Below are positions 1-64,000 of a DNA stretch of 64,000 nt, one piece after another (within the stretch, counting starts at the first letter, position 1; each line of letters opens with the position of its first letter). The stretch is from Iphione sp. A-MEVVRFRX5. Taxonomy: Eukaryota. The stretch lies in contig OZ320314.1 in NCBI GenBank assembly GCA_976226885.1, positions 67,208,001-67,272,000 on the forward strand, read 5' to 3'. A program made the translations under genes and the position numbers. The notes under the pieces were generated by a model. The model was not told the DNA's origin, did not search any database, and worked only from the letters and a program-made list of their open reading frames with translations.

Positions 1-1506
1 CCCAAATTTCCAATAAACCGCTGTAAAAAGGTCCGATCCTCCTTGAGGAATGGAATGGAATCGAGATTTAGGTTTTAAAACATACAAGTAGAACTTTAAA
101 TGAGATAACAGAGGAATAAATGTGCGGAAAGAAGAGCCTTGGGTGGAAGAGATACATATAAAGAAAGAAATAGGGAGAAAAGAGAGAACGAGGTTGCAGA
201 TGTTGGGATGGCGCATGTGATCCCCTTGCCCTATCGTCAATGGATGGGGCGCCTGGTAAAGTGGGGATTACCCAACAAGATCCAGGCGCCCTTAACTGCT
301 TAAATCCACTGCAAATGGCCAGCCAACAAAGGCTCTGTCCCCTCGCGCTCAGCGTGTCTGATTTCTCCCTAATCGCGTTCAGACAGAGATACAAAGATAA
401 TTGCAAATACCTGCACCACTCTGCGCGAGAGGAATTTTGATGCAATACTTCATATTATAGACCGAAATAATTGATCTCTCCGTTTGTATGCGGCCGCGGG
501 CCAACGACCACCGGCTTCAATGGGAACGCCTCCGTAGAGATTGGCGGCCAAACGTATTGGATGTCGATGATTCTTGAAAGTGATGGCCGGCCTACAATGG
601 CAGCAATGCAATGCAGGCTTGTGAACACCAGGCAAACAACACTCGGCCAAAATAGTATGATTCAATTTCGGGCCGGACGCTAGAATGGTATTGGTTTTTT
701 CGCGATTGGGAAACAGTATGGGTACTTATATTAAACCATTTTTCTTTATGTACCAGCAAGAGAGCGGGCAAGACGCCTAGTCGTTTGGTATCACAAACCA
801 CTTTGGCCATCACATATATTTCAATTGCTGAGGCTCCTAGCTCAGCCGCTACTGACCGCTGCTGCGACAAGGTTGTCAGATTGTCTCCATTAATATTGAG
901 AGCTTTACGCAGACCCTATCCCGCGCACGCAGGCCTTACGGTTCCCTATCCGGAGCCTGGTCGCCATTATCCCTGTTCGACCTTGCCGCCCCCTCCACTC
1001 GGCCGAGTCAGCTTGCCCGCTGACCGCGAATGCAAGTCGGCCTGATCAAGGTCCCAGTAGGCAGCTAGCGACACCGGAGACACCCCACAAGCAGTATACA
1101 GGGGCCACGTATGACTCGTTCGCTATTGACTACACAGACTGATTCCGAACAGAGCAGTGTCTAGACGACATATCCTAGATGGTGATAGTTCATTGGCGGC
1201 AGGGGCGGATTTTACCTCTTGTTTTGACATCGATTTTATGGCCAGGTTCGGAGCTTTCGTGGGTCTAAAATATTGATCATAGCACGATTTTTACTGATCA
1301 TCAAATGTAGGCATCCGGTGACCAAGGCATCAGTTGGGCGCTTCACTCTTAACTACTCAGCTACGACCTCTTATCCCTGAGACATTACGAATGGATACCT
1401 AGGAGGACGCATATTGAAAATCTGCAACGCTATCTAACTTGTTGTTCAAGGGATGCCATAATTTGACCCTTTTTGCAGTGTGCACAGTAAGAGCGGTTTG
1501 TTGCAG

Positions 1507-1548
1507 GTCGCTATGTGTCGTCTACGAGTCATCTTGGCGACTGGGGTG
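1507..1548 (+). CDS. Possible 42-bp phase 1-1 micro-exon of the SUEL-CUB receptor gene ((G)RYVSSTSHLGDWG)
   Basis: Acceptor ttgttgcag ends at 1506 and donor GTG|gtaggc starts at 1549. A 76-bp intron would lead to the strong acceptor at 1624, and the phase is compatible. Alternative reading: unspliced ATG at 1513 (see findings). Confidence 0.35.
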
Positions 1549-1624
1549 GTAGGCATGCTGCCATTACTTACAGTCTCTACCATTACCCCCGCATCTGATC
1601 GATCCTCTTCTCCATTCCTCGCAG

Positions 1625-1915
1625 ATGAGGTGGTACACCAATACTGCCAGTGGGAGACCTTCAACGCTACCTGCCGCTCAGACGAGGTCATCATCGTCGA
1701 GTCGGCGCGCTACGGCCGAATGCAATTCGGGAGGTGTGTGCGCGAGGACCACGGCCACGTCGGCTGCTCGGCCGACGTTCTGTCTCATCTGGACCACAAG
1801 TGTTCGGGCCGCCATCAGTGCCTGCTGCACATCCCGGACGCCACACTGCAGAAGAACCACGCCTGCCCGAAAGAGATCATGTCCTACCTGGAGGCCGAAT
1901 ACAGCTGCATCAAGG
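1625..1915 (+). CDS. Receptor gene exon: SUEL (galactose/rhamnose-binding) lectin domain
   Basis: Acceptor tcctcttctccattcctcgcag|, donor AAG G|gtaggt. Translation YCQWETFNATCRSDEVIIVESARYGRMQFGRC...CSGRHQC...CPKEIMSYLEAEYSC has the SUEL Cys pattern and the A-x-YGR motif. Confidence 0.92.
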
Positions 1916-4900
1916 GTAGGTTCGCTTTCCTGATTATACCACTTGATCCGTGTGTGTTCTTTGATGCCTCTCCTAGGTTCCTTTAATGATCCACTCGGCG
2001 GGGTAACTATGTTTGAGGGAGGGGGGATTCGTGAGGTACCACCAATTATGGCTGGAACCACATCCGCCACTAAGTGGTCATGTTCTCCATGGCCAGGTAG
2101 ACGCAGAACGACCTATTACAGGGTCACAAATTACTGTAGGGAGCTTTGTATGGCATTTCTTTTTATGACGGAACATTGAACCAATCGAAAGCTACAACCA
2201 AAATTGATTAAACTGATTGAGATAGGGAGTTTTACTGGCATGCTAACACAAGCCACTTAAACGCTTATTCCGGAAAAATAAAAGGATTACATTTTAGGTT
2301 ATCATATATATATATCCCTACATATATTTTTATTTAAGCACAAAACTACTATGTATACGTATTTCTTGAGGCAGTTCAGCTCTCGGGAGCCTGTCTCAGA
2401 GAAAACAACTCTTCCCTTTACAAATCAGAGCATGATTATATGTATCCGTTTGTGTACAAAGTCAAGAGAATCCTTGTGTGCAAAACTCATATACGTTTCA
2501 ATATTAGAGGCAGGTATTTTCTCTCAGACGCGATTTCCTCCTCTTACAAACCAATTAAACATGCAGTAATTTAAGAAGATTATCCGTAAAACTGAGAGCT
2601 ACCGATATTAAAGCCCTGTGGCCCCTGCTATATCCGCGCCATCGGAAACTAACAAGGACACAAATTGGAATATATGACTAGAAAGCTTCACCACTCAGTA
2701 AATACATGGAATGAGGTGCACCACTGCTGATTAAAGGGGCGGGAGGATCATTTCAAGTGGGAAAGACGCTGACTGTTAAAAGGCAAATATTGGCTTCTTA
2801 AGATTATACCTGCTTGGCGATTGGAAACAGCGACGCTCACACTCTTTTCTTTAATCAGTTAGTGTCTGATGATAGCGAAAGCATTAGCTGCTTCCGCCCG
2901 CCCCCGACTTCACTCAGCTCAGTCATTCCCTGTCGCGCAAATACGGCCCCGGCCATAAAAAGCTTAATGTCACAGCTTACGTTTATCTTTAATTGCTCGA
3001 GCAATGTATTCAAAGCCCCTCCTCGAGGATGAATTGACACATAGATTATATTTGATTCGATTTAAAGCAAATGTCCGTGAAAATGAGCGATTCTCTCTTT
3101 CCCAAACGTATCAAATTATGTCATCCAGTTTGAGTGTAATTTTCTCCTGTCATTGTTTGCTATATGTGGTGTGGTGTGAACGTATTGTCGTTTGATGCTT
3201 AGATGAGTCCATGCTGTCCCGTGTAAACTCTTTCCCGAAGAAAACACAACCGGTGCCCGTCAGCGGCAAGGTGGATCCCATTTGATATGGCACTGGATCA
3301 AGCCAACAGACCTGGGGCCCTTCTCTTGCCTATGTAAACGTTGCATGTAGACAATGATTAGAGACACCAGCAGCACCCTCCGCGACAACTAGTCCCCAGG
3401 CCACCAGGGAGTTCGGGCTCTACGCCTGCCCGATAGCGGCCAGTCGAAAAGGCAGCTGCCGCTTTGTCTTCTCTCAAATTGTACGCTCCGTTCTGTGGGT
3501 GCAGTTCCAAGAATAACAGCCGGCGGGTAGAGGCAGGCCTTGCCATTGTTCGGCATGCTGTCTCTCACCTTTATTCGGGCCCGAGAACACATGCTGCCAA
3601 GCTTGACTAGGCTGTCTCATTTCAGTCGATGGAAACATTCTCGGCGCCCACATAAACTTCGGCTCTTTCCACGACATTAGTACCACGTCATGCGAACACA
3701 AAACAACACACCGTCCTAACAGCATATCATATGGTGTAAGAAATTCACATCATATTTAACCACAAAGGTGGTCTTATCTTTCTGGGCCTGTCGTTTAGAA
3801 GTATCTAACTGGTCTTATGGGAAACAGTTTTATTTTTTCGTGAGATTGATACAATGAAGTCAGGACCCTCCCTATCCGACTGATCTCGGGCCTCCAATCA
3901 GGTGGCGGGTGTGGTGTCAAGGACAACTACTTCCGATCAAATCAGACTTCAGGTAAGATGGAACGGCTGTCAGGTGCTGAACTACCAAAGCTAGCACGCC
4001 TTGCGCTACCACAGCGTCCTCTTTTTCATACAGTTGGGGTTTAGTGATGCTTACAAACATACGATAGTAACAGATATCTTATTATGTTCTCCCGGTGATA
4101 CGCGAGCAAAACATAAAAATGGATGGGACAATCGTCTGATAGGTGAATATCTTCATTCTACATATATTGCACACCAGAGCCAGTGCTCACTTGGATAACT
4201 CTAGCAAATAATACGAAATGATGTTTTTCCTCATTTCTACTATAAAATACTTTACGTCCACATCATATTTCCCATATTCCAAAAATCCAAAAAACGGTCA
4301 TGTCACATTGCGTAACGAAGCTTATTTTGCCATCAGTCATGACAAGCACCACGGAGGAGTCGGGGGATTCGGCTTTCCCTTTAGATATTGCCCTCATCGC
4401 CATGCATGACACTTATTGCTGCTCCGTAGGGGGAGTGTTTGTGGAGCTCAGTTCATATTTGTATACGCACTGTGACAAGACAAGTAGGGGACGGCCTCTC
4501 TCATCTGTGTAGATTGTGATTAATTCTCGATTCAATCCTTTATCATGACACAGGAATTCATTCGCTCTCTTATTTCCGGACGGCCGTCCGCGACTGCTTG
4601 TTCCGGCTCTTTCGGATGATTATATCAACATTCGGGTTAATGCTGCTCATCCATGGCGTATTTCTACAAACATGCCATCACGTTTGCCATTCTCGCCCCA
4701 TTCCAAACAGGATGACACAGTATATCATTCTCAGGTCATATAGAATTTATGAATGTTAATTTGAGGGCATACAAATAGCCAGAATATACGGGAAAGAAAT
4801 AGCGTATACTAGATGTATATTATCAGCCTGTGCAGGCCATCTAATTTATGTTTATAAGCGCGGTACGTAGGAGACAGTGGACGACCTGGTCAAACACAGG

Positions 4901-5189
4901 ACCACGATCCCATTGTACACAACAATAACACGACCAAAATGACAAACAGCAATGGGACCTGGCATGTAAGTAATATGCATGCTTTTGAGAGACAGCTGTA
5001 TTTCTCTACTCGAAGAAGCAAACCAAAAGTTTCTTCACTTGTGCCACTACATACTACATGCTCTGTATCCACGAAAGGCGATCATTATTATGTCACCCCG
5101 TCATTATCCGGCTCTGATCCAGAATTATTGAAGGTACACCCATCGCACCTTTGAATATAACGATAATGAGCTCGACAGCTGTGTTGTCT

Positions 5190-5250
5190 TGATGATGATG
5201 ATAATAATAATACATGTAATAATAAAATAATAATGATAATAATAATAATA
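5190..5250. repeat. (GAT)n/(AAT)n microsatellite
   Basis: tgatgatgatgataataataa...aataataataataa. Confidence 0.9.
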
Positions 5251-7403
5251 AACGCAATGTGTGCTAGGCTACACTTTCTGCTGCAGTGACATCGCGTTTG
5301 GGAAATAATGACCAGTAGTATGTGGGTGCGGGGCGTCACCCTGAAAACCGACCCGTTACTCTTAAAGTAGTGACATCTCAATCAGATCTTGAATGTTTGC
5401 CCGGCCCATTCCGACATGAGGTTAAAAACGCGAGCGTCTTGGAATCAGGGTGTTTTAAATATTACCTGGCGCATATGCTATACTTGGCATGCTTCCGTGT
5501 CTAACACCGCTCGCTTACGGCACTAAATATATATTCGCCTTCTATATTTCCCTAGACGGCGACAGATATGGAGAGTTCCTGAGGGAAGACTTGGCACCTC
5601 ATCATGCGAAGGTCAACGCCGGCGGCGTGAAGCAGCTGGGTTCTGGGCAGTAACTTATTTAGACGACAGAGGCGCCCCCAAGATGACGTCGCAGTGGCCA
5701 TCGGTTGTCATGCGCCTTATCATACGCCGCCTCATTCTGGGATGTTTCAACACCGTTCACTATTAAGGCAGTTTACTTGGAGCAAAGTGGGTTCGGAACT
5801 ATACATTTATAGCACGGGCAACACATAGGACAGCATGGAGACATTCAGAAAAAATGGCACTGCTCTGGGATTACAAAATTCGTTTGTTGTGTGAAAGGAC
5901 TTCCATTGGAGTCATGATCATAGATTTCATCGGAGAGAGTACATTAGTATATTAACCAGAGGAAGAGAGGCATTCCAATATTATTTATGGACGTTATCGA
6001 CTGCAGAATCTGAAATAGTGCCAAATCTTTCGGAAACCAGATTGTTTCTGATAAAAGGGCCCACCGGGCGACAGCGAAATATTACTGCGTGACTTGTAAA
6101 AAATCGATATATTTTTTTGTTTTGATGCAGGAATAAAACACACTATCAATGGGCAGATATAAAGGCAATACAATGTTTTACTTTTACCTACTTGAGACGA
6201 TAGTGTAAAAGAAAGAAAGACCCTCGAAAAATGGGGATCATACGGAAGATCATCTAGGCTAGCCAGATCTTATGAAGCAACAGAACTGTATGATCAAACA
6301 GATCTAGGGGACAATTTCTATGAATAAATACCAAGAAAACAAACACTGTTTTCCAAAGAAAACACCAAAATCTGTAAATTATTGCAGTCTATGCCGCAAT
6401 GCATGTCTGTGGAGCCTCAGGACAGAACATATTTTACCCACATTACCCTCTCATAGACCTTATTCGGCGCTATTTGTTATCGTGTCTGTATATAAAAGAA
6501 GCCCGACCCTTGTTCTAGGGGGAACAGTTACCAAAGCAGATTAACATATCGATAACTGCGGAGATGGCGGCAAGCAGCTGATGAAGCGCCGCCCTGTGGC
6601 TGTGTCTAGAATGAGGCAGTATGCCGTCTACTAATGGCCAATCATTGCCGCTTTGCGTTCGGATCGCCATTAACCGGTCATTAATGAAACAGTAATCGTC
6701 ATGCACAGTTACACGCTAATACAACAACCGATCAGCTTATTTGCTATCGCCCCTTCTTCCAATCGGAGCACAGTTTGTTTTACTGGGCTATTGTATAAAA
6801 CAAAGTGAATAGTATTAGTTCTGTTTAATGTTGGGCTTAAGTCTTTTCTTAATGGGCTCCGTGCTCAAGGAATGTGAAGATTAGATTGATGGGGATTTCT
6901 ATTAGCTGATAAGGTTTGAATGCTAGCTTGTGGCGGTGAGCTTCACAATAGTTTGCCGACAATTGGCCTTCCACAAAAATCACTTGACATGGACAGTTGA
7001 TACGGATGGGCTGTTATCATTCGAAAGATTTTTGAGACATCTTGACATCAATGACGTACGTCTCTTTGTAAGATTAATCTTTCTAATGTTACATGCATTG
7101 TAAATATTAAGACAGGTGTTCAGTTCATCCTTTTCGTCCGCTCGTGTGGTATCATTAATGGATGCTCTCTGTATTTTTCTGTGTTACTTTTATCATCTCG
7201 TAGTTCTCCTGACAGGTTTTCAAATATAATGCCATACCTCTACACTTATTCACCAATCTGTTTTGTTTCTAGATCTCATCTCCCGATGTGAATATGCTAC
7301 CACGTAGACAAGCAGGGCTTCATAAGGTGACGAGATCAAGGAAAGAAATGTTGGTTATTGAAGGTGGGCATTGTTGAATGAAAAGCCTCTTATTTTTTTG
7401 CAG

Positions 7404-7793
7404 TGGCCACCAACAAGGACCAGGTGTGCAGCAAGTCGCAGCCAGTCGAAATTGAGTCGAGTCTGGGCTATCTGTCCAGTGTGGTAGCCGACACTACAGG
7501 ATTCGGCCTGGCAGACTGCCCTTGGCTTTTGAAGGTCAGCCCAGGGCGAAGCGTCAAACTAACACTCATTAACTTCGCCTTCTCTGGCCCAGGCCCAGGA
7601 GCGCTCGGTGGCACTGGAGTCTGCGAGACGTACATGATTATTAAGGAGACTCAACGGACCAAAAACATCACCGTGTGTAAAGGCGATAATCGTAAACAGG
7701 AGATATACGTATCTGAATCCAATTCCGTCCAGGTGCACATCTTGCCGACTAGAGGGACCCAGTATTCACGCAAGTTTGTGCTCAAGTATGAAG
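7404..7793 (+). CDS. Receptor gene exon: CUB(-like) domain
   Basis: Acceptor tatttttttgcag|, donor GAA G|gtgagt, phase 1-1. Translation contains GYLSS...DCPWLLKVSPGRSVKLTLINF...VC...SESNSVQVH...FVLKYE, which fits the CUB consensus (C-x-W-x-I/L, L-x-F, F-x-L-x-Y). Confidence 0.9.
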
Positions 7794-8999
7794 GTGAGTA
7801 TTCATGTTTCACCACTTTTGTGTACCAAATATGCCTCCGTTTTATTTTTCACATCAAAGATGTCTGTGGACATCTCACGCAACAATAGCTCATTTACTCA
7901 GCGAACGTGCATTTGTGTGTTTGGGGATGGGTGTTGGGGTGTGTGTGTATGTGTGTTAGTGTTTGTAGAAGAGGGGAGAGGGATGGCCGTGCTAGGCTGG
8001 CGATGGCACGACGCTATGCGCTTTCTTATTATAAGAGAGGACCTCCTAAGAAGATAATCGATTATACAGGCGGGCTTTTGTAAGGACAGCGCGGCCCGCC
8101 ATGTAAATCCTCGCCTCAATAGATCACCATGAGGCTGGCGGCCAGGTGTCATTTCGGGGATCCTGCAGCCTGCACTTGCCCCAAGCGAAGCCCCGTAGCC
8201 CCTCTGGCCTTGACGTTGCCGCCCGACCAACCATGAACCCGCATCCATTCACGCCTGATTAATGAACATCTCACTCCAGCGACGCCTTGACTAAGGCTTG
8301 CCTACCGCCAACAACACTCTATCTCCCATACCAGCTTCACAGGACCCACCGACGCCTTGCCACTAGCCTTGTCAGGACTGCCTCTTTTATGTTGTCGTTG
8401 GCTTCTTGTCACAGGTCCCACCCTTGTCTGGGGGTCTGCTGCAGTTTACAGTCTGGACGGAATGCATGTTTATGAGTGTAGCGGATTGTGAACATTCTCA
8501 ATAAGTTCACTGGGCCACATGATCTAGTCGTTACTGAAACTAGCGGCACCAATGATGGGACTTGTATATCATACGTTAGTTGTACAGGCCAAGACGTATA
8601 GAACAGAAACGTGACAGTTTAATATCACAGACGCCACCATGGTGCCCCTGGCTTGCGACTGTTGCCTTTTTCTAAAATTGCCCCCCCCCTTGAGCAGACT
8701 AGGCGACACTACCTATAAGGTGAGTTGGAGGTATAGCGTCATATTCCAGATTAGACCATTGTGTGGGGCACACCTGAGGATCAGAAAAGCTACGTACACA
8801 GAGACACTATCTTTCGTGTGCTCTAGAGATAAAGCATAGAGAATGAACACGGAGAAAAGCGTCCACTTGCATCTTGGAACTGTTTATAGTTCCACCCTCT
8901 TCTATTTGTAGTCATTTTGAATTTTCCCCATTCTTAACTGCCTAGAGCACAATCAGACCCCTTTAACCTCTGATACATATCAGGTCCCCCAGAACCATC

Positions 9000-9650
9000 C
9001 GTTCCGGATCGTTTCTTTAATGCCACTGCCCACGCTTTCTATTGGTAGGATGGCCAGCCGTGCGATACGGCGAGACAAACTCCTCACCGCAGGCAGTGGT
9101 TTGCTGGGAGAAGAAGCGCCCTCTTGGGTGGTTGGGGGACTCTTGCTAAACTTGCTCGGAGAAGCTGCTGGGGGTGAATGGCTACAGTGGCTGGTTCCCA
9201 ACATGGCCCATCGCCTTTCCTGACTAGGCTACACTGGGTTTGCAGCTGTGAGGACAGGTCCACGGGCCTGATTGTCCTGATCTCCAGGGTTTTGGGCCGG
9301 CTTTCGGCCCTCGCTGTTCGTCTCACCCGACCGCAATGTGGGATTAGTTGAGATGGTGTTGGTATTTTCTAGGTTTTACCTCAAGGGAAGGGTACATTGC
9401 ATTACGTAGTCACTCACACACTCATGGGCAAGTGTCCGTCCATTATTCACTTGATGGCCGACGCCCCCACCGCCACATAGCTAACCGCTACAGGGGAGGT
9501 AATCATCGATCGGAGGTAGATCGGAAGCCAGGCTCTCACCCTCAGCTGAGGAGCTCCCTACCGGGCCGGCGGTGTGACACAGGCAAGACAGAGCGCTGCT
9601 ATAAATCAGGCGGAGGCAGCGTGGCAAGGGGTCTTGGGGCGGAGAAAGGA
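9000..9650 (-). pseudogene. Highly eroded LINE apurinic endonuclease fragment
   Basis: Collinear degenerate motifs on the minus strand: PIDDY...GGGGVGHQV (cf. I.GY..DR..GGGVA.YV), IRTIRP (cf. IYRPP), KGDGPCW (cf. GDFN..W). Confidence 0.35.
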
Positions 9651-11379
9651 GGCAAAGCCATAGCGACGCTACACGGTTAACGGGGGCCGGGAACCAGCGT
9701 GCCAACGGCTCTTCGGGGTAGGAAATGGCGGGTAGGACGGGGCCGTCAGGGGGTGAGAACAGGGAGTCAGATTGACTACACGGTTATAGGCTAGTTCTTT
9801 GATGCGCAGATGGCAGGCGTTCTTCAAGTGCAACGTCACCAGCGGCGAAGGGTCAGCAGCACGTCTGATAGATTCCACATTGAAGGCTAGAAGCGCAGAG
9901 TCGGTCCGAGTCCGAGGTTATTGCATGGCCACAATGTCTGCCACGCACGCTATCTCGGTCTAACATTGGTACATCATCTAACAAGAGCCACAGGCGTAGG
10001 AGTGAGAAATGCAGAATTGTCTTACTTCAGTGTTACATTTTCACTGCTTTTATTCTCTGTAACTTGTGCCACTTAAAAAGCACATTCTAACACATACGCA
10101 CGCGAATAAAGTGTCTTCGAAAGTGATACTGGTCTAGACTCCAGGACGCGACAGCCATCTTTACACTCTTCTGTTGACGTATCCCCACACCCGTCATTCG
10201 CTTTAACCATGGAGGATATATATCTTAGTCAGAAACGGATATTAAAATAAAAGCTAAATGCGCTATCCGAAGCAATATGGCTGTAATTGCGGGTGGGCAT
10301 TTATATCATCATTATTCATTGATGTGGCGGCAGAGTCCTCCGGGCAATCGCTATTAGTTTAGCTCGCTTCCGTGGATTCCGCGTCAGGTTATCTGCCATC
10401 TTCCTTGGAGCCAAAAAAAGACTGAAATTGGCAATAAGTTAGATCAGAACGTCGAATCATATTATTGTTGATTTGGACGTAGATGGGAATGTGACGTGCC
10501 AGGCGAGACATGTTCGTAGCACCCAAAATTAGTCAGCCATAAACTTTACAAAGTCAGTCATCAATCACGCTCGAAACAACAGTCCTGCTGGCATTCACCA
10601 TTATTAAATTACACTCAATTGCTGCCGTCCCATTTCTCTCTAACGTTGGAGACGAAATTGGAAGACAGTCATGGTGGGCAGATTTTAGCGGCCTTTCAAG
10701 GCTTTGATGTGTGAGCACTTCCGTGGATTCGACACGCCGCCGCGATGAAATTATATTTGTGCTCGTCCGGTTCGGATCGGGAAGATTGCGTTCCAGAGAG
10801 GAAGGAATTTGATGTTTCTCTCTGGGACGTTTTTGTCCATGGTGAATGAGCTGTGGTTGGACGAGTATTAATGCGTTTGCAGCTGTGTGGTGTACCATGA
10901 TCGTTGCATGTAGCGTGCATTTACAGATTACTGGTCTGTCGGTTTGTGTGTCTGCGTGTGTGAGTGCCACTGAGGCTTTTTGTGTGTGAAGGTATGCCCC
11001 GTGGGACGAAAATAATATATGGCGAGCAGACGTTGCTCTGTCTAGACACAGAACGTAACAAATGCGTTCATCCAGTGTATTTGTGCTGACTTGCATGGAA
11101 CACATTATGTGCAGTGAGTAGCCTACCTGTACAGAGGAAATTGACAGCTGCAGTAGGTACATATGTTTGTTTTCTGAAAGAAATGTTGCATGCATATGAT
11201 GAAACAAGAGCCCTTGTGTTTGCAGACTGGCGGTTGGATTATGTTTTTTTTTCAGCTTCAAACTACTGCACGCTGAATGATGACATGTATTTAGACAGCA
11301 TCATGGTACTGCCTTGGAGACATTGAAGCGTGTTACCCGCCCCCACATCACTCCCAGGATACCTTCCAGCCTCCCTTGG

Positions 11380-11870
11380 TGGTGAGACAGTGGAGCGGAC
11401 CCGCTTGGTTATCAGGTGTGACCACAGCGACGTCCCATCGTCGGCAAGGCCACAGGAGACTGTGAGAAGAGCCGACAAGCACTACCGCTTCACACAGTAT
11501 GACGTCCCTCTCACTCGAGGCCAACTCGACGTACTCTCTCGTCTTCTACCAGTGGCCAGCTGATCGCTTGCTGCCTATTCTTGTCCCATACATTACTTCA
11601 GTGGCGCCAGACGCTCCCCCCCCAACTGTTCTGTCTGTCCGGTCACCACTTGGCCCACCTCAGCTTGATACACAACGTGCACCGCCTTACCTCTCAACAC
11701 TTCAGTGTCTCCTATTTGACGCAGGCTGCTCCCGCGTCTCGCTTGTCGCAGTCTACCCGCCATCCCCACCCCCCACCCCTCCTAACCACCTTCCCACCTT
11801 CCCCCATCCCACGAGCTGCTCCTCCGTAACGAAGGTCAATAGCCTGGCGATGGTGGTTCCAACTGGTGGA
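11380..11870 (+). pseudogene. Possible eroded LINE endonuclease fragment
   Basis: LQCLLFDAGCSRVSLVAVYPP resembles the I/V-x-A-V-Y-R-P-P strand of LINE APE domains; C-rich strand. Other motifs are weak. Confidence 0.25.
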
Positions 11871-14800
11871 TGATGTACGAGCGTTTGACGGGCGCGACCC
11901 GGTAAACGCGGAGCTGGTGAGAAAGCGGTCCTGATGGAACCAACCAGTCATGAATGGTGCCACTTTAACACATGCCACTTCTAGAGGCCCGACGAATAGG
12001 GCTCCTGGGACCGACAGGCCGCCGGGCGGCCGCTGAGCGCTCGGCGCGCTCGACGGCCACAGGGCGCATTACAAATCACACGGTCGGGCAGCCAACAACC
12101 GTTCGTCTTAGAAGCCTAGCCCGTGAAAAAATGCACACAAAGACGACTCGTGCTGCACGCCAATGTCTGAGAACAAAAAGTACTCAAGTCAGATCGACTA
12201 ACATACATCTTTTGTCTGCTGTCAATGAATTGGGAAATCGCCCAGCTGCAGCCTTCTTGTTACCATCTCCTCTAGCGCCAGTCCGTGTGTTGTTTTTTAA
12301 AAGAAAGATTCGTTAACATTCTACCAGTACTGGCACAACCTTAAAGTCAGCGAATGGTTCTTGCATGCCAGCACTCCCCTTGAGATGGTACACCCCTATA
12401 CTCTAACTTATATCATTTCAGATAATAACCTTAGAATTGCACTTGGACGTGTCTCACCGTTGCCTCTATCTGTGGCACAGGCTTGCTACCTTGACCGTGG
12501 AATAATGTAATGTCTAATGTGTTTGACATGTGTTCCGTGCTTCGTCATCAGAGGCTAGTGGATAGCCCCGCTAAGTGACATTGAGAATAAAAGATAATGT
12601 GGTCTACTGAGACGTATTTATAATCTCTGTGCTGTTTAAATGAGGTATTTCGGCTTTGGAACATAACAGAAAAGGGTAAGCAACAAAAGCATACAGGGAG
12701 ATTTTGTGCTATAACATGATCTGCAGTGGATGAAGTGCATCCAAATATAACTAACTGACCTGACATATATTTTCTTGGATGATCACGAGTGACGGGGAGT
12801 TACTCCAAGTGGAATCTAACCGTGTAAGGCCGTCAGACATTTTACCACAGCAGACGTATTGAGTGGACTGACAGATTTATTGACACTAGTTAACTCGAGA
12901 ATCGATTAACGCTTTTCCCATCCTTGGCACGTTCTCTGTGTCAGACGCCAAGGCGCTAACGTTGGCCTTGCCAGAAACCCCCCAAGATACGACCCAACTT
13001 CAGAAAGTTCGCAGCGGGATGCAAGACTAGACTAAAGAAAACTATGCACTACACACCGCACAGCAAGCCCCAAGCCAAATACACTTAATAATACGAGCCA
13101 ATTACAAGTCATGATATGTGCTACCCACTCCCCAGGATGTAGACCAACGTATATACCTAGAAATATAAGGACCATACACAATAGAAACAATAATTACGAG
13201 AAGTTAAATCCCACAATGTATACCATTATTTTCAGACAGAGGCGTCGGTAGTGATATGACACAAACTCAAATTTTCAATGCTTCTTGCCTTACACTGGAA
13301 AGCCACCTTAAGAAGACATCTCCAATAGTGATACGCTTCTAATAGGACACTTTGGGAAGAGCAGATTCTATTTTTATATATGCGAAAAAGTTTCTAATAT
13401 TGTCCTGGTCAGGGGCTTTCAACTGAGCCTCCTTTAGATCCTACATCTTGATCCAACCATACTCATATACTATATGAGCATGTATGGATCAAGATATGAC
13501 ATATATCAATCCGGGTGTGGAAATTCATTTCAAGATTAGCAAATGTGGAGGGACGAGTACAAAGCCTTGTGTAGCCTTGATTCACTTTATATGAATGTCA
13601 ACAATATATTTGATATGTAAATGAATTCACTGCAAGGTGGAAGTAGATTTGTTGAGAGAAACATTCAGTTATACTTAATAATAGCTAGGCGTTAATAAAA
13701 GGTAAGGCAAATATGAATTAAACCAACTTAAGTATAGGAATGAGTTGCCAGCATTCCTTGATAAAACTAAGGAAACACATTCTTAGGAAACATGAATCCT
13801 TTTCTACATTCAGAACAATACTTCAGGAGGGAGTTTATGAATATTCTTATGAGATTACAAAAGCCTGATGTTAACAAAATGATGAGAAAACATCATCTTT
13901 TTTAGGTTGTAGGAATTATAATCACACGTATTGTCTTCATGTAGTACTTTTCATATTGAGGATATTGATGAGGCTAAACATCAACAAAACTCAAAAAAGG
14001 AAAGTTAACTTCTTTATATCACCCCTTACATAGTACCCTGTCCATCACAAAGACAAGAACACCAGTGCAAAGAGCAACCAGTGCAAGCTGTCACTGAGAC
14101 CATTTCCATTACAAATTATACAGAGACACCACAAGTTAATACATATCTACAATTCGACCAATAACGACTAATACCAGAATAACCTCTCATATTATCTCCA
14201 ATTAAGTTGTGCCACAAAGTGGGATTCTCCAGTGCGCTGCAAGCCTACTGCTTCCAATATAAACTACTAGTGATCTTATCATGATATAATGCATTCACGT
14301 ACACCATAATTTTTGTTTCCTGACGAATATCTTTTTATATGGGCCACTACTTCCTTTGCCGAAAGCAAAGCTGTAAAAATTCTCAAAGCAGATGCCTGTA
14401 CACAATTATTCAAGTACAATGTATTGTTCTCTTCTGTGCTACAGATCCTTCTTTTGGGGCCACTAGATACGGTTTTATTATTGTGTTTAATTGAGAAGGA
14501 TGTAGTTTAAATCTTAAGTGTTGATCTCAATGATAATTTTAGTTTGTAAGAGGAGACACCAAACGACAAAACTCACGATACATTGCTCTAGACACATCTT
14601 TTTCAATCGAACTCTCCGCAAGGAGAGAGAGCACTGTGATGAAATATTTTTTTTTGCAAGAATCGTTCCAACTGAGCGAGCTTCAAGAGGTCGGTGTTTT
14701 TGCGGATTCCTTCGCGCCGGCGAGTGTTGGCCTCCACCGGAGAAGGGCGACGCCCTTCACAGCCAAGATTCCTGATAAGAAATCTGACTGGGCTGACATG

Positions 14801-17800
14801 AGTTCTCTTCTATTGTGCCAGCTCTGAAGGCTTGCCACCTTTCCTTCCAATCTTCTGTATACCACAGTGTATCCTTAGATTATGTACAGTTGTCTATCAA
14901 TTAGTTAAATTTCTAAGAATTGATGGAGCAAACAGAGCCATACGATTAAACATACCCCACACAGTAGGTTCCCATTTCGCTATTTGTGAAAACCAACACA
15001 AATCATGGAAATGTGGCAGTGATACAAAAGACCAGTTAATACTTGAAATACGTTTTTATACTACTAACATTTCGAATCACTTTTTTAATATACTACTATC
15101 CCTAACACACATTTGAGTATACTACTTCATACTCTCCGTTCCAACACTAACATCGTAAAGGTAAACAACGCGTGTCCACGAGAGGTGGTATCTCGATACA
15201 TATCAAAGATATAACTTGACAAGAACAAATCCTCTTTCTCCAAAAGGAACTCCTTTTTGCCTAGATGGGCATAGATAACGTTCAGACTGCCATATCCAGA
15301 ACAGCAACCAGTAGAGGCCGGAGTCTGTCCGTGAGGCTTACACGCTAGATCCGTTCTCTGCATGGAGCCACAGGGTTCCTCTTCACGGCAGAGCGACGCC
15401 TTACGTCCTCAATGTGGGAAACCCACCGACCTACACCAGCAGCCCTACAAGGGTCCAAATGTAAAGGGAAGAGGCTTATCTTGTATGTACCCGTATCCCA
15501 TATTCTTTATCCACACAGCCATGGCTTGCGCTCGCAGCGGTCTCCTTAGCAGCGTCACTTAAAGCATATCATTTCAGTGAAGCTGGCGGTTTAATCTCCG
15601 CCCATGCCTTCCATGTGTCATGCCTGAGTTACGTTGCTCCCCGTGTGATCAGTGCGAGGATGATTCAGTCGCTGTTAAGATTAGAGCGGGGTGTTGCGGC
15701 CATCGATCGGCCGTGTCGTGACGTTATCCGTCCTGTACGCAGTGCTGGGCCGTGGTGCGCCACGGCTGAAGCCTCCATTGGGCAGATCTACAGCTTAAAA
15801 CCCAGTAATCGCGCCATCCATAACGCTCACTCCACCAACCTGACGACGCAGAAAACTCTCTAAACGATAGGTCATCACATTTATATGTATACATGTACCA
15901 ATACTGAATTGTGTACGGCCTAATAGTAAAAGCAACTTCTTGCACCTCACATGTACCTGTAGGTGTGTATGTGTGTGTATAAGAGAAGGATGGGACGCTT
16001 TAGGGGGCCACTGAAGGATATAATAAAGCAACAAGCCATGACTATTTCTAAAAAAAACCTGAAGACACGCATAAAGGTGGAACTAATTGACAGGCATTTT
16101 ACTGTAGTGACTGAGATTTTTATCAAGTTACATTAGCATATTATCATTTGTATGTATACTGATATACAAATAACCGAAACTGTATAATGGTATTTGTTTC
16201 GACAAAAGCAACGTCTGCTGTTCTACATTTCCACATGACCCGAACTTTAGAAAGGTTTAAATATGGGTAGAGACCGATAAATATTCTATTAACCTTGGGT
16301 GACACTTCTATACCATGTTGTCCAGTACAGAACGAGACAGGTCTCACAGGTCCATGCGGGACACAAATGGCAGCGTTCTGACCATCTTTCAAGCAACTAC
16401 GTCAGTTCTAAAAATGGACAGTATTTATCATTTTAGGCATATCCACCGTCGACAATTGAATAACTCTACAGGCAAAAATAATGATGCCGCTTGAGTTATT
16501 GCACGTGAAAGGGAGAGCAGGGAAGCAAGAATCGACAAATTACATCACACTTCATGAAAGCGATAAAATGGGCGGTATTATTGACAAAATTGTCCTACAA
16601 GCTTCGCTAGCTTTTGCCTATCAAACCTTGTCCCGTTATATGAAAGCCTTTCATGGCTTGTTGACTGCGGTTGCATGTTGGCGCGACAGCAACTTGCCTA
16701 AGGCGTTTGTTGTGCCTTCACCATCATCTCTTCTGCGGCCACTGATGCTTCGTTTTCACAGCATTCATTAATAGAGTAAGTAAACGAGAAATTTACCCAT
16801 GATAAAAGATGATGGTTAACCGGCTACTGATGTTGGCCAAAGGCCAAATCCATTCCTGCCTGATTTGCTGGGGAAAAACACATCTGGTGAGACGGACTCA
16901 TTTTAAAAAATGATACGATAAATTGCGGTAGACAATTTGTGAAAATGCCTTAGATGTTTTTTTTTACCCATAATAACATTGGACAATTCTTAGAATGATC
17001 TTCAGAAGGTTGTTAGGATATTACTTTTCGATTATGGTAAAAAAATACAACGGTACCCTTATAGTGAACCTCGGGAAGTACTCCACTCCGTCAACAGAAC
17101 CAGCAGTGATTTTGAGTCTGCAAATTTTTGTGCTCAATTAGCCATGATTATGTTAGGTTATCCCAAACTAGCGGTATGTGAGCTTAGCAGGCCTGTGATC
17201 CATAATATAGGATACGGGCACACACTATCACTCGAGTATTCGATAGCTCTTGTCGCAATCTATTGCCACTATCATTCACCGATTATCACCCAGCTCTAGT
17301 CGAGACAATTATCTATCAACTAGCGCCATATTCCTAGGACCGCTGTTACTCCGCGACTACCTATTCCCCTTGATCGCTACAACCCCAGTCTGCACGTCTT
17401 TTCACCACTACCCGACGTCACCTCTAGCTCCTCCGTACGAGCGGGAAGTATACCGTCCCACCCAGGGAGGTAGCCACGGAAGGCCATTCTTACATCCTAT
17501 TCTGGCTCTTATCACGCTGAGCGTCTGGCTATTGTCATGGGAGGCTTAGCACCCGCTCATGGCTAGTGGGCCGGTTAACGTAATAAGGACGCCACTCCTC
17601 GAGGGTCAGAGCCGGCCGCCTGAGCTGCTCGATGGGCCCCCAGTCTGGCGGCAACAAAGGGCCAAGGAGACGGCCACTTAAGGTGGCCATGATCCATGAT
17701 GATTGCAACTCAAACCATGTATATCTGTTTAAACTCTACGACAGGGAAAAAAACTGGGAGAAGAGCCACGATAGGGTTTGAAACAAAAAGCTGCGTGATA

Positions 17801-18919
17801 TCCCTTCTGCCCCATAAATCACTCAGCGCGCCGTAAAGCTCGCGTCTCCACAGTGGCGCCGCGTTGTCTACGGCACGCACTCCCGGCTTAACGTGGTCAC
17901 CAACCGTCTTCTCAAATAAATACCCTTGCAGCTTTTGTGTGAGCAGATTAGCCTCCTCCAAAAACCATGGAAAGTGGCGAAGGAAACACTGGGTGAGCTA
18001 CAGCCTGATTAGCATCCCTTTTTAGTACTGAAAAACAATCCACTGATGGATTCTAATATAAACACATTCTTACATATACATGTATATTTCCAGTTGAATG
18101 GCGTAAGGCCACTATTTGAAACTGTTTCAAATTAAGATACGATGGAAGAATATGAAAACCCTTTTATCCCACGTAAAAAAGTGTTGCATTTCACTAGTAT
18201 TTCAAAATGATAAGTCTAACAGTAGCTAAGGGTCATATAGATTTTCCTCTTCTCCTGCCTTTGAGGAGAAGTGTTAGAAACTGTTTGGGTAACCTGACAA
18301 CTAAGAATTAGGAAACTGTGTGACTGGGGATAAGGCTTCAGAGGAAGAGGTAGTTTAATAAGGGGCCGACAGGGACAGGAATGGCGACGCTAGTGGCTGT
18401 ATGGCGCCTTGAAGCGTCAGACTGAGGAGACTGGGTACGACAGGCGTCAGCTCCTTCACACGGATGAGTCTGTGACGCCTAGCTTCTCCGCTATCCCTTC
18501 ATTCGTTACGGATGGCAAGCGTGATTTATATAAAATATAGATCATGGCTGTTGTTCGACCCCCACACAGCATGTCTGCAGGCACAGACGGGCCCCTCCTC
18601 ATACTGCAAACTACAGATACTGCTTACTAGGACTTTACGAGAGAAACTTAGGGATTCTGATTGCGGCAGAGTTATATTACCTCTTCATATGCATTTTGAT
18701 CGTAACTTCAGTCGTCGAACGTAGAGAATAGTTGTATCATCTAAATCCGGCAATAGGCTTTGGTCTATAAAGTGGGGCCTACCCGCGCGATAGCTCCAAT
18801 TTTAAGTCTCTTCCCTGTTAATCCACATGTATGCCATGCATGAGCAAATCTGACAGTCGTTGTGTAAATCGTTCAAGATGTGGTAGCCTTACCCCTCGGG
18901 TCCTACAGTCAACTCATGT

Positions 18920-19945
18920 CATTGGCGACTAGGGGGACTGCTGGGTGAGTAGCCGAATGCGTGGAATACGTCATTAGGAGGTGACCCAAGGCGGTAGTAG
19001 GGAAAGCTCGCGGCTCGGCGCGGCTGAGGGCCACAGTAAATGTGGTTAGCCAATCTAAGTGAACACGGTCCTCTGGTGGTCAGGTCCCTCCTGGTACAGG
19101 TCAGACTGGTGGCAATGGGCGGCTCTGAACCGTACCAAGTGCTGTGCATGGACTGGGTGTTGAGTCTTACTGGGTATCTAACCATGGAAGTATGTCGGGA
19201 CAGATGTTCGAGATAATTGGGCGTGTCCCTGTCACCCTCGATAATATTCAGCGCAATATTCTGGATTGCAATAGTGGGTAGGCAGGAGGTCGGAGTTTAC
19301 AGTGGACAGGGGAGTGAGCAGTCCGCCGCAGACAGTCAACAGTGGCGCTGTGGATAGAGGGCAGTGGGCAGTCGGTGATAGGCAACTGATAGTGGGTTAT
19401 GGGTGGTGGTTTGCTAGAGACAGGCCATTCCCCCGAGACAGAGGCAGGCCCTCCGCCTCATCTGGTAGCCCGGGCGGGTGATGGTGCAGGCCCCATGCGG
19501 CGTGCTGACTGACCTGTCCGGGATAATAACATGTGCTCTTGGTCCACGCCTGACACGCTGCACGCCGAGCTTTGGCTCTCGCATGGGCCAAAGGAGTGGA
19601 GCAAGGCATGGTCATCGTCGTAGGGGTATCCGGGAGACCATCAATCTGCTGCCAGGACCTAGCCACACGTCGGCCCATGGTCCTCGGAGCCCTGGACGTC
19701 ACAGATGGCCTGATCAGTGACCGTTCCCGGCCTTGAGGGATGAAGGAGGAAAGCAAGGAGGGCGGGGCAGGAACGCTGCCTACTGCTTGCCTCTGACGTG
19801 GTGTCAATGGGGGGAGGGTGTGATTCACACAGATCCAGGACGTGCACCGCCCTGACGGAACCATCACTCTCCGACTTATCTGGTAGAAAATCATCACATG
19901 TATCAATTGTGGGGATTAGTAATGGCATCGGCGACTGATGCAACC
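18920..19945 (-). pseudogene. Eroded LINE ORF2 fragment (I/Jockey-like): endonuclease end, linker, RT start
   Basis: In order on the minus strand: TIDT..VLDLCESHPPPI (cf. IDL..DL.GSDH.PI), ARAKARRAACQAW (cf. RAKARR.IRQAKR.SW), YLEHLS, PPIATSLTC (cf. YRPIALTSC). Confidence 0.45.
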
Positions 19946-20825
19946 TACACAGAGCCCGTGCGATATGGAGCTCGTTTTTTATCTATAAAATGACCTGTCG
20001 GTAAAACAAATGGATTCTCCAAAACAATTTAATGGCAAGCTACGATTTTAAAAAGCCTCTGAGTCATTAGGAGAAAGAGTTTTATTTCAAAGGTGGACGA
20101 AGTAATTTGTAGCAGAAGCCACGTGTTGTTGCCGGTTGCAACGGACTTCAGTCTGAATACACTCATTATTGTTTGATATAAAATTTCATGATTGTGTACA
20201 ATATTTCTGTATCCTGGATGGATCGAGCATTAGATCCTTTGTACCCTTTGAGTCCACATTAATGAAAGGTGGCGGTCCTACTAGAAGGAACGAAAAGCAC
20301 ATGACGTTTATAAAAACTTGAAGCTGGTTAGCGTACCTTGTCCCAAGACAGATGAACATGCATTAATATTTTTGTAAAACTATTGTTAAAAATGGTCTGC
20401 AATATTGCAGTGGTTCGTCATCAGTCATGGACCATATTCACTTGCAAAGATCTGTTTGGAGTGATTGGAAGCACTATCTTAAGAGGATTCAACTTTATCT
20501 TACTAGCATTGGAATGACGTGTACATATTCGACTTGACATGTCTACTTATATGGGAAATTAATGTATTACTTTAAAAAATTACTTCGCAAACTCCAGATA
20601 AGTGAATTTGGGGAAGTATTAAACTATGAAGTTGCACCTACAGTCACTTTACACGTCTACTCTCATATCCTCTCCCACCTTCGGCGTCATTAGTTGAGAG
20701 ATTAATTAGAAGCATTTGAAACACACTAAGACCCGCGTATATCGCCTGCAGACACGGCTTGTGGTTAATGATCGTTCTTGATTGCTTGCTGTAGAAGGCA
20801 GCGTAGAAATAGATTATGCATGTAA

Positions 20826-20889
20826 AGTATTAAGTTCCACTCCCACCTTGGTTACCTGCTATTTGGTGTGCCTACCAGAGAGGGGCGCC
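20826..20889. repeat. 64-bp dispersed repeat, copy 1 (probable SINE/LINE end)
   Basis: 52/64 identical to 23366-23429 (gttccactccca...gctatttggtgtg...ccaga.agggg). Confidence 0.7.
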
Positions 20890-22590
20890 TGTTAACATAG
20901 ACTCAAATGTATTGGTTAAGATCTATGTTAGGTTACACTAAGCGTAGGCTGGTTCTTACTCTACAGAAACACAAACATAATCATAATGGGAGTATAACAA
21001 TCTGAGGTTTCAGTTAACAAAACGACGAAAGTTCCTGCACCTACAGAAAGCAAGAACACAGAGTAAAGTTTCCTAATCGATTTCTTGCCGACTTGTGTAA
21101 GCCCGAATCTTTGTTGGTGACATGATATTAGCTCCCGAACCCTGATTCCCCTGTGGATGAGAATCGAATAAGGTGGATTTGTATTAAGTAGTGTATGTGT
21201 CTGGTATAGCGTCAGCAAGAGCATAATCTGAGAGAAAAAAGAAGATACCATGTCCAATAGTAGTACATCACCAAAGTGAAATGGAGACAATGTCTAATTT
21301 TATATCTTTACAGTGGGGTTATAATGATAATTTTCTGTATTGAATCATAAACAGGCACCAGCAAAGGAGAATAAAGTACGGTTTGAAGTGTATTTGCATT
21401 TACTAACTGTAACTGAGAGACAACAAAGGTTTCGCCAGCCAGTTAAAGCATGTACAATGATATCAATCGATTTAAAGTTCCCTTTCGGTAACCTTACCCG
21501 AATCAACTGGCAATCATTCCCTGAAAGATTTGTCATAAAATGAAAAGAGAAACATTTTTTGGATGTAAACCCTACGGAATTACGAACTTCATAAAAAAAA
21601 CTACGTCTGAAGGACTGCCTGTGCCTTTTAAGGATGTTCCCTTGTGAAATGCTAAATGTCAAGTACTTCTATAAACTGTGATTTCTGAAAAATTGATACC
21701 AAAACAAAGGCGTAGATATGCTTAGTACTTATCTAGACAAAAACATGTCGAAGGGCTCTTTATCTTGAGATAGACAGGAAAATGTTACAAAATTATTAAA
21801 TATTTGTGAAATATTATTAAGAAGATTTAAACAACCTCAAACTATAGAATTTTTCTTTGTACGAAGGTAAAAGCAAAGGGTTTTGTAAAGCATTTAACCC
21901 GTCAATAAGGAATATAATCTTGCAGTAGGAAAACACAGGGAAACATCCATAAAACTTCACGCATGTACGCATGTGTCACACCAAGCAAAAGGTATTGGTC
22001 TGATTCAAAGGATATGTTGACTTGTTGATGATTGATATAATCACAAGACAAATCCACTTCTTACCTACAAAGTAGACTCTTTGAGAGAGTTGTCAATGTA
22101 AAAGATCATACCACATCCTTAAAGTTTCCCAGAGGCAAGTGCTGTTATAGAGAATGATGCAACTTATTTCATTTAAAAGATTCCGTCGTTTATGATCTGC
22201 TTTAGGGACACTCTCTTTTGGGTTATTACCCACACGCAACAATTCACTGATTGTACAGTAGGTTCAGTTCCAGTTGCAATGACAACTTTTACCTTTGCTA
22301 TGGCAACGATTGCTGTTGTCACAGGCTGGTTTGAACATGCATCATTGAATTTTGCTCTATACAGAACGTAACTTAGAAACATGCGATCAGTCAATTGAAG
22401 CATGGCTGGGGGCTTTTACATTGTCAACTTCACCTGCGATTGTCTGCTAGTACCCGTGACAGATTTACCAGCTTCAGACCTTGCTGTATGTGCCATGCAG
22501 TAAAATGGGCAGGAAGCTACAATATTTCAGCTGCTTTAATTTTTACCCAGATCGTCACATGGGAAGCTCCTTTAATTGTACGTATGGTTA

Positions 22591-22938
22591 GGCAAAAAAA
22601 AAATAGGTGTGTTTCTGGTAACCCAACCCTACCTAGTAAAACCTCACCCTACCTACCAAATTTTTGGCCCCAAAGAGTTTCCAAGGCTGAATTTCCTTAG
22701 GTATGTGTTTTCACGGTGCATATTTTTGGTAGATTCAGTGGAAAAACAACACAATCCATGGAAATTCAACAAAAACTGTAAAACTCATGCAAATTGGTCA
22801 AAATTCTTCATATTGTCTTCATTATTATTGAAAACAGAGGAAGAAAGTGGAAAAAAATTAAACAAAAAAAAGATACCCCACCTCCCTATCTAGCTTTTTG
22901 GCTGGTCGTTACCAGAAACACACCTATTTTTTTTGGCC
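22591..22938. mobile_element. 348-bp MITE, TTA target duplication, PIF/Harbinger-like (superfamily inferred)
   Basis: TTA|GGCAAAAAAAAAATAGGTGTGTTTCTGGTAAC ... GTTACCAGAAACACACCTATTTTTTTTGGCC|TTA; second copy inverted at 60491-60842. Confidence 0.85.
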
Positions 22939-23365
22939 TTACCCATGTTTCTCTTCAGTCTGCATAACCTTACACTGCCAAGGGCAAAGTGACCAATAGA
23001 GTACACACATATAGTCAACCCTTAGTAACCGCGGTAACTCTTATCAGTTACATGTGGAACTGCCACTTATGTGGTGCATTGTGTAAAACAAATCCCGAGA
23101 TTGAATGCATTTCAAATCACCAGAAATACACGATTTGTCGGTTATCAAGTTGTCACTTATTGAGAGCTGTAGACATATCCTTGATGGATTGTACATTGAC
23201 ATCCAAAACATATAGTTTAGGTCGATGTTTGAATCACCTGTCCTGGCTGACCACTGGCACTCCAGTTGGAATGACACGATAAGGAGGAAGCTTGAAGGTT
23301 GAAAAACAGACTCGTGTACAATCGATCAAAACAAGCTATTGCAAAAATAAAGGCGAATAATTTTT

Positions 23366-23429
23366 AGTATTATGTTCCACTCCCAGCTCTTTTACTTGCT
23401 ATTTGGTGTGACGTCCAGACAGGGGAACC
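23366..23429. repeat. 64-bp dispersed repeat, copy 2
   Basis: Same orientation as 20826-20889. Confidence 0.7.
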
Positions 23430-23636
23430 GTACGTTTCTGTTCATATAATGAACTGTAGGATGACATCCATGACCCGTGAGTACAGTCAACTCTCCCAAA
23501 TGCAGACACCCTCTGTTCTTCGCCAAACTGTTCTCATTTCAGACGTGTCCGCTTTGTAGATCTGTTAGTAGGATATAGAAAGTGCATTTATGAATGGATG
23601 AGGACAACGCAGGAGTAAATTATGACAGATTAGAGC

Positions 23637-23711
23637 CCTAAAAGTGCTGAATTTGATGAGTTAAAGTCCTAAAAGTGTTGAATTTGATGGGTAAGATTCC
23701 TAAAAGTGCTT
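23637..23711. repeat. 31-bp tandem repeat, ~2.4 copies
   Basis: cctaaaagtg recurs at 23637, 23668 and 23699. Confidence 0.85.
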
Positions 23712-23739
23712 ACTAACACCAGTCAAAGGACTTTAGAGC

Positions 23740-24025
23740 CCAATTCAGTGTGTCAATACATTGTGTACAAGGAGCTCTTGAGGTCAACCTGTGAAAATGA
23801 TTTCTGAGACTTCCCTGCTACCCCCAATCAGTGCAACAACATGTTGTGCACAGGGGAATATTGAGGTGAAACCTGTTACAGTGACTTCTGAGGCTTTCCT
23901 ACTACCACCAAATCAGTGCAACAACAAATTGTGTACGGTGGGGTATTCAAGTTAACCTGTGAAAATGACTTTTCCAGCTTCCCTGCTGCCCCAAATCAGT
24001 GCGACAACTGTGTCCACAGGGTGAC
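23740..24025. repeat. 84-bp tandem repeat, ~3.4 copies
   Basis: aacctgt recurs at 23786, 23870 and 23954; shared core cc(c/a)aatcagtgc(a/g)acaac. Confidence 0.85.
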
Positions 24026-24973
24026 ACTTCATAACAGAGGGTGTCCTGATTAGAGGCATCTTCTCATATTGGTTATATGGTTATAGAAAATATGGCAATG
24101 CTTTTCTAAATCGTCCGGATTTGGGGCACGTCCACTTTGTAGACATGGTCTTGAGGGAAGAGTCGACTGTATTGTCAATTTTGGGATTGTTCGTTGAATT
24201 GCTGTTTTTATTTGTATCTATACAATCCATTTCCTGTGTGGCACCTTCCATACACTTATGCATTGGCCTGTGGGGGAAAGTCAATGGACCCTCCTAAGGT
24301 ATAACATTATAGCAGTCTTGAAATTCTCAGATGTAGCTCAGCCAAACTATAGGGGATAAATGGGATATGCTGTGGGTTCCACTCACAAAAGATACCAAAG
24401 GGTTTGTATTTTGCTATCCCTATGACTGGTGCTCCCTTTGCTGTGGCAACCATATAGTCATAATGACAGGAGGAAAGATTCAGCGGGGGTTGTTAATCCA
24501 TATACAATGTAGTGCCATTTTATGTCATTTTCTCTAGCCTGCTTACTGAACTATTGAACATGGAGTGGTCCTTTGCTGAACATGATGCTACATAAATATG
24601 TGTAGGGGTGTGTAGCTTGTCGATAGACATGAGTCACACAGTTAACCAGAATCATAATAACTGCATATGGGGAAATAAATGTTGTATGGAAGAGGGAAAT
24701 GTCTTCGGTGTCGATTTGTAACAGACATGAAAAATTTTTTTGTGTTCAGCGGGTTGAGCTTCATTGCTTCATTGAGCAAGCCTGGCTATTCTGATCTGCT
24801 ACTTTATCAATTATGTTTTAAAGTTGGATTTTAATAGTTTCTATCTTGTAACTTTCATGTAAGATATCATGTAACGTTTAAACTATTCCATTATTTTGTT
24901 ATAAAAGTGACAACAATATAATTATTTACGAGCATACATGTAGTTTTATCAGACAAATCTGCCTCAGTATGGA

Positions 24974-25190
24974 AGAATTCTTTGAGATCCACAAAAAAAC
25001 CCACACCTTTTTAACAGAATTGGTCAGACTTCTTTATGATCGCCCCAGAAAGCACAAAGTGTTAATAGAATTGGTCAGAATTCTTTGTGTTTAGCACAGA
25101 AAAACACAGTTTTAACAGAATCTGTCCTCATTTTCATCACTTTTCTGCACGGTTTCCTGCATGGGTTTCCCACATGGTTTCCCACAGGTA
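24974..25190. repeat. ~50-bp tandem repeat (x3) followed by 12-13-bp ggtttcc repeats (x3)
   Basis: ttaa(c/t)agaat at 25011, 25062, 25112; ggtttcc at 25151, 25164, 25176. Confidence 0.7.
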
Positions 25191-27316
25191 TGGAACACCC
25201 CTGTGCATGACACTGGGGAAAACAAAAATGCAGCTCCCGGACTATAAACACACACACACAGCTCCTGCAAGCTCCCGGACACCATCGCCGGCATGGACAC
25301 TGGGCCTTAATAAGGCATATGACAACCCAGTGTTGAAACAAATAGTGCTTGTGTAAATCTTGATGGTTGCCACAGGATCATATGGTGTAATGCAACCGAT
25401 CACTCTAAAACCAGATATATGTTGAGGAGGGTGTTTGAATGTTGAAGCGTCGAATGCTTAACTCCTAAACTCCCTGTAGCTATGTGGCACAGTCTTTACG
25501 AGGGTGTTGCTCATGGACTAGATAGGTGTTGGGCAGGGGGACAAGCGTAACTAGGCTCGCAAAACTTCATCTGAGACGAGCATATCTGCTACGTGGCATT
25601 ACACTCCACCAAATGAAGCTGAACGCGGAAGGATTAGGCGGGCGCCGGGCGATGGCCACTTGGCTTGGGCAATCATTGAGACTCATTGAGGGGGCGGGCG
25701 CCGCGGTTGCCCGTCCGACTTATCTCTGTATCAGCGACCTGATGAAATCATCCCCTCTCTCGTTCATCTTGTAAAGAGCGTCCGACTTGCGTGCAGAGAA
25801 ATTAATGCGGTTTGATCAGCGCCACAACTTCTGCGCCACCTTCTGGCAGCCCGGACAAATAACCAACGCTCCTTGAGTCCAAGCGATGGCCCCGGTAATC
25901 CTCAGACTGAAAAAAGGTGCTTTGAAAATTATGATCACAATAACACACCCAGGAATGAGTTGGTAGTTTGTATCATTTGACTAGGCGCTGCTTCGCACTG
26001 AGGCTCCGGTCCATTGTAGTCCATGACGTAATTCTCATTATGATGTCCGAAGTGAACGCTGTGAAGATGCGCTTGAGTCTAAGTGGTGCCTAAGTGTTTT
26101 CACAATGCGCTTCCGTCGGCCACCAGTCGCATTCACTTGTCTAGCTGTCATTATTTTATTGACGGCGGAAGCCGGTTGCCGCTCGCTCTCCTGCAGGCAC
26201 CGCAGGGCGCACTGGCTTGATAAAGGACAGGTTCTCTGACACACAGCTTTTTACAAGGGTGCCTTTAATTCGCATTATGAATAAATATGCCAGCAGAGAG
26301 ATGCTTCCAATTGTGACCTGCTCTGTACGTATTTAATGCATGCATTTCAAATATAATTCACAGACAAGAATGAGGCAAAAATGTTTTAAAAAATGGAAGT
26401 CCAAGTGAATGGCTCATTATTTATTCCAACCACCTTTGCGATTTTCTACTCAGGGCGGTCCGCTTACGACTGAAGTCCTCACGCATTAAGCAGGGACGTA
26501 TCGCTGGCTAAGTTACAGATGCAAGCGCATGATGATGCCATGAATGAGGTAGTTTACAACAAAATGGCACCTGACGATGATATCAACTACTGAAGTGGTA
26601 TTACTTCTCGGTCGTTACCTTCGTCTGCCTCCGACATCCTTCTAGGCTTACTGTTCACCAATAGACAATAGAGATAGAATGAACTCCACAGATTACAAAC
26701 TCGTAACTATTTCAACTGTCTAGAAAATGGTACCGCACCGCTCCTGATTTCAGGCATACGTACTCCCTGACCAATATCATTGATACTCCCGGTACTTTGC
26801 ATGGATGTCTCTGACCGACAATACTTCGGCTTCGTAAGGCATCAGAGTATGATTTTATAGTTCGCCTTCTAGAGATTTCTAGGGAGCGAAAACTGGAAGG
26901 TCAACAAGACGGTATATTCTACGAATAATGAAAGCACCTCGACAATGGCGCTGGCGTCCAGCGTCACTTCCAATATAGTACAACGTTGATGACTGTATGA
27001 CCTTTGCCTTTCAGTGGGCCCTCTTTCTAGAGTCGCCCATCGCAAACGTCGTCTCCATTGTGAGAGTTGCTTCCCCCCAAAAGTGAAGTGACAATTTGCA
27101 AGTGACCACCGATTTCCCCTTTTATTACCCGTTCAATGTACCGTAGTCTCCCCTCCCCAAGTATTACTGATCCTTATAAGAAGCGTTTTTGTAGATTTAA
27201 AGTATTGTTTACATGAGTCTTATCGTCTGTCTTATATATCCCATACCTCCTCAACGTCTTGATTGCTTTGTCTAAACTTGCTGACGTCATTGCCTTCTGC
27301 TTGTTTTGTCTTGCAG

Positions 27317-27469
27317 CTTCGGGCTGTCCTGACCTTAAGCCCAAGGACCATTCGTGGGTGAAGAGAGTAGGCAACACGGCGGTCGTCAAGTGTAACCACA
27401 CGGGGGAGACTTACTTCCTCACGTGTGAAGGGGCTGACTGGGTCGGAGACATAGGAAACTGTTCCAAAG
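27317..27469 (+). CDS. Receptor gene exon: 4-Cys sushi/CCP-like module
   Basis: Acceptor ttgttttgtcttgcag|, donor AAA G|gtagcc, phase 1-1. Translation ASGCPDLKPKDHSWVKRVGNTAVVKCNHTGETYFLTCEGADWVGDIGNCSK (CP..C..C..W..C). Confidence 0.82.
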
Positions 27470-29100
27470 GTAGCCTTCTTCTGTCCTTCTCACTTGATAC
27501 GAATAATCCTTGCAGAGGAAGCCTTTACAATTTAGTATTGTCTAGCATTGTACAGCAGCTTTCATTATGTATAGCTACCAATACAACAAGTACATGTACT
27601 TCTGATATTCACTTCCATGCACATGTGCGTGGGAGGGGATTTTCCATCATTTCTTCAAATTCCACAAAGTACATTATACGGTTTGTATGTTCTCCTGCGA
27701 GTACCAAATGTGACTTCTGGGCTAGATTGTAAGCACGTAGGCTTTGAAAACGTCCACATGGCCTTGAAAATATTTTATACACGGAGACACCTAATATTTA
27801 GAAAATGTAACTCCCTATGAAATCATTTTCTCTATTAGTTGTTTCGTGCCCGATTGCTGAAGTAAATGGACAAAAGACTTACGTTGTCCATGCCCCACTA
27901 ATTACGGTCGGAGATGGTTGGTCTTATTGTATTTCTCTCTCCTTCTCTCTCCTCCTCTTTCTCTTCCTCTCCATTCGTTGCCTATCCTTGTCGTTTTTCT
28001 TTTCTCTATGACTCTTTCCTTTCCCCAGTCTCTAATCTAATCTAATCCAATGTGCAAAACTCGTAATGTTCGTTTGCTACGTCTTTTATCTTACATCCTC
28101 TACGCTCACCTTTATTTAATGTCTAATTATTGTTGCAATGATAACCCAAATGAGTACAATAAGAACAACTGGTTGGAACTCGATTTGTTCCATGATTGCC
28201 GAAGAACTTTAAAGCTATACTAAACCTCTGTAAGCCCCTAGGGATAGCCTTGCTTGTTTATCCAAAGATGCTCGAGAATGTAGACATTTAATGGTCTGTT
28301 GGAGTGTGGCGACAGTTCGAGCTAGCAACTCGCCCCCCAACCCCCGGGCTACCATCATCGGCCCATTTCAACCTCGACTGACGGTTCTCCTTTGAAATGG
28401 GAGGCAAACTTGCGCGTGTGGCCCTGTAGGTCCTCTGGGCGGAAATCATTCCGTCTGCTACACCTACCTGGTGTAATTAAGCCACTGCCTGCGGGCTATG
28501 CCGGCAGCCGGCGTCCAAGGCATCGGCCCGTGCCCTGCGTTTGAAGTTGATAATTAAATAGTGTACGCCGCTCCATAATTGATGTGGCCGAACGTGATCC
28601 CATGTCGGCCGCACCGACCCAATGCCCCGGCCTCCAGCTCATCTCTCATCCGCATTCCCGCCCCCTGCCCCTCAATCCTTTCGACTCCCCTTGGCTTCTC
28701 CCCCGCCCCCTTTTCCCCATGCTTCGTCTACCTTACGGCCGGACACCCGATCAACGGTACTTGACCGGCGAGGCAGCAGGGCCGTCCGTCAGCCACTCGT
28801 CAGCCCTCTGGCCTCCTCTCCCATTGGCCCAGGCTGTCTTCAATAACCTGTCCCTTACGTCCTTAAATCAACGGCAATCAAGTGTGCACCAAGACAGTAC
28901 AGGCCCAGTATGCAGTCTGACGGTAGTTGATACAGCACCTTAACTCCACCAAGCTCATCGGGTATAAAAATATTCAGACGGGTGTAAGACATCAACCTTG
29001 CCAGGTTTAGGTAAGATGTGGGTGTGACATACTAGAACAAGCACATTCTTGTAAACATGCATTCCCTTAGATCGATTATTCTCTGTTTCTTTCTTTACAG

Positions 29101-29154
29101 CGTCTTTGTGGAGGAGAAGAGGTGCTACGGGCGGGTCGTCTCATTTCCCATACG
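29101..29154 (+). CDS. Receptor gene 54-bp juxtamembrane exon (ASLWRRRGATGGSSHFPYG)
   Basis: Acceptor ctctgtttctttctttacag|, donor ACG|gtaagg, phase 1-1; frame stays open between flanking exons. Confidence 0.75.
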
Positions 29155-31343
29155 GTAAGGAGTTTCACGGTAAGAGACACTGAGGGGCCTAGAATAGTCG
29201 AGCTCCATTGCTACTTCAACTATGCCATAAACTGGATGATGAACTCATTGTACAAATCTACATTATATCTGAAAGGTCCCTCAACAACGAAATACCTTGT
29301 AATTGAGTTTTAAATATGATGCTTATATGAAGGAAAAGTCAAATTTTATGACATAGCTTTCAAATCCCTACCACAGGGACTTTAGCAGACTTTAACAGAC
29401 TTTAGCTGCAAGGGTTTCGAAAATCAAAGATACATCAGGCCTTTGTTGTATCTCAATGACACATCTGAACTTAATCAAGATATTGATACAAACGGCTTAT
29501 TTGTAGCCGAAGACATGTATGCCCTTTTTGGTAATTCTTTGCTCTTTCAAATATTTTTGTGTTTATTTGTTGCAAAGAAATATTCACTCTTTCAGCGAAG
29601 CGAGGTAACCGTGAGAAAATCGCGAGAGCCATCATATCTAGTGGGTGCTATAATTGAAATGCAACTGGCCTCGGGCGGTAGCACCTAACCCTTGCGATCG
29701 CTGGCCTTTTATTTAACGATAAAAGGGAAACCGTATGCTTTAGATTTCTTACCACTTGATGGGTCGCCTTGTCTGTCACAACAGCTATCCCGTTTGCTTG
29801 GTCTGTTTCCATTATTTACAAGGCAGGTTATAATTAGGCACGCTTTAGGCGCTCTGATGTGCGCCACTTCACAGACAGCGCAATCAATACGGCACAAGGA
29901 AGATGGCACAAAGGGTCTATGTGAAGAAAAGCGGCTGGTCGCGGCATACATTAGGCCGCATCCAAGTTTGGGACTGGAATCATTCCTTTACACTTCTGGA
30001 GGTACACGAACCCGTACACGGCTTTCCAGAATTTCAGTCGATCTGACGGCAGCCTCCGACATTGATTTTTTGGGGTCTCCAATTCCCTCAGCAATGTTTC
30101 ACTCCCTTAGCCCGCGGGACAGCATTACTATGTGCCGTGCCATTGATAGTATAGCCATAGTACATAGAATGTCTCTGCCCTATTGCTTGTATACTACTTT
30201 CTTGACAAATATATGCATGCATATATTGATATGTATAGATTTATCTGATCTACTGAATGGATGGGAGGCGTCAAAACTGAAACACCAGGACACTCATAGG
30301 GCGCGTCCACTTTAAAAGTGAGAATCGATATGCTTATGCTACAAGGAATTATGCTGATACATCAAAAAGCTTTGTTATAGATGGATAGACCAATTTACCT
30401 CCAGGGTGTGCATCTTAGATGTTATCTCACCTTAGAGATAAAGCATAGTTTGTAAACTTCGCCTGTTTTCGGTTATTTTACAAATTATACTTTTACTTTC
30501 ACAATATCATTTTTGGCCATTCACAGTCGCAGTTCGAGACAGGAATATGTTCGGTTTAAAGTCAAGATTCAAGATTTAACCTCATGTGTGCTAGTTATTC
30601 AGCCCAGTGGATGCTATAATAGCAGCACTAGTATATTTTATTGTGGCTAAACCTAATCAGAACTAACCAGAAAGCGATGAAAAAAGAGAGATCTACTAAG
30701 CTCTACTGATACCTTGTATCCCTCCATTATCATGAATCGTTCACATTCTACATATTCACCCCACCTTTACCTGCATTATTTGTTCCTAAAACTATACAAC
30801 AGCCATTGTTTTCTGTGCGTGGAAACCAGAGCTTCCATATACCTCGAGGTACAGGGAAACTCTGGTTGATTAAATTATCCCGAATAATGGCCGGCTAATG
30901 ACAATGTACCAGAATCGAGATTGTAGAATGTGGGTTTCTGTCTGCATGCCAGGTAGTGGTGGCTGGATTCGTCAGTCTGCCTCCCCCCTCAAGACATGCA
31001 CTGATCGTTACCATTCTGGCGGCGCCTGCTAGTCACGTGGCCCGCTTGTTTCACTGAAGCCCTTGCCCCAAGGGATGCACCACCAACGGGCCGGCTACCA
31101 ACAAGATTTTGAATTTGCTATTGGTCTTGTCTCTGCTCGTCCCGACCAGGTCGGGCTAAGGAGGGAGAGCGTCTGCGATGGGAGGCAGCCACGGGACAGC
31201 GCCCCACACTGCTATCGTTATAGAACCGCGTTCAGTTCTCCTGCCAGCCCCTCCAGCCAACTCCCAGATGTAGGTGCCTCGTATTATTGCATGTCACTTG
31301 TCCAAGGTTGACACCAATCACAGCACCATTGATTTGCTTGCAG

Positions 31344-31431
31344 GTCTGCTGGTCGTTATCGGTATCGGAGTGGCCTTGGGTGTCGCCGTCGGTATCATCC
31401 TTCTGATGAGCATCCTGTTATGTGTGAAAAG
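31344..31431 (+). CDS. Receptor gene exon: transmembrane helix (GLLVVIGIGVALGVAVGIILLMSILLCVKR)
   Basis: Acceptor ttgcttgcag|, donor AAA AG|gtgaga, phase 1-2. About 26 hydrophobic residues are followed by a basic stop-transfer. Confidence 0.85.
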
Positions 31432-32057
31432 GTGAGAGCCACGTGACTCAAATTGGCGGGCGACTTGGCGCCCCGGGCGTAGGATGCGATAGTGGCACTG
31501 ATACTAACGCTTATCCGGGAAGAGGGGCTCACAAAAGTACACAGGTCGTGTAACGATCTAGTCCAACTTAACAAGAAAACTTGATCCATCTTAAAGAACT
31601 GGTTCTCTTGGTTATAATGATATTGTTGAGTGGGATGTTGCATATTTATTGGCAGTCAAGCCGATTTCAGTATCCAGGCTATTATGTTTGAATCAGCTTT
31701 CTAAGAACATAAATGGTTCATCTCAAATTTAAATTGCTCTTTTCTTGATCAGACTAGCCACATTCTTCGGGTTGCAACCATCTTTCACGAAGTTTCCAGT
31801 CTTACCCTTTTCAAACTAAGGGATCTTAAGTAAATGGTCCACGATAGTGCAGTATTAATGACGACATTTTGAACACTATAATGGCACAAAAAGTATAATA
31901 TGAATTGGATTCGAGAAGTGCATTCAGACGTTACCGCTTATCATCTGCGGAAATTGCCTCCGGAAAGCAGCTTTTCCAGAAAATGTGTTCTCTGTTTGAT
32001 TGTAGGAAATCTATCTAATTAGAGGTTGGTGATAAACCATGTATTTAAGTAATATAT

Positions 32058-32345
32058 TGTTGGCGGAGGATTGTTACTTGTTGTTGGGCGGAGGGATGTT
32101 ACGTGATGTCGGAGGGTTTGTTCAGGAAAGGGGCGGAGGGACGGGAAGCTAGTCTGGATTTGGCGGAGGGCGGAGGGGCGGAGGTACCGCGGAGGGATTG
32201 CTTTGTGTATATAAGTGCGAGCGGCGGAGGTCGGAGTTCAGTTGCTGTTGTTGGATTGTCGTTGCATGTGCTCTTCAGAAATAAATTACAAGTCATCTTT
32301 ACTCGCGGAGTGGAACTTCTTTATTCATAATGGCGGAAGCTAACA
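32058..32345 (+). repeat. 5' LTR
   Basis: tgttggc...gctaaca (imperfect terminal inverted repeat). Identical by eye to 40797-41084 (offset 8,739; the ORF-track peptides from both copies are identical). Confidence 0.97.
32208..32285 (+). promoter_or_regulatory. LTR core promoter (TATA + Inr) and poly(A) signal
   Basis: TATATAAG at 32208, Inr-like TCAGTT at 32238-32243 (~32 nt downstream), AATAAA at 32280-32285. Several GGCGGAGG GC-box-like repeats lie upstream in U3. Confidence 0.65.
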
Positions 32346-33586
32346 TTGGTGGCAGCGGTGGGATCCGGCGCCGAGGAAGGGACCAGGAAACTCAGGACCC
32401 TTCATCTGCTAAGCACTCGGCGTCGGCCCGACGACCCATGGAAGGAGACGAACCCGAGAGAAGAGTAACTCGTAGTGGAGGAGGAGGGCGCCGAGTCGAC
32501 GACGTGGAGGAACAACAAGGAGGAAGGCCCGAGCGGCCGGCTCGGACCCCATCCCGCTTGTGGGGCGGCGGGGAGGGGACGGAGGCAGACGGCCCTCAGG
32601 GCCCGGCTGCGGAGGCAGCGGAGGCAATTCCCCCGCGGGAGCCCCAGGATGCGGTGGCACCCGTGGGAAGGTCCACAGCGGTGGACGGAACTTTCTCTGA
32701 GTCCAACTCAGATCCCGAACTGGATATTACCAGCGGTGAGGAGTCGGCGGAGGAGGAGGAGGAAGTCGCCGTGGTGGAGGTAGGTGGGGCTCAGCGAGGC
32801 AGGGTCAAGCCAGAGTCTTTTGACGGGACCCAGGATTGGGAGGACTACCTCCACCACTTCAACTTAGTGGCGATGGCAAATAAGTGGGGAAGCCGCGAGA
32901 AAGCAGTGCAGCTGGGAGTTTGCCTCCGGGGTCCGGCGCGGGCAGCCATGAGAGCAGCTAGAATAGATGTCAACGCACGGGCGGCATTCCGCACCCTAGT
33001 CAAGACCTTGGCCGCCAGATTCCAGTCCCCTGAGCAGGTTGACCTCTACAAGCAGAGACTCAAGTCTTACAGGCAGAAGGCAGGGGAGGACCTCCTCCAA
33101 TTAGCCGACGAAGTAGAGCGTTTAGTCCGGAGGGCTTATCCCGGGATCAAGGGCCATTGGGCGGAGGAGTTATGCCGAGAAAGTTTCGTGCAGGCGGTGA
33201 GGGACGAGCGCATCAGGCAGTGGATCGTCCAGAAGAGGGTGGAAGGATTCCGGGCCGCAGTCTCCGAGGCAGCCTTTGCAGAAGCTTACTACAAAAACCG
33301 GGAAGAGAGGGAAGGTAGGAAGAGCACAGGCAGCAGTGTCCGAGCAGGGTGCAATGCGTTGGTAACAGCGGAGGTGAACAAAGTGGCACCAGGGCCTACC
33401 CCCACAGCAACGGAGGAGCTACTCCTAAAGTTGGCCGAACGCATCGAAAGTCTGGAGGGGAAGTGGAAGACTTCTGGAGGTCAAAGGAAGACAGGATGTT
33501 TCCGTTGCGGGAAGGAGGGGCACTTTAGACGGGAGTGTCCAGAGAAACCTAAGCCGGCGGAAAACGACAAGCCGTCCTCCCAGTAG
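32330..33586 (+). CDS. gag: Retrotransposon Gag (418 aa)
   Basis: Gag-like motif PESFDGTQDWEDYLHHFNLVAMANKW...K...L...LRGPA; CCHC knuckle CFRCGKEGHFRREC at 33497-33538. Confidence 0.93.
   Translation: MAEANIGGSGGIRRRGRDQETQDPSSAKHSASARRPMEGDEPERRVTRSGGGGRRVDDVEEQQGGRPERPARTPSRLWGGGEGTEADGPQGPAAEAAEAIPPREPQDAVAPVGRSTAVDGTFSESNSDPELDITSGEESAEEEEEVAVVEVGGAQRGRVKPESFDGTQDWEDYLHHFNLVAMANKWGSREKAVQLGVCLRGPARAAMRAARIDVNARAAFRTLVKTLAARFQSPEQVDLYKQRLKSYRQKAGEDLLQLADEVERLVRRAYPGIKGHWAEELCRESFVQAVRDERIRQWIVQKRVEGFRAAVSEAAFAEAYYKNREEREGRKSTGSSVRAGCNALVTAEVNKVAPGPTPTATEELLLKLAERIESLEGKWKTSGGQRKTGCFRCGKEGHFRRECPEKPKPAENDKPSSQ
32347..32364 (+). promoter_or_regulatory. Primer-binding site, tRNA-Leu (AAG/TAG type)
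   Basis: TGGTGGCAGCGGTGGGAT, 1 nt after the LTR end, is complementary to the 3' end (...AUCCCACCGCUGCCA-CCA) of eukaryotic tRNA-Leu, as I recall that sequence. Confidence 0.85.
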
Positions 33587-36500
33587 GGGGAGAGGGAGAG
33601 ACGGCGGAGGAGCTCATCCCCAGGGTTGCGGTGGCAGAGACGAGGGGCGGAGGAGAAGATTATAGAACGGAAGACGAGATAAGCGGGGAGATGGACCGAA
33701 GATCAGGAACTCTCACGCTGACTGGAACGGTGAAGGGGCGGCCCCTGACGTGGTTGGTGGACACGGGGGCCTCCGCGACTATTATTGCCCCTCAGGTCGC
33801 GGAGGAGGTCGGGCTGCAAGTTCGACCGAAGCCAGGACAGAGGATCGTGGGCGCCGACGGCCGCCCCCTTCAATGCAAAGGTGAGACCGAGCTGGAGGTC
33901 CAGTTCCAAACGACGAAGTGGTTGATCAAGGCGTTAGTCGCGGAGGTGGAGTACGCCGCCATCCTGGGGATGGACGTCCTCCGCCAGCGGGGAGCGGTGG
34001 TGGACACGGCAAGGGGGGTCCTCCGCCTCCCTGCCGAGGATCCCCCTTCTGCCGTCGTACGGGTGGCCAGGGACGTGCAGGTAGCCGCCAGCGGGAAGAG
34101 TGTCATCCCAGTAATAGTGGAGGGAGCGGAGGCAGACCAATGGATGTTGGAACCTGAGAGGCGGTTCGAAGTGGAAAACGGCCTGCGGGTACCCCGATCG
34201 TTGCTGCCGGGAGGAGTCGAGGAGACGGCCGTCCTGTGCGTGAACACGTCAGCGGAGGGACGATGGTTACGAAGAGGAGCTACCGTGGGACGGGCGGAGG
34301 CTGCGGAGTCACCGGAGGCGACGAAGGGGACCAGGTCGGAGGACCCCAAGGCGGGAGGGGAAGTCGTCCAAGAATTAATGAAGACGGTGTCAGATGAATT
34401 TGCGGAGGACGAGAGGGAGGCCCTTCGCGGGGTGCTGTGGGACCACAGGAGGGTGTTCCAAACTAAAGAAGGAGGAATGGGACGGACGGACCTGATCCAG
34501 CACGAGATTCACACGGGGAATGCGGAGCCCGTCCGACAGCGATTCCGGCGGCTCCCTCCTCATAAGCGCAGGATTGTCGAAGAGGAAGTGCAGAAGATGG
34601 TAGCGCAAGGGGTGCTAGAACCTTCGCGGAGTCCGTGGGCCTCCCCCATTGTTCTGGTCAAGAAAAAGTCGGGAGAGTGGCGGTTCTGTATCGATTTTAG
34701 ACGGCTGAACGAGAAGACACGGAAGGACGCATACCCAATTCCCCGGGTCGACGACACCCTGGATGCCTTGGCTGGGGGGAAATATTTCTCCGTTATAGAT
34801 CTGGCCTCAGGATATTGGCAGGTGGAAGTCAAGGAAGAAGACCGGGAGAAGACCGCGGTGTGCACCCCGGGGGGCCTTTACCAATTTAAAGTCATGCCCT
34901 TCGGGTTATGCAATGCACCCTCGACGTTTGAGAGACTGATGGAGGTCGTGCTGTGTGGACTGATAGGTGAGGGGTGCCTCGTGTACCTCGACGACGTGAT
35001 CATCATGGGCTCGACCGTTCGACAGATGTGCAGCCGACTGGGGGAGGTGCTCGGTAGACTGGAGGAGGCGGGAATGCGAGTGAAACCGAAGAAGTGCCAG
35101 CTGCTGCGGAGGGAGGTGACCTATCTCGGACATGTGGTCTCCGCGGAGGGGGTTCGGCCAGACCCGGAGAAGGTGCAGGTAGTCGCGGAGTGGCCAGAGC
35201 CTGCCTCGGTGAAGGAAGTGCGAAGTTTCCTGGGACTCGCGTCCTACTACAGGTCCTTCATTCGTAACTTCGCGCGGAGGGCGGAGGCACTGCATCGGCT
35301 GCTGGAAAAAGGAAAGAAGTTCGAGTGGGGGGAAGCTCAACAGGCCTCGTTTGCTGATCTGCGGCAGTGTCTCGTTACGGCCCCCATCCTGGGCTTCCCG
35401 ACGTCCGAGGGTCAGCTTATTCTGGACACCGATGCCTCCGCGGATGGCCTGGGAGCGGTACTGTCCCAGCGGCAGGCAGAAGGGGAGCGAGTGCTGGCCT
35501 ACGCGAGTCGTACCCTCACCCGACCCGAAAAACGCTACTGTGTCACCAGGAAGGAGCTTCTGGCGGTGATCTTCGCCTTAAGGAAGTTTAAGACGTACGT
35601 GTCAGGAAGGAAGGTGGTTATCCGCACGGACCACGGCAGCCTCCGCTGGCTGATGCACTTCCGCGAGCCCGAGGGGCAGATGGCCCGCTGGTTAGAAGAA
35701 ATCTACTGTCGGGATGTGGACATCATCCATCGAGCAGGACGGGTGCATAACAATGCAGATGCTCTGTCGCGGCGACCGTGTCGACAATGTGGCCGTCCCG
35801 AAGGAGTGTCGGAGGAGGAGGACGATTGCGCGGAGGGGGTCTTCGCACTGCAAGTTCTACCGGTAGTGCAGCCCTCGGAGATAGCAGCAATAGTCGGCAA
35901 GGACGAGCGTCTGAGGGAAGTGTTACACCGCCTGGAGGAGAAGAACGGACCGCCGGAATGGGGGCCTGAAACCACGTGGGAGGAGAGGAGGCTTCTCATG
36001 GAATGGGCTAGGCTGTCAGCCGATCGCGGGCAGATAACCAGACGCTGGGCTGCGGAGGACGGACGGACTTGGCCCCAGACGTTCGTCCCGGAAGAGCTTC
36101 GGAAGACCTGTTGGGAGGAGGTGCATTCGGGGGCCTTCGGAGGACACCTCGGGCCAGTTAAGACAGCCGGCTTGCTACGCACGAAGTTTTTCTGGCCGGG
36201 ACTGAGTCGTGACGTGCAACTGTGGGGAGGAAGCTGCCCGGTGTGTCTAGAAAGAAGAAGCCCTCCGCGGCGGAAGCGCACACGACTACAACAACGACAG
36301 CCTGGAGGGCCGTGGGAATTAATAGCGGTGGACGTCTTAGGCCCCTTCCCCGAAACAGAGCGCCAGGCCAAGTACGTGTTGGTGGCATGCGACCATTTTA
36401 CTAAATGGGCGGAGGCGTTCCCCTTGCGCACACTGGCTGCGGAGGAAACTGCCTCAGTGCTGGTACGGGAGCTCATCTGCCGCTTTGGCCCTCCGCGGGT

Positions 36501-39500
36501 TATTCACAGTGATCAGGGAAGGAACTTCGAGGCGCGACTGATGGCGGAGGTATTACGGCTGTGCGGAGTAAAGAAAACAAGGACCACCCCCTATCACCCT
36601 CAGGCCGATGGACAGGTGGAAAGGTTCAACCGGACATTGCAGCACATGTTGGCTACCACGGTGCAGGAGCACCAGGGGGATTGGGACTTGCGACTCCCGT
36701 ACGTGACGGCAGCATACCGAGCTACACCCCATCGGACCACCGGCTACTCGCCGAACTTCCTCGCCCTCCATCGGGAAACCACGCTACCACTACAGCTGGC
36801 CTACGGAGGACCAGAGTCAGCGGAGGAGGGAACACCCTCCGAGTTTGCTGGGGAGCTTCGAGATCGGGTCCGCGCAGCGCATCGGCTGGCCTTCCAGCGA
36901 ATGAAGGAGGGGATCGTGCGGCAGAAGGACTGGTACAACCAAAAAGTGCGGCCGATCGCGTACAGTGTGGGGGAGGAGGTGTACGTGTTCCACCCCATCA
37001 AGAAACAAGGGCTATCGCCGAAGTTACAACGATTTTGGGGCGGCCCATGGATTGTCCAGGAAGCCTTGTCAGAAGCAGTCTATCGGGTGAAGAAAGGGCG
37101 GAGGGAGCGAGTCGTCCATGCTGACCTACTGAAGCCAGGGCCGAGGACCTCCGCGGAGAGGGCTGCGGGGAATTGCCCAGCGGAGGCGACCGTTACAGTA
37201 GCGAGCGCGCGGCGGGAAGTCTTAACCAATCGCTGTGAGGCGGAGGGAAGCCAGCGGTACCTCCGCGGGCGCACCGCTATAAAACCGCGCGAGAAGCCAT
37301 CGGTCGAGTCACTACGAATCCCACAACCAAGAAAGATGCCACGACGGAGGTCCAGCGATGACAAGCTTAAGTGCCATAAGTGCTCTTATGTGTGCGACAG
37401 AAAGGATAACCTGAAGCGCCACATGAAACTTCATGCTCAGTATGGGTACGCGTGGGGTTGCCCATCGCAGCGGTGCCCCGAGAAGGTGTTCCAACGGAAG
37501 GATGATCTACGGCGGCACTTGGAAACTAAACAACATGACGCGGAGGGGGGCGTGAAGCTGATGAGGAAGTCACGTGAACGGTATTACCAGTTCTTCAAGG
37601 TGGAGGGGTCCTCCGTGCTGAGAGGGAGGCCCGCCGACCCGTCCGTGGTGGAAGGAAGCCCGCGGCCTGCCCCCAAGAAGAAGCAGGCTCAGCAGGAGAG
37701 GGCGGAGGCGCCCTCCACGGAAAGCGAGGCTGAGGAGGGAGAGGAGTCGGCGGAGGTTGCAACCACGTCGGAGGAAGCGGAGGACGATCGAGACGACTGG
37801 GAGCCCCAGCCCTCCACCTCGACTGCGAGAAGCCCTCCACGGCCCCCGCCCAAGAAGAAAGAAAGTAAGCCTAAGAAGAGTGCGCGGCAGCAGCCCCCGG
37901 CCGCGACCGGCCACGACGACCCAACTCCGACCGATGAAACAGAGAAGTCCCCGCATTCGCTGTGCCGTGAGCTGAGGGATACGATTACGGGATTGGAAAC
38001 CAGGCATCCAGCCACGCCGGCCAGCTCCCCGGCCACGGTGGCCAGGTTGGTGGAGACAGCCGACAAGTTAGAACGGGCAATGCTCGGGTCCCCAGCGCCC
38101 GGGGTCGTTCTGCGGAGCAGCCCCCTCGCGAAACGGCGACTAGCGGAGGATCCGAAGAAGTCGGAGGGGGCCAAGCGAGGTCGGGGTAAGGGCCCCACCC
38201 TTTCTCCGTTGGTGGGTCGTTTAGGTGGGCAGCTCCCGAAGGTACCATCGCCGCTTCTGATGGAGGAGAGGACTCCGCCAGCCCTACCAGAGGAAGCGGC
38301 CTCCCCGAGACTCGTTACCCCGGAGGTCACCAAAGCGAAGACGGGGCGCATTTCTGCGCTATCGACACCCAGTATGCCGCCGACCCCGGAGAACCTTTCC
38401 GAGCTAGTCAAGCGCATGCAGGAAGAAGGGGGCCCCCGAGCCCCCCCCGCACGAGTGGACGAAGTGGCGGCGATGTTCAAGGCTATGTTCGGTGACTCCA
38501 TCGTCGTATCAGTCCCGGCCGGCGACGGGGCAGGGAGCACGGAGAAGATGAAGGGGAGTTCCTCGGAAGAAGAGCTTGCGGCGAAGCTTCCGGCCTCCGG
38601 GGATGACGAGGAGGCCGCCCCCGGCGACCAAGAACTTGCGGGACCCCCCGAGCTGCAGTACGTTGAAGTGGGTGGAATATTAGAAGTACATGAAGCCGTC
38701 ACGCCGGAGGCCCCTCCTCGAGTCCCGACTGAGCCCCCCCGGGGGGCTAACGACGCGCCCAGGGCGGGCCCGGACCCCAAGAAGATGGCTGCGGAGGTGC
38801 TCCAGTGGGAAGCACAACAGGCGATAGCGACGGTCCGGGCCATGGAACTCCGACAGGAAGAACAAGGAGAGGCAGCGGAGGGCAGACCACTAACCCGGCC
38901 TGGGCTCCCGGGAACGCCCTCGACCGTGGCGCGAAGGGCCACCACTCCTCCGGGGATCCCCTCGGGCACGGGGGAGAGCTCGCTGCCAACCCAGGGAGGG
39001 CCTCCGCTGACAGGCCCACCACGGCAAGGGGGGCCCCCGCCGCCGGGTACCTCGAGAGCCAAGCAACCGATGACCACCGAGGGACCGCAGGAAGAAGAGG
39101 GAACACCGCGGGACCAGCAGCAGATCCCCTCCCCGGCCCTACCACAGGGAAGGGAAGAGCATGACGGATCAGCCAGGCCGGCGCCCGCGGACCTTGAAGA
39201 AGCCAAGAAGGGGACGGAGGCCAGTACTCTTGGGCAGGAGCTCCCTCCGCGACCGGAGGGAGACGAACACGGGGGGGGTACCCGGCCGGTCTCTCCCCAC
39301 GACGGGCAGCGCGTAGACGGAAGCGAACCAGACCCTCTCCCCGGCGATCAGCGGGAAGACGGCTTGCAGGGCGACGACCAGGAGGCGGAGACCCCTCCGC
39401 ACCAACAGAGCGACGAAACCGGGGAAGGGACCAGGCCGGCCCCCCCTCAAGTCGAGCCACACGAGACCAGCGCGGGGGACAGTACCCGGGAACCCGACCC

Positions 39501-40785
39501 CTCCACGCCACCGCGAGTGGGCGAGCCTGAGGGGGAGAGCGAGCCGACTCGGCCTTCCGTCGAGGGGCGCGGAGGCAGCGCAGAGCCCCTTCCACGACGG
39601 AAGGGAGACGAACACGGGGAGGGGGCCAGGCCGGTCCCTCCCCACGTCGAGCGGCGCGGGACGGGCGCGGAGGGCGATATCCGCGAGGTCGAGCCTTCTC
39701 CGCGGCCGAGGACGGAAGAACCGGAGGAGGGGACCAGGCCGGTTCCCCCCCGCGGTGGGCCGCACGAAGGGGTTTCGTCGGGCACGACCCCGGAAAAAGG
39801 CCCCCCTCCACGACGGAGGGGGGATGAATATGGGGAGGAGATCAGGCCGGTCCCTCCCCACATCGAGCGGCGCTGGACTGACGCAGAGGGCGACACCGAG
39901 GAAGCCGGGCCTTCTCCAGTCGGGCGAGGGGAGGGGACCAGGCCGGTCCTTCCCCGTGGCGCGCCAGTCGAAGGAACCTCGGCGGGCACGGCCCTGGAGA
40001 TAGAGCCCCCTCCACGACCGGGGGGGGACGAACACGGGGAGGGAACCAGGCCGGTCCCTCCCCACACCGAGCGGCGTGGGATTGAGGCGGAGGGCGACAA
40101 CCGCGGGGTCAGGCCCTCCCCACGACGGAGGAAGGGCGGGCGGGGGGAGGAGACCAGGCCGGTCCCTCCCCGTGGCGGGCCGCACGAAGGGGCCTCACCG
40201 AGCACCACCCCGGGGAAAGAGCCCCCTCCACGACGGGGGGAGGACGAATACGGGGGGGGAGCCAGGCCGGTCCCTCCCCACAACGAGCGGCGACTGCCGA
40301 CAGCGGACTCCGACCCTCACTTGGCGGAGGGCGGAGGGGCGACAAACCAGACTGCCACGCCGCCTTCCTCGGGTCTGCACGGCCCGGAGAGGCGGCAACG
40401 GCGGAGGACGATATCACGCGAGGCGGCACGACGGCCGAGCGACGATCGGCAGGAGGCAGAGATATGGGCCCGTTGGGCAGCGGCACGACAGATCACGTGT
40501 GATGCCGACCCTCCGCAGGGGTGGTCGATAAGAACGAGCAAGGGCCGTAGCCGGTTGGCCCGCAGTGCTGACGGACTAGTCATAGGAGTACGACATGAAC
40601 TCTCCCTCGCCCGAGAGGCGGAGGCGGCTGACGCACAGACACTGTCCCGGTGGTTTGGTCGATCCACAGAGATCCCTGAGGAACTGAGCCTAGAAGAGTT
40701 TATTTTTGAACTTAGCGTAGATAAGGACTGTGCCGTTGTTGAAGCAGACGAAGTGTTTAGCGTTACTCGGGACGAGTTTGTCTAA
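33553..40785 (+). CDS. pol: Retrotransposon Pol (PR-RT-RNase H-IN) with ~1,200-aa in-frame C-terminal extension; frame is -1 relative to gag
   Basis: LVDTGAS (~33754), YLDD (34984-34995), DTDAS and RTDH (RNase H), H-x6-H...C-x2-C (36124-36246), DVLGP / SDQG / VERFNRTL (DDE). Frame is open from 33553 to TAA at 40783-40785. Confidence 0.95.
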   Translation, partial: AGGKRQAVLPVGGEGETAEELIPRVAVAETRGGGEDYRTEDEISGEMDRRSGTLTLTGTVKGRPLTWLVDTGASATIIAPQVAEEVGLQVRPKPGQRIVGADGRPLQCKGETELEVQFQTTKWLIKALVAEVEYAAILGMDVLRQRGAVVDTARGVLRLPAEDPPSAVVRVARDVQVAASGKSVIPVIVEGAEADQWMLEPERRFEVENGLRVPRSLLPGGVEETAVLCVNTSAEGRWLRRGATVGRAEAAESPEATKGTRSEDPKAGGEVVQELMKTVSDEFAEDEREALRGVLWDHRRVFQTKEGGMGRTDLIQHEIHTGNAEPVRQRFRRLPPHKRRIVEEEVQKMVAQGVLEPSRSPWASPIVLVKKKSGEWRFCIDFRRLNEKTRKDAYPIPRVDDTLDALAGGKYFSVIDLASGYWQVEVKEEDREKTAVCTPGGLYQFKVMPFGLCNAPSTFERLMEVVLCGLIGEGCLVYLDDVIIMGSTVRQMCSRLGEVLGRLEEAGMRVKPKKCQLLRREVTYLGHVVSAEGVRPDPEKVQVVAEWPEPASVKEVRSFLGLASYYRSFIRNFARRAEALHRLLEKGKKFEWGEAQQASFADLRQCLVTAPILGFPTSEGQLILDTDASADGLGAVLSQRQAEGERVLAYASRTLTRPEKRYCVTRKELLAVIFALRKFKTYVSGRKVVIRTDHGSLRWLMHFREPEGQMARWLEEIYCRDVDIIHRAGRVHNNADALSRRPCRQCGRPEGVSEEEDDCAEGVFALQVLPVVQPSEIAAIVGKDERLREVLHRLEEKNGPPEWGPETTWEERRLLMEWARLSADRGQITRRWAAEDGRTWPQTFVPEELRKTCWEEVHSGAFGGHLGPVKTAGLLRTKFFWPGLSRDVQLWGGSCPVCLERRSPPRRKRTRLQQRQPGGPWELIAVDVLGPFPETERQAKYVLVACDHFTKWAEAFPLRTLAAEETASVLVRELICRFGPPRVIHSDQGRNFEARLMAEVLRLCGVKKTRTTPYHPQADGQVERFNRTLQHMLATTVQEHQGDWDLRLPYVTAAYRATPHRTTGYSPNFLALHRETTLPLQLAYGGPESAEEGTPSEFAGELRDRVRAAHRLAFQRMKEGIVRQKDWYNQKVRPIAYSVGEEVYVFHPIKKQGLSPKLQRFWGGPWIVQEALSEAVYRVKKGRRERVVHADLLKPGPRTSAERAAGNCPAEATVTVASARREVLTNRCEAEGSQRYLRGRTAIKPREKPSVESLRIPQPRKMPRRRSSDDKLKCHKCSYVCDRKDNLKRHMKLHAQYGYAWGCPSQRCPEKVFQRKDDLRRHLETKQHDAEGGVKLMRKSRERYYQFFKVEGSSVLRGRPADPSVVEGSPRPAPKKKQAQQERAEAPSTESEAEEGEESAEVATTSEEAEDDRDDWEPQPSTSTARSPPRPPPKKKESKPKKSARQQPPAATGHDDPTPTDETEKSPHSLCRELRDTITGLETRHPATPASSPATVARLVETADKLERAMLGSPAPGVVLRSSPLAKRRLAEDPKKSEGAKRGRGKGPTLSPLVGRLGGQLPKVPSPLLMEERTPPALPEEAASPRLVTPEVTKAKTGRISALSTPSMPPTPENLSELVKRMQEEGGPRAPPARVDEVAAMFKAMFGDSIVVSVPAGDGAGSTEKMKGSSSEEELAAKLPASGDDEEAAPGDQELAGPPELQYVEVGGILEVHEAVTPEAPPRVPTEPPRGANDAPRAGPDPKKMAAEVLQWEAQQAIATVRAMELRQEEQGEAAEGRPLTRPGLPGTPSTVARRATTPPGIPSGTGESSLPTQGGPPLTGPPRQGGPPPPGTSRAKQPMTTEGPQEEEGTPRDQQQIPSPALPQGREEHDGSARPAPADLEEAKKGTEASTLGQELPPRPEGDEHGGGTRPVSPHDGQRVDGSEPDPLPGDQREDGLQGDDQEAETPPHQQSDETGEGTRPAPPQVEPHETSAGDSTREPDPSTPPRVGEPEGESEPTRPSVEGRGGSAEPLPRRKGDEHGEGARPVPPHVERRGTGAEGDIREVEPSPRPRTEEPEEGTRPVPPRGGPHEGVSSGTTPEKGPPPRRRGDEYGEEIRPVPPHIERRWTDAEGDTEEAGPSPVGRGEGTRPVLPRGAPVEGTSAGTALEIEPPPRPGGDEHGEGTRPVPPHTERRGIEAEGDNRGVRPSPRRRKGGRGEETRPVPPRGGPHEGASPSTTPGKEPPPRRGEDEYGGGARPVPPHNERRLPTADSDPHLAEGGGATNQTATPPSSGLHGPERRQRRRTISREAARRPSDDRQEAEIWARWAAARQITCDADPPQGWSIRTSKGRSRLARSADGLVIGVRHELSLAREAEAADAQTLSRWFGRSTEIPEELSLEEFIFELSVDKDCAVVEADEVFSVTRDEFV
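33559..33604 (+). promoter_or_regulatory. Putative -1 programmed ribosomal frameshift signal
   Basis: G_GAA_AAC in the gag frame at 33559-33565, 6-nt spacer, then stem ccgtcctccc (33572-33581) / gggagagacgg (33594-33604). It lies in the 34-nt gag/pol overlap. Confidence 0.65.
39589..40290 (+). repeat. Coding tandem repeat in the pol extension (units of 216/204/216 bp plus a partial unit)
   Basis: Anchors c(c/t)t-cca-cga at 39589, 39805, 40009 and 40225. Each unit reads PPRRxGDEHGEGxRPVPPHxERR...EGTRPVPPRGGPxEG. A diverged copy starts at 39244. Confidence 0.9.
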
Positions 40786-40796
40786 GAGGGGGGCAG
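40784..40796 (+). promoter_or_regulatory. Polypurine tract
   Basis: aagaggggggcag abuts the TG of the 3' LTR and overlaps the pol stop codon. Confidence 0.9.
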
Positions 40797-41084
40797 TGTT
40801 GGCGGAGGATTGTTACTTGTTGTTGGGCGGAGGGATGTTACGTGATGTCGGAGGGTTTGTTCAGGAAAGGGGCGGAGGGACGGGAAGCTAGTCTGGATTT
40901 GGCGGAGGGCGGAGGGGCGGAGGTACCGCGGAGGGATTGCTTTGTGTATATAAGTGCGAGCGGCGGAGGTCGGAGTTCAGTTGCTGTTGTTGGATTGTCG
41001 TTGCATGTGCTCTTCAGAAATAAATTACAAGTCATCTTTACTCGCGGAGTGGAACTTCTTTATTCATAATGGCGGAAGCTAACA
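40797..41084 (+). repeat. 3' LTR
   Basis: Direct repeat of 32058-32345, immediately preceded by the PPT. Confidence 0.97.
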
Positions 41085-42670
41085 TTATGTTCAATGCGGG
41101 TTGGCAAAGATATCATCACAGGGGAGGGCTTTCCGCTTTTTCGTGTATTTCTTCCGTGCGTGTGGAAAAAACGCCGGCCCCGCCGTTGGTTGTGGGAGGG
41201 CTGTGACCGCGTGTAGTATAGGAATGCGGTATTTGACCCAGGCTTCGAAGCGGCGGTGACAACAGCCCCGTTCCCCACTGTTGGCGGAGGAAACTGCTAA
41301 AAATGCGAGATAAGCCGTGCTTAAGGTGGAATGGATCCGTATGAAACCGACTAATTGGTCTCTACGTGGGCCAGCCATCAAGGGCACCTCCTCATACGGT
41401 AATATCTTTGGCCTGCAGACTGCCACTGATATCGAAGTCAATCTCCACTTTAAAATTAACGCCCGGCTCGGGCGACGAGCAGTGCGCCATGATTAGGGCG
41501 TACGTTTGCCTGCTATTTCTCGGTTAGTTACCTATCGGTCCGGACCAACTGGCGAGCTGCACGGCCGTTTTTCATTAACCACTACTTTAGGCTGCTATTA
41601 GGACGATGGCAGGCACGCAGTGACGGCTGCAGTATAATAATGGGCGTGTGGATGATGCCGAGGTGCCTCTCGACTCACCAGTCTTGTCGACGATGTCGTG
41701 CAGCTGACTAGTTTTCGATTTGTTAAGTGAAAGCCCCGACCAGGTGATCGGTTTAGCTGTAGTAACTCATCTTAATTGAAATGATTAATTGATGCCACAG
41801 TTTGGGCAAGTTGGAGTGGGGGTGGACGTGCCTAATAATGTGGCTGACTGGCGAAATCTTGGTGACTAATGTTGTGGTGAATAAGATTGGGTGTATATGT
41901 ATGTGGCTAAAATGCCTCTCCTACCCCGCAGTAGTTTTGGAGCAAGTTGGAAGGAGAGGCGGACTCACACTTTATATGAACCATTACCTAAATGCTCGTA
42001 GGGCAGGTTCTCACTGCTGGATTGAGAGTGGCCCGCGTTTTGAGAGTACATGCATATCGGCTGCCGTTTACACTAGTCGTTACCAGGCATGTGGGCGGCC
42101 GCGGGCAGTGTGTGGCTAGAGACTGGCCCTCCGGACATGAGCCTACCCTGATCTATATCGCACCAGATAAAAGAGCATTGTGCCCGTCTACTTTACTACA
42201 TTAGCCCGGAATGCAGCCGAGACCGCAGCCGCCGGTCCTTGCCGTAACCCGCCATTAGCCGAATGCTTTCTGCCGGCAAAACATTGACTTTCCCAGCGGC
42301 GGATTGGTGCCTTGTGCCCCCTGCCTCCCGTGAGATCGTTCAGATATTGGCCCCTACAAAGACCTGTCGAAGCTGGTTGCTGCCATCACCTCAACACCGG
42401 AGGCGGGCGGCGGGAGCCCGAACATGGAGTTAGACAGGCACGCACAGCAGTAACTCTCCAAAACGGCATCAGTCAGATTCCATTGCTTGTCGCACGTCCG
42501 TTGTCCGGTGTTGATCTACGGTGTTTGTTTTACTTGGGGGACTCGCAGTACACAAGGGTGCTGTAATCAAACACGCATTAAACGTCTTTTGATAGATGAA
42601 ACGGTCTACGTCGTGATAATTTCCCCGACCCAATGCCTACTCTTATACCTCCTTTGTTGCTCTTTTGCAG

Positions 42671-43418
42671 GCGAAAGGAGCGAAATACCCGCAGCGCTAC
42701 CACCGATCCCCTGTTGGACGAGACGACTCATGAGAACGACGAGAACCAGGCACAGTGCAACTGTCCCGCTAAGATATATTACTCATCCCGCCTGGAGCTG
42801 CAGCGGCAACTGCAGCGTCACGGACTAGAAAAGTCGGTTGGCGGCGAGGGCCCCCCAGGGGTGCTGCGGGCCGACGCCAACACCCTTCCCATGCCCGACA
42901 TGTGTATCATAGAGACTGTGCCCATCAACGAGATCCTCGCCAATGGCACCACCGCCTCCACGGACGGCGGCGATAGACGCGCCTCGCAGCCGCTCGACGA
43001 TGACCACCGCGAGATGCAGACCTCCTTCATCACTTTTAAACCTAACAGTAGCTCTGCTGCTGTGGCGAGCGGGGCCCCGGCCCCCAGCGTGCAGGCTGGA
43101 GCCCCCTCCAAGGACGCGTGTAAAACGTGCTGCCCCCGCGCAGCCTCCAAGGGCCTGAGGTCGCCTGGCGACACGCCGCTGTACGACCGGCGGCGTAGAG
43201 AGATCCAGACTAGTGCAGCCCCCTATGGCACGCTAGGTGAACCTGCGGGGCGTGCCAAGACCATCTATGACACGACACAAAGCAAGAACTGTGCTGAGTG
43301 TGCACGGGACCGTGAGAGCGTATACAGCACCCGCCAGCGGGAACTGCTGAACGCCACGAACCTCTCGAACAGTGTGCCCTCAGCCGACATCAGCGCCACC
43401 ACCCAGCCTGTGCGGTAA
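42671..43418 (+). CDS. Receptor gene terminal exon: ~250-aa cytoplasmic tail
   Basis: Acceptor ttgctcttttgcag| in phase 2 joins AG+G (Arg) into RKERNT..., open to TAA at 43416-43418. The six exons total 1,724 nt and are frame-consistent. Confidence 0.8.
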
Positions 43419-44253
43419 CTCCTGGAGGCTCGAGTGGCGCCGACACATTTACCCTTCACCGAGTGGCGAACGCTGGCCAATCAGGCCAGAGAGGGTTCTT
43501 TGTAAAGGGGTCTTTCCATCCAAACAGGGGACAACAGCCAGCAATTGAAATGGCTATGCAATTTAGGTGTGGTGCCTTATGTAAATGTATGAAAACGCGT
43601 CCACAGCTAGTACTCTCCGAGTGTTATATTCTCATGACAATGCCCATTGGCTATCTCGAAATTCACTTCGATCTGAACATTTCTGTGCATGGTAAATGAT
43701 GCCTAATCCTTCTTTCGCCCTAGAGAGTGCTGTTATGGATAGTAAAGGAAAACACAAAGTAGATGTGGAAAATACCGTTTTGTGTTATTTTTCGTGTTGC
43801 TTTCATCCGCGGTCTCTTCTCCCACGGCATCCAGCCCCTCGGGGAGGGGCGCCGACTCCATCATGCCCCGAAGCACAATGAATCGTACTCTCAAATCAAA
43901 ACTGTCTTAATCAATGTCAATTATTCCTCTTTTCTGTGGCGCACTTTTCCGCTCGGCATTCGAATCACACGATGAACCAGCAATCTGCGCTCGCAGCGCC
44001 GACGCTATGGCAGTTAGGCGGGGACGGGTGTGAAATTCGCCCATTTCCATCTCGGTGTGGCCGGCGGGGAGGTAATTGGTGACGGAAGGCGGCTCTGAAT
44101 GAGCTGGCGGCTGCTTGCGGCCGCCACTACCTGAGGAGGCGCCCGCCGCCAGATTAGATATGTTCCGAAAAGTAAACCTTGTGCTTCCTGAATTATTGAC
44201 CACGATGGAAAAACGTGCCATGGCACACAGCGGTTTTATTGGAAAGAGACAAT

Positions 44254-44259
44254 AATAAA
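44254..44259 (+). terminator. Candidate poly(A) signal (AATAAA) of the receptor gene
   Basis: First AATAAA I noticed downstream of the stop codon (~840 nt); no transcript support. Confidence 0.25.
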
Positions 44260-47200
44260 TAAGCGAGTGCTTCGCCTACGACATTCAATCATACGCCGGT
44301 AATAATGGCCAGTCTCTGCGGGCCGAGCAGCGGCTAGTGGGAACGACTACATCGGGAAGATTAATAATGGAGAGGCGTCGACAATGAATATTACAATATG
44401 GTCCAATAAGGTTCGCCGTATGGCCGTCAATAGTGGAAACCCGCGGGGACAGGCTAGATCAACTTTGAACTCCGGTTAGAAACCTTACAATAATGTTCTT
44501 TTAAGTTTTGCCACGAACGGGATGCCCATTATACGCACACTCTTATTCCTTGGTCGCCATCCTTCATGTCTGTCTCCTTGTCTGTCTGCAAACACATTTA
44601 CCGCACTGCCTCCACGAATATTCCTGTTGCCGGTGATATCTGTCTCTTCAGCTGTCGAACTTGTTCCTTTCTGTCAACTTCTGCTTCTCATCCTTCTTTT
44701 TCTAAACAGGTAATATTTACCATCATGAACGCAATTTGTTCCTTTCGCTTGAAGGATAGCCCCCATGATGGCCAGTAACAAAGCGAAAGTGGTGAAACAG
44801 AACGCAATGAAATGACAGTAGGAATCTAACCATTGAACACTCGTCTAGAGTAGAACTAATAACAATTGTGACCTCGGGCAGTAGGCAACCGTTCTCAATA
44901 GTCAGTACCCAGACGGATTTAGTGTGATAAATACACGTGAACTTAATATATAGATCCAGGCGTCACAGACAGAGTGGCGAACTGAATTTAGGGTAGCAGC
45001 CGAGCAGGACTGGGAGAACTGTAAATGCTACGAAGAGAAGTCGCAGACTGATAATTTAGCCATGCAAAACAAATTGTGATGTTGGAGCAACAACGGCATA
45101 CAGACACACTAAAAATTGTAGGTTTTACTAAAAGGGTTTGCGTGACGAGCACAAATGTTGGGCACAGGGTTCAATGTAAGGGAACACGGATTAAATGCAG
45201 AATTAATGAACAAATGGGTTAGCTGAGAACAACAGGACATGGACGTGGAGGTAACTAGGGACCAGCATCCTCCCGCGTTTCCTTCAAAGCGCAGTTGTCC
45301 TGCACTGCATATTGACATGTTATTTATTCATAATACTTTGGCAAGAGTCAACCTAAACTGATGAATGATTTCAACATTAAAGTATTAGGTACGCAGCCAA
45401 TATATTGTCTGGCGCAGCCAGGTGTAAGGTTAATTATTAATGAGCGTAAGCGGCTGCCTTGTAGGGTGTTGACTGTTCCTCCCAGGTCATATCCTACAAC
45501 AGAAGGTATCAGGTGGCAATCGAAAATTGAGAAAGACATTAACAGCTGAATAATGTACAGCGTGCCTCAGTCGACCAGTAAGGTAATATGACTGCCTGCA
45601 GAATTATTACATTACCGGTCCTCTTTGAAGCAAGGTTTTTTATTATTTTGGGGCAAGATGCACGCGTAAGCCGAAAGTAATGTTTAGTAGCGTTTGTACA
45701 AAGCCCACGGTTCCTCATAGGAATTTTCCGTCAGCAGTTGTATGTAATTACACGGATGCACTGATACGCAGGCAGTTCACATTTTGTCATATGGGGCTGT
45801 TAAATCAAGATGACCATGTCTTTTGGGAAAAAAGAAATGAGGGACTGCATTTTATACACATTTGTTCGTTCATGCTGTTCTAAAGGATAATGCTCAATTT
45901 TGAATTGGCTTTCACAACTGAACGCTAATAACCATTGAATACCGGTGAAGGATTACTGTTTAAAAAAGTCCTGATCGATGAGTTAACGTGGGGGTTCCTT
46001 GTAGTTGTGTGAAAGGAACAGTTGTATTTTTCTTTCTTTCGGTCTAAAACCACTGCTGCACTATCAATTTCGAATTCTAATTATTCCATCGCAGTCATTG
46101 CGTTCAACAAATCACGACGTTCCCTGGGGCTATTCATTATATGCTTACCGCTTGGTTACCATTCCAGATGAGGGATTTTTGCCGGCATCCTGGGCTGTGG
46201 GAAGTCTTTGATGGGTTTAATGTCGAACAGAAATAAGTAGTCGAGTCTCTCCCTGTCACATAAACCTAAATCGACTCATCCATGCCAACTCACACCCATA
46301 TCTATTCATGATCCGTAACCATCGACATCAACCGCCGACATTCAACCACCCATCATCGCTCACGCACGGCGCAACCCAGACCAAATCGGGTATTCGAAAC
46401 ATTCACAACTCGATTTCAGCATACTCACTACTGATAAGAAATAATTCCTCCATCTTCGTATCTCTGCTGATAACATTTCAATATTGGTTGCCTATGTGCT
46501 TTTGCAGATAATATCCGTCTTACTTTTACGATGAAACGTGGTATTTGCCTTCCAGCATAATTGCATGGCGTCTCGTCGAACCGCTCCACCAAATAGAAGA
46601 GTAACGTTTGCATTTTCCTTTAAAATTGCCTTTTCATATTCTGTGTTTACTGGCCCTCCTTAAAAGAATTTTCTAGTAAACAGATACTTTGAATTGCGAC
46701 CGTATAATGTGGTGTATCATAATCTTTGCGTCAAAAGTTGATTCATATGAGAGTAAATGTACGTGTATATATAGGTCTTTATTTTTACTATAAACGGATC
46801 TTCTTTATGCCAAAAAACCCATGGGAACTAGTTATCTAAGCGTGGCATCTAACAAGCAGGCTTTAGTGAGGCTGCGCAGGACAAGAGTTGTCAAGGTGAA
46901 TTTGTCTTAAGCAAAACGGATATCCTGACATATTAATTTGAGGAATTATAGGTAAGTTAGTCTGAAGAAGCTGATATGCGGCATATAGTGACCAGGTTTG
47001 ATTAAAAATATAGTAACGATCTATTTAAGATAGATACTAATGAGACCTGGAAATGAGGTCCAGAGATGTTATTGTACATGTTTTGAGGTATCACTTAAAT
47101 AGTAACATATACGGTTTGGATAATCATATGGCTTCCACACCTGGTTGACACGTAAGACGCAAGCCATGTCATTATAAGCTCACATTACCAGTATCTAAAA

Positions 47201-49117
47201 TGATGCACATTTAGAGGGGGCGGGGTTAATAAACTCTTGATGGAATTGGTCCTCCACGTACACGAACATGGCGTCAAATACGAGAGTTCAAAGTTGTATC
47301 CCAAACTGCATCAATATAAAATAGACCATGTGCACTATCCCAAAGTGTCCTAATGTCCGTCAGAGATTGGTGGTCTTCATCTGCAAAACCTCAGTACCGA
47401 AAAGAAGGCGAACGACACTACCGAAACGGAGGCGAATGTTACAGAGTGCGGTTATGTCGATGTGCCTATGCTGCAGTGAATACGCTCGTGTCACTTGATC
47501 ACAGTTGAAATGAGTAGTCTAGATAAGTCTCCATTCACTAAATGTATACATACTTGTGTTCACCAACAGGATTCTGTGATCCGCACTTTATGAGTGCATA
47601 CTCGAGACATGAAATTGTAGTTGTAGTTACCGACTTGACTACATTGGGAGGGGAAAACATGTAAACAAACGTCATTTTCAGAATGAGCGCTGGGCATGAC
47701 GCTGAAGAAGCTGATACTTCATAACTGCAACATCCAAGGTTTATACGAAAGAAAACCTTTACCTTACTCTGTGCAGTATTTTCAAAACCCGGTAAAAAGT
47801 GAATCAATCCATGCCTGACGATATATAGCTAACAATGCCCGAGGAAAGTTCGTCGGTCTTCTATTTCATATGATTGCAATGAAGTGGACCTGATATTGTT
47901 GAATGGCTTAGATTTATGTGAGCTGATTAGGTCAGTGAAGGATAAAATTACGACTTTATAGAAGAATTATTTAAAAGGACTGAATTATTTAAAGGCACTG
48001 TCGCCAGTGTGTTCATATACACATGATGAACTTTTCTGTGTAAATTATCGGAACTAGAATGAATTACGGATTAAGCACGACAAAAGTACATGGATAGTTT
48101 TGTTGCTTTAATATCGATAGAACATGTCCATCAATAAACTCTCGGTTTAGTCAAATGCACGGTTACCACTACGAGGCAATTCGTCCCTGCTATAGCTACT
48201 GCTGTCCCACAGCCTTCCTTCGCGCCCGTGTTTCTTTGGTCCATCCGCCCAACCAAGGTGTTGTCTAATTTCACGCTTGGCTGAACGATCTGAGCGCGGT
48301 GCAGCAAGTCGGCCCCTTCCAATAAGGCACATCGGCAGCTATCTGGCGGTCCATCAGCGCATTATTTATCGACGAGGTGTTGTGTTTCTTCGGCCCGCGC
48401 GGCCGCTGCGGCCCGTGTAAATGACCCTTACGATAAGACGGGCCTGCTCAGACGCGCGCGTTAGACCTGCTCCCTCCAACTGATCTGATTTTCAATAGTG
48501 CGACGACCGGTCGGTGTGAAATATCAACGAGGAATAGGCACCGAAGGCTGACCGTCGTCCCGCCGCCACCGGCACCCCTCGCCGGCGCCCGCATCGCTCA
48601 TCGCCACGCTCGGGCCGCGCGGCTGGTATATTGGATGAAATGCTGGTGGACCGCACCAAATTAGATGATCCAATCCCACCACCGCGCCGATGGTGCGCCC
48701 GTCGATTTGCTGTTATTGTACATTGCTTGGTCCCTGTACTGTTGGCGAGCATGGCAGGAGGCGGCTAAGGGCATTAGGGCGGCCGGCAGAATTACGTGGC
48801 CGCTGTCGGCTGGCATAATGGGACCAGAATGGGAAGGAGGTGGCCTGTAGGGTACGACGACGAGGCTAGAGAAGGAGAACTGTAGGACAGCCGCACGCCC
48901 AGGATGGCGTATTTATTTTCACGTCTTCCATTATCCTACATCCAATTTTGAGAACGGTTTCGAAGGTCGAGTGCCATCATTTTCTGTCCCAGAACAAATT
49001 CAGTCCAAAATCAAAAGGATCACGATTAAAGAGACATAGACTGCCTCTGGCGCTTCCATCACCCACGGCCACCACGTAACGTGCTCGATATATGATTGCA
49101 CTGGCGATACAATAGAA

Positions 49118-49440
49118 TCAAGCAAATGGAACCGTGTCAGGATAAATCAGTCCACTCAGATTAAACTCCAAGTGCGGGCCACCAATGGTGAATAGTGTCA
49201 AGTCTGTAGAAGGGCACACTAGATAGTTAGAAACAACCAGGTAAAGATAGGTTGAAAACAGGGGTACCACTGGTAGGTCTTGGCTAGCTGGCTTCCACTG
49301 CATGGGGGGAATCAATAATAAAGAAATTATTTGGAGCACAAAAGGTTGCATGCACAAATTGAAAAATGTCAGCATTGCCAAGCCTGGGTAGTGATCAGGA
49401 CAACCCTGGGCCAACTATCTCTCTTCATGGGCAGCGGTTC
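49118..49440 (-). pseudogene. Eroded CR1/L2-type LINE reverse transcriptase N-terminal fragment
   Basis: AQGCPDHYP..L..FFNLCMQ...PMQWKPA...VVPLF...LVVSNY...LT...LE follows the A.GPD.I.P / FN.S / WK.A.VVP.FK / SNYRPISLT..K.LE motif series. Confidence 0.6.
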
Positions 49441-52400
49441 TGCTATTGAAAAAGCAAGAGAGGTTCAAGTAATTTTTCGCGTCCTGTACTATCGGACAGG
49501 CTCAACTTGGTCGTCATGTTCCCCCCAGGGAATTTACCAAGAAATTGGACAATAAATGGCTTTTCCTATCTCCAGACATTACTTTGAATGTCATTGTATA
49601 TAATTTCTGTATTTGATTTTATCTTTATCTGTATTGAATATAACTGCTTTGTCATTTTCTCGTACCCTTGCGAGATCAGATTTTGAGCAGAAAGAGAATT
49701 TATTCAAATATCAGCATTGCAGGATGTCAGACATGAGAGCCAGCGTCAGCATCATAAAGTGAGAAACCAGTTGCCGACCAGATATTTAATGATTACCGTT
49801 CACTTGATCTAACGGCACAATTCTTCACAGGTGCTACTGTTCAGTGAATAAAACCTGACAAATATTCTACAAATATTTGTTGGCCTCTTGAACCTTCTTT
49901 GCCGCTTAAACCTCTACCGATATGCTAGGTCCATAACCTCAATGGACCTTTGCCTGTGAAACGTGAACTTAAGGCCCGCGTACACTGTGATTAGATCTGG
50001 GTAGTTCATGTCTTCAGTCCACACATTTCTTTATTATGGACCATCGGGACAAGTCAGGACATAGATTTATACGTGCAGCCATGCCCATAGAACGAAGTTT
50101 ACTCATATTTTCACCAGAGCTCAATATAGACAGGTTTTGCTCCGCCTCAAAATGAAGACGTCTCAGAAAACGTCATTCTCATAGACATGGTGCACCGTAA
50201 GTCCAACGGCCATAGGATCTGTTCCACGTGGTGCTTGGCTGACAAGTCCTGAATCCGCGGAGGTACTGGAGGTAATTCTATCAGTCATATTCGGACAATG
50301 TGTTTGTACCTCCTAACGGTTTCGGGATAAGAGCACACGAGGAAGATGGATATAATAATCTTTCGGACACCTCTGAAGAACATGCAGATGACTCTTCGAC
50401 ATTCATACCTCAAGACGCAACGGATAAGGACAGACTACCTTGTCGTATATCCCCATTACTGTCATCGCTTCCTTGAAACAAAATGACATGCTATCTCGGC
50501 TTAAACTTTTGCGCGTTTCTTTTACAGAGAGGAGTGTACCGAACGTGGGGTTTGAGGCAGATTACGTTATTAGCATACATGTACATATATTAATAGCACA
50601 TTAAGACATAAAGTAGAATGCATGCTGGTTTCAATAGGTTGATATACATGTACCTTGTTGTATGTTATTCATTTAACGAAGGACTAACAGAGGGAAATCC
50701 AATTTGGATCTCCCCAGTACGAAACGAAGAGTACTTTTTGACATGCAATCATGAATTATTATATTTGACGGCGTATACATAGATAAACAAATTACTCTAT
50801 AACATGGTACACCATAGGGAAACTGACCTTGCAAAAAGATTCAACATGACCATCAATGTCTGGCTAATTTAGCGGGGGGATAGGTTAGACAAAGGCTAAG
50901 TCCGTGGTGCCTGCAGTATACGTACGTTGCCACACTTTCAAAACAAGGCTGTGTTCTACAAATTGTTCTATATTTCAATATCGCGTCTGCTACATAGATT
51001 TTAATGAAACTGAAATTGTATAGAAGTTTATGACGTAAGGAACAAAAATGTGTATTGCTTGGGTTTGTAGCATTTTTTACTACTACAATATTGGCAAAAC
51101 AATAATAAAGTAAAATGTTCTATTGGGACCAAAATCAGGGTCAATCTGGCCTACCGTGAACACGGGTATTTTTGTTGATGGGCTATTCTGACACTTGTAT
51201 TCATTTTTAGCAGATTAACACATCGACGGCTAATATCGTTTTACAGTACAGATGAGCATTACGTTGTAGACTACAGGTGAAGTAGAGTAGGAGGGTCTGT
51301 CTTAACATCTCATTCATTACAACTAGTACAAATCTGGGCCATACAGCGACAGTAGATGTCGTTTTAGTATTAGAGATAGGAAGCTGCAAAAGCCGTCAGA
51401 AAAATGCTCGAAAATCAATGGCGTCGGCAGATACAGAAGGTAGAAGACGGATTCTGTGGTAACACAACGCGTCAAATCTTATGCACAAATATTGCTAAAA
51501 ATTACAAATTCGATGCAGATCTGTTTCAGTCGATCTCCTTTACAAGAGCCGTTATTGTGAGGACCTGAGGGGTGTAACTAGTATTGTAGAAAGACATGTA
51601 ATAATCACGGACGACAAAAAACTAGGAAGCGAGTCGACGGGTTTGGAGCAGAGAGTCAAAGGTGTTATAGATACGGTGCAATAGTATACGGTGCGTCTAC
51701 CTGAACAGGTGGAGGGATAGATGTAGAGATGGCGGGGTCCTGCTGAAGTGGCGGAGAGGCGGCTGCGCGTTGGCAGTGACCCGACCGTAGTGATACGGCC
51801 GAATCTGTTTACACCTTGGTCATAGGAGGTCGGGTGGAAGGATTAGGCTGCATGTATTATGTACACTCACGTCGGAGACGGCAGTTCGACCAATGGCCTG
51901 TCAACTGGGCTCGGATGACCCAAACACTGCGGCGACAAACCATGGACAGACCATGTGACGCCCGGCGACGTCATCGGGTCAAGTCGTATCTCTATGCGCC
52001 AGCATCGACCAGAGATGGCGTCTCGACGTGTCCAGCGGATGATCATCAGCCGTGCATAACTCTTCAGCACTCAGAATGTCTGCATTTTCATCAGATCAGT
52101 ACTTAGGGAACATTTGAAGATACTTTATATGTATCCTTTAGTCGCATCCACGAGGAAACGAAGCAGATTTTAAGTAGATCAAACAAACAAGCTAAAGGTT
52201 AGGGTCAGTCAAACCATTTCAAAGATAAATTACTTTCATTAAGGAAGTCAAGAAAAACAAGGCTCCAATGTGGCCATTATTACCTGTCTCATGGATGAAA
52301 TAAAAGAAAACCTTATCAATGCAAATGTCACGCTGCAGACGAACCCAGGGGTTCAGGGGTAATTGAAGCACGTTATAAACGGTAGGAATAAATATGTCCC

Positions 52401-52638
52401 GAAAAGGAATGTGATGTTCACATAAAAGCCACAGGTTACTATCAGTCTAATCTGACGCACTTTGGAAGTTAGACATTGGTACTGGAAACACTCATTTGCA
52501 TCAAGACACGGCAAGCGATGCAAAGGTCATCTGTGTTTATAAGGATACCTCTGTAACACATCTAGGTGTACATTATCATATGCATATATCTAAGGAAGAA
52601 ATACCCTCCTCAATTGATGGAGCATTATATATATATAT

Positions 52639-52693
52639 ATATTGAATGAATGACACAGACAACCAAATTGGGGGGTTTACAACTCAATTTGGG
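52639..52693 (-). repeat. Ngaro split direct repeat B2 (3' terminus), adjoining an (AT)n run
   Basis: Identical to B1. Confidence 0.92.
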
Positions 52694-52710
52694 GTTTATT
52701 CAAAAGAAAG

Positions 52711-52845
52711 AATTTCAAGTTGTATGAACGTTGGTATACAAATGCATTCCTTTGACATGTACGTCATCATGTTGACAGGGTGATGTGAGATGTTGCTGTG
52801 GTTGTTCCCATGCCAATATACAAATAATGACTTATTTGGGGATAT
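52711..52845 (-). repeat. Ngaro split direct repeat A2
   Basis: Second copy of A, lying between B1 and B2. Confidence 0.92.
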
Positions 52846-52896
52846 TGAATGAATGACACAGACAACCAAATTGGGGGGTTTACAACTCAATTTGGG
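52842..52896 (-). repeat. Ngaro split direct repeat B1
   Basis: 55 bp (atattgaatgaatgacacagac...caatttggg), identical to 52639-52693. Confidence 0.92.
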
Positions 52897-53860
52897 CCAA
52901 CCCCCAAAGACAAAGAAAAATATTTATCAAGAGGTAACTTCTGTGTCACAGAAGGTTTAATGTAATTGAAAACCACATTGCTTTTCCAACCACCACGTTC
53001 TTTAATGGCTTGTACTGGTAGACCAACTCTTGCCATGTGGGTTGCCCCACCCCTATGTAATGAGTGAGAAGTAATCCTACCCTCTAACCCTCCTTCCTTC
53101 CTAAGTTTCTTTAAATAGGCTTGGAATACCTCATACTCTAAATAACATAGCTTACTACCAACTTTATAAGGAAAAATTGGATAATCACCCTCAACTCTGA
53201 TAAAAGAAAAAATCAGACGTAACCAGTGTACAGAACATAAAATCTTGTTAGAGCATGGAGAAACCACAATTTCTCTCAGCTGTTCCCCAAACTGATCTGT
53301 CTTAGAGAATCTAACATGAACTACAATATAATCAGCAACAATTTAAATATCACTCCTACGCAGACCCCTATTCCCAGTGAACTGCTTTTTCCTCAAGAGA
53401 CATCTAAAACCCTAAACAATAGAAACCCAAAACACCATATCAAGTGCTCCTTTGAACACCATATGATGATACATCTCCAACAAATCCTCCACAGTGACCC
53501 CTTTTGCGACCAGGCTAGGCAACCCATACAACCTTTTACAACCAGCAATCATCCACTTCAGGCAGTAATCTGAGCTATCAGATTACTATCAGAGCTATTG
53601 ATAAACCTCTGCATTTATGTTAAAAAACAACTCCACTGATATAGTTGGCAGTACTGTTAGGATTCAAAATAAAAGAGAGATACACGCAATACAAATGCAG
53701 CTGAGACTGACTACATGGATAAGGAGAACAAAGATAACGCTTACAGAAATGCAAATCCCTCTCTCCTGTCTTCTTCTCACTGATAGGGTGTTCTTGGAAA
53801 AGGCCGACCCCTTAAGGACCTTCATGCACCCCAACAGTGACTCAATTCCTCCTGAAAAAT
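52887..53860 (-). pseudogene. Tyrosine recombinase of the Ngaro element (disrupted)
   Basis: ITSHSLHRGGATHMARVG...IKERGGWKSNVVFNYI. The N-terminal SAFSKNT motif lies in another frame, and the catalytic Arg codon reads CAT (His). Confidence 0.85.
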
Positions 53861-53919
53861 TCAAGAGACGACTTGCAACAAACACCTTCAACCCATAAAC
53901 ACCACTATCATCAACAGCT

Positions 53920-55400
53920 TTTGGAGGATCTAAACACCTGGACAAACTATCCGCAACCACATTGTCCCTAGTGTTCATGTAGTCACTTGAAATCCTGATA
54001 TCAAAAACCATACAAATCCAAAAGATTTCCTTAAGAGACAAATGTTATTAACACTCCTCCCTGTTCTCAACATGTATAGAACTTGCGTGTTATCAACCAT
54101 GAATAGGACTGACTTGCCCCTCCACTCCTCTCGTTATCTCTTCAGGGCTAACACAACTGGCCAAAGCTCATAAACATTTATATCTTCTTCATACACATCG
54201 AGAGTAGGTCTACACTCACTATGGCCACAACCAATGTCGACAATCTCCTCCTTCCATAGACTGACAAACCAATCTGATCAATACCACCCTGCAAACCGGT
54301 GAGAGAGGAATCAGTATAACAGACCTCCTCAGGATTATCCCACTTGATCAGTCTACCTGTGCCATTGAATAAGCTAGCAAATCCTCAAATCCTCCTGAAC
54401 CACTCCAACTATTGGGCATCTCTTGTTATTCCTTGGAAGTTCTTCTACAAACCTATAGAGATTTGGACAGAACGTCCTCCCTCCACTGATGAAAGTGGCA
54501 CAATGCGACAGATAACCTGAAAGCTTCTCCCCTTGCTTCCTATTAATCTGACCCACTGCTAAGACTTCATCAAGGAGCTTCCTCATTTTTTCCAATTTAC
54601 GTGGGGGTAATCTCAAACACATGTCAAAACTGTCAATTTCAATCCCTAAATAAATGCACTTTGGACTTGGATCAGAAACTTTCTTTCAGAAATGTCAAAA
54701 CCTAGACCCATGATCAAATCTGTCAAAACCTTCCTATTTGCCAAGCAGCTTTCATAAAAAAAACCCACAAACGAGGAAATCATCCAGATAATTGACAATC
54801 TTGCAGTCCATCAACTTCGCATATTCTAAAGAGATGGAATCTGAAATTGTATTGAAAATAAATGGGGCGCATTTCAGACCAAACGTTAGAGTATTGCTAA
54901 CATAGAAATGCCACTTTCCATCTAATATCCAAGAGAAACCTTGATACTTCTTGCACTCTGCCCTTACACAAATCAAACGTTAAGCACTGGATATGTCAAC
55001 AACACTCATAAAATCTCCTGGATTTTAAAAATTCACACACAGTACTAACAGAATTATAAGAGAAATCCTCATAAACCTCATCCATGAAGTGATTAATGGA
55101 TCTTCCAATAGGCCTCGAGCAATCCGTGATGGGTCTTAGAGATCCATCACTTTTTGGAACGCCTCCCATTGCATGCACACATTGAGGTGGACCATAAACC
55201 TGAGAGATAAATCCCTCCTCTAATTCCTTACTGATTTTTTGCGACATCTGTGTTCTAAATGGCTCCTCCAAAATTGACTTATAATTCTCACAGAAATATG
55301 AATTACAAAAACTTTCTGAAACAATTCTGAAGCGCTACCAGACACCTTCCCAGATGCACTTCCTTGTTTCTGCACTCATAGACCCAAAGGCACAGCCCTT
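53920..55400 (-). pseudogene. RT/RNase H of the Ngaro element (frameshifted)
   Basis: Collinear RT/RH motifs are split over ORFs 54996-55271, 54752-54976, 54374-54622 and 53664-54041. Confidence 0.88.
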
Positions 55401-55869
55401 AAAAACCTACATGGCAAGAGCTTACTCAATACCCCGCCAATATAGTGTTTACATCCACAGGAATTTTGCAAACAGTTGTCATAAATCAAACAAACTTCTC
55501 TTTCATAGCAGACAGCATACATCATCCTACTTGAAACACTTACAGCGGGGGCACAGCCAGACATACAAACATTGTCTGAGAATTCTAGTAGAAGCCAACG
55601 GTCTGCTACATTAGAATCACATAGATCTTTTACACAGCGCATAATACCTTCACTACTAGAAGAGCTACTCAAAGGTATAGATACATCACTTCACAATTTC
55701 TCCAAATTTGGGAAAGAGTAAACATTAACACTACACATACTAACACTATCACTCAATCCTCCAGAACTTTCACAACCTAGTCACTTTTTACTGGGCTTCT
55801 GGTCCCTTGACTTGTCACTGTTATTAACATTTGACAGACATTCGTAAGCTTTGTGCTCAGTAGAGCCAC

Positions 55870-56741
55870 ACACTAAACAAGTGTGTTTAAAGTTACATGC
55901 AGTATCGTGACATGTCCCGTTGTTGAAACGGCATCGTGTTTCTTAGCTCTGTTCTTAGATTGGCCTGGCTTTGACTGTGAACTATTTAACATCATATGAA
56001 AAAAAAAGTGTTCTGATAAGCTCATCATCCCCATACTTGAACTCACCAATACCTTTTCTTGAGGCATGTTTTCTAATATCTTTGTCATATTCAATAAACA
56101 ACACGTCATGATACACATTCTTGACTCTCTTTTCTAACATAAATATGACATGATTCAAGTAACCTGGAAATATCATCACCCTATTTCAGGTGTCACTGTA
56201 GCAACTTCATAGAGCCAAGCATTAACCAGTCAAAATTTTCTACCTTTTTAGACTTAATTGCTCTCTTAATTTTAAAGGCTTTCTTTTTACCTCTCTGTTT
56301 CTTTCTGCGCCTCTCAGTATCACTATCTGAGTCCGAATTCATTTCGAATGATGACAAATAATCAGGGGATGTCGCTGCACCAGCCACTGGCTTAGTAACT
56401 GGGTCAGGTTGATGGTCATCTTTCTTTGTTGACATTGGAGCCATACTGCCGTTCGCGAGGAAAACAATAAACATGTCTTCTAATTTTCCCATCTACGAGG
56501 TCAGCTCATCAAACTTGTCAACACCACCATCAAGAACAGCACTACTCGAGCTTGTCTCTTTGGAACCAACGGACTCTCTCTGCCCTTCAGAAAAATCGGG
56601 AAATTCCACCGACGAGACCTCCAGAACATCGTTCGCCAGCTTACAGTGCTTCCCAACTGGTGCAGCATGTTTCCTCTTACATTTGTTGCAATGGGGGGCC
56701 ATGCTGAAAGTAGAAACTGATAAACAGGTTAGTAGGCACAA
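55870..56741 (-). pseudogene. Gag-like ORF1 of the Ngaro element (disrupted)
   Basis: Position 5' of RT. Fragments MAPHCNKCKRKHAAPVGKHC, basic RRRKKQRGKKK, FPGYLNHVIFMLEKR..Y..VL..EYDKDIRK..S. Confidence 0.6.
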
Positions 56742-56761
56742 ACACGTCTGTTCACAACAAA

Positions 56762-56895
56762 AATTTCAAGTCGAATGAATGTTGGTATACAAATACATTC
56801 CTTTGATACATACATCATCATGTTGATGAGGTGACATGAGACATTGCTGTGGTTGTTCCCGTGCAAATATACAAATACTGACTTATTTGGGATAT
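56762..56895 (-). repeat. Ngaro split direct repeat A1
   Basis: Aligns to 52711-52845 with 18 substitutions and 1 indel by hand alignment. Confidence 0.92.
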
Positions 56896-59800
56896 AAGTG
56901 GTGCCAGAACTCCTGCTCATGCCCTATACACTGAGACTATTGCACTCAAAGTGGTATGAAAACCTTGTCTTAGATCATTTATACATATAAGAGCCCATGA
57001 CTTTATATGGAAATCAGTCAAGCCATTGTATCTCCACTTACGGTTGAATGTATTGATAGCATGTTCAATGTAGCACCAGGTCTATGTGCACGTACATATA
57101 TCTACATAGCCATGGTTCTCTACATGTGCGTTGTAGAGAGAAACAGAGACGGAGACCCTTTTTGGGATGGAACACATAATTGCAGTGCAGCAATAGTGTA
57201 TTCTGACATTTTTAGTTCGTATTTAGCCAATTTAAGTACAACTTATGTAAGTCAATTCTGCTCTTCATTCGATGAATCTAGACAACTTGTCACAAAAATT
57301 GGATTCCTGACCTGTTTGAGATTGATTTATGGAAAATCTAAGACACTCAGACAGACACAGTGACACACTACCTTAAAGCAACGATAGATTCACTCATCCT
57401 ACTATTCAAACTCGCCTAAACACATACTGACAGTACACTTACCAGCCCTAGACTTTGATTATATTCTCAGATATACATGTACACTCATTCGCACAATCAA
57501 AAAACAAAATATCCCACGCTGACGTGTAACTAACATACAATCACGATGCAAGCAAATGGAGCGATTTTTAAAACGTGAGATATACATATAACACTGATTA
57601 CAATCACGATGTTTATGTAGTAGTTTGCTAAATGAGACTTGTTCCTGATATCGCTTAAGCATGGTAATATTCTAGGAGATGTAGAAGATCATCTGGACTT
57701 TTAATGAATACTGAATAACAGACGATACGGAAGGAAAATTAAAAATTCATGATTATTTTGAACTATCAATGTAACTGTACATGTGGTTCTTGAAAATCCT
57801 GATTTGAATGGTTCTAGACTCCTATGCGGGTTGGTTTCCAATGTACTCCCAACTAAAAGTTTGACAAGGTATTATGAACCCAAAAATATAAAGATTAGAT
57901 CAACTTGCGGACTGATTATTAGGATTCAATGACAGTTGAAAACTGACTTCTTTACTTCTATATAAATATGTCAGTCCTGCTTCGCTGGCAAAGAATAAAG
58001 GGTGAAAACGTTTTTATTTGATGCAAGCCGAAGGGTTGTTCGTCATACTTTGTTTTACCGAATTGTCGATATTAAGCATTAGAGCATATAATAAGATTTA
58101 ATCCCATGTTGAACTCACTTCCCAAAAGAAACGTAGAACATGAATATCAATAAAAGAACGGTGATGGTGTAGAATTTCCTAATTACGCGGAGAGATGGTT
58201 ACTAGGAATGTGTAAAGAGGGCACCACTGGTATTGTTCGTCATTCCTGCTCAGTTTGTTGTGCGAATAAATTGATTTTCTCTTAAATAATACGTTCTGCT
58301 GGGCAATCCTGACCCATCAGCTCATCCTTTGTATTCAATAGCTGCAGTGCTCCTAATATGATGCCTGTTTCCAGAAAAATTTAAAATGGAAAGGGGGTAA
58401 CTCCCTCGGATTAAATGTTGCAGTGTTCACTAAACGCATGCAATTCGGCAGGATAGTGGGACCTTCAGAAGGGGAGATGCCGCAATGTCCTCGGTACTAC
58501 ATACCGTACATGTGGCAGATTTATGTGATTTTAATATTCAATTTTGAAGGAGGGTATAATACAAAATATCCTAAAATGGTAGCATTATTCAAGCAAGAAT
58601 AAGAAGATTCCATTCATCAAAGGCAAATAATTGCTTTTCTCATGTTCTTGAAATGTTGAAAACTATTAAAATTGTCAAACTGACAGTTCTGTGTTTTTCC
58701 GATGTCCTAGACATGGGCATTAACATGGTTTATTGGATTCTTACAGACGGGACATATGCTTAGCAACATAATACTTATATTTGACATTTACGCTATAGTG
58801 ATTATATGTAACTAAAAATACCCGTTCCGCTCTACTGGACGGGGGAAGACAGCACCCTTCTCAGGAGAGGAAAGTTACTCCACTAAGTTGCCCTCTGGTA
58901 GGAACGGAGTCCCTGTCCACATATACTATTGATTCTATCAGGAGATTAGAAGCTGCACTGCCAGATGACATCAGAGCTACACAGTGTAGTTTCCCTGGAC
59001 ATACTGGTATAACCGCAAACGTATTTGCCAGTTTACATTTCAGTGTATATATTGTAATCTTGAACGTGTTTTTTCTAACAAACTGGTTCCATCAGAGCAC
59101 ATTATTAGAAAGGTTCTCTGTACCATACCACCATTGTGAAATATTCCTTTTTTATTTCCGTCTGGTTAACATTTTTTACTTCGTTTGGGTCTGTTTCTGT
59201 CCTATATTTTGGCTTTCAATTTTAGTATTTATAAGGTCCCTGGTTTCAGTCAATGTAAATTCGTTATTCTATTCTTAAAATTCAGTTCCGTCTGGTGAAA
59301 CTGGGTGATGTTTCAATATTGATATGCATGCCTGGGAGTTCATTTTCAACCTGGAAGCCATAACGATTATCGTATTGTCAATTAAGTCTATCTGAGTGGA
59401 CGATACAAACCATGACACGTAATCTGAGTTGTGTGAATTGTGTTGACGGTTATGCTCTTTCTTTTACCTTGTAGAAGAACTAAACAATATCCAAAATGTT
59501 TTCGAGTCGTTATAGATACATACGTATACATGTATTGGTATTTGTATATTTTTATTAGTCATCTCTGTGTTACAAGGATAAAGATCAAACAGTGCATACA
59601 ATAAAGGTTTAAGTATAGGGCAATATAGCAAGTGAACATGCCATCATCACAGACTCAATGTAGCATTGTGTGCAGAGCGGCTTTCTGAGAAGGAAATCTT
59701 CACCATTGACAGCTTACTGGTTTGCTTGTCTGAGTCTTGGTCCTAAACTAAAAAATACACAGTAACTTTGACTAAAAAGCCTCACTAGTTTTCCATACAA

Positions 59801-60490
59801 TGATGTTTCTGAGAATTTGCATTCTAGTAGATGAAGCCTTGCTCTTTCCTATAAAGTTTGAAGCAAGATTCTGTCATGTATATTTCTGTTTTTAGAACTA
59901 CTTCAAAGATCTATTACATAAGCATTCATTGAAAATATTAGATAATGGAAAGGAACATACACCATCAGAAAGCCTGATCTGTTAGCTTTAATTTGAAGTA
60001 TAACATGTACATGTATATGTTGTGTATCAATTAGGTGTGAGGAAAATTAAGTGAAAAAAGTTACCCCCCCACTCTCTACATATCGTCTGTTTATAATCAT
60101 ACTGCTTGTTTTGTGATGTAAGCCTAATATTTTTCCTGAAAATAGTTTTTAAATGCTACTAACAAATTGTTCATATCTGAAAACCTTCGTGTCTAAAGTT
60201 TCATGACTAAGGAAAAGGTATAGGAAAATTTATCGTGTTGCCACACTTTAGTAAATTTTCTGCATTGTTCCTATGAGAAAATATTCTACCTAATTCTTCC
60301 CTTTTTATGGTATGAAACCTTTTATAATTCAACAAACACTCTTTTTTAAAAATTCAAAATGCAAAATAAAGGAAAGGGTGTCTTTCATCTACCAGAAACA
60401 ATGTTAATGTCATAGGAGAGATTTTAAGAAGTATTGTCATGTTCCCACTTAATGATACCATATGTTCCCTCTTAAGGTAGAGGGCTATTA

Positions 60491-60842
60491 GCCCCCCCCC
60501 CCCCAAAAAAAATAGGTGTGTTTCTGGTAATGACAGGCACAACCTAGGGAAGGGGGGTATCTTCTTTTTTTGATGATTTTTCCCACTTTCCTCCTCTGGT
60601 TTTCAAAAATAATAAAGATTATATGAAGAATTTTGACCAATTTGCATGAGTTTTACAGTTCTTTGCTGAAATTCCATGGATTTATTGTCTTTCTAATGAT
60701 TTTACCAAAAACATGTGCTGTGAAAATATGTATCTAAGAAAATTTAATGTTGGAAACTCTTTGGGGCCAAAAACATTTTAGGTAGGGTGAGGTTATACTA
60801 GGTAGGGGTGGGTGACCAGAAACACGCCTATTTCTTTTGGCC
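60491..60842. mobile_element. Second copy of the same MITE, opposite orientation
   Basis: Reverse complement aligns along the full length of 22591-22938. TTA on both flanks; left TIR altered by a poly-C expansion. Confidence 0.85.
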
Positions 60843-61570
60843 TTAGGGCAGGCAATTCACTCAATATGACATCATTTGTGCGAGCTAGCCCAGTTATGAT
60901 GGATTAACATCAATATCGGTTCAGTATACACAAATAAATCAACCTGGCATCAGCAATCACAGACACAGCAGTGTCTCACCATTAGCTTGAAATGGTAAAA
61001 TGATCAGGTATTTACATAAAAATGGACTAGGTGTTTCCCTTTCTTAGAGATGTACTTTGGCGTTTATCTCTTTGGGAGGCAATGACTGTATTAGGAAGCA
61101 AAAGAGTTTGTATGCATCTACGCCCTAGTTTGATTTGGGCGTCTAGTTTAGATTTTAAATGGAACAAGGAAATGCATTGGAATTTTCTTTAAAAACTTTT
61201 AATTTCTATCATAATAAAAAGAACACAGTATATGCTCTCTTAGGTTACAATATGTTTTCTGTAGTTTTATGCCATGGCTAGCTATGAAACCATTTTATGT
61301 CCGTGTATAGTCTCAGAAAGTTAACATAGGTTTGCTAGTTTAACCCGCTACGAATGAAATTCATGAATCTTGCTGATTCATGAATCAATGCATGACTTAT
61401 ATGTCTCTGTACATAGTCTATATGGGTGTTAGTGCTCTAACCAACTGTGCCATAGAGACTGAACAATAGTTAGACAGTTGTTTTTGTGTATACATGTATA
61501 TTTTCAAGTTTTTACAATGTTAATTACCTTAACTCCACATGTATTATATTTTTCCATGCTATGCAATATC

Positions 61571-61572
<2 letters not shown>

Positions 61573-61612
<40 letters not shown>

Positions 61613-61620
61613 CTCTCTCT
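61573..61620. repeat. (CT)n microsatellite
   Basis: Uninterrupted ct run of ~35 bp plus a degenerate tail. Confidence 0.95.
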
Positions 61621-64000
61621 TGCGTCTTCTATACCACCCAACTCATACTTTATCTACTACATGTACATTAATGTCATGTAGAGGAGTTGTCCATACAAAA
61701 TGGAGAAATATACTAAGATTATAAGCTGCATGTTTTTCACCTAGTGGTACTCTATTGTTTTCCATATATCCCAGAAAAATTATGCTACGTGTATTTTGAT
61801 ATTGAAAGTTGTATGCTTTCTACAGAATCGGACAGTTTTCTTTATTTTCCGTTTTCCCCGATTCCATAACCTGTGCGACATGGCTGTCCTGAAGTCTAGA
61901 GAAGGTTTCGACCACTTTGTTCTGTTTGATGTACAGGTGGATATAGAAAATTAACTGTTTTTGTAATTCATCCATTTTCTATCACCTCGTTTCCTGACTG
62001 ATTATGAACACATTATGTTGAATACCAGGCACAACCGGAGTGAGCAAGTGCAACCTTTTTTTACAAGCGGGCCTTTCGGAATTGCCTGGAACAAACGCCA
62101 ATACAAAATTCAAAAGAACCTGCACAATATATGCATTATTTGTGCTTTCGATTCTCTACAGCTCTATCGATTTAAAGTCCATCCAAACTGTCATAACGAA
62201 TTCAGTATTTTGACGTTTCCTGTGCATGTCAGTATTGATTTCTCCAGTTTATATCACATCAGCGTACTGGCCAATGAGCCTATAATGCCCCCTTTCTATT
62301 TTTTCAGCAAACTCTACCAACACCACCATATAAAGGTGTAGCCTCCAGATATGTAACCTGTTCTCATTAAGCTTGGTCATATGCAGCCGTATTTTCTGCA
62401 CATTTCCCTTACCTCCATCTAAGTCAGTTGTTGATATACCTATTCTAAAGATGTTTCTGTCCATGCAAGCTATGCTGTCTCCTTCCCTTAACTTTACTGT
62501 ATAATATGTTAGTGTTCTATTCCAAATTGAACAAGGTATCATGTTGCATAAAGTCAACCCTCAATTCCAAATAACTATCCGTTTAAGAATAAGACGCCTG
62601 ACAGTTATTATTATAAATCCCATGTTATGTCAGTGATTTGCTTATTCTACCAATGCCGGTCACGTAGAGTCTATTCTAAGCTTCGTTGATTGCACTCATT
62701 GATTACTCGCTGCTATTGCTTGTGGAGTTTTCGCAAGTGAAGAGAAATAAACTTCAAATCATTATCAACATGTTTTTGTTAGGTGGAGTTAGTAGGAGAC
62801 TATCAATGTAACACGGACTATCACTACATTTGAATTCAAGGGATACAGGAACGAGAGATGCGATGTTTCACCTTATGGATGGTCCTCTTCTGCTTCCGGA
62901 GGACATATCAACTAGTAGCTGCAATCATCTTGAAAAGGAAGGGTTATTAGTTAAACATCATTGCTATAAAACCAGAATGTCGTATCATAACAGTCAATAT
63001 ATATAGAATATGTAACGTATGTACTGGCATAACGGTCCAGAACAAAAGTTTCGTGAAAATGAAACAATTTAAGGTACTGCTAGGGAAAGATAAGTGTGTC
63101 AGTAAACTGCTCCACTGATAAACCACGGCTATGATACTGGTTAACTATAGTACTGAATCAAGTAAACTGGCTTTTGTAAGAAAACGATATTGCTCTGCCA
63201 CGCATATGTGGTTTTAAATCCATGACCTTAAATTTACTGTATTCTTAGAAGCCTCTTTTACTTTTGAAACAATAACTTATAAAGACGGATGATGCCTCCG
63301 GGCTTTCCAGGGCAAAAGCCTTCTGATGCCTGAAGGCATTCCCATGTAATGGGTGAACGATACCTTGAGGTATCATGAATGAGGTATGTTTCTGAAGTGT
63401 TTGGAATTTTTGTGACTTTTTGCATAAAGGACATATGTAAAATAATTACATAGGATAAGCTAATACCTTTTTATGTAACTGACTTGAAATGGCATTATTA
63501 TGTAGAGAGCTTGACGTAGGCAAGGGTCTTTTCTCTCAGAATGGTACCGTGAGTGGCCAACATTCTGTATATCCCTCCTCAATTGTTTGGTTTTGTTTTT
63601 TGGGGGGAGGGGCATGCTTTTAGTGTTTTTAGGTTCCCATTGTTATAGGCTGGACCAGGGGTGACCTGGTTGAGTTTTTACCATTGTTTATCACACGGTT
63701 TTGATTAATGTCTTATCAGGCACATTTTGATCTCAAATTTATTGAGTTTTTTTTTAGGGGGATGATAGTTTTTCTCTGAAAATAAGCACACGTTCTACAA
63801 GCGTGATGGTCACATTCACCTGGTATAAAATCCCCTCACCCTCTAGCAGGGTGTTAAGCTAGGTATCCTAACCTTGGAGTGACCATCTCATACCTGGCCC
63901 AGCCTTGAATCAGTTGAACTTCTGTGTTGTGCGACCGACAGATAACCTTCCTACCGCACAATGTAGACAGAACTGGCAAGCACAAGCCTTAATTTGATGC

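Follow-up and report, generated by a model that had tools for sequence, protein, structure and literature searches.

A zinc-finger gene fused in frame to pol in a Gypsy retrotransposon: a candidate self-targeting regulator with a predicted internal promoter

A third gene in a complete Gypsy element

The window, the whole 64,000-nt stretch of DNA that was analysed, comes from the 1.18 Gb genome of Iphione sp. and contains a complete, recent Gypsy retrotransposon at positions 32058-41084, whose two long terminal repeats (LTRs) are identical. LTRs, a primer binding site (PBS), a polypurine tract (PPT), gag and a pol gene in the order PR-RT-RH-INT place the element in Ty3/Gypsy. Its GC content is about 60-70%, and relatives of its Pol are present in arthropods, fish and a mollusc. 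The element belongs to family A; the related families are referred to as B to H. Its features are the following.

32058..32345, + strand: 5' LTR, 288 nt, TG...CA, with TATA, AATAAA and 9 GCGGAG words; identical to the 3' LTR
32347..32364, + strand: PBS TGGTGGCAGCGGTGGGAT; same PBS in families B-G
32330..33586, + strand: gag, with a CCHC knuckle; first ATG inside LTR U5
33559..33565, + strand: likely -1 frameshift site GGAAAAC, followed by a stem (putative function); GGGAAAC in C, D and E
33553..37152, + strand: pol core PR-RT-RNase H-INT, with 30 GCGGAG words on both strands against 7.5 expected
37153..37335, + strand: INT-ORF3 linker, open frame with DNA-level constraint; predicted internal promoter
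37226..37230, + strand: CCAAT box of the internal module, no variant common to at least 3 of 87 copies; found in A-E and H
37240..37266, + strand: GCGGAGG (37240) and its reverse complement CCTCCGC (37260), between CCAAT and TATA
37278..37284, + strand: TATA box TATAAAA, 58 nt upstream of the ORF3 ATG
37336..40785, + strand: ORF3, 1,149 aa, in frame with pol; its Met precedes the fingers in every family examined
37372..37434, + strand: finger 1, helix RKDNLKR, predicted target GAG (Pfam and finger alignment; code table in PMC5260015)
37459..37536, + strand: finger 2, helix RKDDLRR, predicted target GCG, atypical spacing (finger alignment; code table in PMC5260015)
37648..37947, + strand: acidic tract (24% D+E) and basic NLS-like clusters, dN/dS 0.11-0.25; candidate activation region
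37948..38832, + strand: short blocks conserved in the A/B alignment, in an S/T-P-rich region; dN/dS 0-0.18 (aa 1466-1660) and up to 0.46 (aa 1661-1760)
38833..40377, + strand: Pro/Gly/Glu/Arg tandem repeats of variable copy number, weak constraint (dN/dS 0.46-0.61)
40378..40782, + strand: terminal alpha/beta domain, homologous across A-E, dN/dS 0.03-0.10, best fold match Z 6.9
40784..40796, + strand: PPT, overlapping the ORF3 stop
40797..41084, + strand: 3' LTR, identical to the 5' LTR

The first gag ATG lies within LTR U5 (32330-32345), as it likewise does in family B, so that gag would read through the PBS, which we take to be that of tRNA-Leu.

The frame from 33553 to 40785 is open over 2,410 aa. 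PR, RT, RNase H, INT and the INT p58 C-terminal domain lie within aa 57-1195 (Pfam), and the sole Pfam match beyond aa 1195 is a C2H2 finger at aa 1273-1294. The extension comprises aa 1200-2410, about 1,210 aa past the integrase, or 1,149 aa when counted from the ATG at 37336. An original prediction, made from the sequence alone, had described an in-frame extension of about 1,200 aa reaching to the PPT, with two C2H2 fingers, an acidic stretch, basic clusters, S/T-P sites, repeats and a folded terminal domain. All of these are present: the acidic tract has 24% D+E, 30 S/T-P sites fall in aa 1366-2275, and DNA repeats within the extension span 39156-40292. The prediction had also argued that the extension is not Env, and this was borne out by the absence of any hydrophobic segment in it (maximum 19-aa Kyte-Doolittle value 1.42) and of any Pfam match to an Env domain in ORF3. 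As predicted, the frame stops on the PPT, its TAA overlapping the first purines, but the further claim that no 3' UTR is left was overstated, as the stop is followed by U3/R of the 3' LTR, in which AATAAA lies at 41019.

The Pfam matches of ORF3 are to generic C2H2 fingers only, a lipase or exonuclease domain gave no match, and a chromodomain after the integrase is absent from the Pfam matches with E up to 1; a match to a described accessory ORF family, which the prediction had named as a refuting outcome, did not occur beyond generic C2H2 fingers. The N-terminal half of ORF3 found no relatives among longer proteins, and the atlas returned generic C2H2 clusters for it. AlphaFold models the terminal domain as a two-layer alpha/beta sandwich (pLDDT 76). 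A word-indexed search found no sequence relatives of this domain, a full HMM search returned one spurious repeat protein, and atlas scores reached 0.78. In the structural comparisons, no fold match was significant: the best was 4acv_A (Z 6.9, rmsd 3.2, 96 aligned), tied with phage tail terminators, and Foldseek gave no match at E 0.001 or better.

Copies and selection

The extension constitutes a third gene, ORF3, which is conserved and continues the pol frame. The 150 scored matches to the terminal domain divided into 104 of family A and 46 of family B, and a query from family B gave about 120 B matches. DNA similarity retrieved 39 family-A copies: the frame is unbroken over 2,408-2,437 aa in 15 of them, and 38 keep integrase and fingers in a single frame. 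Across four subfamily pairs, dN/dS was 0-0.07 in the fingers, 0.03-0.10 in the terminal domain, 0.03-0.06 in RT and 0.46-0.61 in the repeats. Purifying selection on the fingers and the terminal domain is as strong as on RT. In a set of 87 family-A copies, variants common to at least three copies had a nonsynonymous to synonymous ratio of 0.10-0.11 in INT, the fingers and the conserved middle, and private variants were near neutral (0.68-1.45). The original proposal of a conserved, selected extension is supported by these figures: the extension does not evolve neutrally, and it is not frameshifted in most copies.

The prediction had also raised the question of whether other copies carry a stop between INT and the ATG at 37336. 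Scattered breaks do occur, as frameshifts or stops in the linker of 12 of the 87 family-A copies, with one CpG-type stop recurring in 3 copies, but no break is common to any family-A subfamily. In families C and D, all four INT-to-Met indels common to at least five copies are multiples of three, and two single-base insertions between INT and Met were each seen in two copies. Judged by this pattern of indels and breaks, the pol-ORF3 fusion looks maintained. The element would accordingly make two products, ORF3 by itself and ORF3 fused to Gag-Pol.

Related families and other lineages

Queries from distant proteins found families C, D and E and a broken copy, H. In C, D and E, Pol is 52-54% identical to that of A, and these families share the fusion to pol, the pair of fingers and a terminal domain homologous to that of A. 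The full-length copies of B, C, D and E were chosen for long frames and so give no measure of intactness. The gap between stop and PPT is 39 nt in B and about 110-280 nt in C, D and E; the abutting stop is peculiar to A. At least five families carrying ORF3 are young and numerous. As a separate observation, C, D and E have, about 200 aa after the integrase, an extra conserved, basic and likely helical integrase tail (PPPRWYRR...RIP.GW), which A and B are without.

In families F and G, with Pol about 40% identical, pol stops normally and the finger gene is a separate ORF behind an antisense ORF. The fingers of F align to those of A-E (HHalign 93%, E 2.8e-7). The original suggestion that a separate protein unit starts at the ATG at 37336 gains from this arrangement, and from the Met before the fingers in all families examined. 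The antisense ORF between pol and ORF3, about 260-350 aa long, was seen in five of six fetched F copies and in all three of G. Copies with pol 98% identical (F and F2) have ORF3 finger regions only about 50% identical, and one family F copy with identical LTRs is without ORF3. This pattern suggests that ORF3 is exchanged or lost as a unit.

In other genomes, in 7 of the 120 Pol matches listed the frame continues into a tail of 234-412 aa that contains a Met and has two or three fingers, a count that is no frequency because the Pol query included the fingers. An RT tree (116 of 127 rows) placed the three finger-bearing groups in separate, well-supported clades on an unresolved backbone, which would fit a single origin or several. 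The finger profile found no relatives in viral contigs, and 248 pattern matches in metagenomes reduced to two loci, both unrelated finger genes.

A different tail was seen in another Gypsy Pol clade (P0026, P0031, P0058, P0099), which carries a macrodomain and a CCCH finger after the integrase and forms one branch (SH-aLRT 98). In P0099, the Pol tail matches PF01661 (E 1.5e-4) and PF18345 (E 5.8e-5).

The linker as a predicted internal promoter

The linker between INT and ORF3 comprises 61 codons, and its variation differs from that of the flanking coding regions. In the 87 family-A copies, the synonymous rate of shared variants was 0.42 in the linker compared to 0.66-1.15 elsewhere and to 0.87-1.15 in INT, the fingers and the middle block alone, and the nonsynonymous to synonymous ratio of shared variants was 0.75 compared to 0.10-0.11 in INT and the fingers. 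The private synonymous rate was normal (0.36 versus 0.38-0.43), and a test normalised by private variants was borderline (p 0.05). By these rates, the linker is constrained as DNA rather than as protein. Low synonymous change, with dN/dS of 0.6-1.3, is likewise seen in C and D over the module and on to the Met.

The linker contains a CCAAT/GCGGAG/TATA module that is kept in families A-E and in H, with Pol identity to A of 52-73%. The distance from the start of CCAAT to the start of GCGGAG is 14 nt in all six, and the distance from the module to the Met varies from 55 to 465 nt. The first ATG 3' of the TATA box is the finger Met in five of the six; H, the broken copy, has two intervening ATGs. 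No CCAAT/TATA module precedes the ORF3s of family F. The peptide RYLRGRTAIKP, originally read as a motif of pol ends, has to be reinterpreted, as it is mostly the read-out of the TATA box ACCGCTATAAAA.

We also looked for a spliced route to ORF3. By eye, no clear splice acceptor precedes the ORF3 ATG. Twenty candidate loci, picked as being without INT or fingers, were mapped to the element beside 44 other family-A copies, and none of the deletions in either set joins the leader to the ORF3 Met. ORF3 is likely also transcribed from the internal CCAAT/TATA promoter predicted here.

Two zinc fingers and a repeated word

C2H2 fingers read DNA antiparallel. With helix RSDNLVR paired with GAG and RSDDLVR with GCG in the pertinent entries of a published design table (PMC5260015), RKDNLKR would read GAG and RKDDLRR GCG, which in antiparallel order gives GCG-GAG as the predicted target. 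The two ORF3 fingers are predicted to bind GCGGAG, a match that is no blind prediction, as the repeated word was noticed before the code was applied, and that, given the G-rich bias, picks one word out of 16 of the form GNG-GNG. The spacing is atypical in finger 2 and in the finger linker, so the code may not apply.

GCGGAG is concentrated in the element. The LTR contains 9 copies in A and 10 in B compared to 0.3 expected, a number reached in none of 500 shuffles. Measured against synonymous shuffles, no hexamer is more over-represented in the pol of A and B (30 versus 7.5 in A, 26 versus 6.9 in B), where the reverse complement of GCGGAG is likewise enriched, and 82 sites of the word fall in the 9.0-kb element compared to 15 in the remaining 55 kb of the window. 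Among the 16 GNG-GNG words, GCGGAG is the commonest in all six LTRs from elements with such helices, whereas the LTRs of F and G, which have other helices, are without it. Clusters in C, D, E and H occur only at the LTR and the internal module, and the pol core of C, D and E shows no enrichment (4, 1 and 2 versus about 3.8). Synonymous positions were changed at 17 of 45 sites inside the word and at 563 of 863 outside it (p 0.0003).

The fingers vary in step with the word. The base-contact residues, Asn+3 and Arg+6 in finger 1 and Asp+3 and Arg+6 in finger 2, are invariant in all nine finger rows, in which the only other invariant columns are the zinc ligands and three structural residues. An Asp at position +2 of a finger influences the next base of the target. 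The seventh base is G or T at 19 of 19 LTR sites in A and B, where finger 1 has Asp+2, and at 7 of 16 sites in the LTRs of C, D, E and H, which are without it. Finger 2 is a different one in family F, and there TCGGAG is the word in excess (12 versus 1.5 in pol), with 44 sites along the element. As A and B form one clade and C, D and E another, this co-variation rests on one or two independent changes.

Two other uses of the word were considered. Selection of insertion sites by GCGGAG was rejected: ATAT was found on the 5' side in 36 of 49 family A and B copies, the 4-bp duplication matches in 40 of the 49 (ATAT/TTAT in the window copy), and flanking DNA has 0.17 sites per kb compared to 0.27 in the rest of the window. 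This ATAT preference and the unenriched flanks indicate that the fingers do not choose insertion sites by GCGGAG. DNA demethylation or protection from CpG decay by the word was unsupported, as the decay is a mild 1.4-fold and the word shows no significant reduction in it (83 of 696 versus 744 of 5425 outside, p 0.22).

Proposed function of ORF3 and alternatives

The predicted binding and the GCGGAG clusters in the element's own LTR and internal promoter suggest that ORF3 would likely act as a self-targeting transactivator. We consider it probable that ORF3 is a transactivator of this kind, comparable to Tas or VANC (see below) and made from a subgenomic RNA, with the Pol-fused form kept too. 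Basal transcription of ORF3 would come from host CCAAT/TATA factors, and ORF3 acting on its own promoter would then create a positive loop. ORF3 would also bind the LTR cluster, where its acidic region could turn on genomic RNA. In A, B and F, in which sites coat the whole element, the protein may also hold off silencing. In the weakest step, fusion to Pol might bring ORF3 into particles, and a new insertion would then be active at once. Among the three roles that the original prediction had offered, transcriptional self-regulation is the best supported, now with the addition of a predicted internal promoter and a predicted target word.

The Pol fusion could instead be the working form. The fingers would then bind GCGGAG in cDNA ends and the NLS-rich tail would aid import or integration, with the promoter-like module being secondary. 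The fusion does look kept, given the lack of a subfamily-wide linker break in A and the indels in threes common to at least five copies in C and D, and the LTRs are the densest clusters of sites. However, the stretch from TATA to Met in C and D combines dN/dS near 1 with low synonymous change, as a promoter and leader would, and F and G have ORF3 as an ORF of its own. Insertions moreover prefer ATAT and lie in word-poor flanks (0.17 versus 0.27 per kb), and we regard this account as unlikely.

Transactivation has its mirror image in repression, as all binding evidence is blind to sign and the sites overlap both core promoters. As a repressor, ORF3 would bind GCGGAG and compete with a host GC-box activator or recruit silencing, thereby limiting copy number. 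The acidic tract adjoining the fingers argues against this, as do the youth and large numbers of at least five ORF3-bearing families, and selection for a trans-acting repressor would presumably be harder to sustain in a selfish element. Self-repression is quite unlikely on these grounds.

The word itself might belong to the host. GCGGAG resembles the Sp/KLF GC box, and with this likeness and the CGGAG core that persists in F despite its different finger 2, the clusters could also be accounted for by a host factor. Agreement with the code would then be coincidental, as the atypical finger spacing would allow, and the fingers would bind RNA, protein or host genes. Coincidence has to account for an exact six-base match with invariant contact residues, for a seventh base that tracks Asp+2, and for the absence of the word from the LTRs of F and G with their other helices, which leaves this explanation with a similarly small probability. 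A frame without function, left open by the GC richness of the element (about 60-70%) and by recent amplification, is almost certainly the wrong explanation: the repeats are weakly constrained (dN/dS 0.46-0.61), but the fingers and terminal domain are at 0-0.1, homology is kept among families with Pol 52-54% identical and the domain is foldable. For the non-repeat parts, the idea is refuted by the selection figures.

Relation to known systems

LTR retrotransposons are usually held to depend on host factors for transcription. Complex retroviruses (Tas) and plant DNA transposons (VANC) are already known to encode sequence-specific regulators of their own, and both resemble the self-targeting transactivation proposed for ORF3. 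As described in the available text of PMC8670036, the foamy-virus protein Tas (Bel1) binds DNA and acts on response elements in the LTR and the internal promoter. Tas is encoded by an accessory gene near the 3' end that is expressed from this internal promoter, an arrangement that the conserved CCAAT/TATA module, with its DNA-level constraint, predicts for ORF3 too. In the ORF3 elements, GCGGAG is concentrated at the corresponding two sites, the LTR and the internal module. Unlike the foamy viruses, the element here is a Gypsy without env, its gene lies in the pol frame and encodes two C2H2 fingers, and the activity of ORF3 is a predicted one; Pfam finds no Tas-family match in ORF3. By analogy, the ORF3 system is one that would work like Tas outside the Spumaretroviral membership, with Gypsy pol, no env and C2H2 fingers.

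VANC, from Arabidopsis VANDAL elements, is an anti-silencing protein whose target is a short word that has built up in the cognate element; from family to family the word changes together with the protein, which also has variable regions with tandem peptide repeats (available text of PMC5735166 and PMC6719617). ORF3 elements likewise amass a short word that co-varies with the protein, F using TCGGAG, although the independent contrasts are few. VANDALs are, however, plant DNA transposons, and as far as the sources go, VANC words lie in non-coding tandem repeats, whereas many words in the ORF3 elements are coding. ORF3 has no homology to VANC, its host element being a retrotransposon and its only matches C2H2 fingers, and the term 'zinc' is absent from the available text of PMC5735166.

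Two LTR retrotransposon systems share a 3' gene with its own internal promoter. In the portions consulted, Oikopleura Tor3b and Tor4b have an env gene with its own internal promoter, located inside pol in Tor3b (PMC4402516), and maize Grande has gene23, a 3' gene with an internal promoter (PMC7264820) that by the title of a paper cited there encodes a nuclear protein. The Tor gene, by these accounts, is a membrane glycoprotein and the Grande gene is antisense, which sets both apart from ORF3, and neither account describes fingers or a self-recognised word in the text available. Chromoviruses and others have an extra domain fused after the integrase GPY/F module (PMC2774666, in part), and bdelloid rotifer Gypsy elements carry non-Env ORF3s (PMC5408684, in part). 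ORF3 differs from such appendages and from the bdelloid ORF3s by its length of more than 1,100 aa, its own Met and its promoter module. A retrotransposon finger factor with a self-recognised word was not found in the available text of PMC13524379, PMC8220671, PMC13269885, PMC12859917 or PMC2774666. Literature searches, with a scope outside Repbase/Dfam, most subscription journals and supplements, returned no description of such a gene.

Somewhat more doubtful than the transactivator reading itself, and put forward tentatively, is the possibility that animal Gypsy elements have control like that of complex retroviruses: a finger factor, an internal promoter and a co-evolving word in LTR, promoter and codons, with the factor also carried on Gag-Pol, by which new insertions would arrive together with their activator. 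The finger tails in two other Gypsy lineages suggest that such control may be widespread and undescribed. As the target is readable from the helices and present in the element itself, escape of an animal transposon from silencing becomes directly testable, and families A/B, C/D/E and F offer natural specificity variants. Where C2H2 fingers are usually pictured as a host weapon against transposons, ORF3 would reverse the roles, and it may explain the recent amplification of several families of the clade in one genome.

Apart from the element, the window holds a SUEL rhamnose/galactose-lectin exon at 1462-1986 (+ strand) and a tyrosine-recombinase fragment at 52887-53342 (- strand).

Follow-up and report, generated by a model that had tools for sequence, protein, structure and literature searches.

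Does an animal LTR retrotransposon encode a DNA-binding protein that recognizes the element's own long terminal repeat (LTR)? LTR retrotransposons are commonly assumed to rely on transcription factors supplied by the host, and a locus of Iphione sp. raises the question of whether this dependence is complete. An original prediction, made from the sequence, had noticed tandem C2H2 zinc fingers behind an integrase in this locus and proposed that the element may encode a factor that binds its own LTR or GC boxes, or that tethers integration. These possibilities were followed up computationally in the window, i.e. the whole stretch of 64,000 nucleotides, and in related elements.

The element and its two C2H2 fingers

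The window contains an intact Ty3/Gypsy element of about 9 kb (32058-41084) with identical LTRs at both ends, in which Pfam places gag first, followed by pol in the Ty3/Gypsy order of protease, reverse transcriptase, RNase H and integrase. Its main features are the following.

32058..32345, plus strand: 5' LTR, TG...CA, 288 nt, same as the 3' LTR
32063, 32088, 32133, 32163, 32170, 32178, 32189, 32224 and 32305, plus strand: GCGGAG[GT] in the 5' LTR
32109 and 32231: TCGGAG[GT] in the 5' LTR
32208, 32238 and 32280: TATA, initiator-like TCAGTT and AATAAA, respectively, as 5' LTR signals
32330..33586, plus strand: gag, with a capsid-like region and a CCHC knuckle; its ATG lies within the 5' LTR
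32347..32364, plus strand: primer-binding site (PBS-like), starting one base past the LTR, presumably tRNA-Leu-like
33553..40785, plus strand: pol, uninterrupted frame coding for 2410 aa, offset by -1 from gag; protease, reverse transcriptase, RNase H, integrase, two C2H2 fingers and a long tail (Pfam)
33721..33987, plus strand: aspartic protease (aa 57-145, Pfam)
34657..35703, plus strand: reverse transcriptase and RNase H (aa 369-717, Pfam)
36085..37137, plus strand: integrase, with H2C2 domain, core and C-terminal domain (aa 845-1195, Pfam)
40786..40796, plus strand: polypurine tract, immediately 3' of the pol stop
40797..41084, plus strand: 3' LTR, with no difference from the 5' LTR

The identity of the LTRs indicates that the element is very young or recently active. 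The sequences flanking the LTRs, ATAT and TTAT, agree at three of four bases when checked as a target-site duplication. A Pfam search detected neither a chromodomain after the integrase, at E values up to 1, nor, in the two frames that it covered, any env or tas family. Exons of the SUEL-lectin and CUB types mark the host as an animal. The observed/expected CpG ratio is 1.26 in the LTR, about 0.9 in pol and the tail, and 0.75 in gag and the flanks, a pattern that is suggestive at most as a sign of methylation loss or activation.

Both finger peptides were located at the coordinates originally reported, within the frame at 33553-40785. They are in frame with Pol, with no stop between the integrase and the fingers, and do not form a separate stop-delimited ORF. 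The fingers do lie downstream of the integrase, at about 78 aa past its C-terminal domain (PF22938, aa 1164-1195).

37372..37434, plus strand: C2H2 finger 1, Cys1274-His1294, helix R(-1) D(+2) N(+3) R(+6)
37459..37536, plus strand: finger 2, non-canonical C2H2, Cys1303-His1328, helix R(-1) D(+2) D(+3) R(+6)
37537..40400, plus strand: low-complexity tail of about 950 aa, rich in Pro, Glu, Gly and Arg, with acidic stretches
39156-40292, plus strand: repeats of roughly 36 aa within the tail
40450..40785, plus strand: C-terminal region of about 110 aa, more hydrophobic

The recognition helices, described as near-identical, indeed share R(-1), D(+2) and R(+6), but they differ at +3 (Asn in finger 1, Asp in finger 2), and it is this difference that makes the target prediction specific. 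Finger 1 fits the pattern C-x2-4-C-x12-H-x3-5-H, matches zf-H2C2_5 (E 3.5e-7, 30.1 bits against a cut-off of 27) and zf-C2H2 (E 1.8e-5) in a Pfam search of a 320-aa piece, and, at the sequence level, has Ikaros and CTCF fingers among its PDB matches. Finger 2, with the pattern C-x4-C-x13-H-x5-H, had no Pfam match in the same piece, in which finger 1 alone was detected; its two Cys residues, first His, R(-1) and D(+3) are invariant in all four aligned family members. The fingers are separated by an unrelated linker of eight residues, a TGEKP-type linker being absent, and the helix spacing across the finger-module family is 32-37 aa. AlphaFold modelled both fingers as short strands plus a helix with low confidence (mean pLDDT 56; 71-76 for finger 1 and 56-65 for finger 2). 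A fold search with this model yielded no match at E 0.001, the closest, non-significant matches being the C2H2-DNA complexes of WT1, ZBTB10 and BCL11A.

About 1080 aa of the Pol frame, mostly of low complexity, follow the fingers, and Pfam detected no repressor domain in this tail. The C-terminal region of about 110 aa showed no Pfam family, no atlas match and no BLAST similarity to the Pol homolog P0024, and its model was unusable (pLDDT 36.6).

The GCGGAG word in the LTR, pol and a candidate internal promoter

In the parts of PMC12264921 that set out the C2H2 code, residues -1, +3 and +6 contact the 3', middle and 5' base, respectively, Arg specifying G, Asn specifying A and Asp specifying unmodified C, while the +2 residue makes a cross-strand contact at the next base; the code is described there as incomplete and error-prone. 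Among the engineered modules quoted from PMC5260015 and PMC7317221 are RSDNLVR, RRDNLNR and RQDNLGR for GAG, RSDDLVR for GCG and RKDNLKN for AAG. By the published code, finger 1 (R, N, R) is assigned GAG and finger 2 (R, D, R) is assigned GCG. Since the fingers bind antiparallel, the site is predicted to be 5'-GCG GAG, followed by G or T if Asp(+2) pairs with a cross-strand C or A. The specificity prediction that had been suggested as a check of the proposal thus gives 5'-GCG GAG (G/T), which matches the LTR repeat; the code mapping was taken from papers, and the repeat was already known when the target was predicted, so that the match is not blind.

The LTR proved to be packed with repeats, as had been claimed, with seven exact copies of GGCGGAGG and nine of GCGGAG[GT], all on the plus strand. 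The nine copies of GCGGAG in 288 nt compare with a mean of 0.29 and a maximum of 4 in 5000 dinucleotide shuffles; every copy is followed by G or T, and the other 15 GNG-GNG hexamers are present in no more than two copies each. Across the 11 CGGAG sites of the LTR, the conserved footprint corresponds to the predicted seven bases, the first base being G in nine sites and T in two. One base upstream of the footprint, G is found in 9 of the 11 sites, and farther upstream nothing is conserved.

The word might instead serve a host factor of the Sp/KLF/Egr/WT1 type or an RNA structure, the finger match then being a coincidence or the remnant of a host gene that was captured, although this appears very unlikely. 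R-x-x-D...R helices and G-rich words are common, four of the nine LTR sites are preceded by NGG and might be of Sp type, and minus-strand copies of the word could pair with plus-strand copies within the RNA. However, GCGGGG, the core of the Sp1 box, is absent from the LTR, NGG precedes just 8 of 64 body sites, and the LTR copies are restricted to the plus strand. Coincidence is further opposed by the two middle bases, both of which match N(+3) and D(+3). The GC boxes of the original prediction are therefore unsupported in the Sp1 sense, since, in addition to the missing GCGGGG, the triplet upstream is unconstrained and pol shows no enrichment of GGGCGG (8 copies against 6.2 expected), and the Sp1 reading was dropped.

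The occurrence of the word in pol was assessed against 1000 synonymous-codon shuffles, which preserved the protein and codon usage, with 2080 hexamers being ranked. GCGGAG is found 37 times in the pol core, counting both strands, against 10.2 expected (z 8.7, rank 1 of 2080), whereas the largest z for any hexamer in any pol shuffle was 4.9, and z did not exceed 4.6 in eight control Gypsy-type pol frames without detected fingers (nine were tried, one of which was too short). The excess is seen on both strands (27 against 8.8 and 10 against 1.4) and is limited to the form ending in G or T (34 against 8.0, compared with 3 against 2.4 for the form ending in A or C). By the same type of shuffle, GCGGAG ranks third in the tail (z 4.0) and is unenriched in gag (5 against 3.2). 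GCG-GAG encodes 21 of the 24 Ala-Glu pairs, and the Ala-Glu dipeptide itself is 2.2-fold above expectation, the maximum being 2.06 among 120 listed relatives of 367. The word GCGGAG(G/T) is thus written into pol via codon choice and even amino-acid choice.

Immediately ahead of the fingers, sequence statistics point to a candidate internal promoter.

37098..37335, plus strand: candidate internal promoter in the pol frame
37098, 37149 (minus strand), 37153, 37180, 37240 and 37261 (minus strand): GCGGAG before the fingers
37226 and 37278: CCAAT and TATAAAA, respectively, inside the candidate promoter
37336..37338, plus strand: Met, 12 residues ahead of finger 1, candidate start of a 1149-aa finger protein

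TATAWAW is present in only three copies in the 9-kb element, one in each LTR and one at 37278, 58 nt ahead of Met 37336. In synonymous shuffles, 0.024 copies are expected in the whole frame, with P 0.005 for the promoter interval, which was chosen after the TATA was seen. A Met is positioned 7-22 residues ahead of the first finger in all five finger-bearing proteins. These features, of which the promoter signals were observed in one element, suggest that a separate finger protein may be produced from an internal promoter; the Pol-fused form is equally encoded.

The fingers could also act within integrase or Pol instead of as a transcription factor, either by gripping the element's own cDNA along its length for assembly, protection or nuclear import of the pre-integration complex or by tethering integration to GCGGAG sites of the genome, a role that seems unlikely. 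It would agree with the uninterrupted frame shared with the integrase and with relatives that carry other domains in the same post-integrase place (Pfam accessions that we take to be PHD, chromo, MYND and OTU), and sites spanning the whole element would suit cDNA coating. Nevertheless, site density peaks in the LTR promoter and ahead of the internal TATA, and the lone TATA and the Met lie just ahead of the fingers. Tethering in particular, the third of the original proposals, is little supported by the six GCGGAGK sites in 55 kb of flank and the single insertion seen. One of the six lies 200 nt from the right junction, but tethering to the element's own word would favour self-insertion, and a 13-nt LTR match by this junction is at chance level, given four such matches in the flanks. 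The interpretation of this match as a solo-LTR relic was dropped.

Relatives and the joint change of helices and LTR word

Among 367 Pol homologs found, 120 long ones were examined for fingers after the integrase by a strict pattern, and two of those listed carried them, namely P0024, with a finger module like that of the window, and P0007, with a different pair. Due to its unlike helices, the finger pair of P0007 and its cluster was kept apart from the module; P0008, the sister of P0007, is without a finger. A search with representatives added one module member, P0138, among the 108 integrase-bearing hits of 150 listed, while a profile search returned 25 matches, of which P0297 was new and the rest were P0138 itself and mostly host multi-finger proteins. 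The module family further includes P0293. In trees built exclusively from database homologs, a branch with support of 73 separates the four module-bearing proteins from the other rows, and the group joining them with P0007 and P0008 has support of 88 (integrase, 30 rows); a quick reverse transcriptase-integrase tree of 47 rows places P0001 and P0024, both of atypical composition, as sisters with support of 98. Within the family, R(-1) and D(+3) of finger 2 and R(+6) of finger 1 are invariant and the other positions vary, from which a shared CG-G core is predicted. For the P0024 and P0138 families, the helices predict GCG-GTA and GCG-GNG, respectively. The finger module was found in none of 58 metagenome loci, L032 being the sole clade member among them and ending before the fingers. 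Scans of viral contigs gave nothing useful apart from one distant element, and a scan of prokaryote genomes gave three matches, none similar to Pol.

The metagenome locus L032 has a 5' LTR at 324-687, in which the top hexamer, CGGTGC, is present in six copies, each after T, A or G (shuffle mean 0.26). This word, NCG GTG C, was found before the fingers of its relative P0293, which shares 99.77% identity with L032 Pol over 1310 aa, were seen. The P0293 helices, READMTS and CKKSLDR, are the same in its cluster mate P0290 and in P0297, and predict N-C-G / G-Y-N, which fits the L032 LTR word. The free 5' base is predicted from the loss of Arg(+6) in finger 2, and the pyrimidine in the middle of the finger 1 triplet from Ser(+3) in finger 1; in excerpted tables of engineered fingers, QKSSLIA is listed for ATA. 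A large basic +2 residue can fix a cross-strand G, according to a passage of PMC12264921, and Lys(+2) of P0293 finger 1 would explain the invariant C, as read after the motif was seen. Cys(-1) of the same finger leaves the G of GTG unexplained.

The difference between the two LTRs is reciprocal, GCGGAGK being present in nine copies in the window LTR and none in the L032 LTR, and CGGTGC in six copies in the latter and none in the former; the degenerate CGGYNC has 11 copies in the LTR of L032 and a single one in that of the window. In L032 pol, the 4- and 5-mers of the word are modestly enriched (z 3.4-4.2), with GGTG (z 4.2) and CGGT (z 3.7) ranking 1 and 2 of 136 4-mers despite CG depletion, and the hexamer CGGTGC is unenriched (7 against 4.6, z 1.0). 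The dipeptide predicted for P0024, Ala-Val, is likewise unenriched (rank 201 of 400) in a protein-only comparison with a background of just 19 proteins. Regions upstream of other Gypsy elements (six regions at five loci) contain no significant repeated hexamer, although this control is weak because the LTR bounds were guessed from PBS-like text only. Both LTR and fingers were obtained for two elements only, the second being a JGI contig joined to an ENA protein by identity, and both of these have dense, family-specific LTR arrays that change with the protein. The degenerate L032 prediction fits, by arithmetic, about 5% of hexamers, which is in line with a coincidence, but the concerted change of word and helices in L032/P0293 argues against it. 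Based on the code match, the reciprocal covariation and the coding-sequence enrichment, the proposed binding to the element's own LTR is well supported computationally as a prediction, and the finger pair very probably binds its own element in a sequence-specific manner.

Proposed function and its place among known systems

The element is reasonably likely to encode a self-regulator, an activator or anti-silencer expressed from the internal promoter and working like Tas or VANC. A short transcript from this promoter would give rise to the finger-plus-tail protein, starting at Met 37336, in which finger 2 would read GCG and finger 1 would read GAG plus G/T. The protein would bind the clustered GCGGAG(G/T) sites, and its acidic, proline-rich tail may recruit host machinery. 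Together, site binding and recruitment would raise the element's own and LTR transcription, in a positive feedback as in foamy virus Tas, and/or protect the element from silencing, in the manner of VANC and TnpA. Host methylation may switch this loop off, since R(-1) and D(+3) of finger 2 would read CpG and Asp prefers unmodified cytosine.

With respect to the sign of regulation, the evidence does not discriminate between activation and repression. That the finger protein is a negative autoregulator, limiting copy number or maintaining latency by covering promoter and body, is considered quite unlikely. The sites at 32224 and 32231, between the TATA and the initiator-like element, could block initiation, and the many sites in transcribed sequence could act as roadblocks, whereas 8 of the 11 LTR sites lie upstream of the TATA, as in an activator-type arrangement, the acidic and proline-rich tail lacks a Pfam repressor domain, and the identical LTRs indicate recent activity.

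The activator or anti-silencer circuit has parallels in other mobile elements. As described in part of PMC4929722, foamy virus Tas/Bel1 is a DNA-binding protein expressed from an internal promoter located in the 3' half, and it binds the LTR and the internal promoter alike. The Iphione element resembles this system in its candidate internal TATA, its sites in both the LTR and the internal region, and its binding domain with a possible activation region behind it. It differs in being a Ty3/Gypsy host element with no env domain found and with Gypsy-type Pol relatives, in having as its reader a C2H2 pair in frame with Pol, and in having sites that run through coding sequence; moreover, its function is predicted. 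In Arabidopsis, VANC (VANDAL) and TnpA (Spm) are associated with dense, same-orientation motif arrays in their own elements, with motif and protein diverging jointly between families, according to portions of PMC5735166 and bioRxiv 10.64898/2026.08.24.746577. The motif arrays of the element described here are likewise dense, and they differ between families in step with the protein. Unlike these plant DNA transposons (Mutator/CACTA), it is an animal LTR retrotransposon with a putative C2H2 reader whose target is predictable from sequence, and while VANC21 motifs are mainly non-coding, the sites here are built into codons. The element is a member of neither the foamy virus Tas nor the VANC/TnpA systems.

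The domain architecture has its own precedents. Gypsy and Ginger integrases, including those of chromoviruses, carry C-terminal cargo such as chromo, PHD, OTU and Ulp1 domains (parts of PMC2836005 and PMC13524379), and the extra domain of the present element is similarly placed in frame after the integrase C-terminal domain. Their cargo reads chromatin marks or cleaves ubiquitin/SUMO, whereas the domain here is predicted to read a DNA word enriched in the element. The R(-1)-D(+2) pair, R(+6) and the G-rich, CpG-containing triplets are reminiscent of Egr1/Zif268, WT1 and Sp/KLF, unlike which the module is encoded by a mobile element and comprises only two fingers, with no TGEKP linker and extra residues in the second. 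A Gypsy-encoded C2H2 reader of its own LTR was not found described in the literature searched, although earlier domain annotation may exist in supplements, Repbase or subscription journals. The main text of an annelid LTR survey (PMC8556966) does not contain 'zinc', the main texts of PMC13524379 and PMC6338049 contain neither 'zinc finger' nor 'C2H2', and PMC2836005, in the part consulted, mentions C2H2 for the integrase N-terminus only.

Tentatively, these findings may reflect an animal Ty3/Gypsy clade with a private two-finger transcription factor, concealed within the Pol frame and expressed from an internal promoter, whose families would retune the helices and rewrite LTR and coding sequence with the matching CpG word, thereby forming a methylation-sensitive anti-silencing circuit. 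Such a self-recognition circuit would mirror the host zinc-finger arrays that silence transposons, and the finding bears on zinc-finger traffic between hosts and transposons. Since the C2H2 code is readable, genome sequences alone could suffice to test protein-target coevolution in many families. Apparently shaped by the binding word, the coding sequence would represent an unusual instance of codon selection for DNA binding. Self-made sequence-specific regulators have been associated with complex retroviruses (Tas) and plant DNA transposons (VANC, TnpA), and the C2H2 factor of an animal Ty3/Gypsy element would, if true, bring self-regulation to a new element class.

Genomic setting of the element

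Exon-like pieces of a host gene, the host being an animal and perhaps annelid-like, lie in the window at the following positions:
1462-1983, + strand, exon-like piece
7382-7885, + strand, exon-like piece
27217-27729, + strand, exon-like piece
42600-43415, + strand, exon-like piece

A Pfam scan matched one piece to SUEL lectin (E 1.7e-10) and another, weakly, to CUB (E 0.011); the remaining two gave no Pfam match. The Ty3/Gypsy element may be positioned in an intron, in sense orientation. Its candidate target-site duplication is imperfect (ATAT at 32054-32057 versus TTAT at 41085-41088), despite identical LTRs. A 13-nt segment at 41279-41291, located 195 nt from the right junction, matches the LTR start, GCGGAGG included, and such 13-mers number four in the flanks of the element.

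Other mobile-element and repeat features of the window are:
52890-53342, - strand, tyrosine-recombinase fragment (PF00589, E 1.4e-8), inside 52639-56891
22596-22886 and 60548-60838, two pairs of inverted repeats separated by 37 kb, with 76-82% complementarity

The recombinase fragment has repeated segments on both sides, and 52639-56891 (- strand) is probably a decayed DIRS-type retrotransposon. The inverted-repeat pairs are likely copies of one dispersed repeat.

LTR organization and gag start

In the window element, gag starts with an ATG that is still within the 5' LTR, of which it occupies 32330-32345, and thus the frame continues over the LTR boundary and through the primer-binding site. 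Every predicted finger target site in the window LTR has the same orientation, whereas the LTR of the related element on metagenome contig L032 (324-687) carries its sites in both orientations, a near-palindromic pair among them. A purine tract precedes the L032 LTR, and the contig may therefore represent a collapsed or tandem assembly.

Extra domains downstream of integrase

The additional domains differ among related Pol proteins and include PF00628, PF00385, PF01753, PF02338, PF01885, PF00633 and PF12836, which we take to be PHD, chromo, MYND, OTU, KptA and helix-hairpin-helix domains, as well as PF27108. The cluster of the Pol homologue P0007, from a neighbouring Gypsy lineage, has a different finger pair (C2HC + C2H2) C-terminal to integrase, also preceded by a Met. 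The homologue P0008 has no finger, yet its C-terminal stretch, judged by eye, resembles that of the P0007 cluster. In the Gypsy elements of six other metagenome loci (L011, L029, L034, L036, L042 and L060), a proline-rich linker is followed by a stretch that appears, by eye, chromodomain-like.
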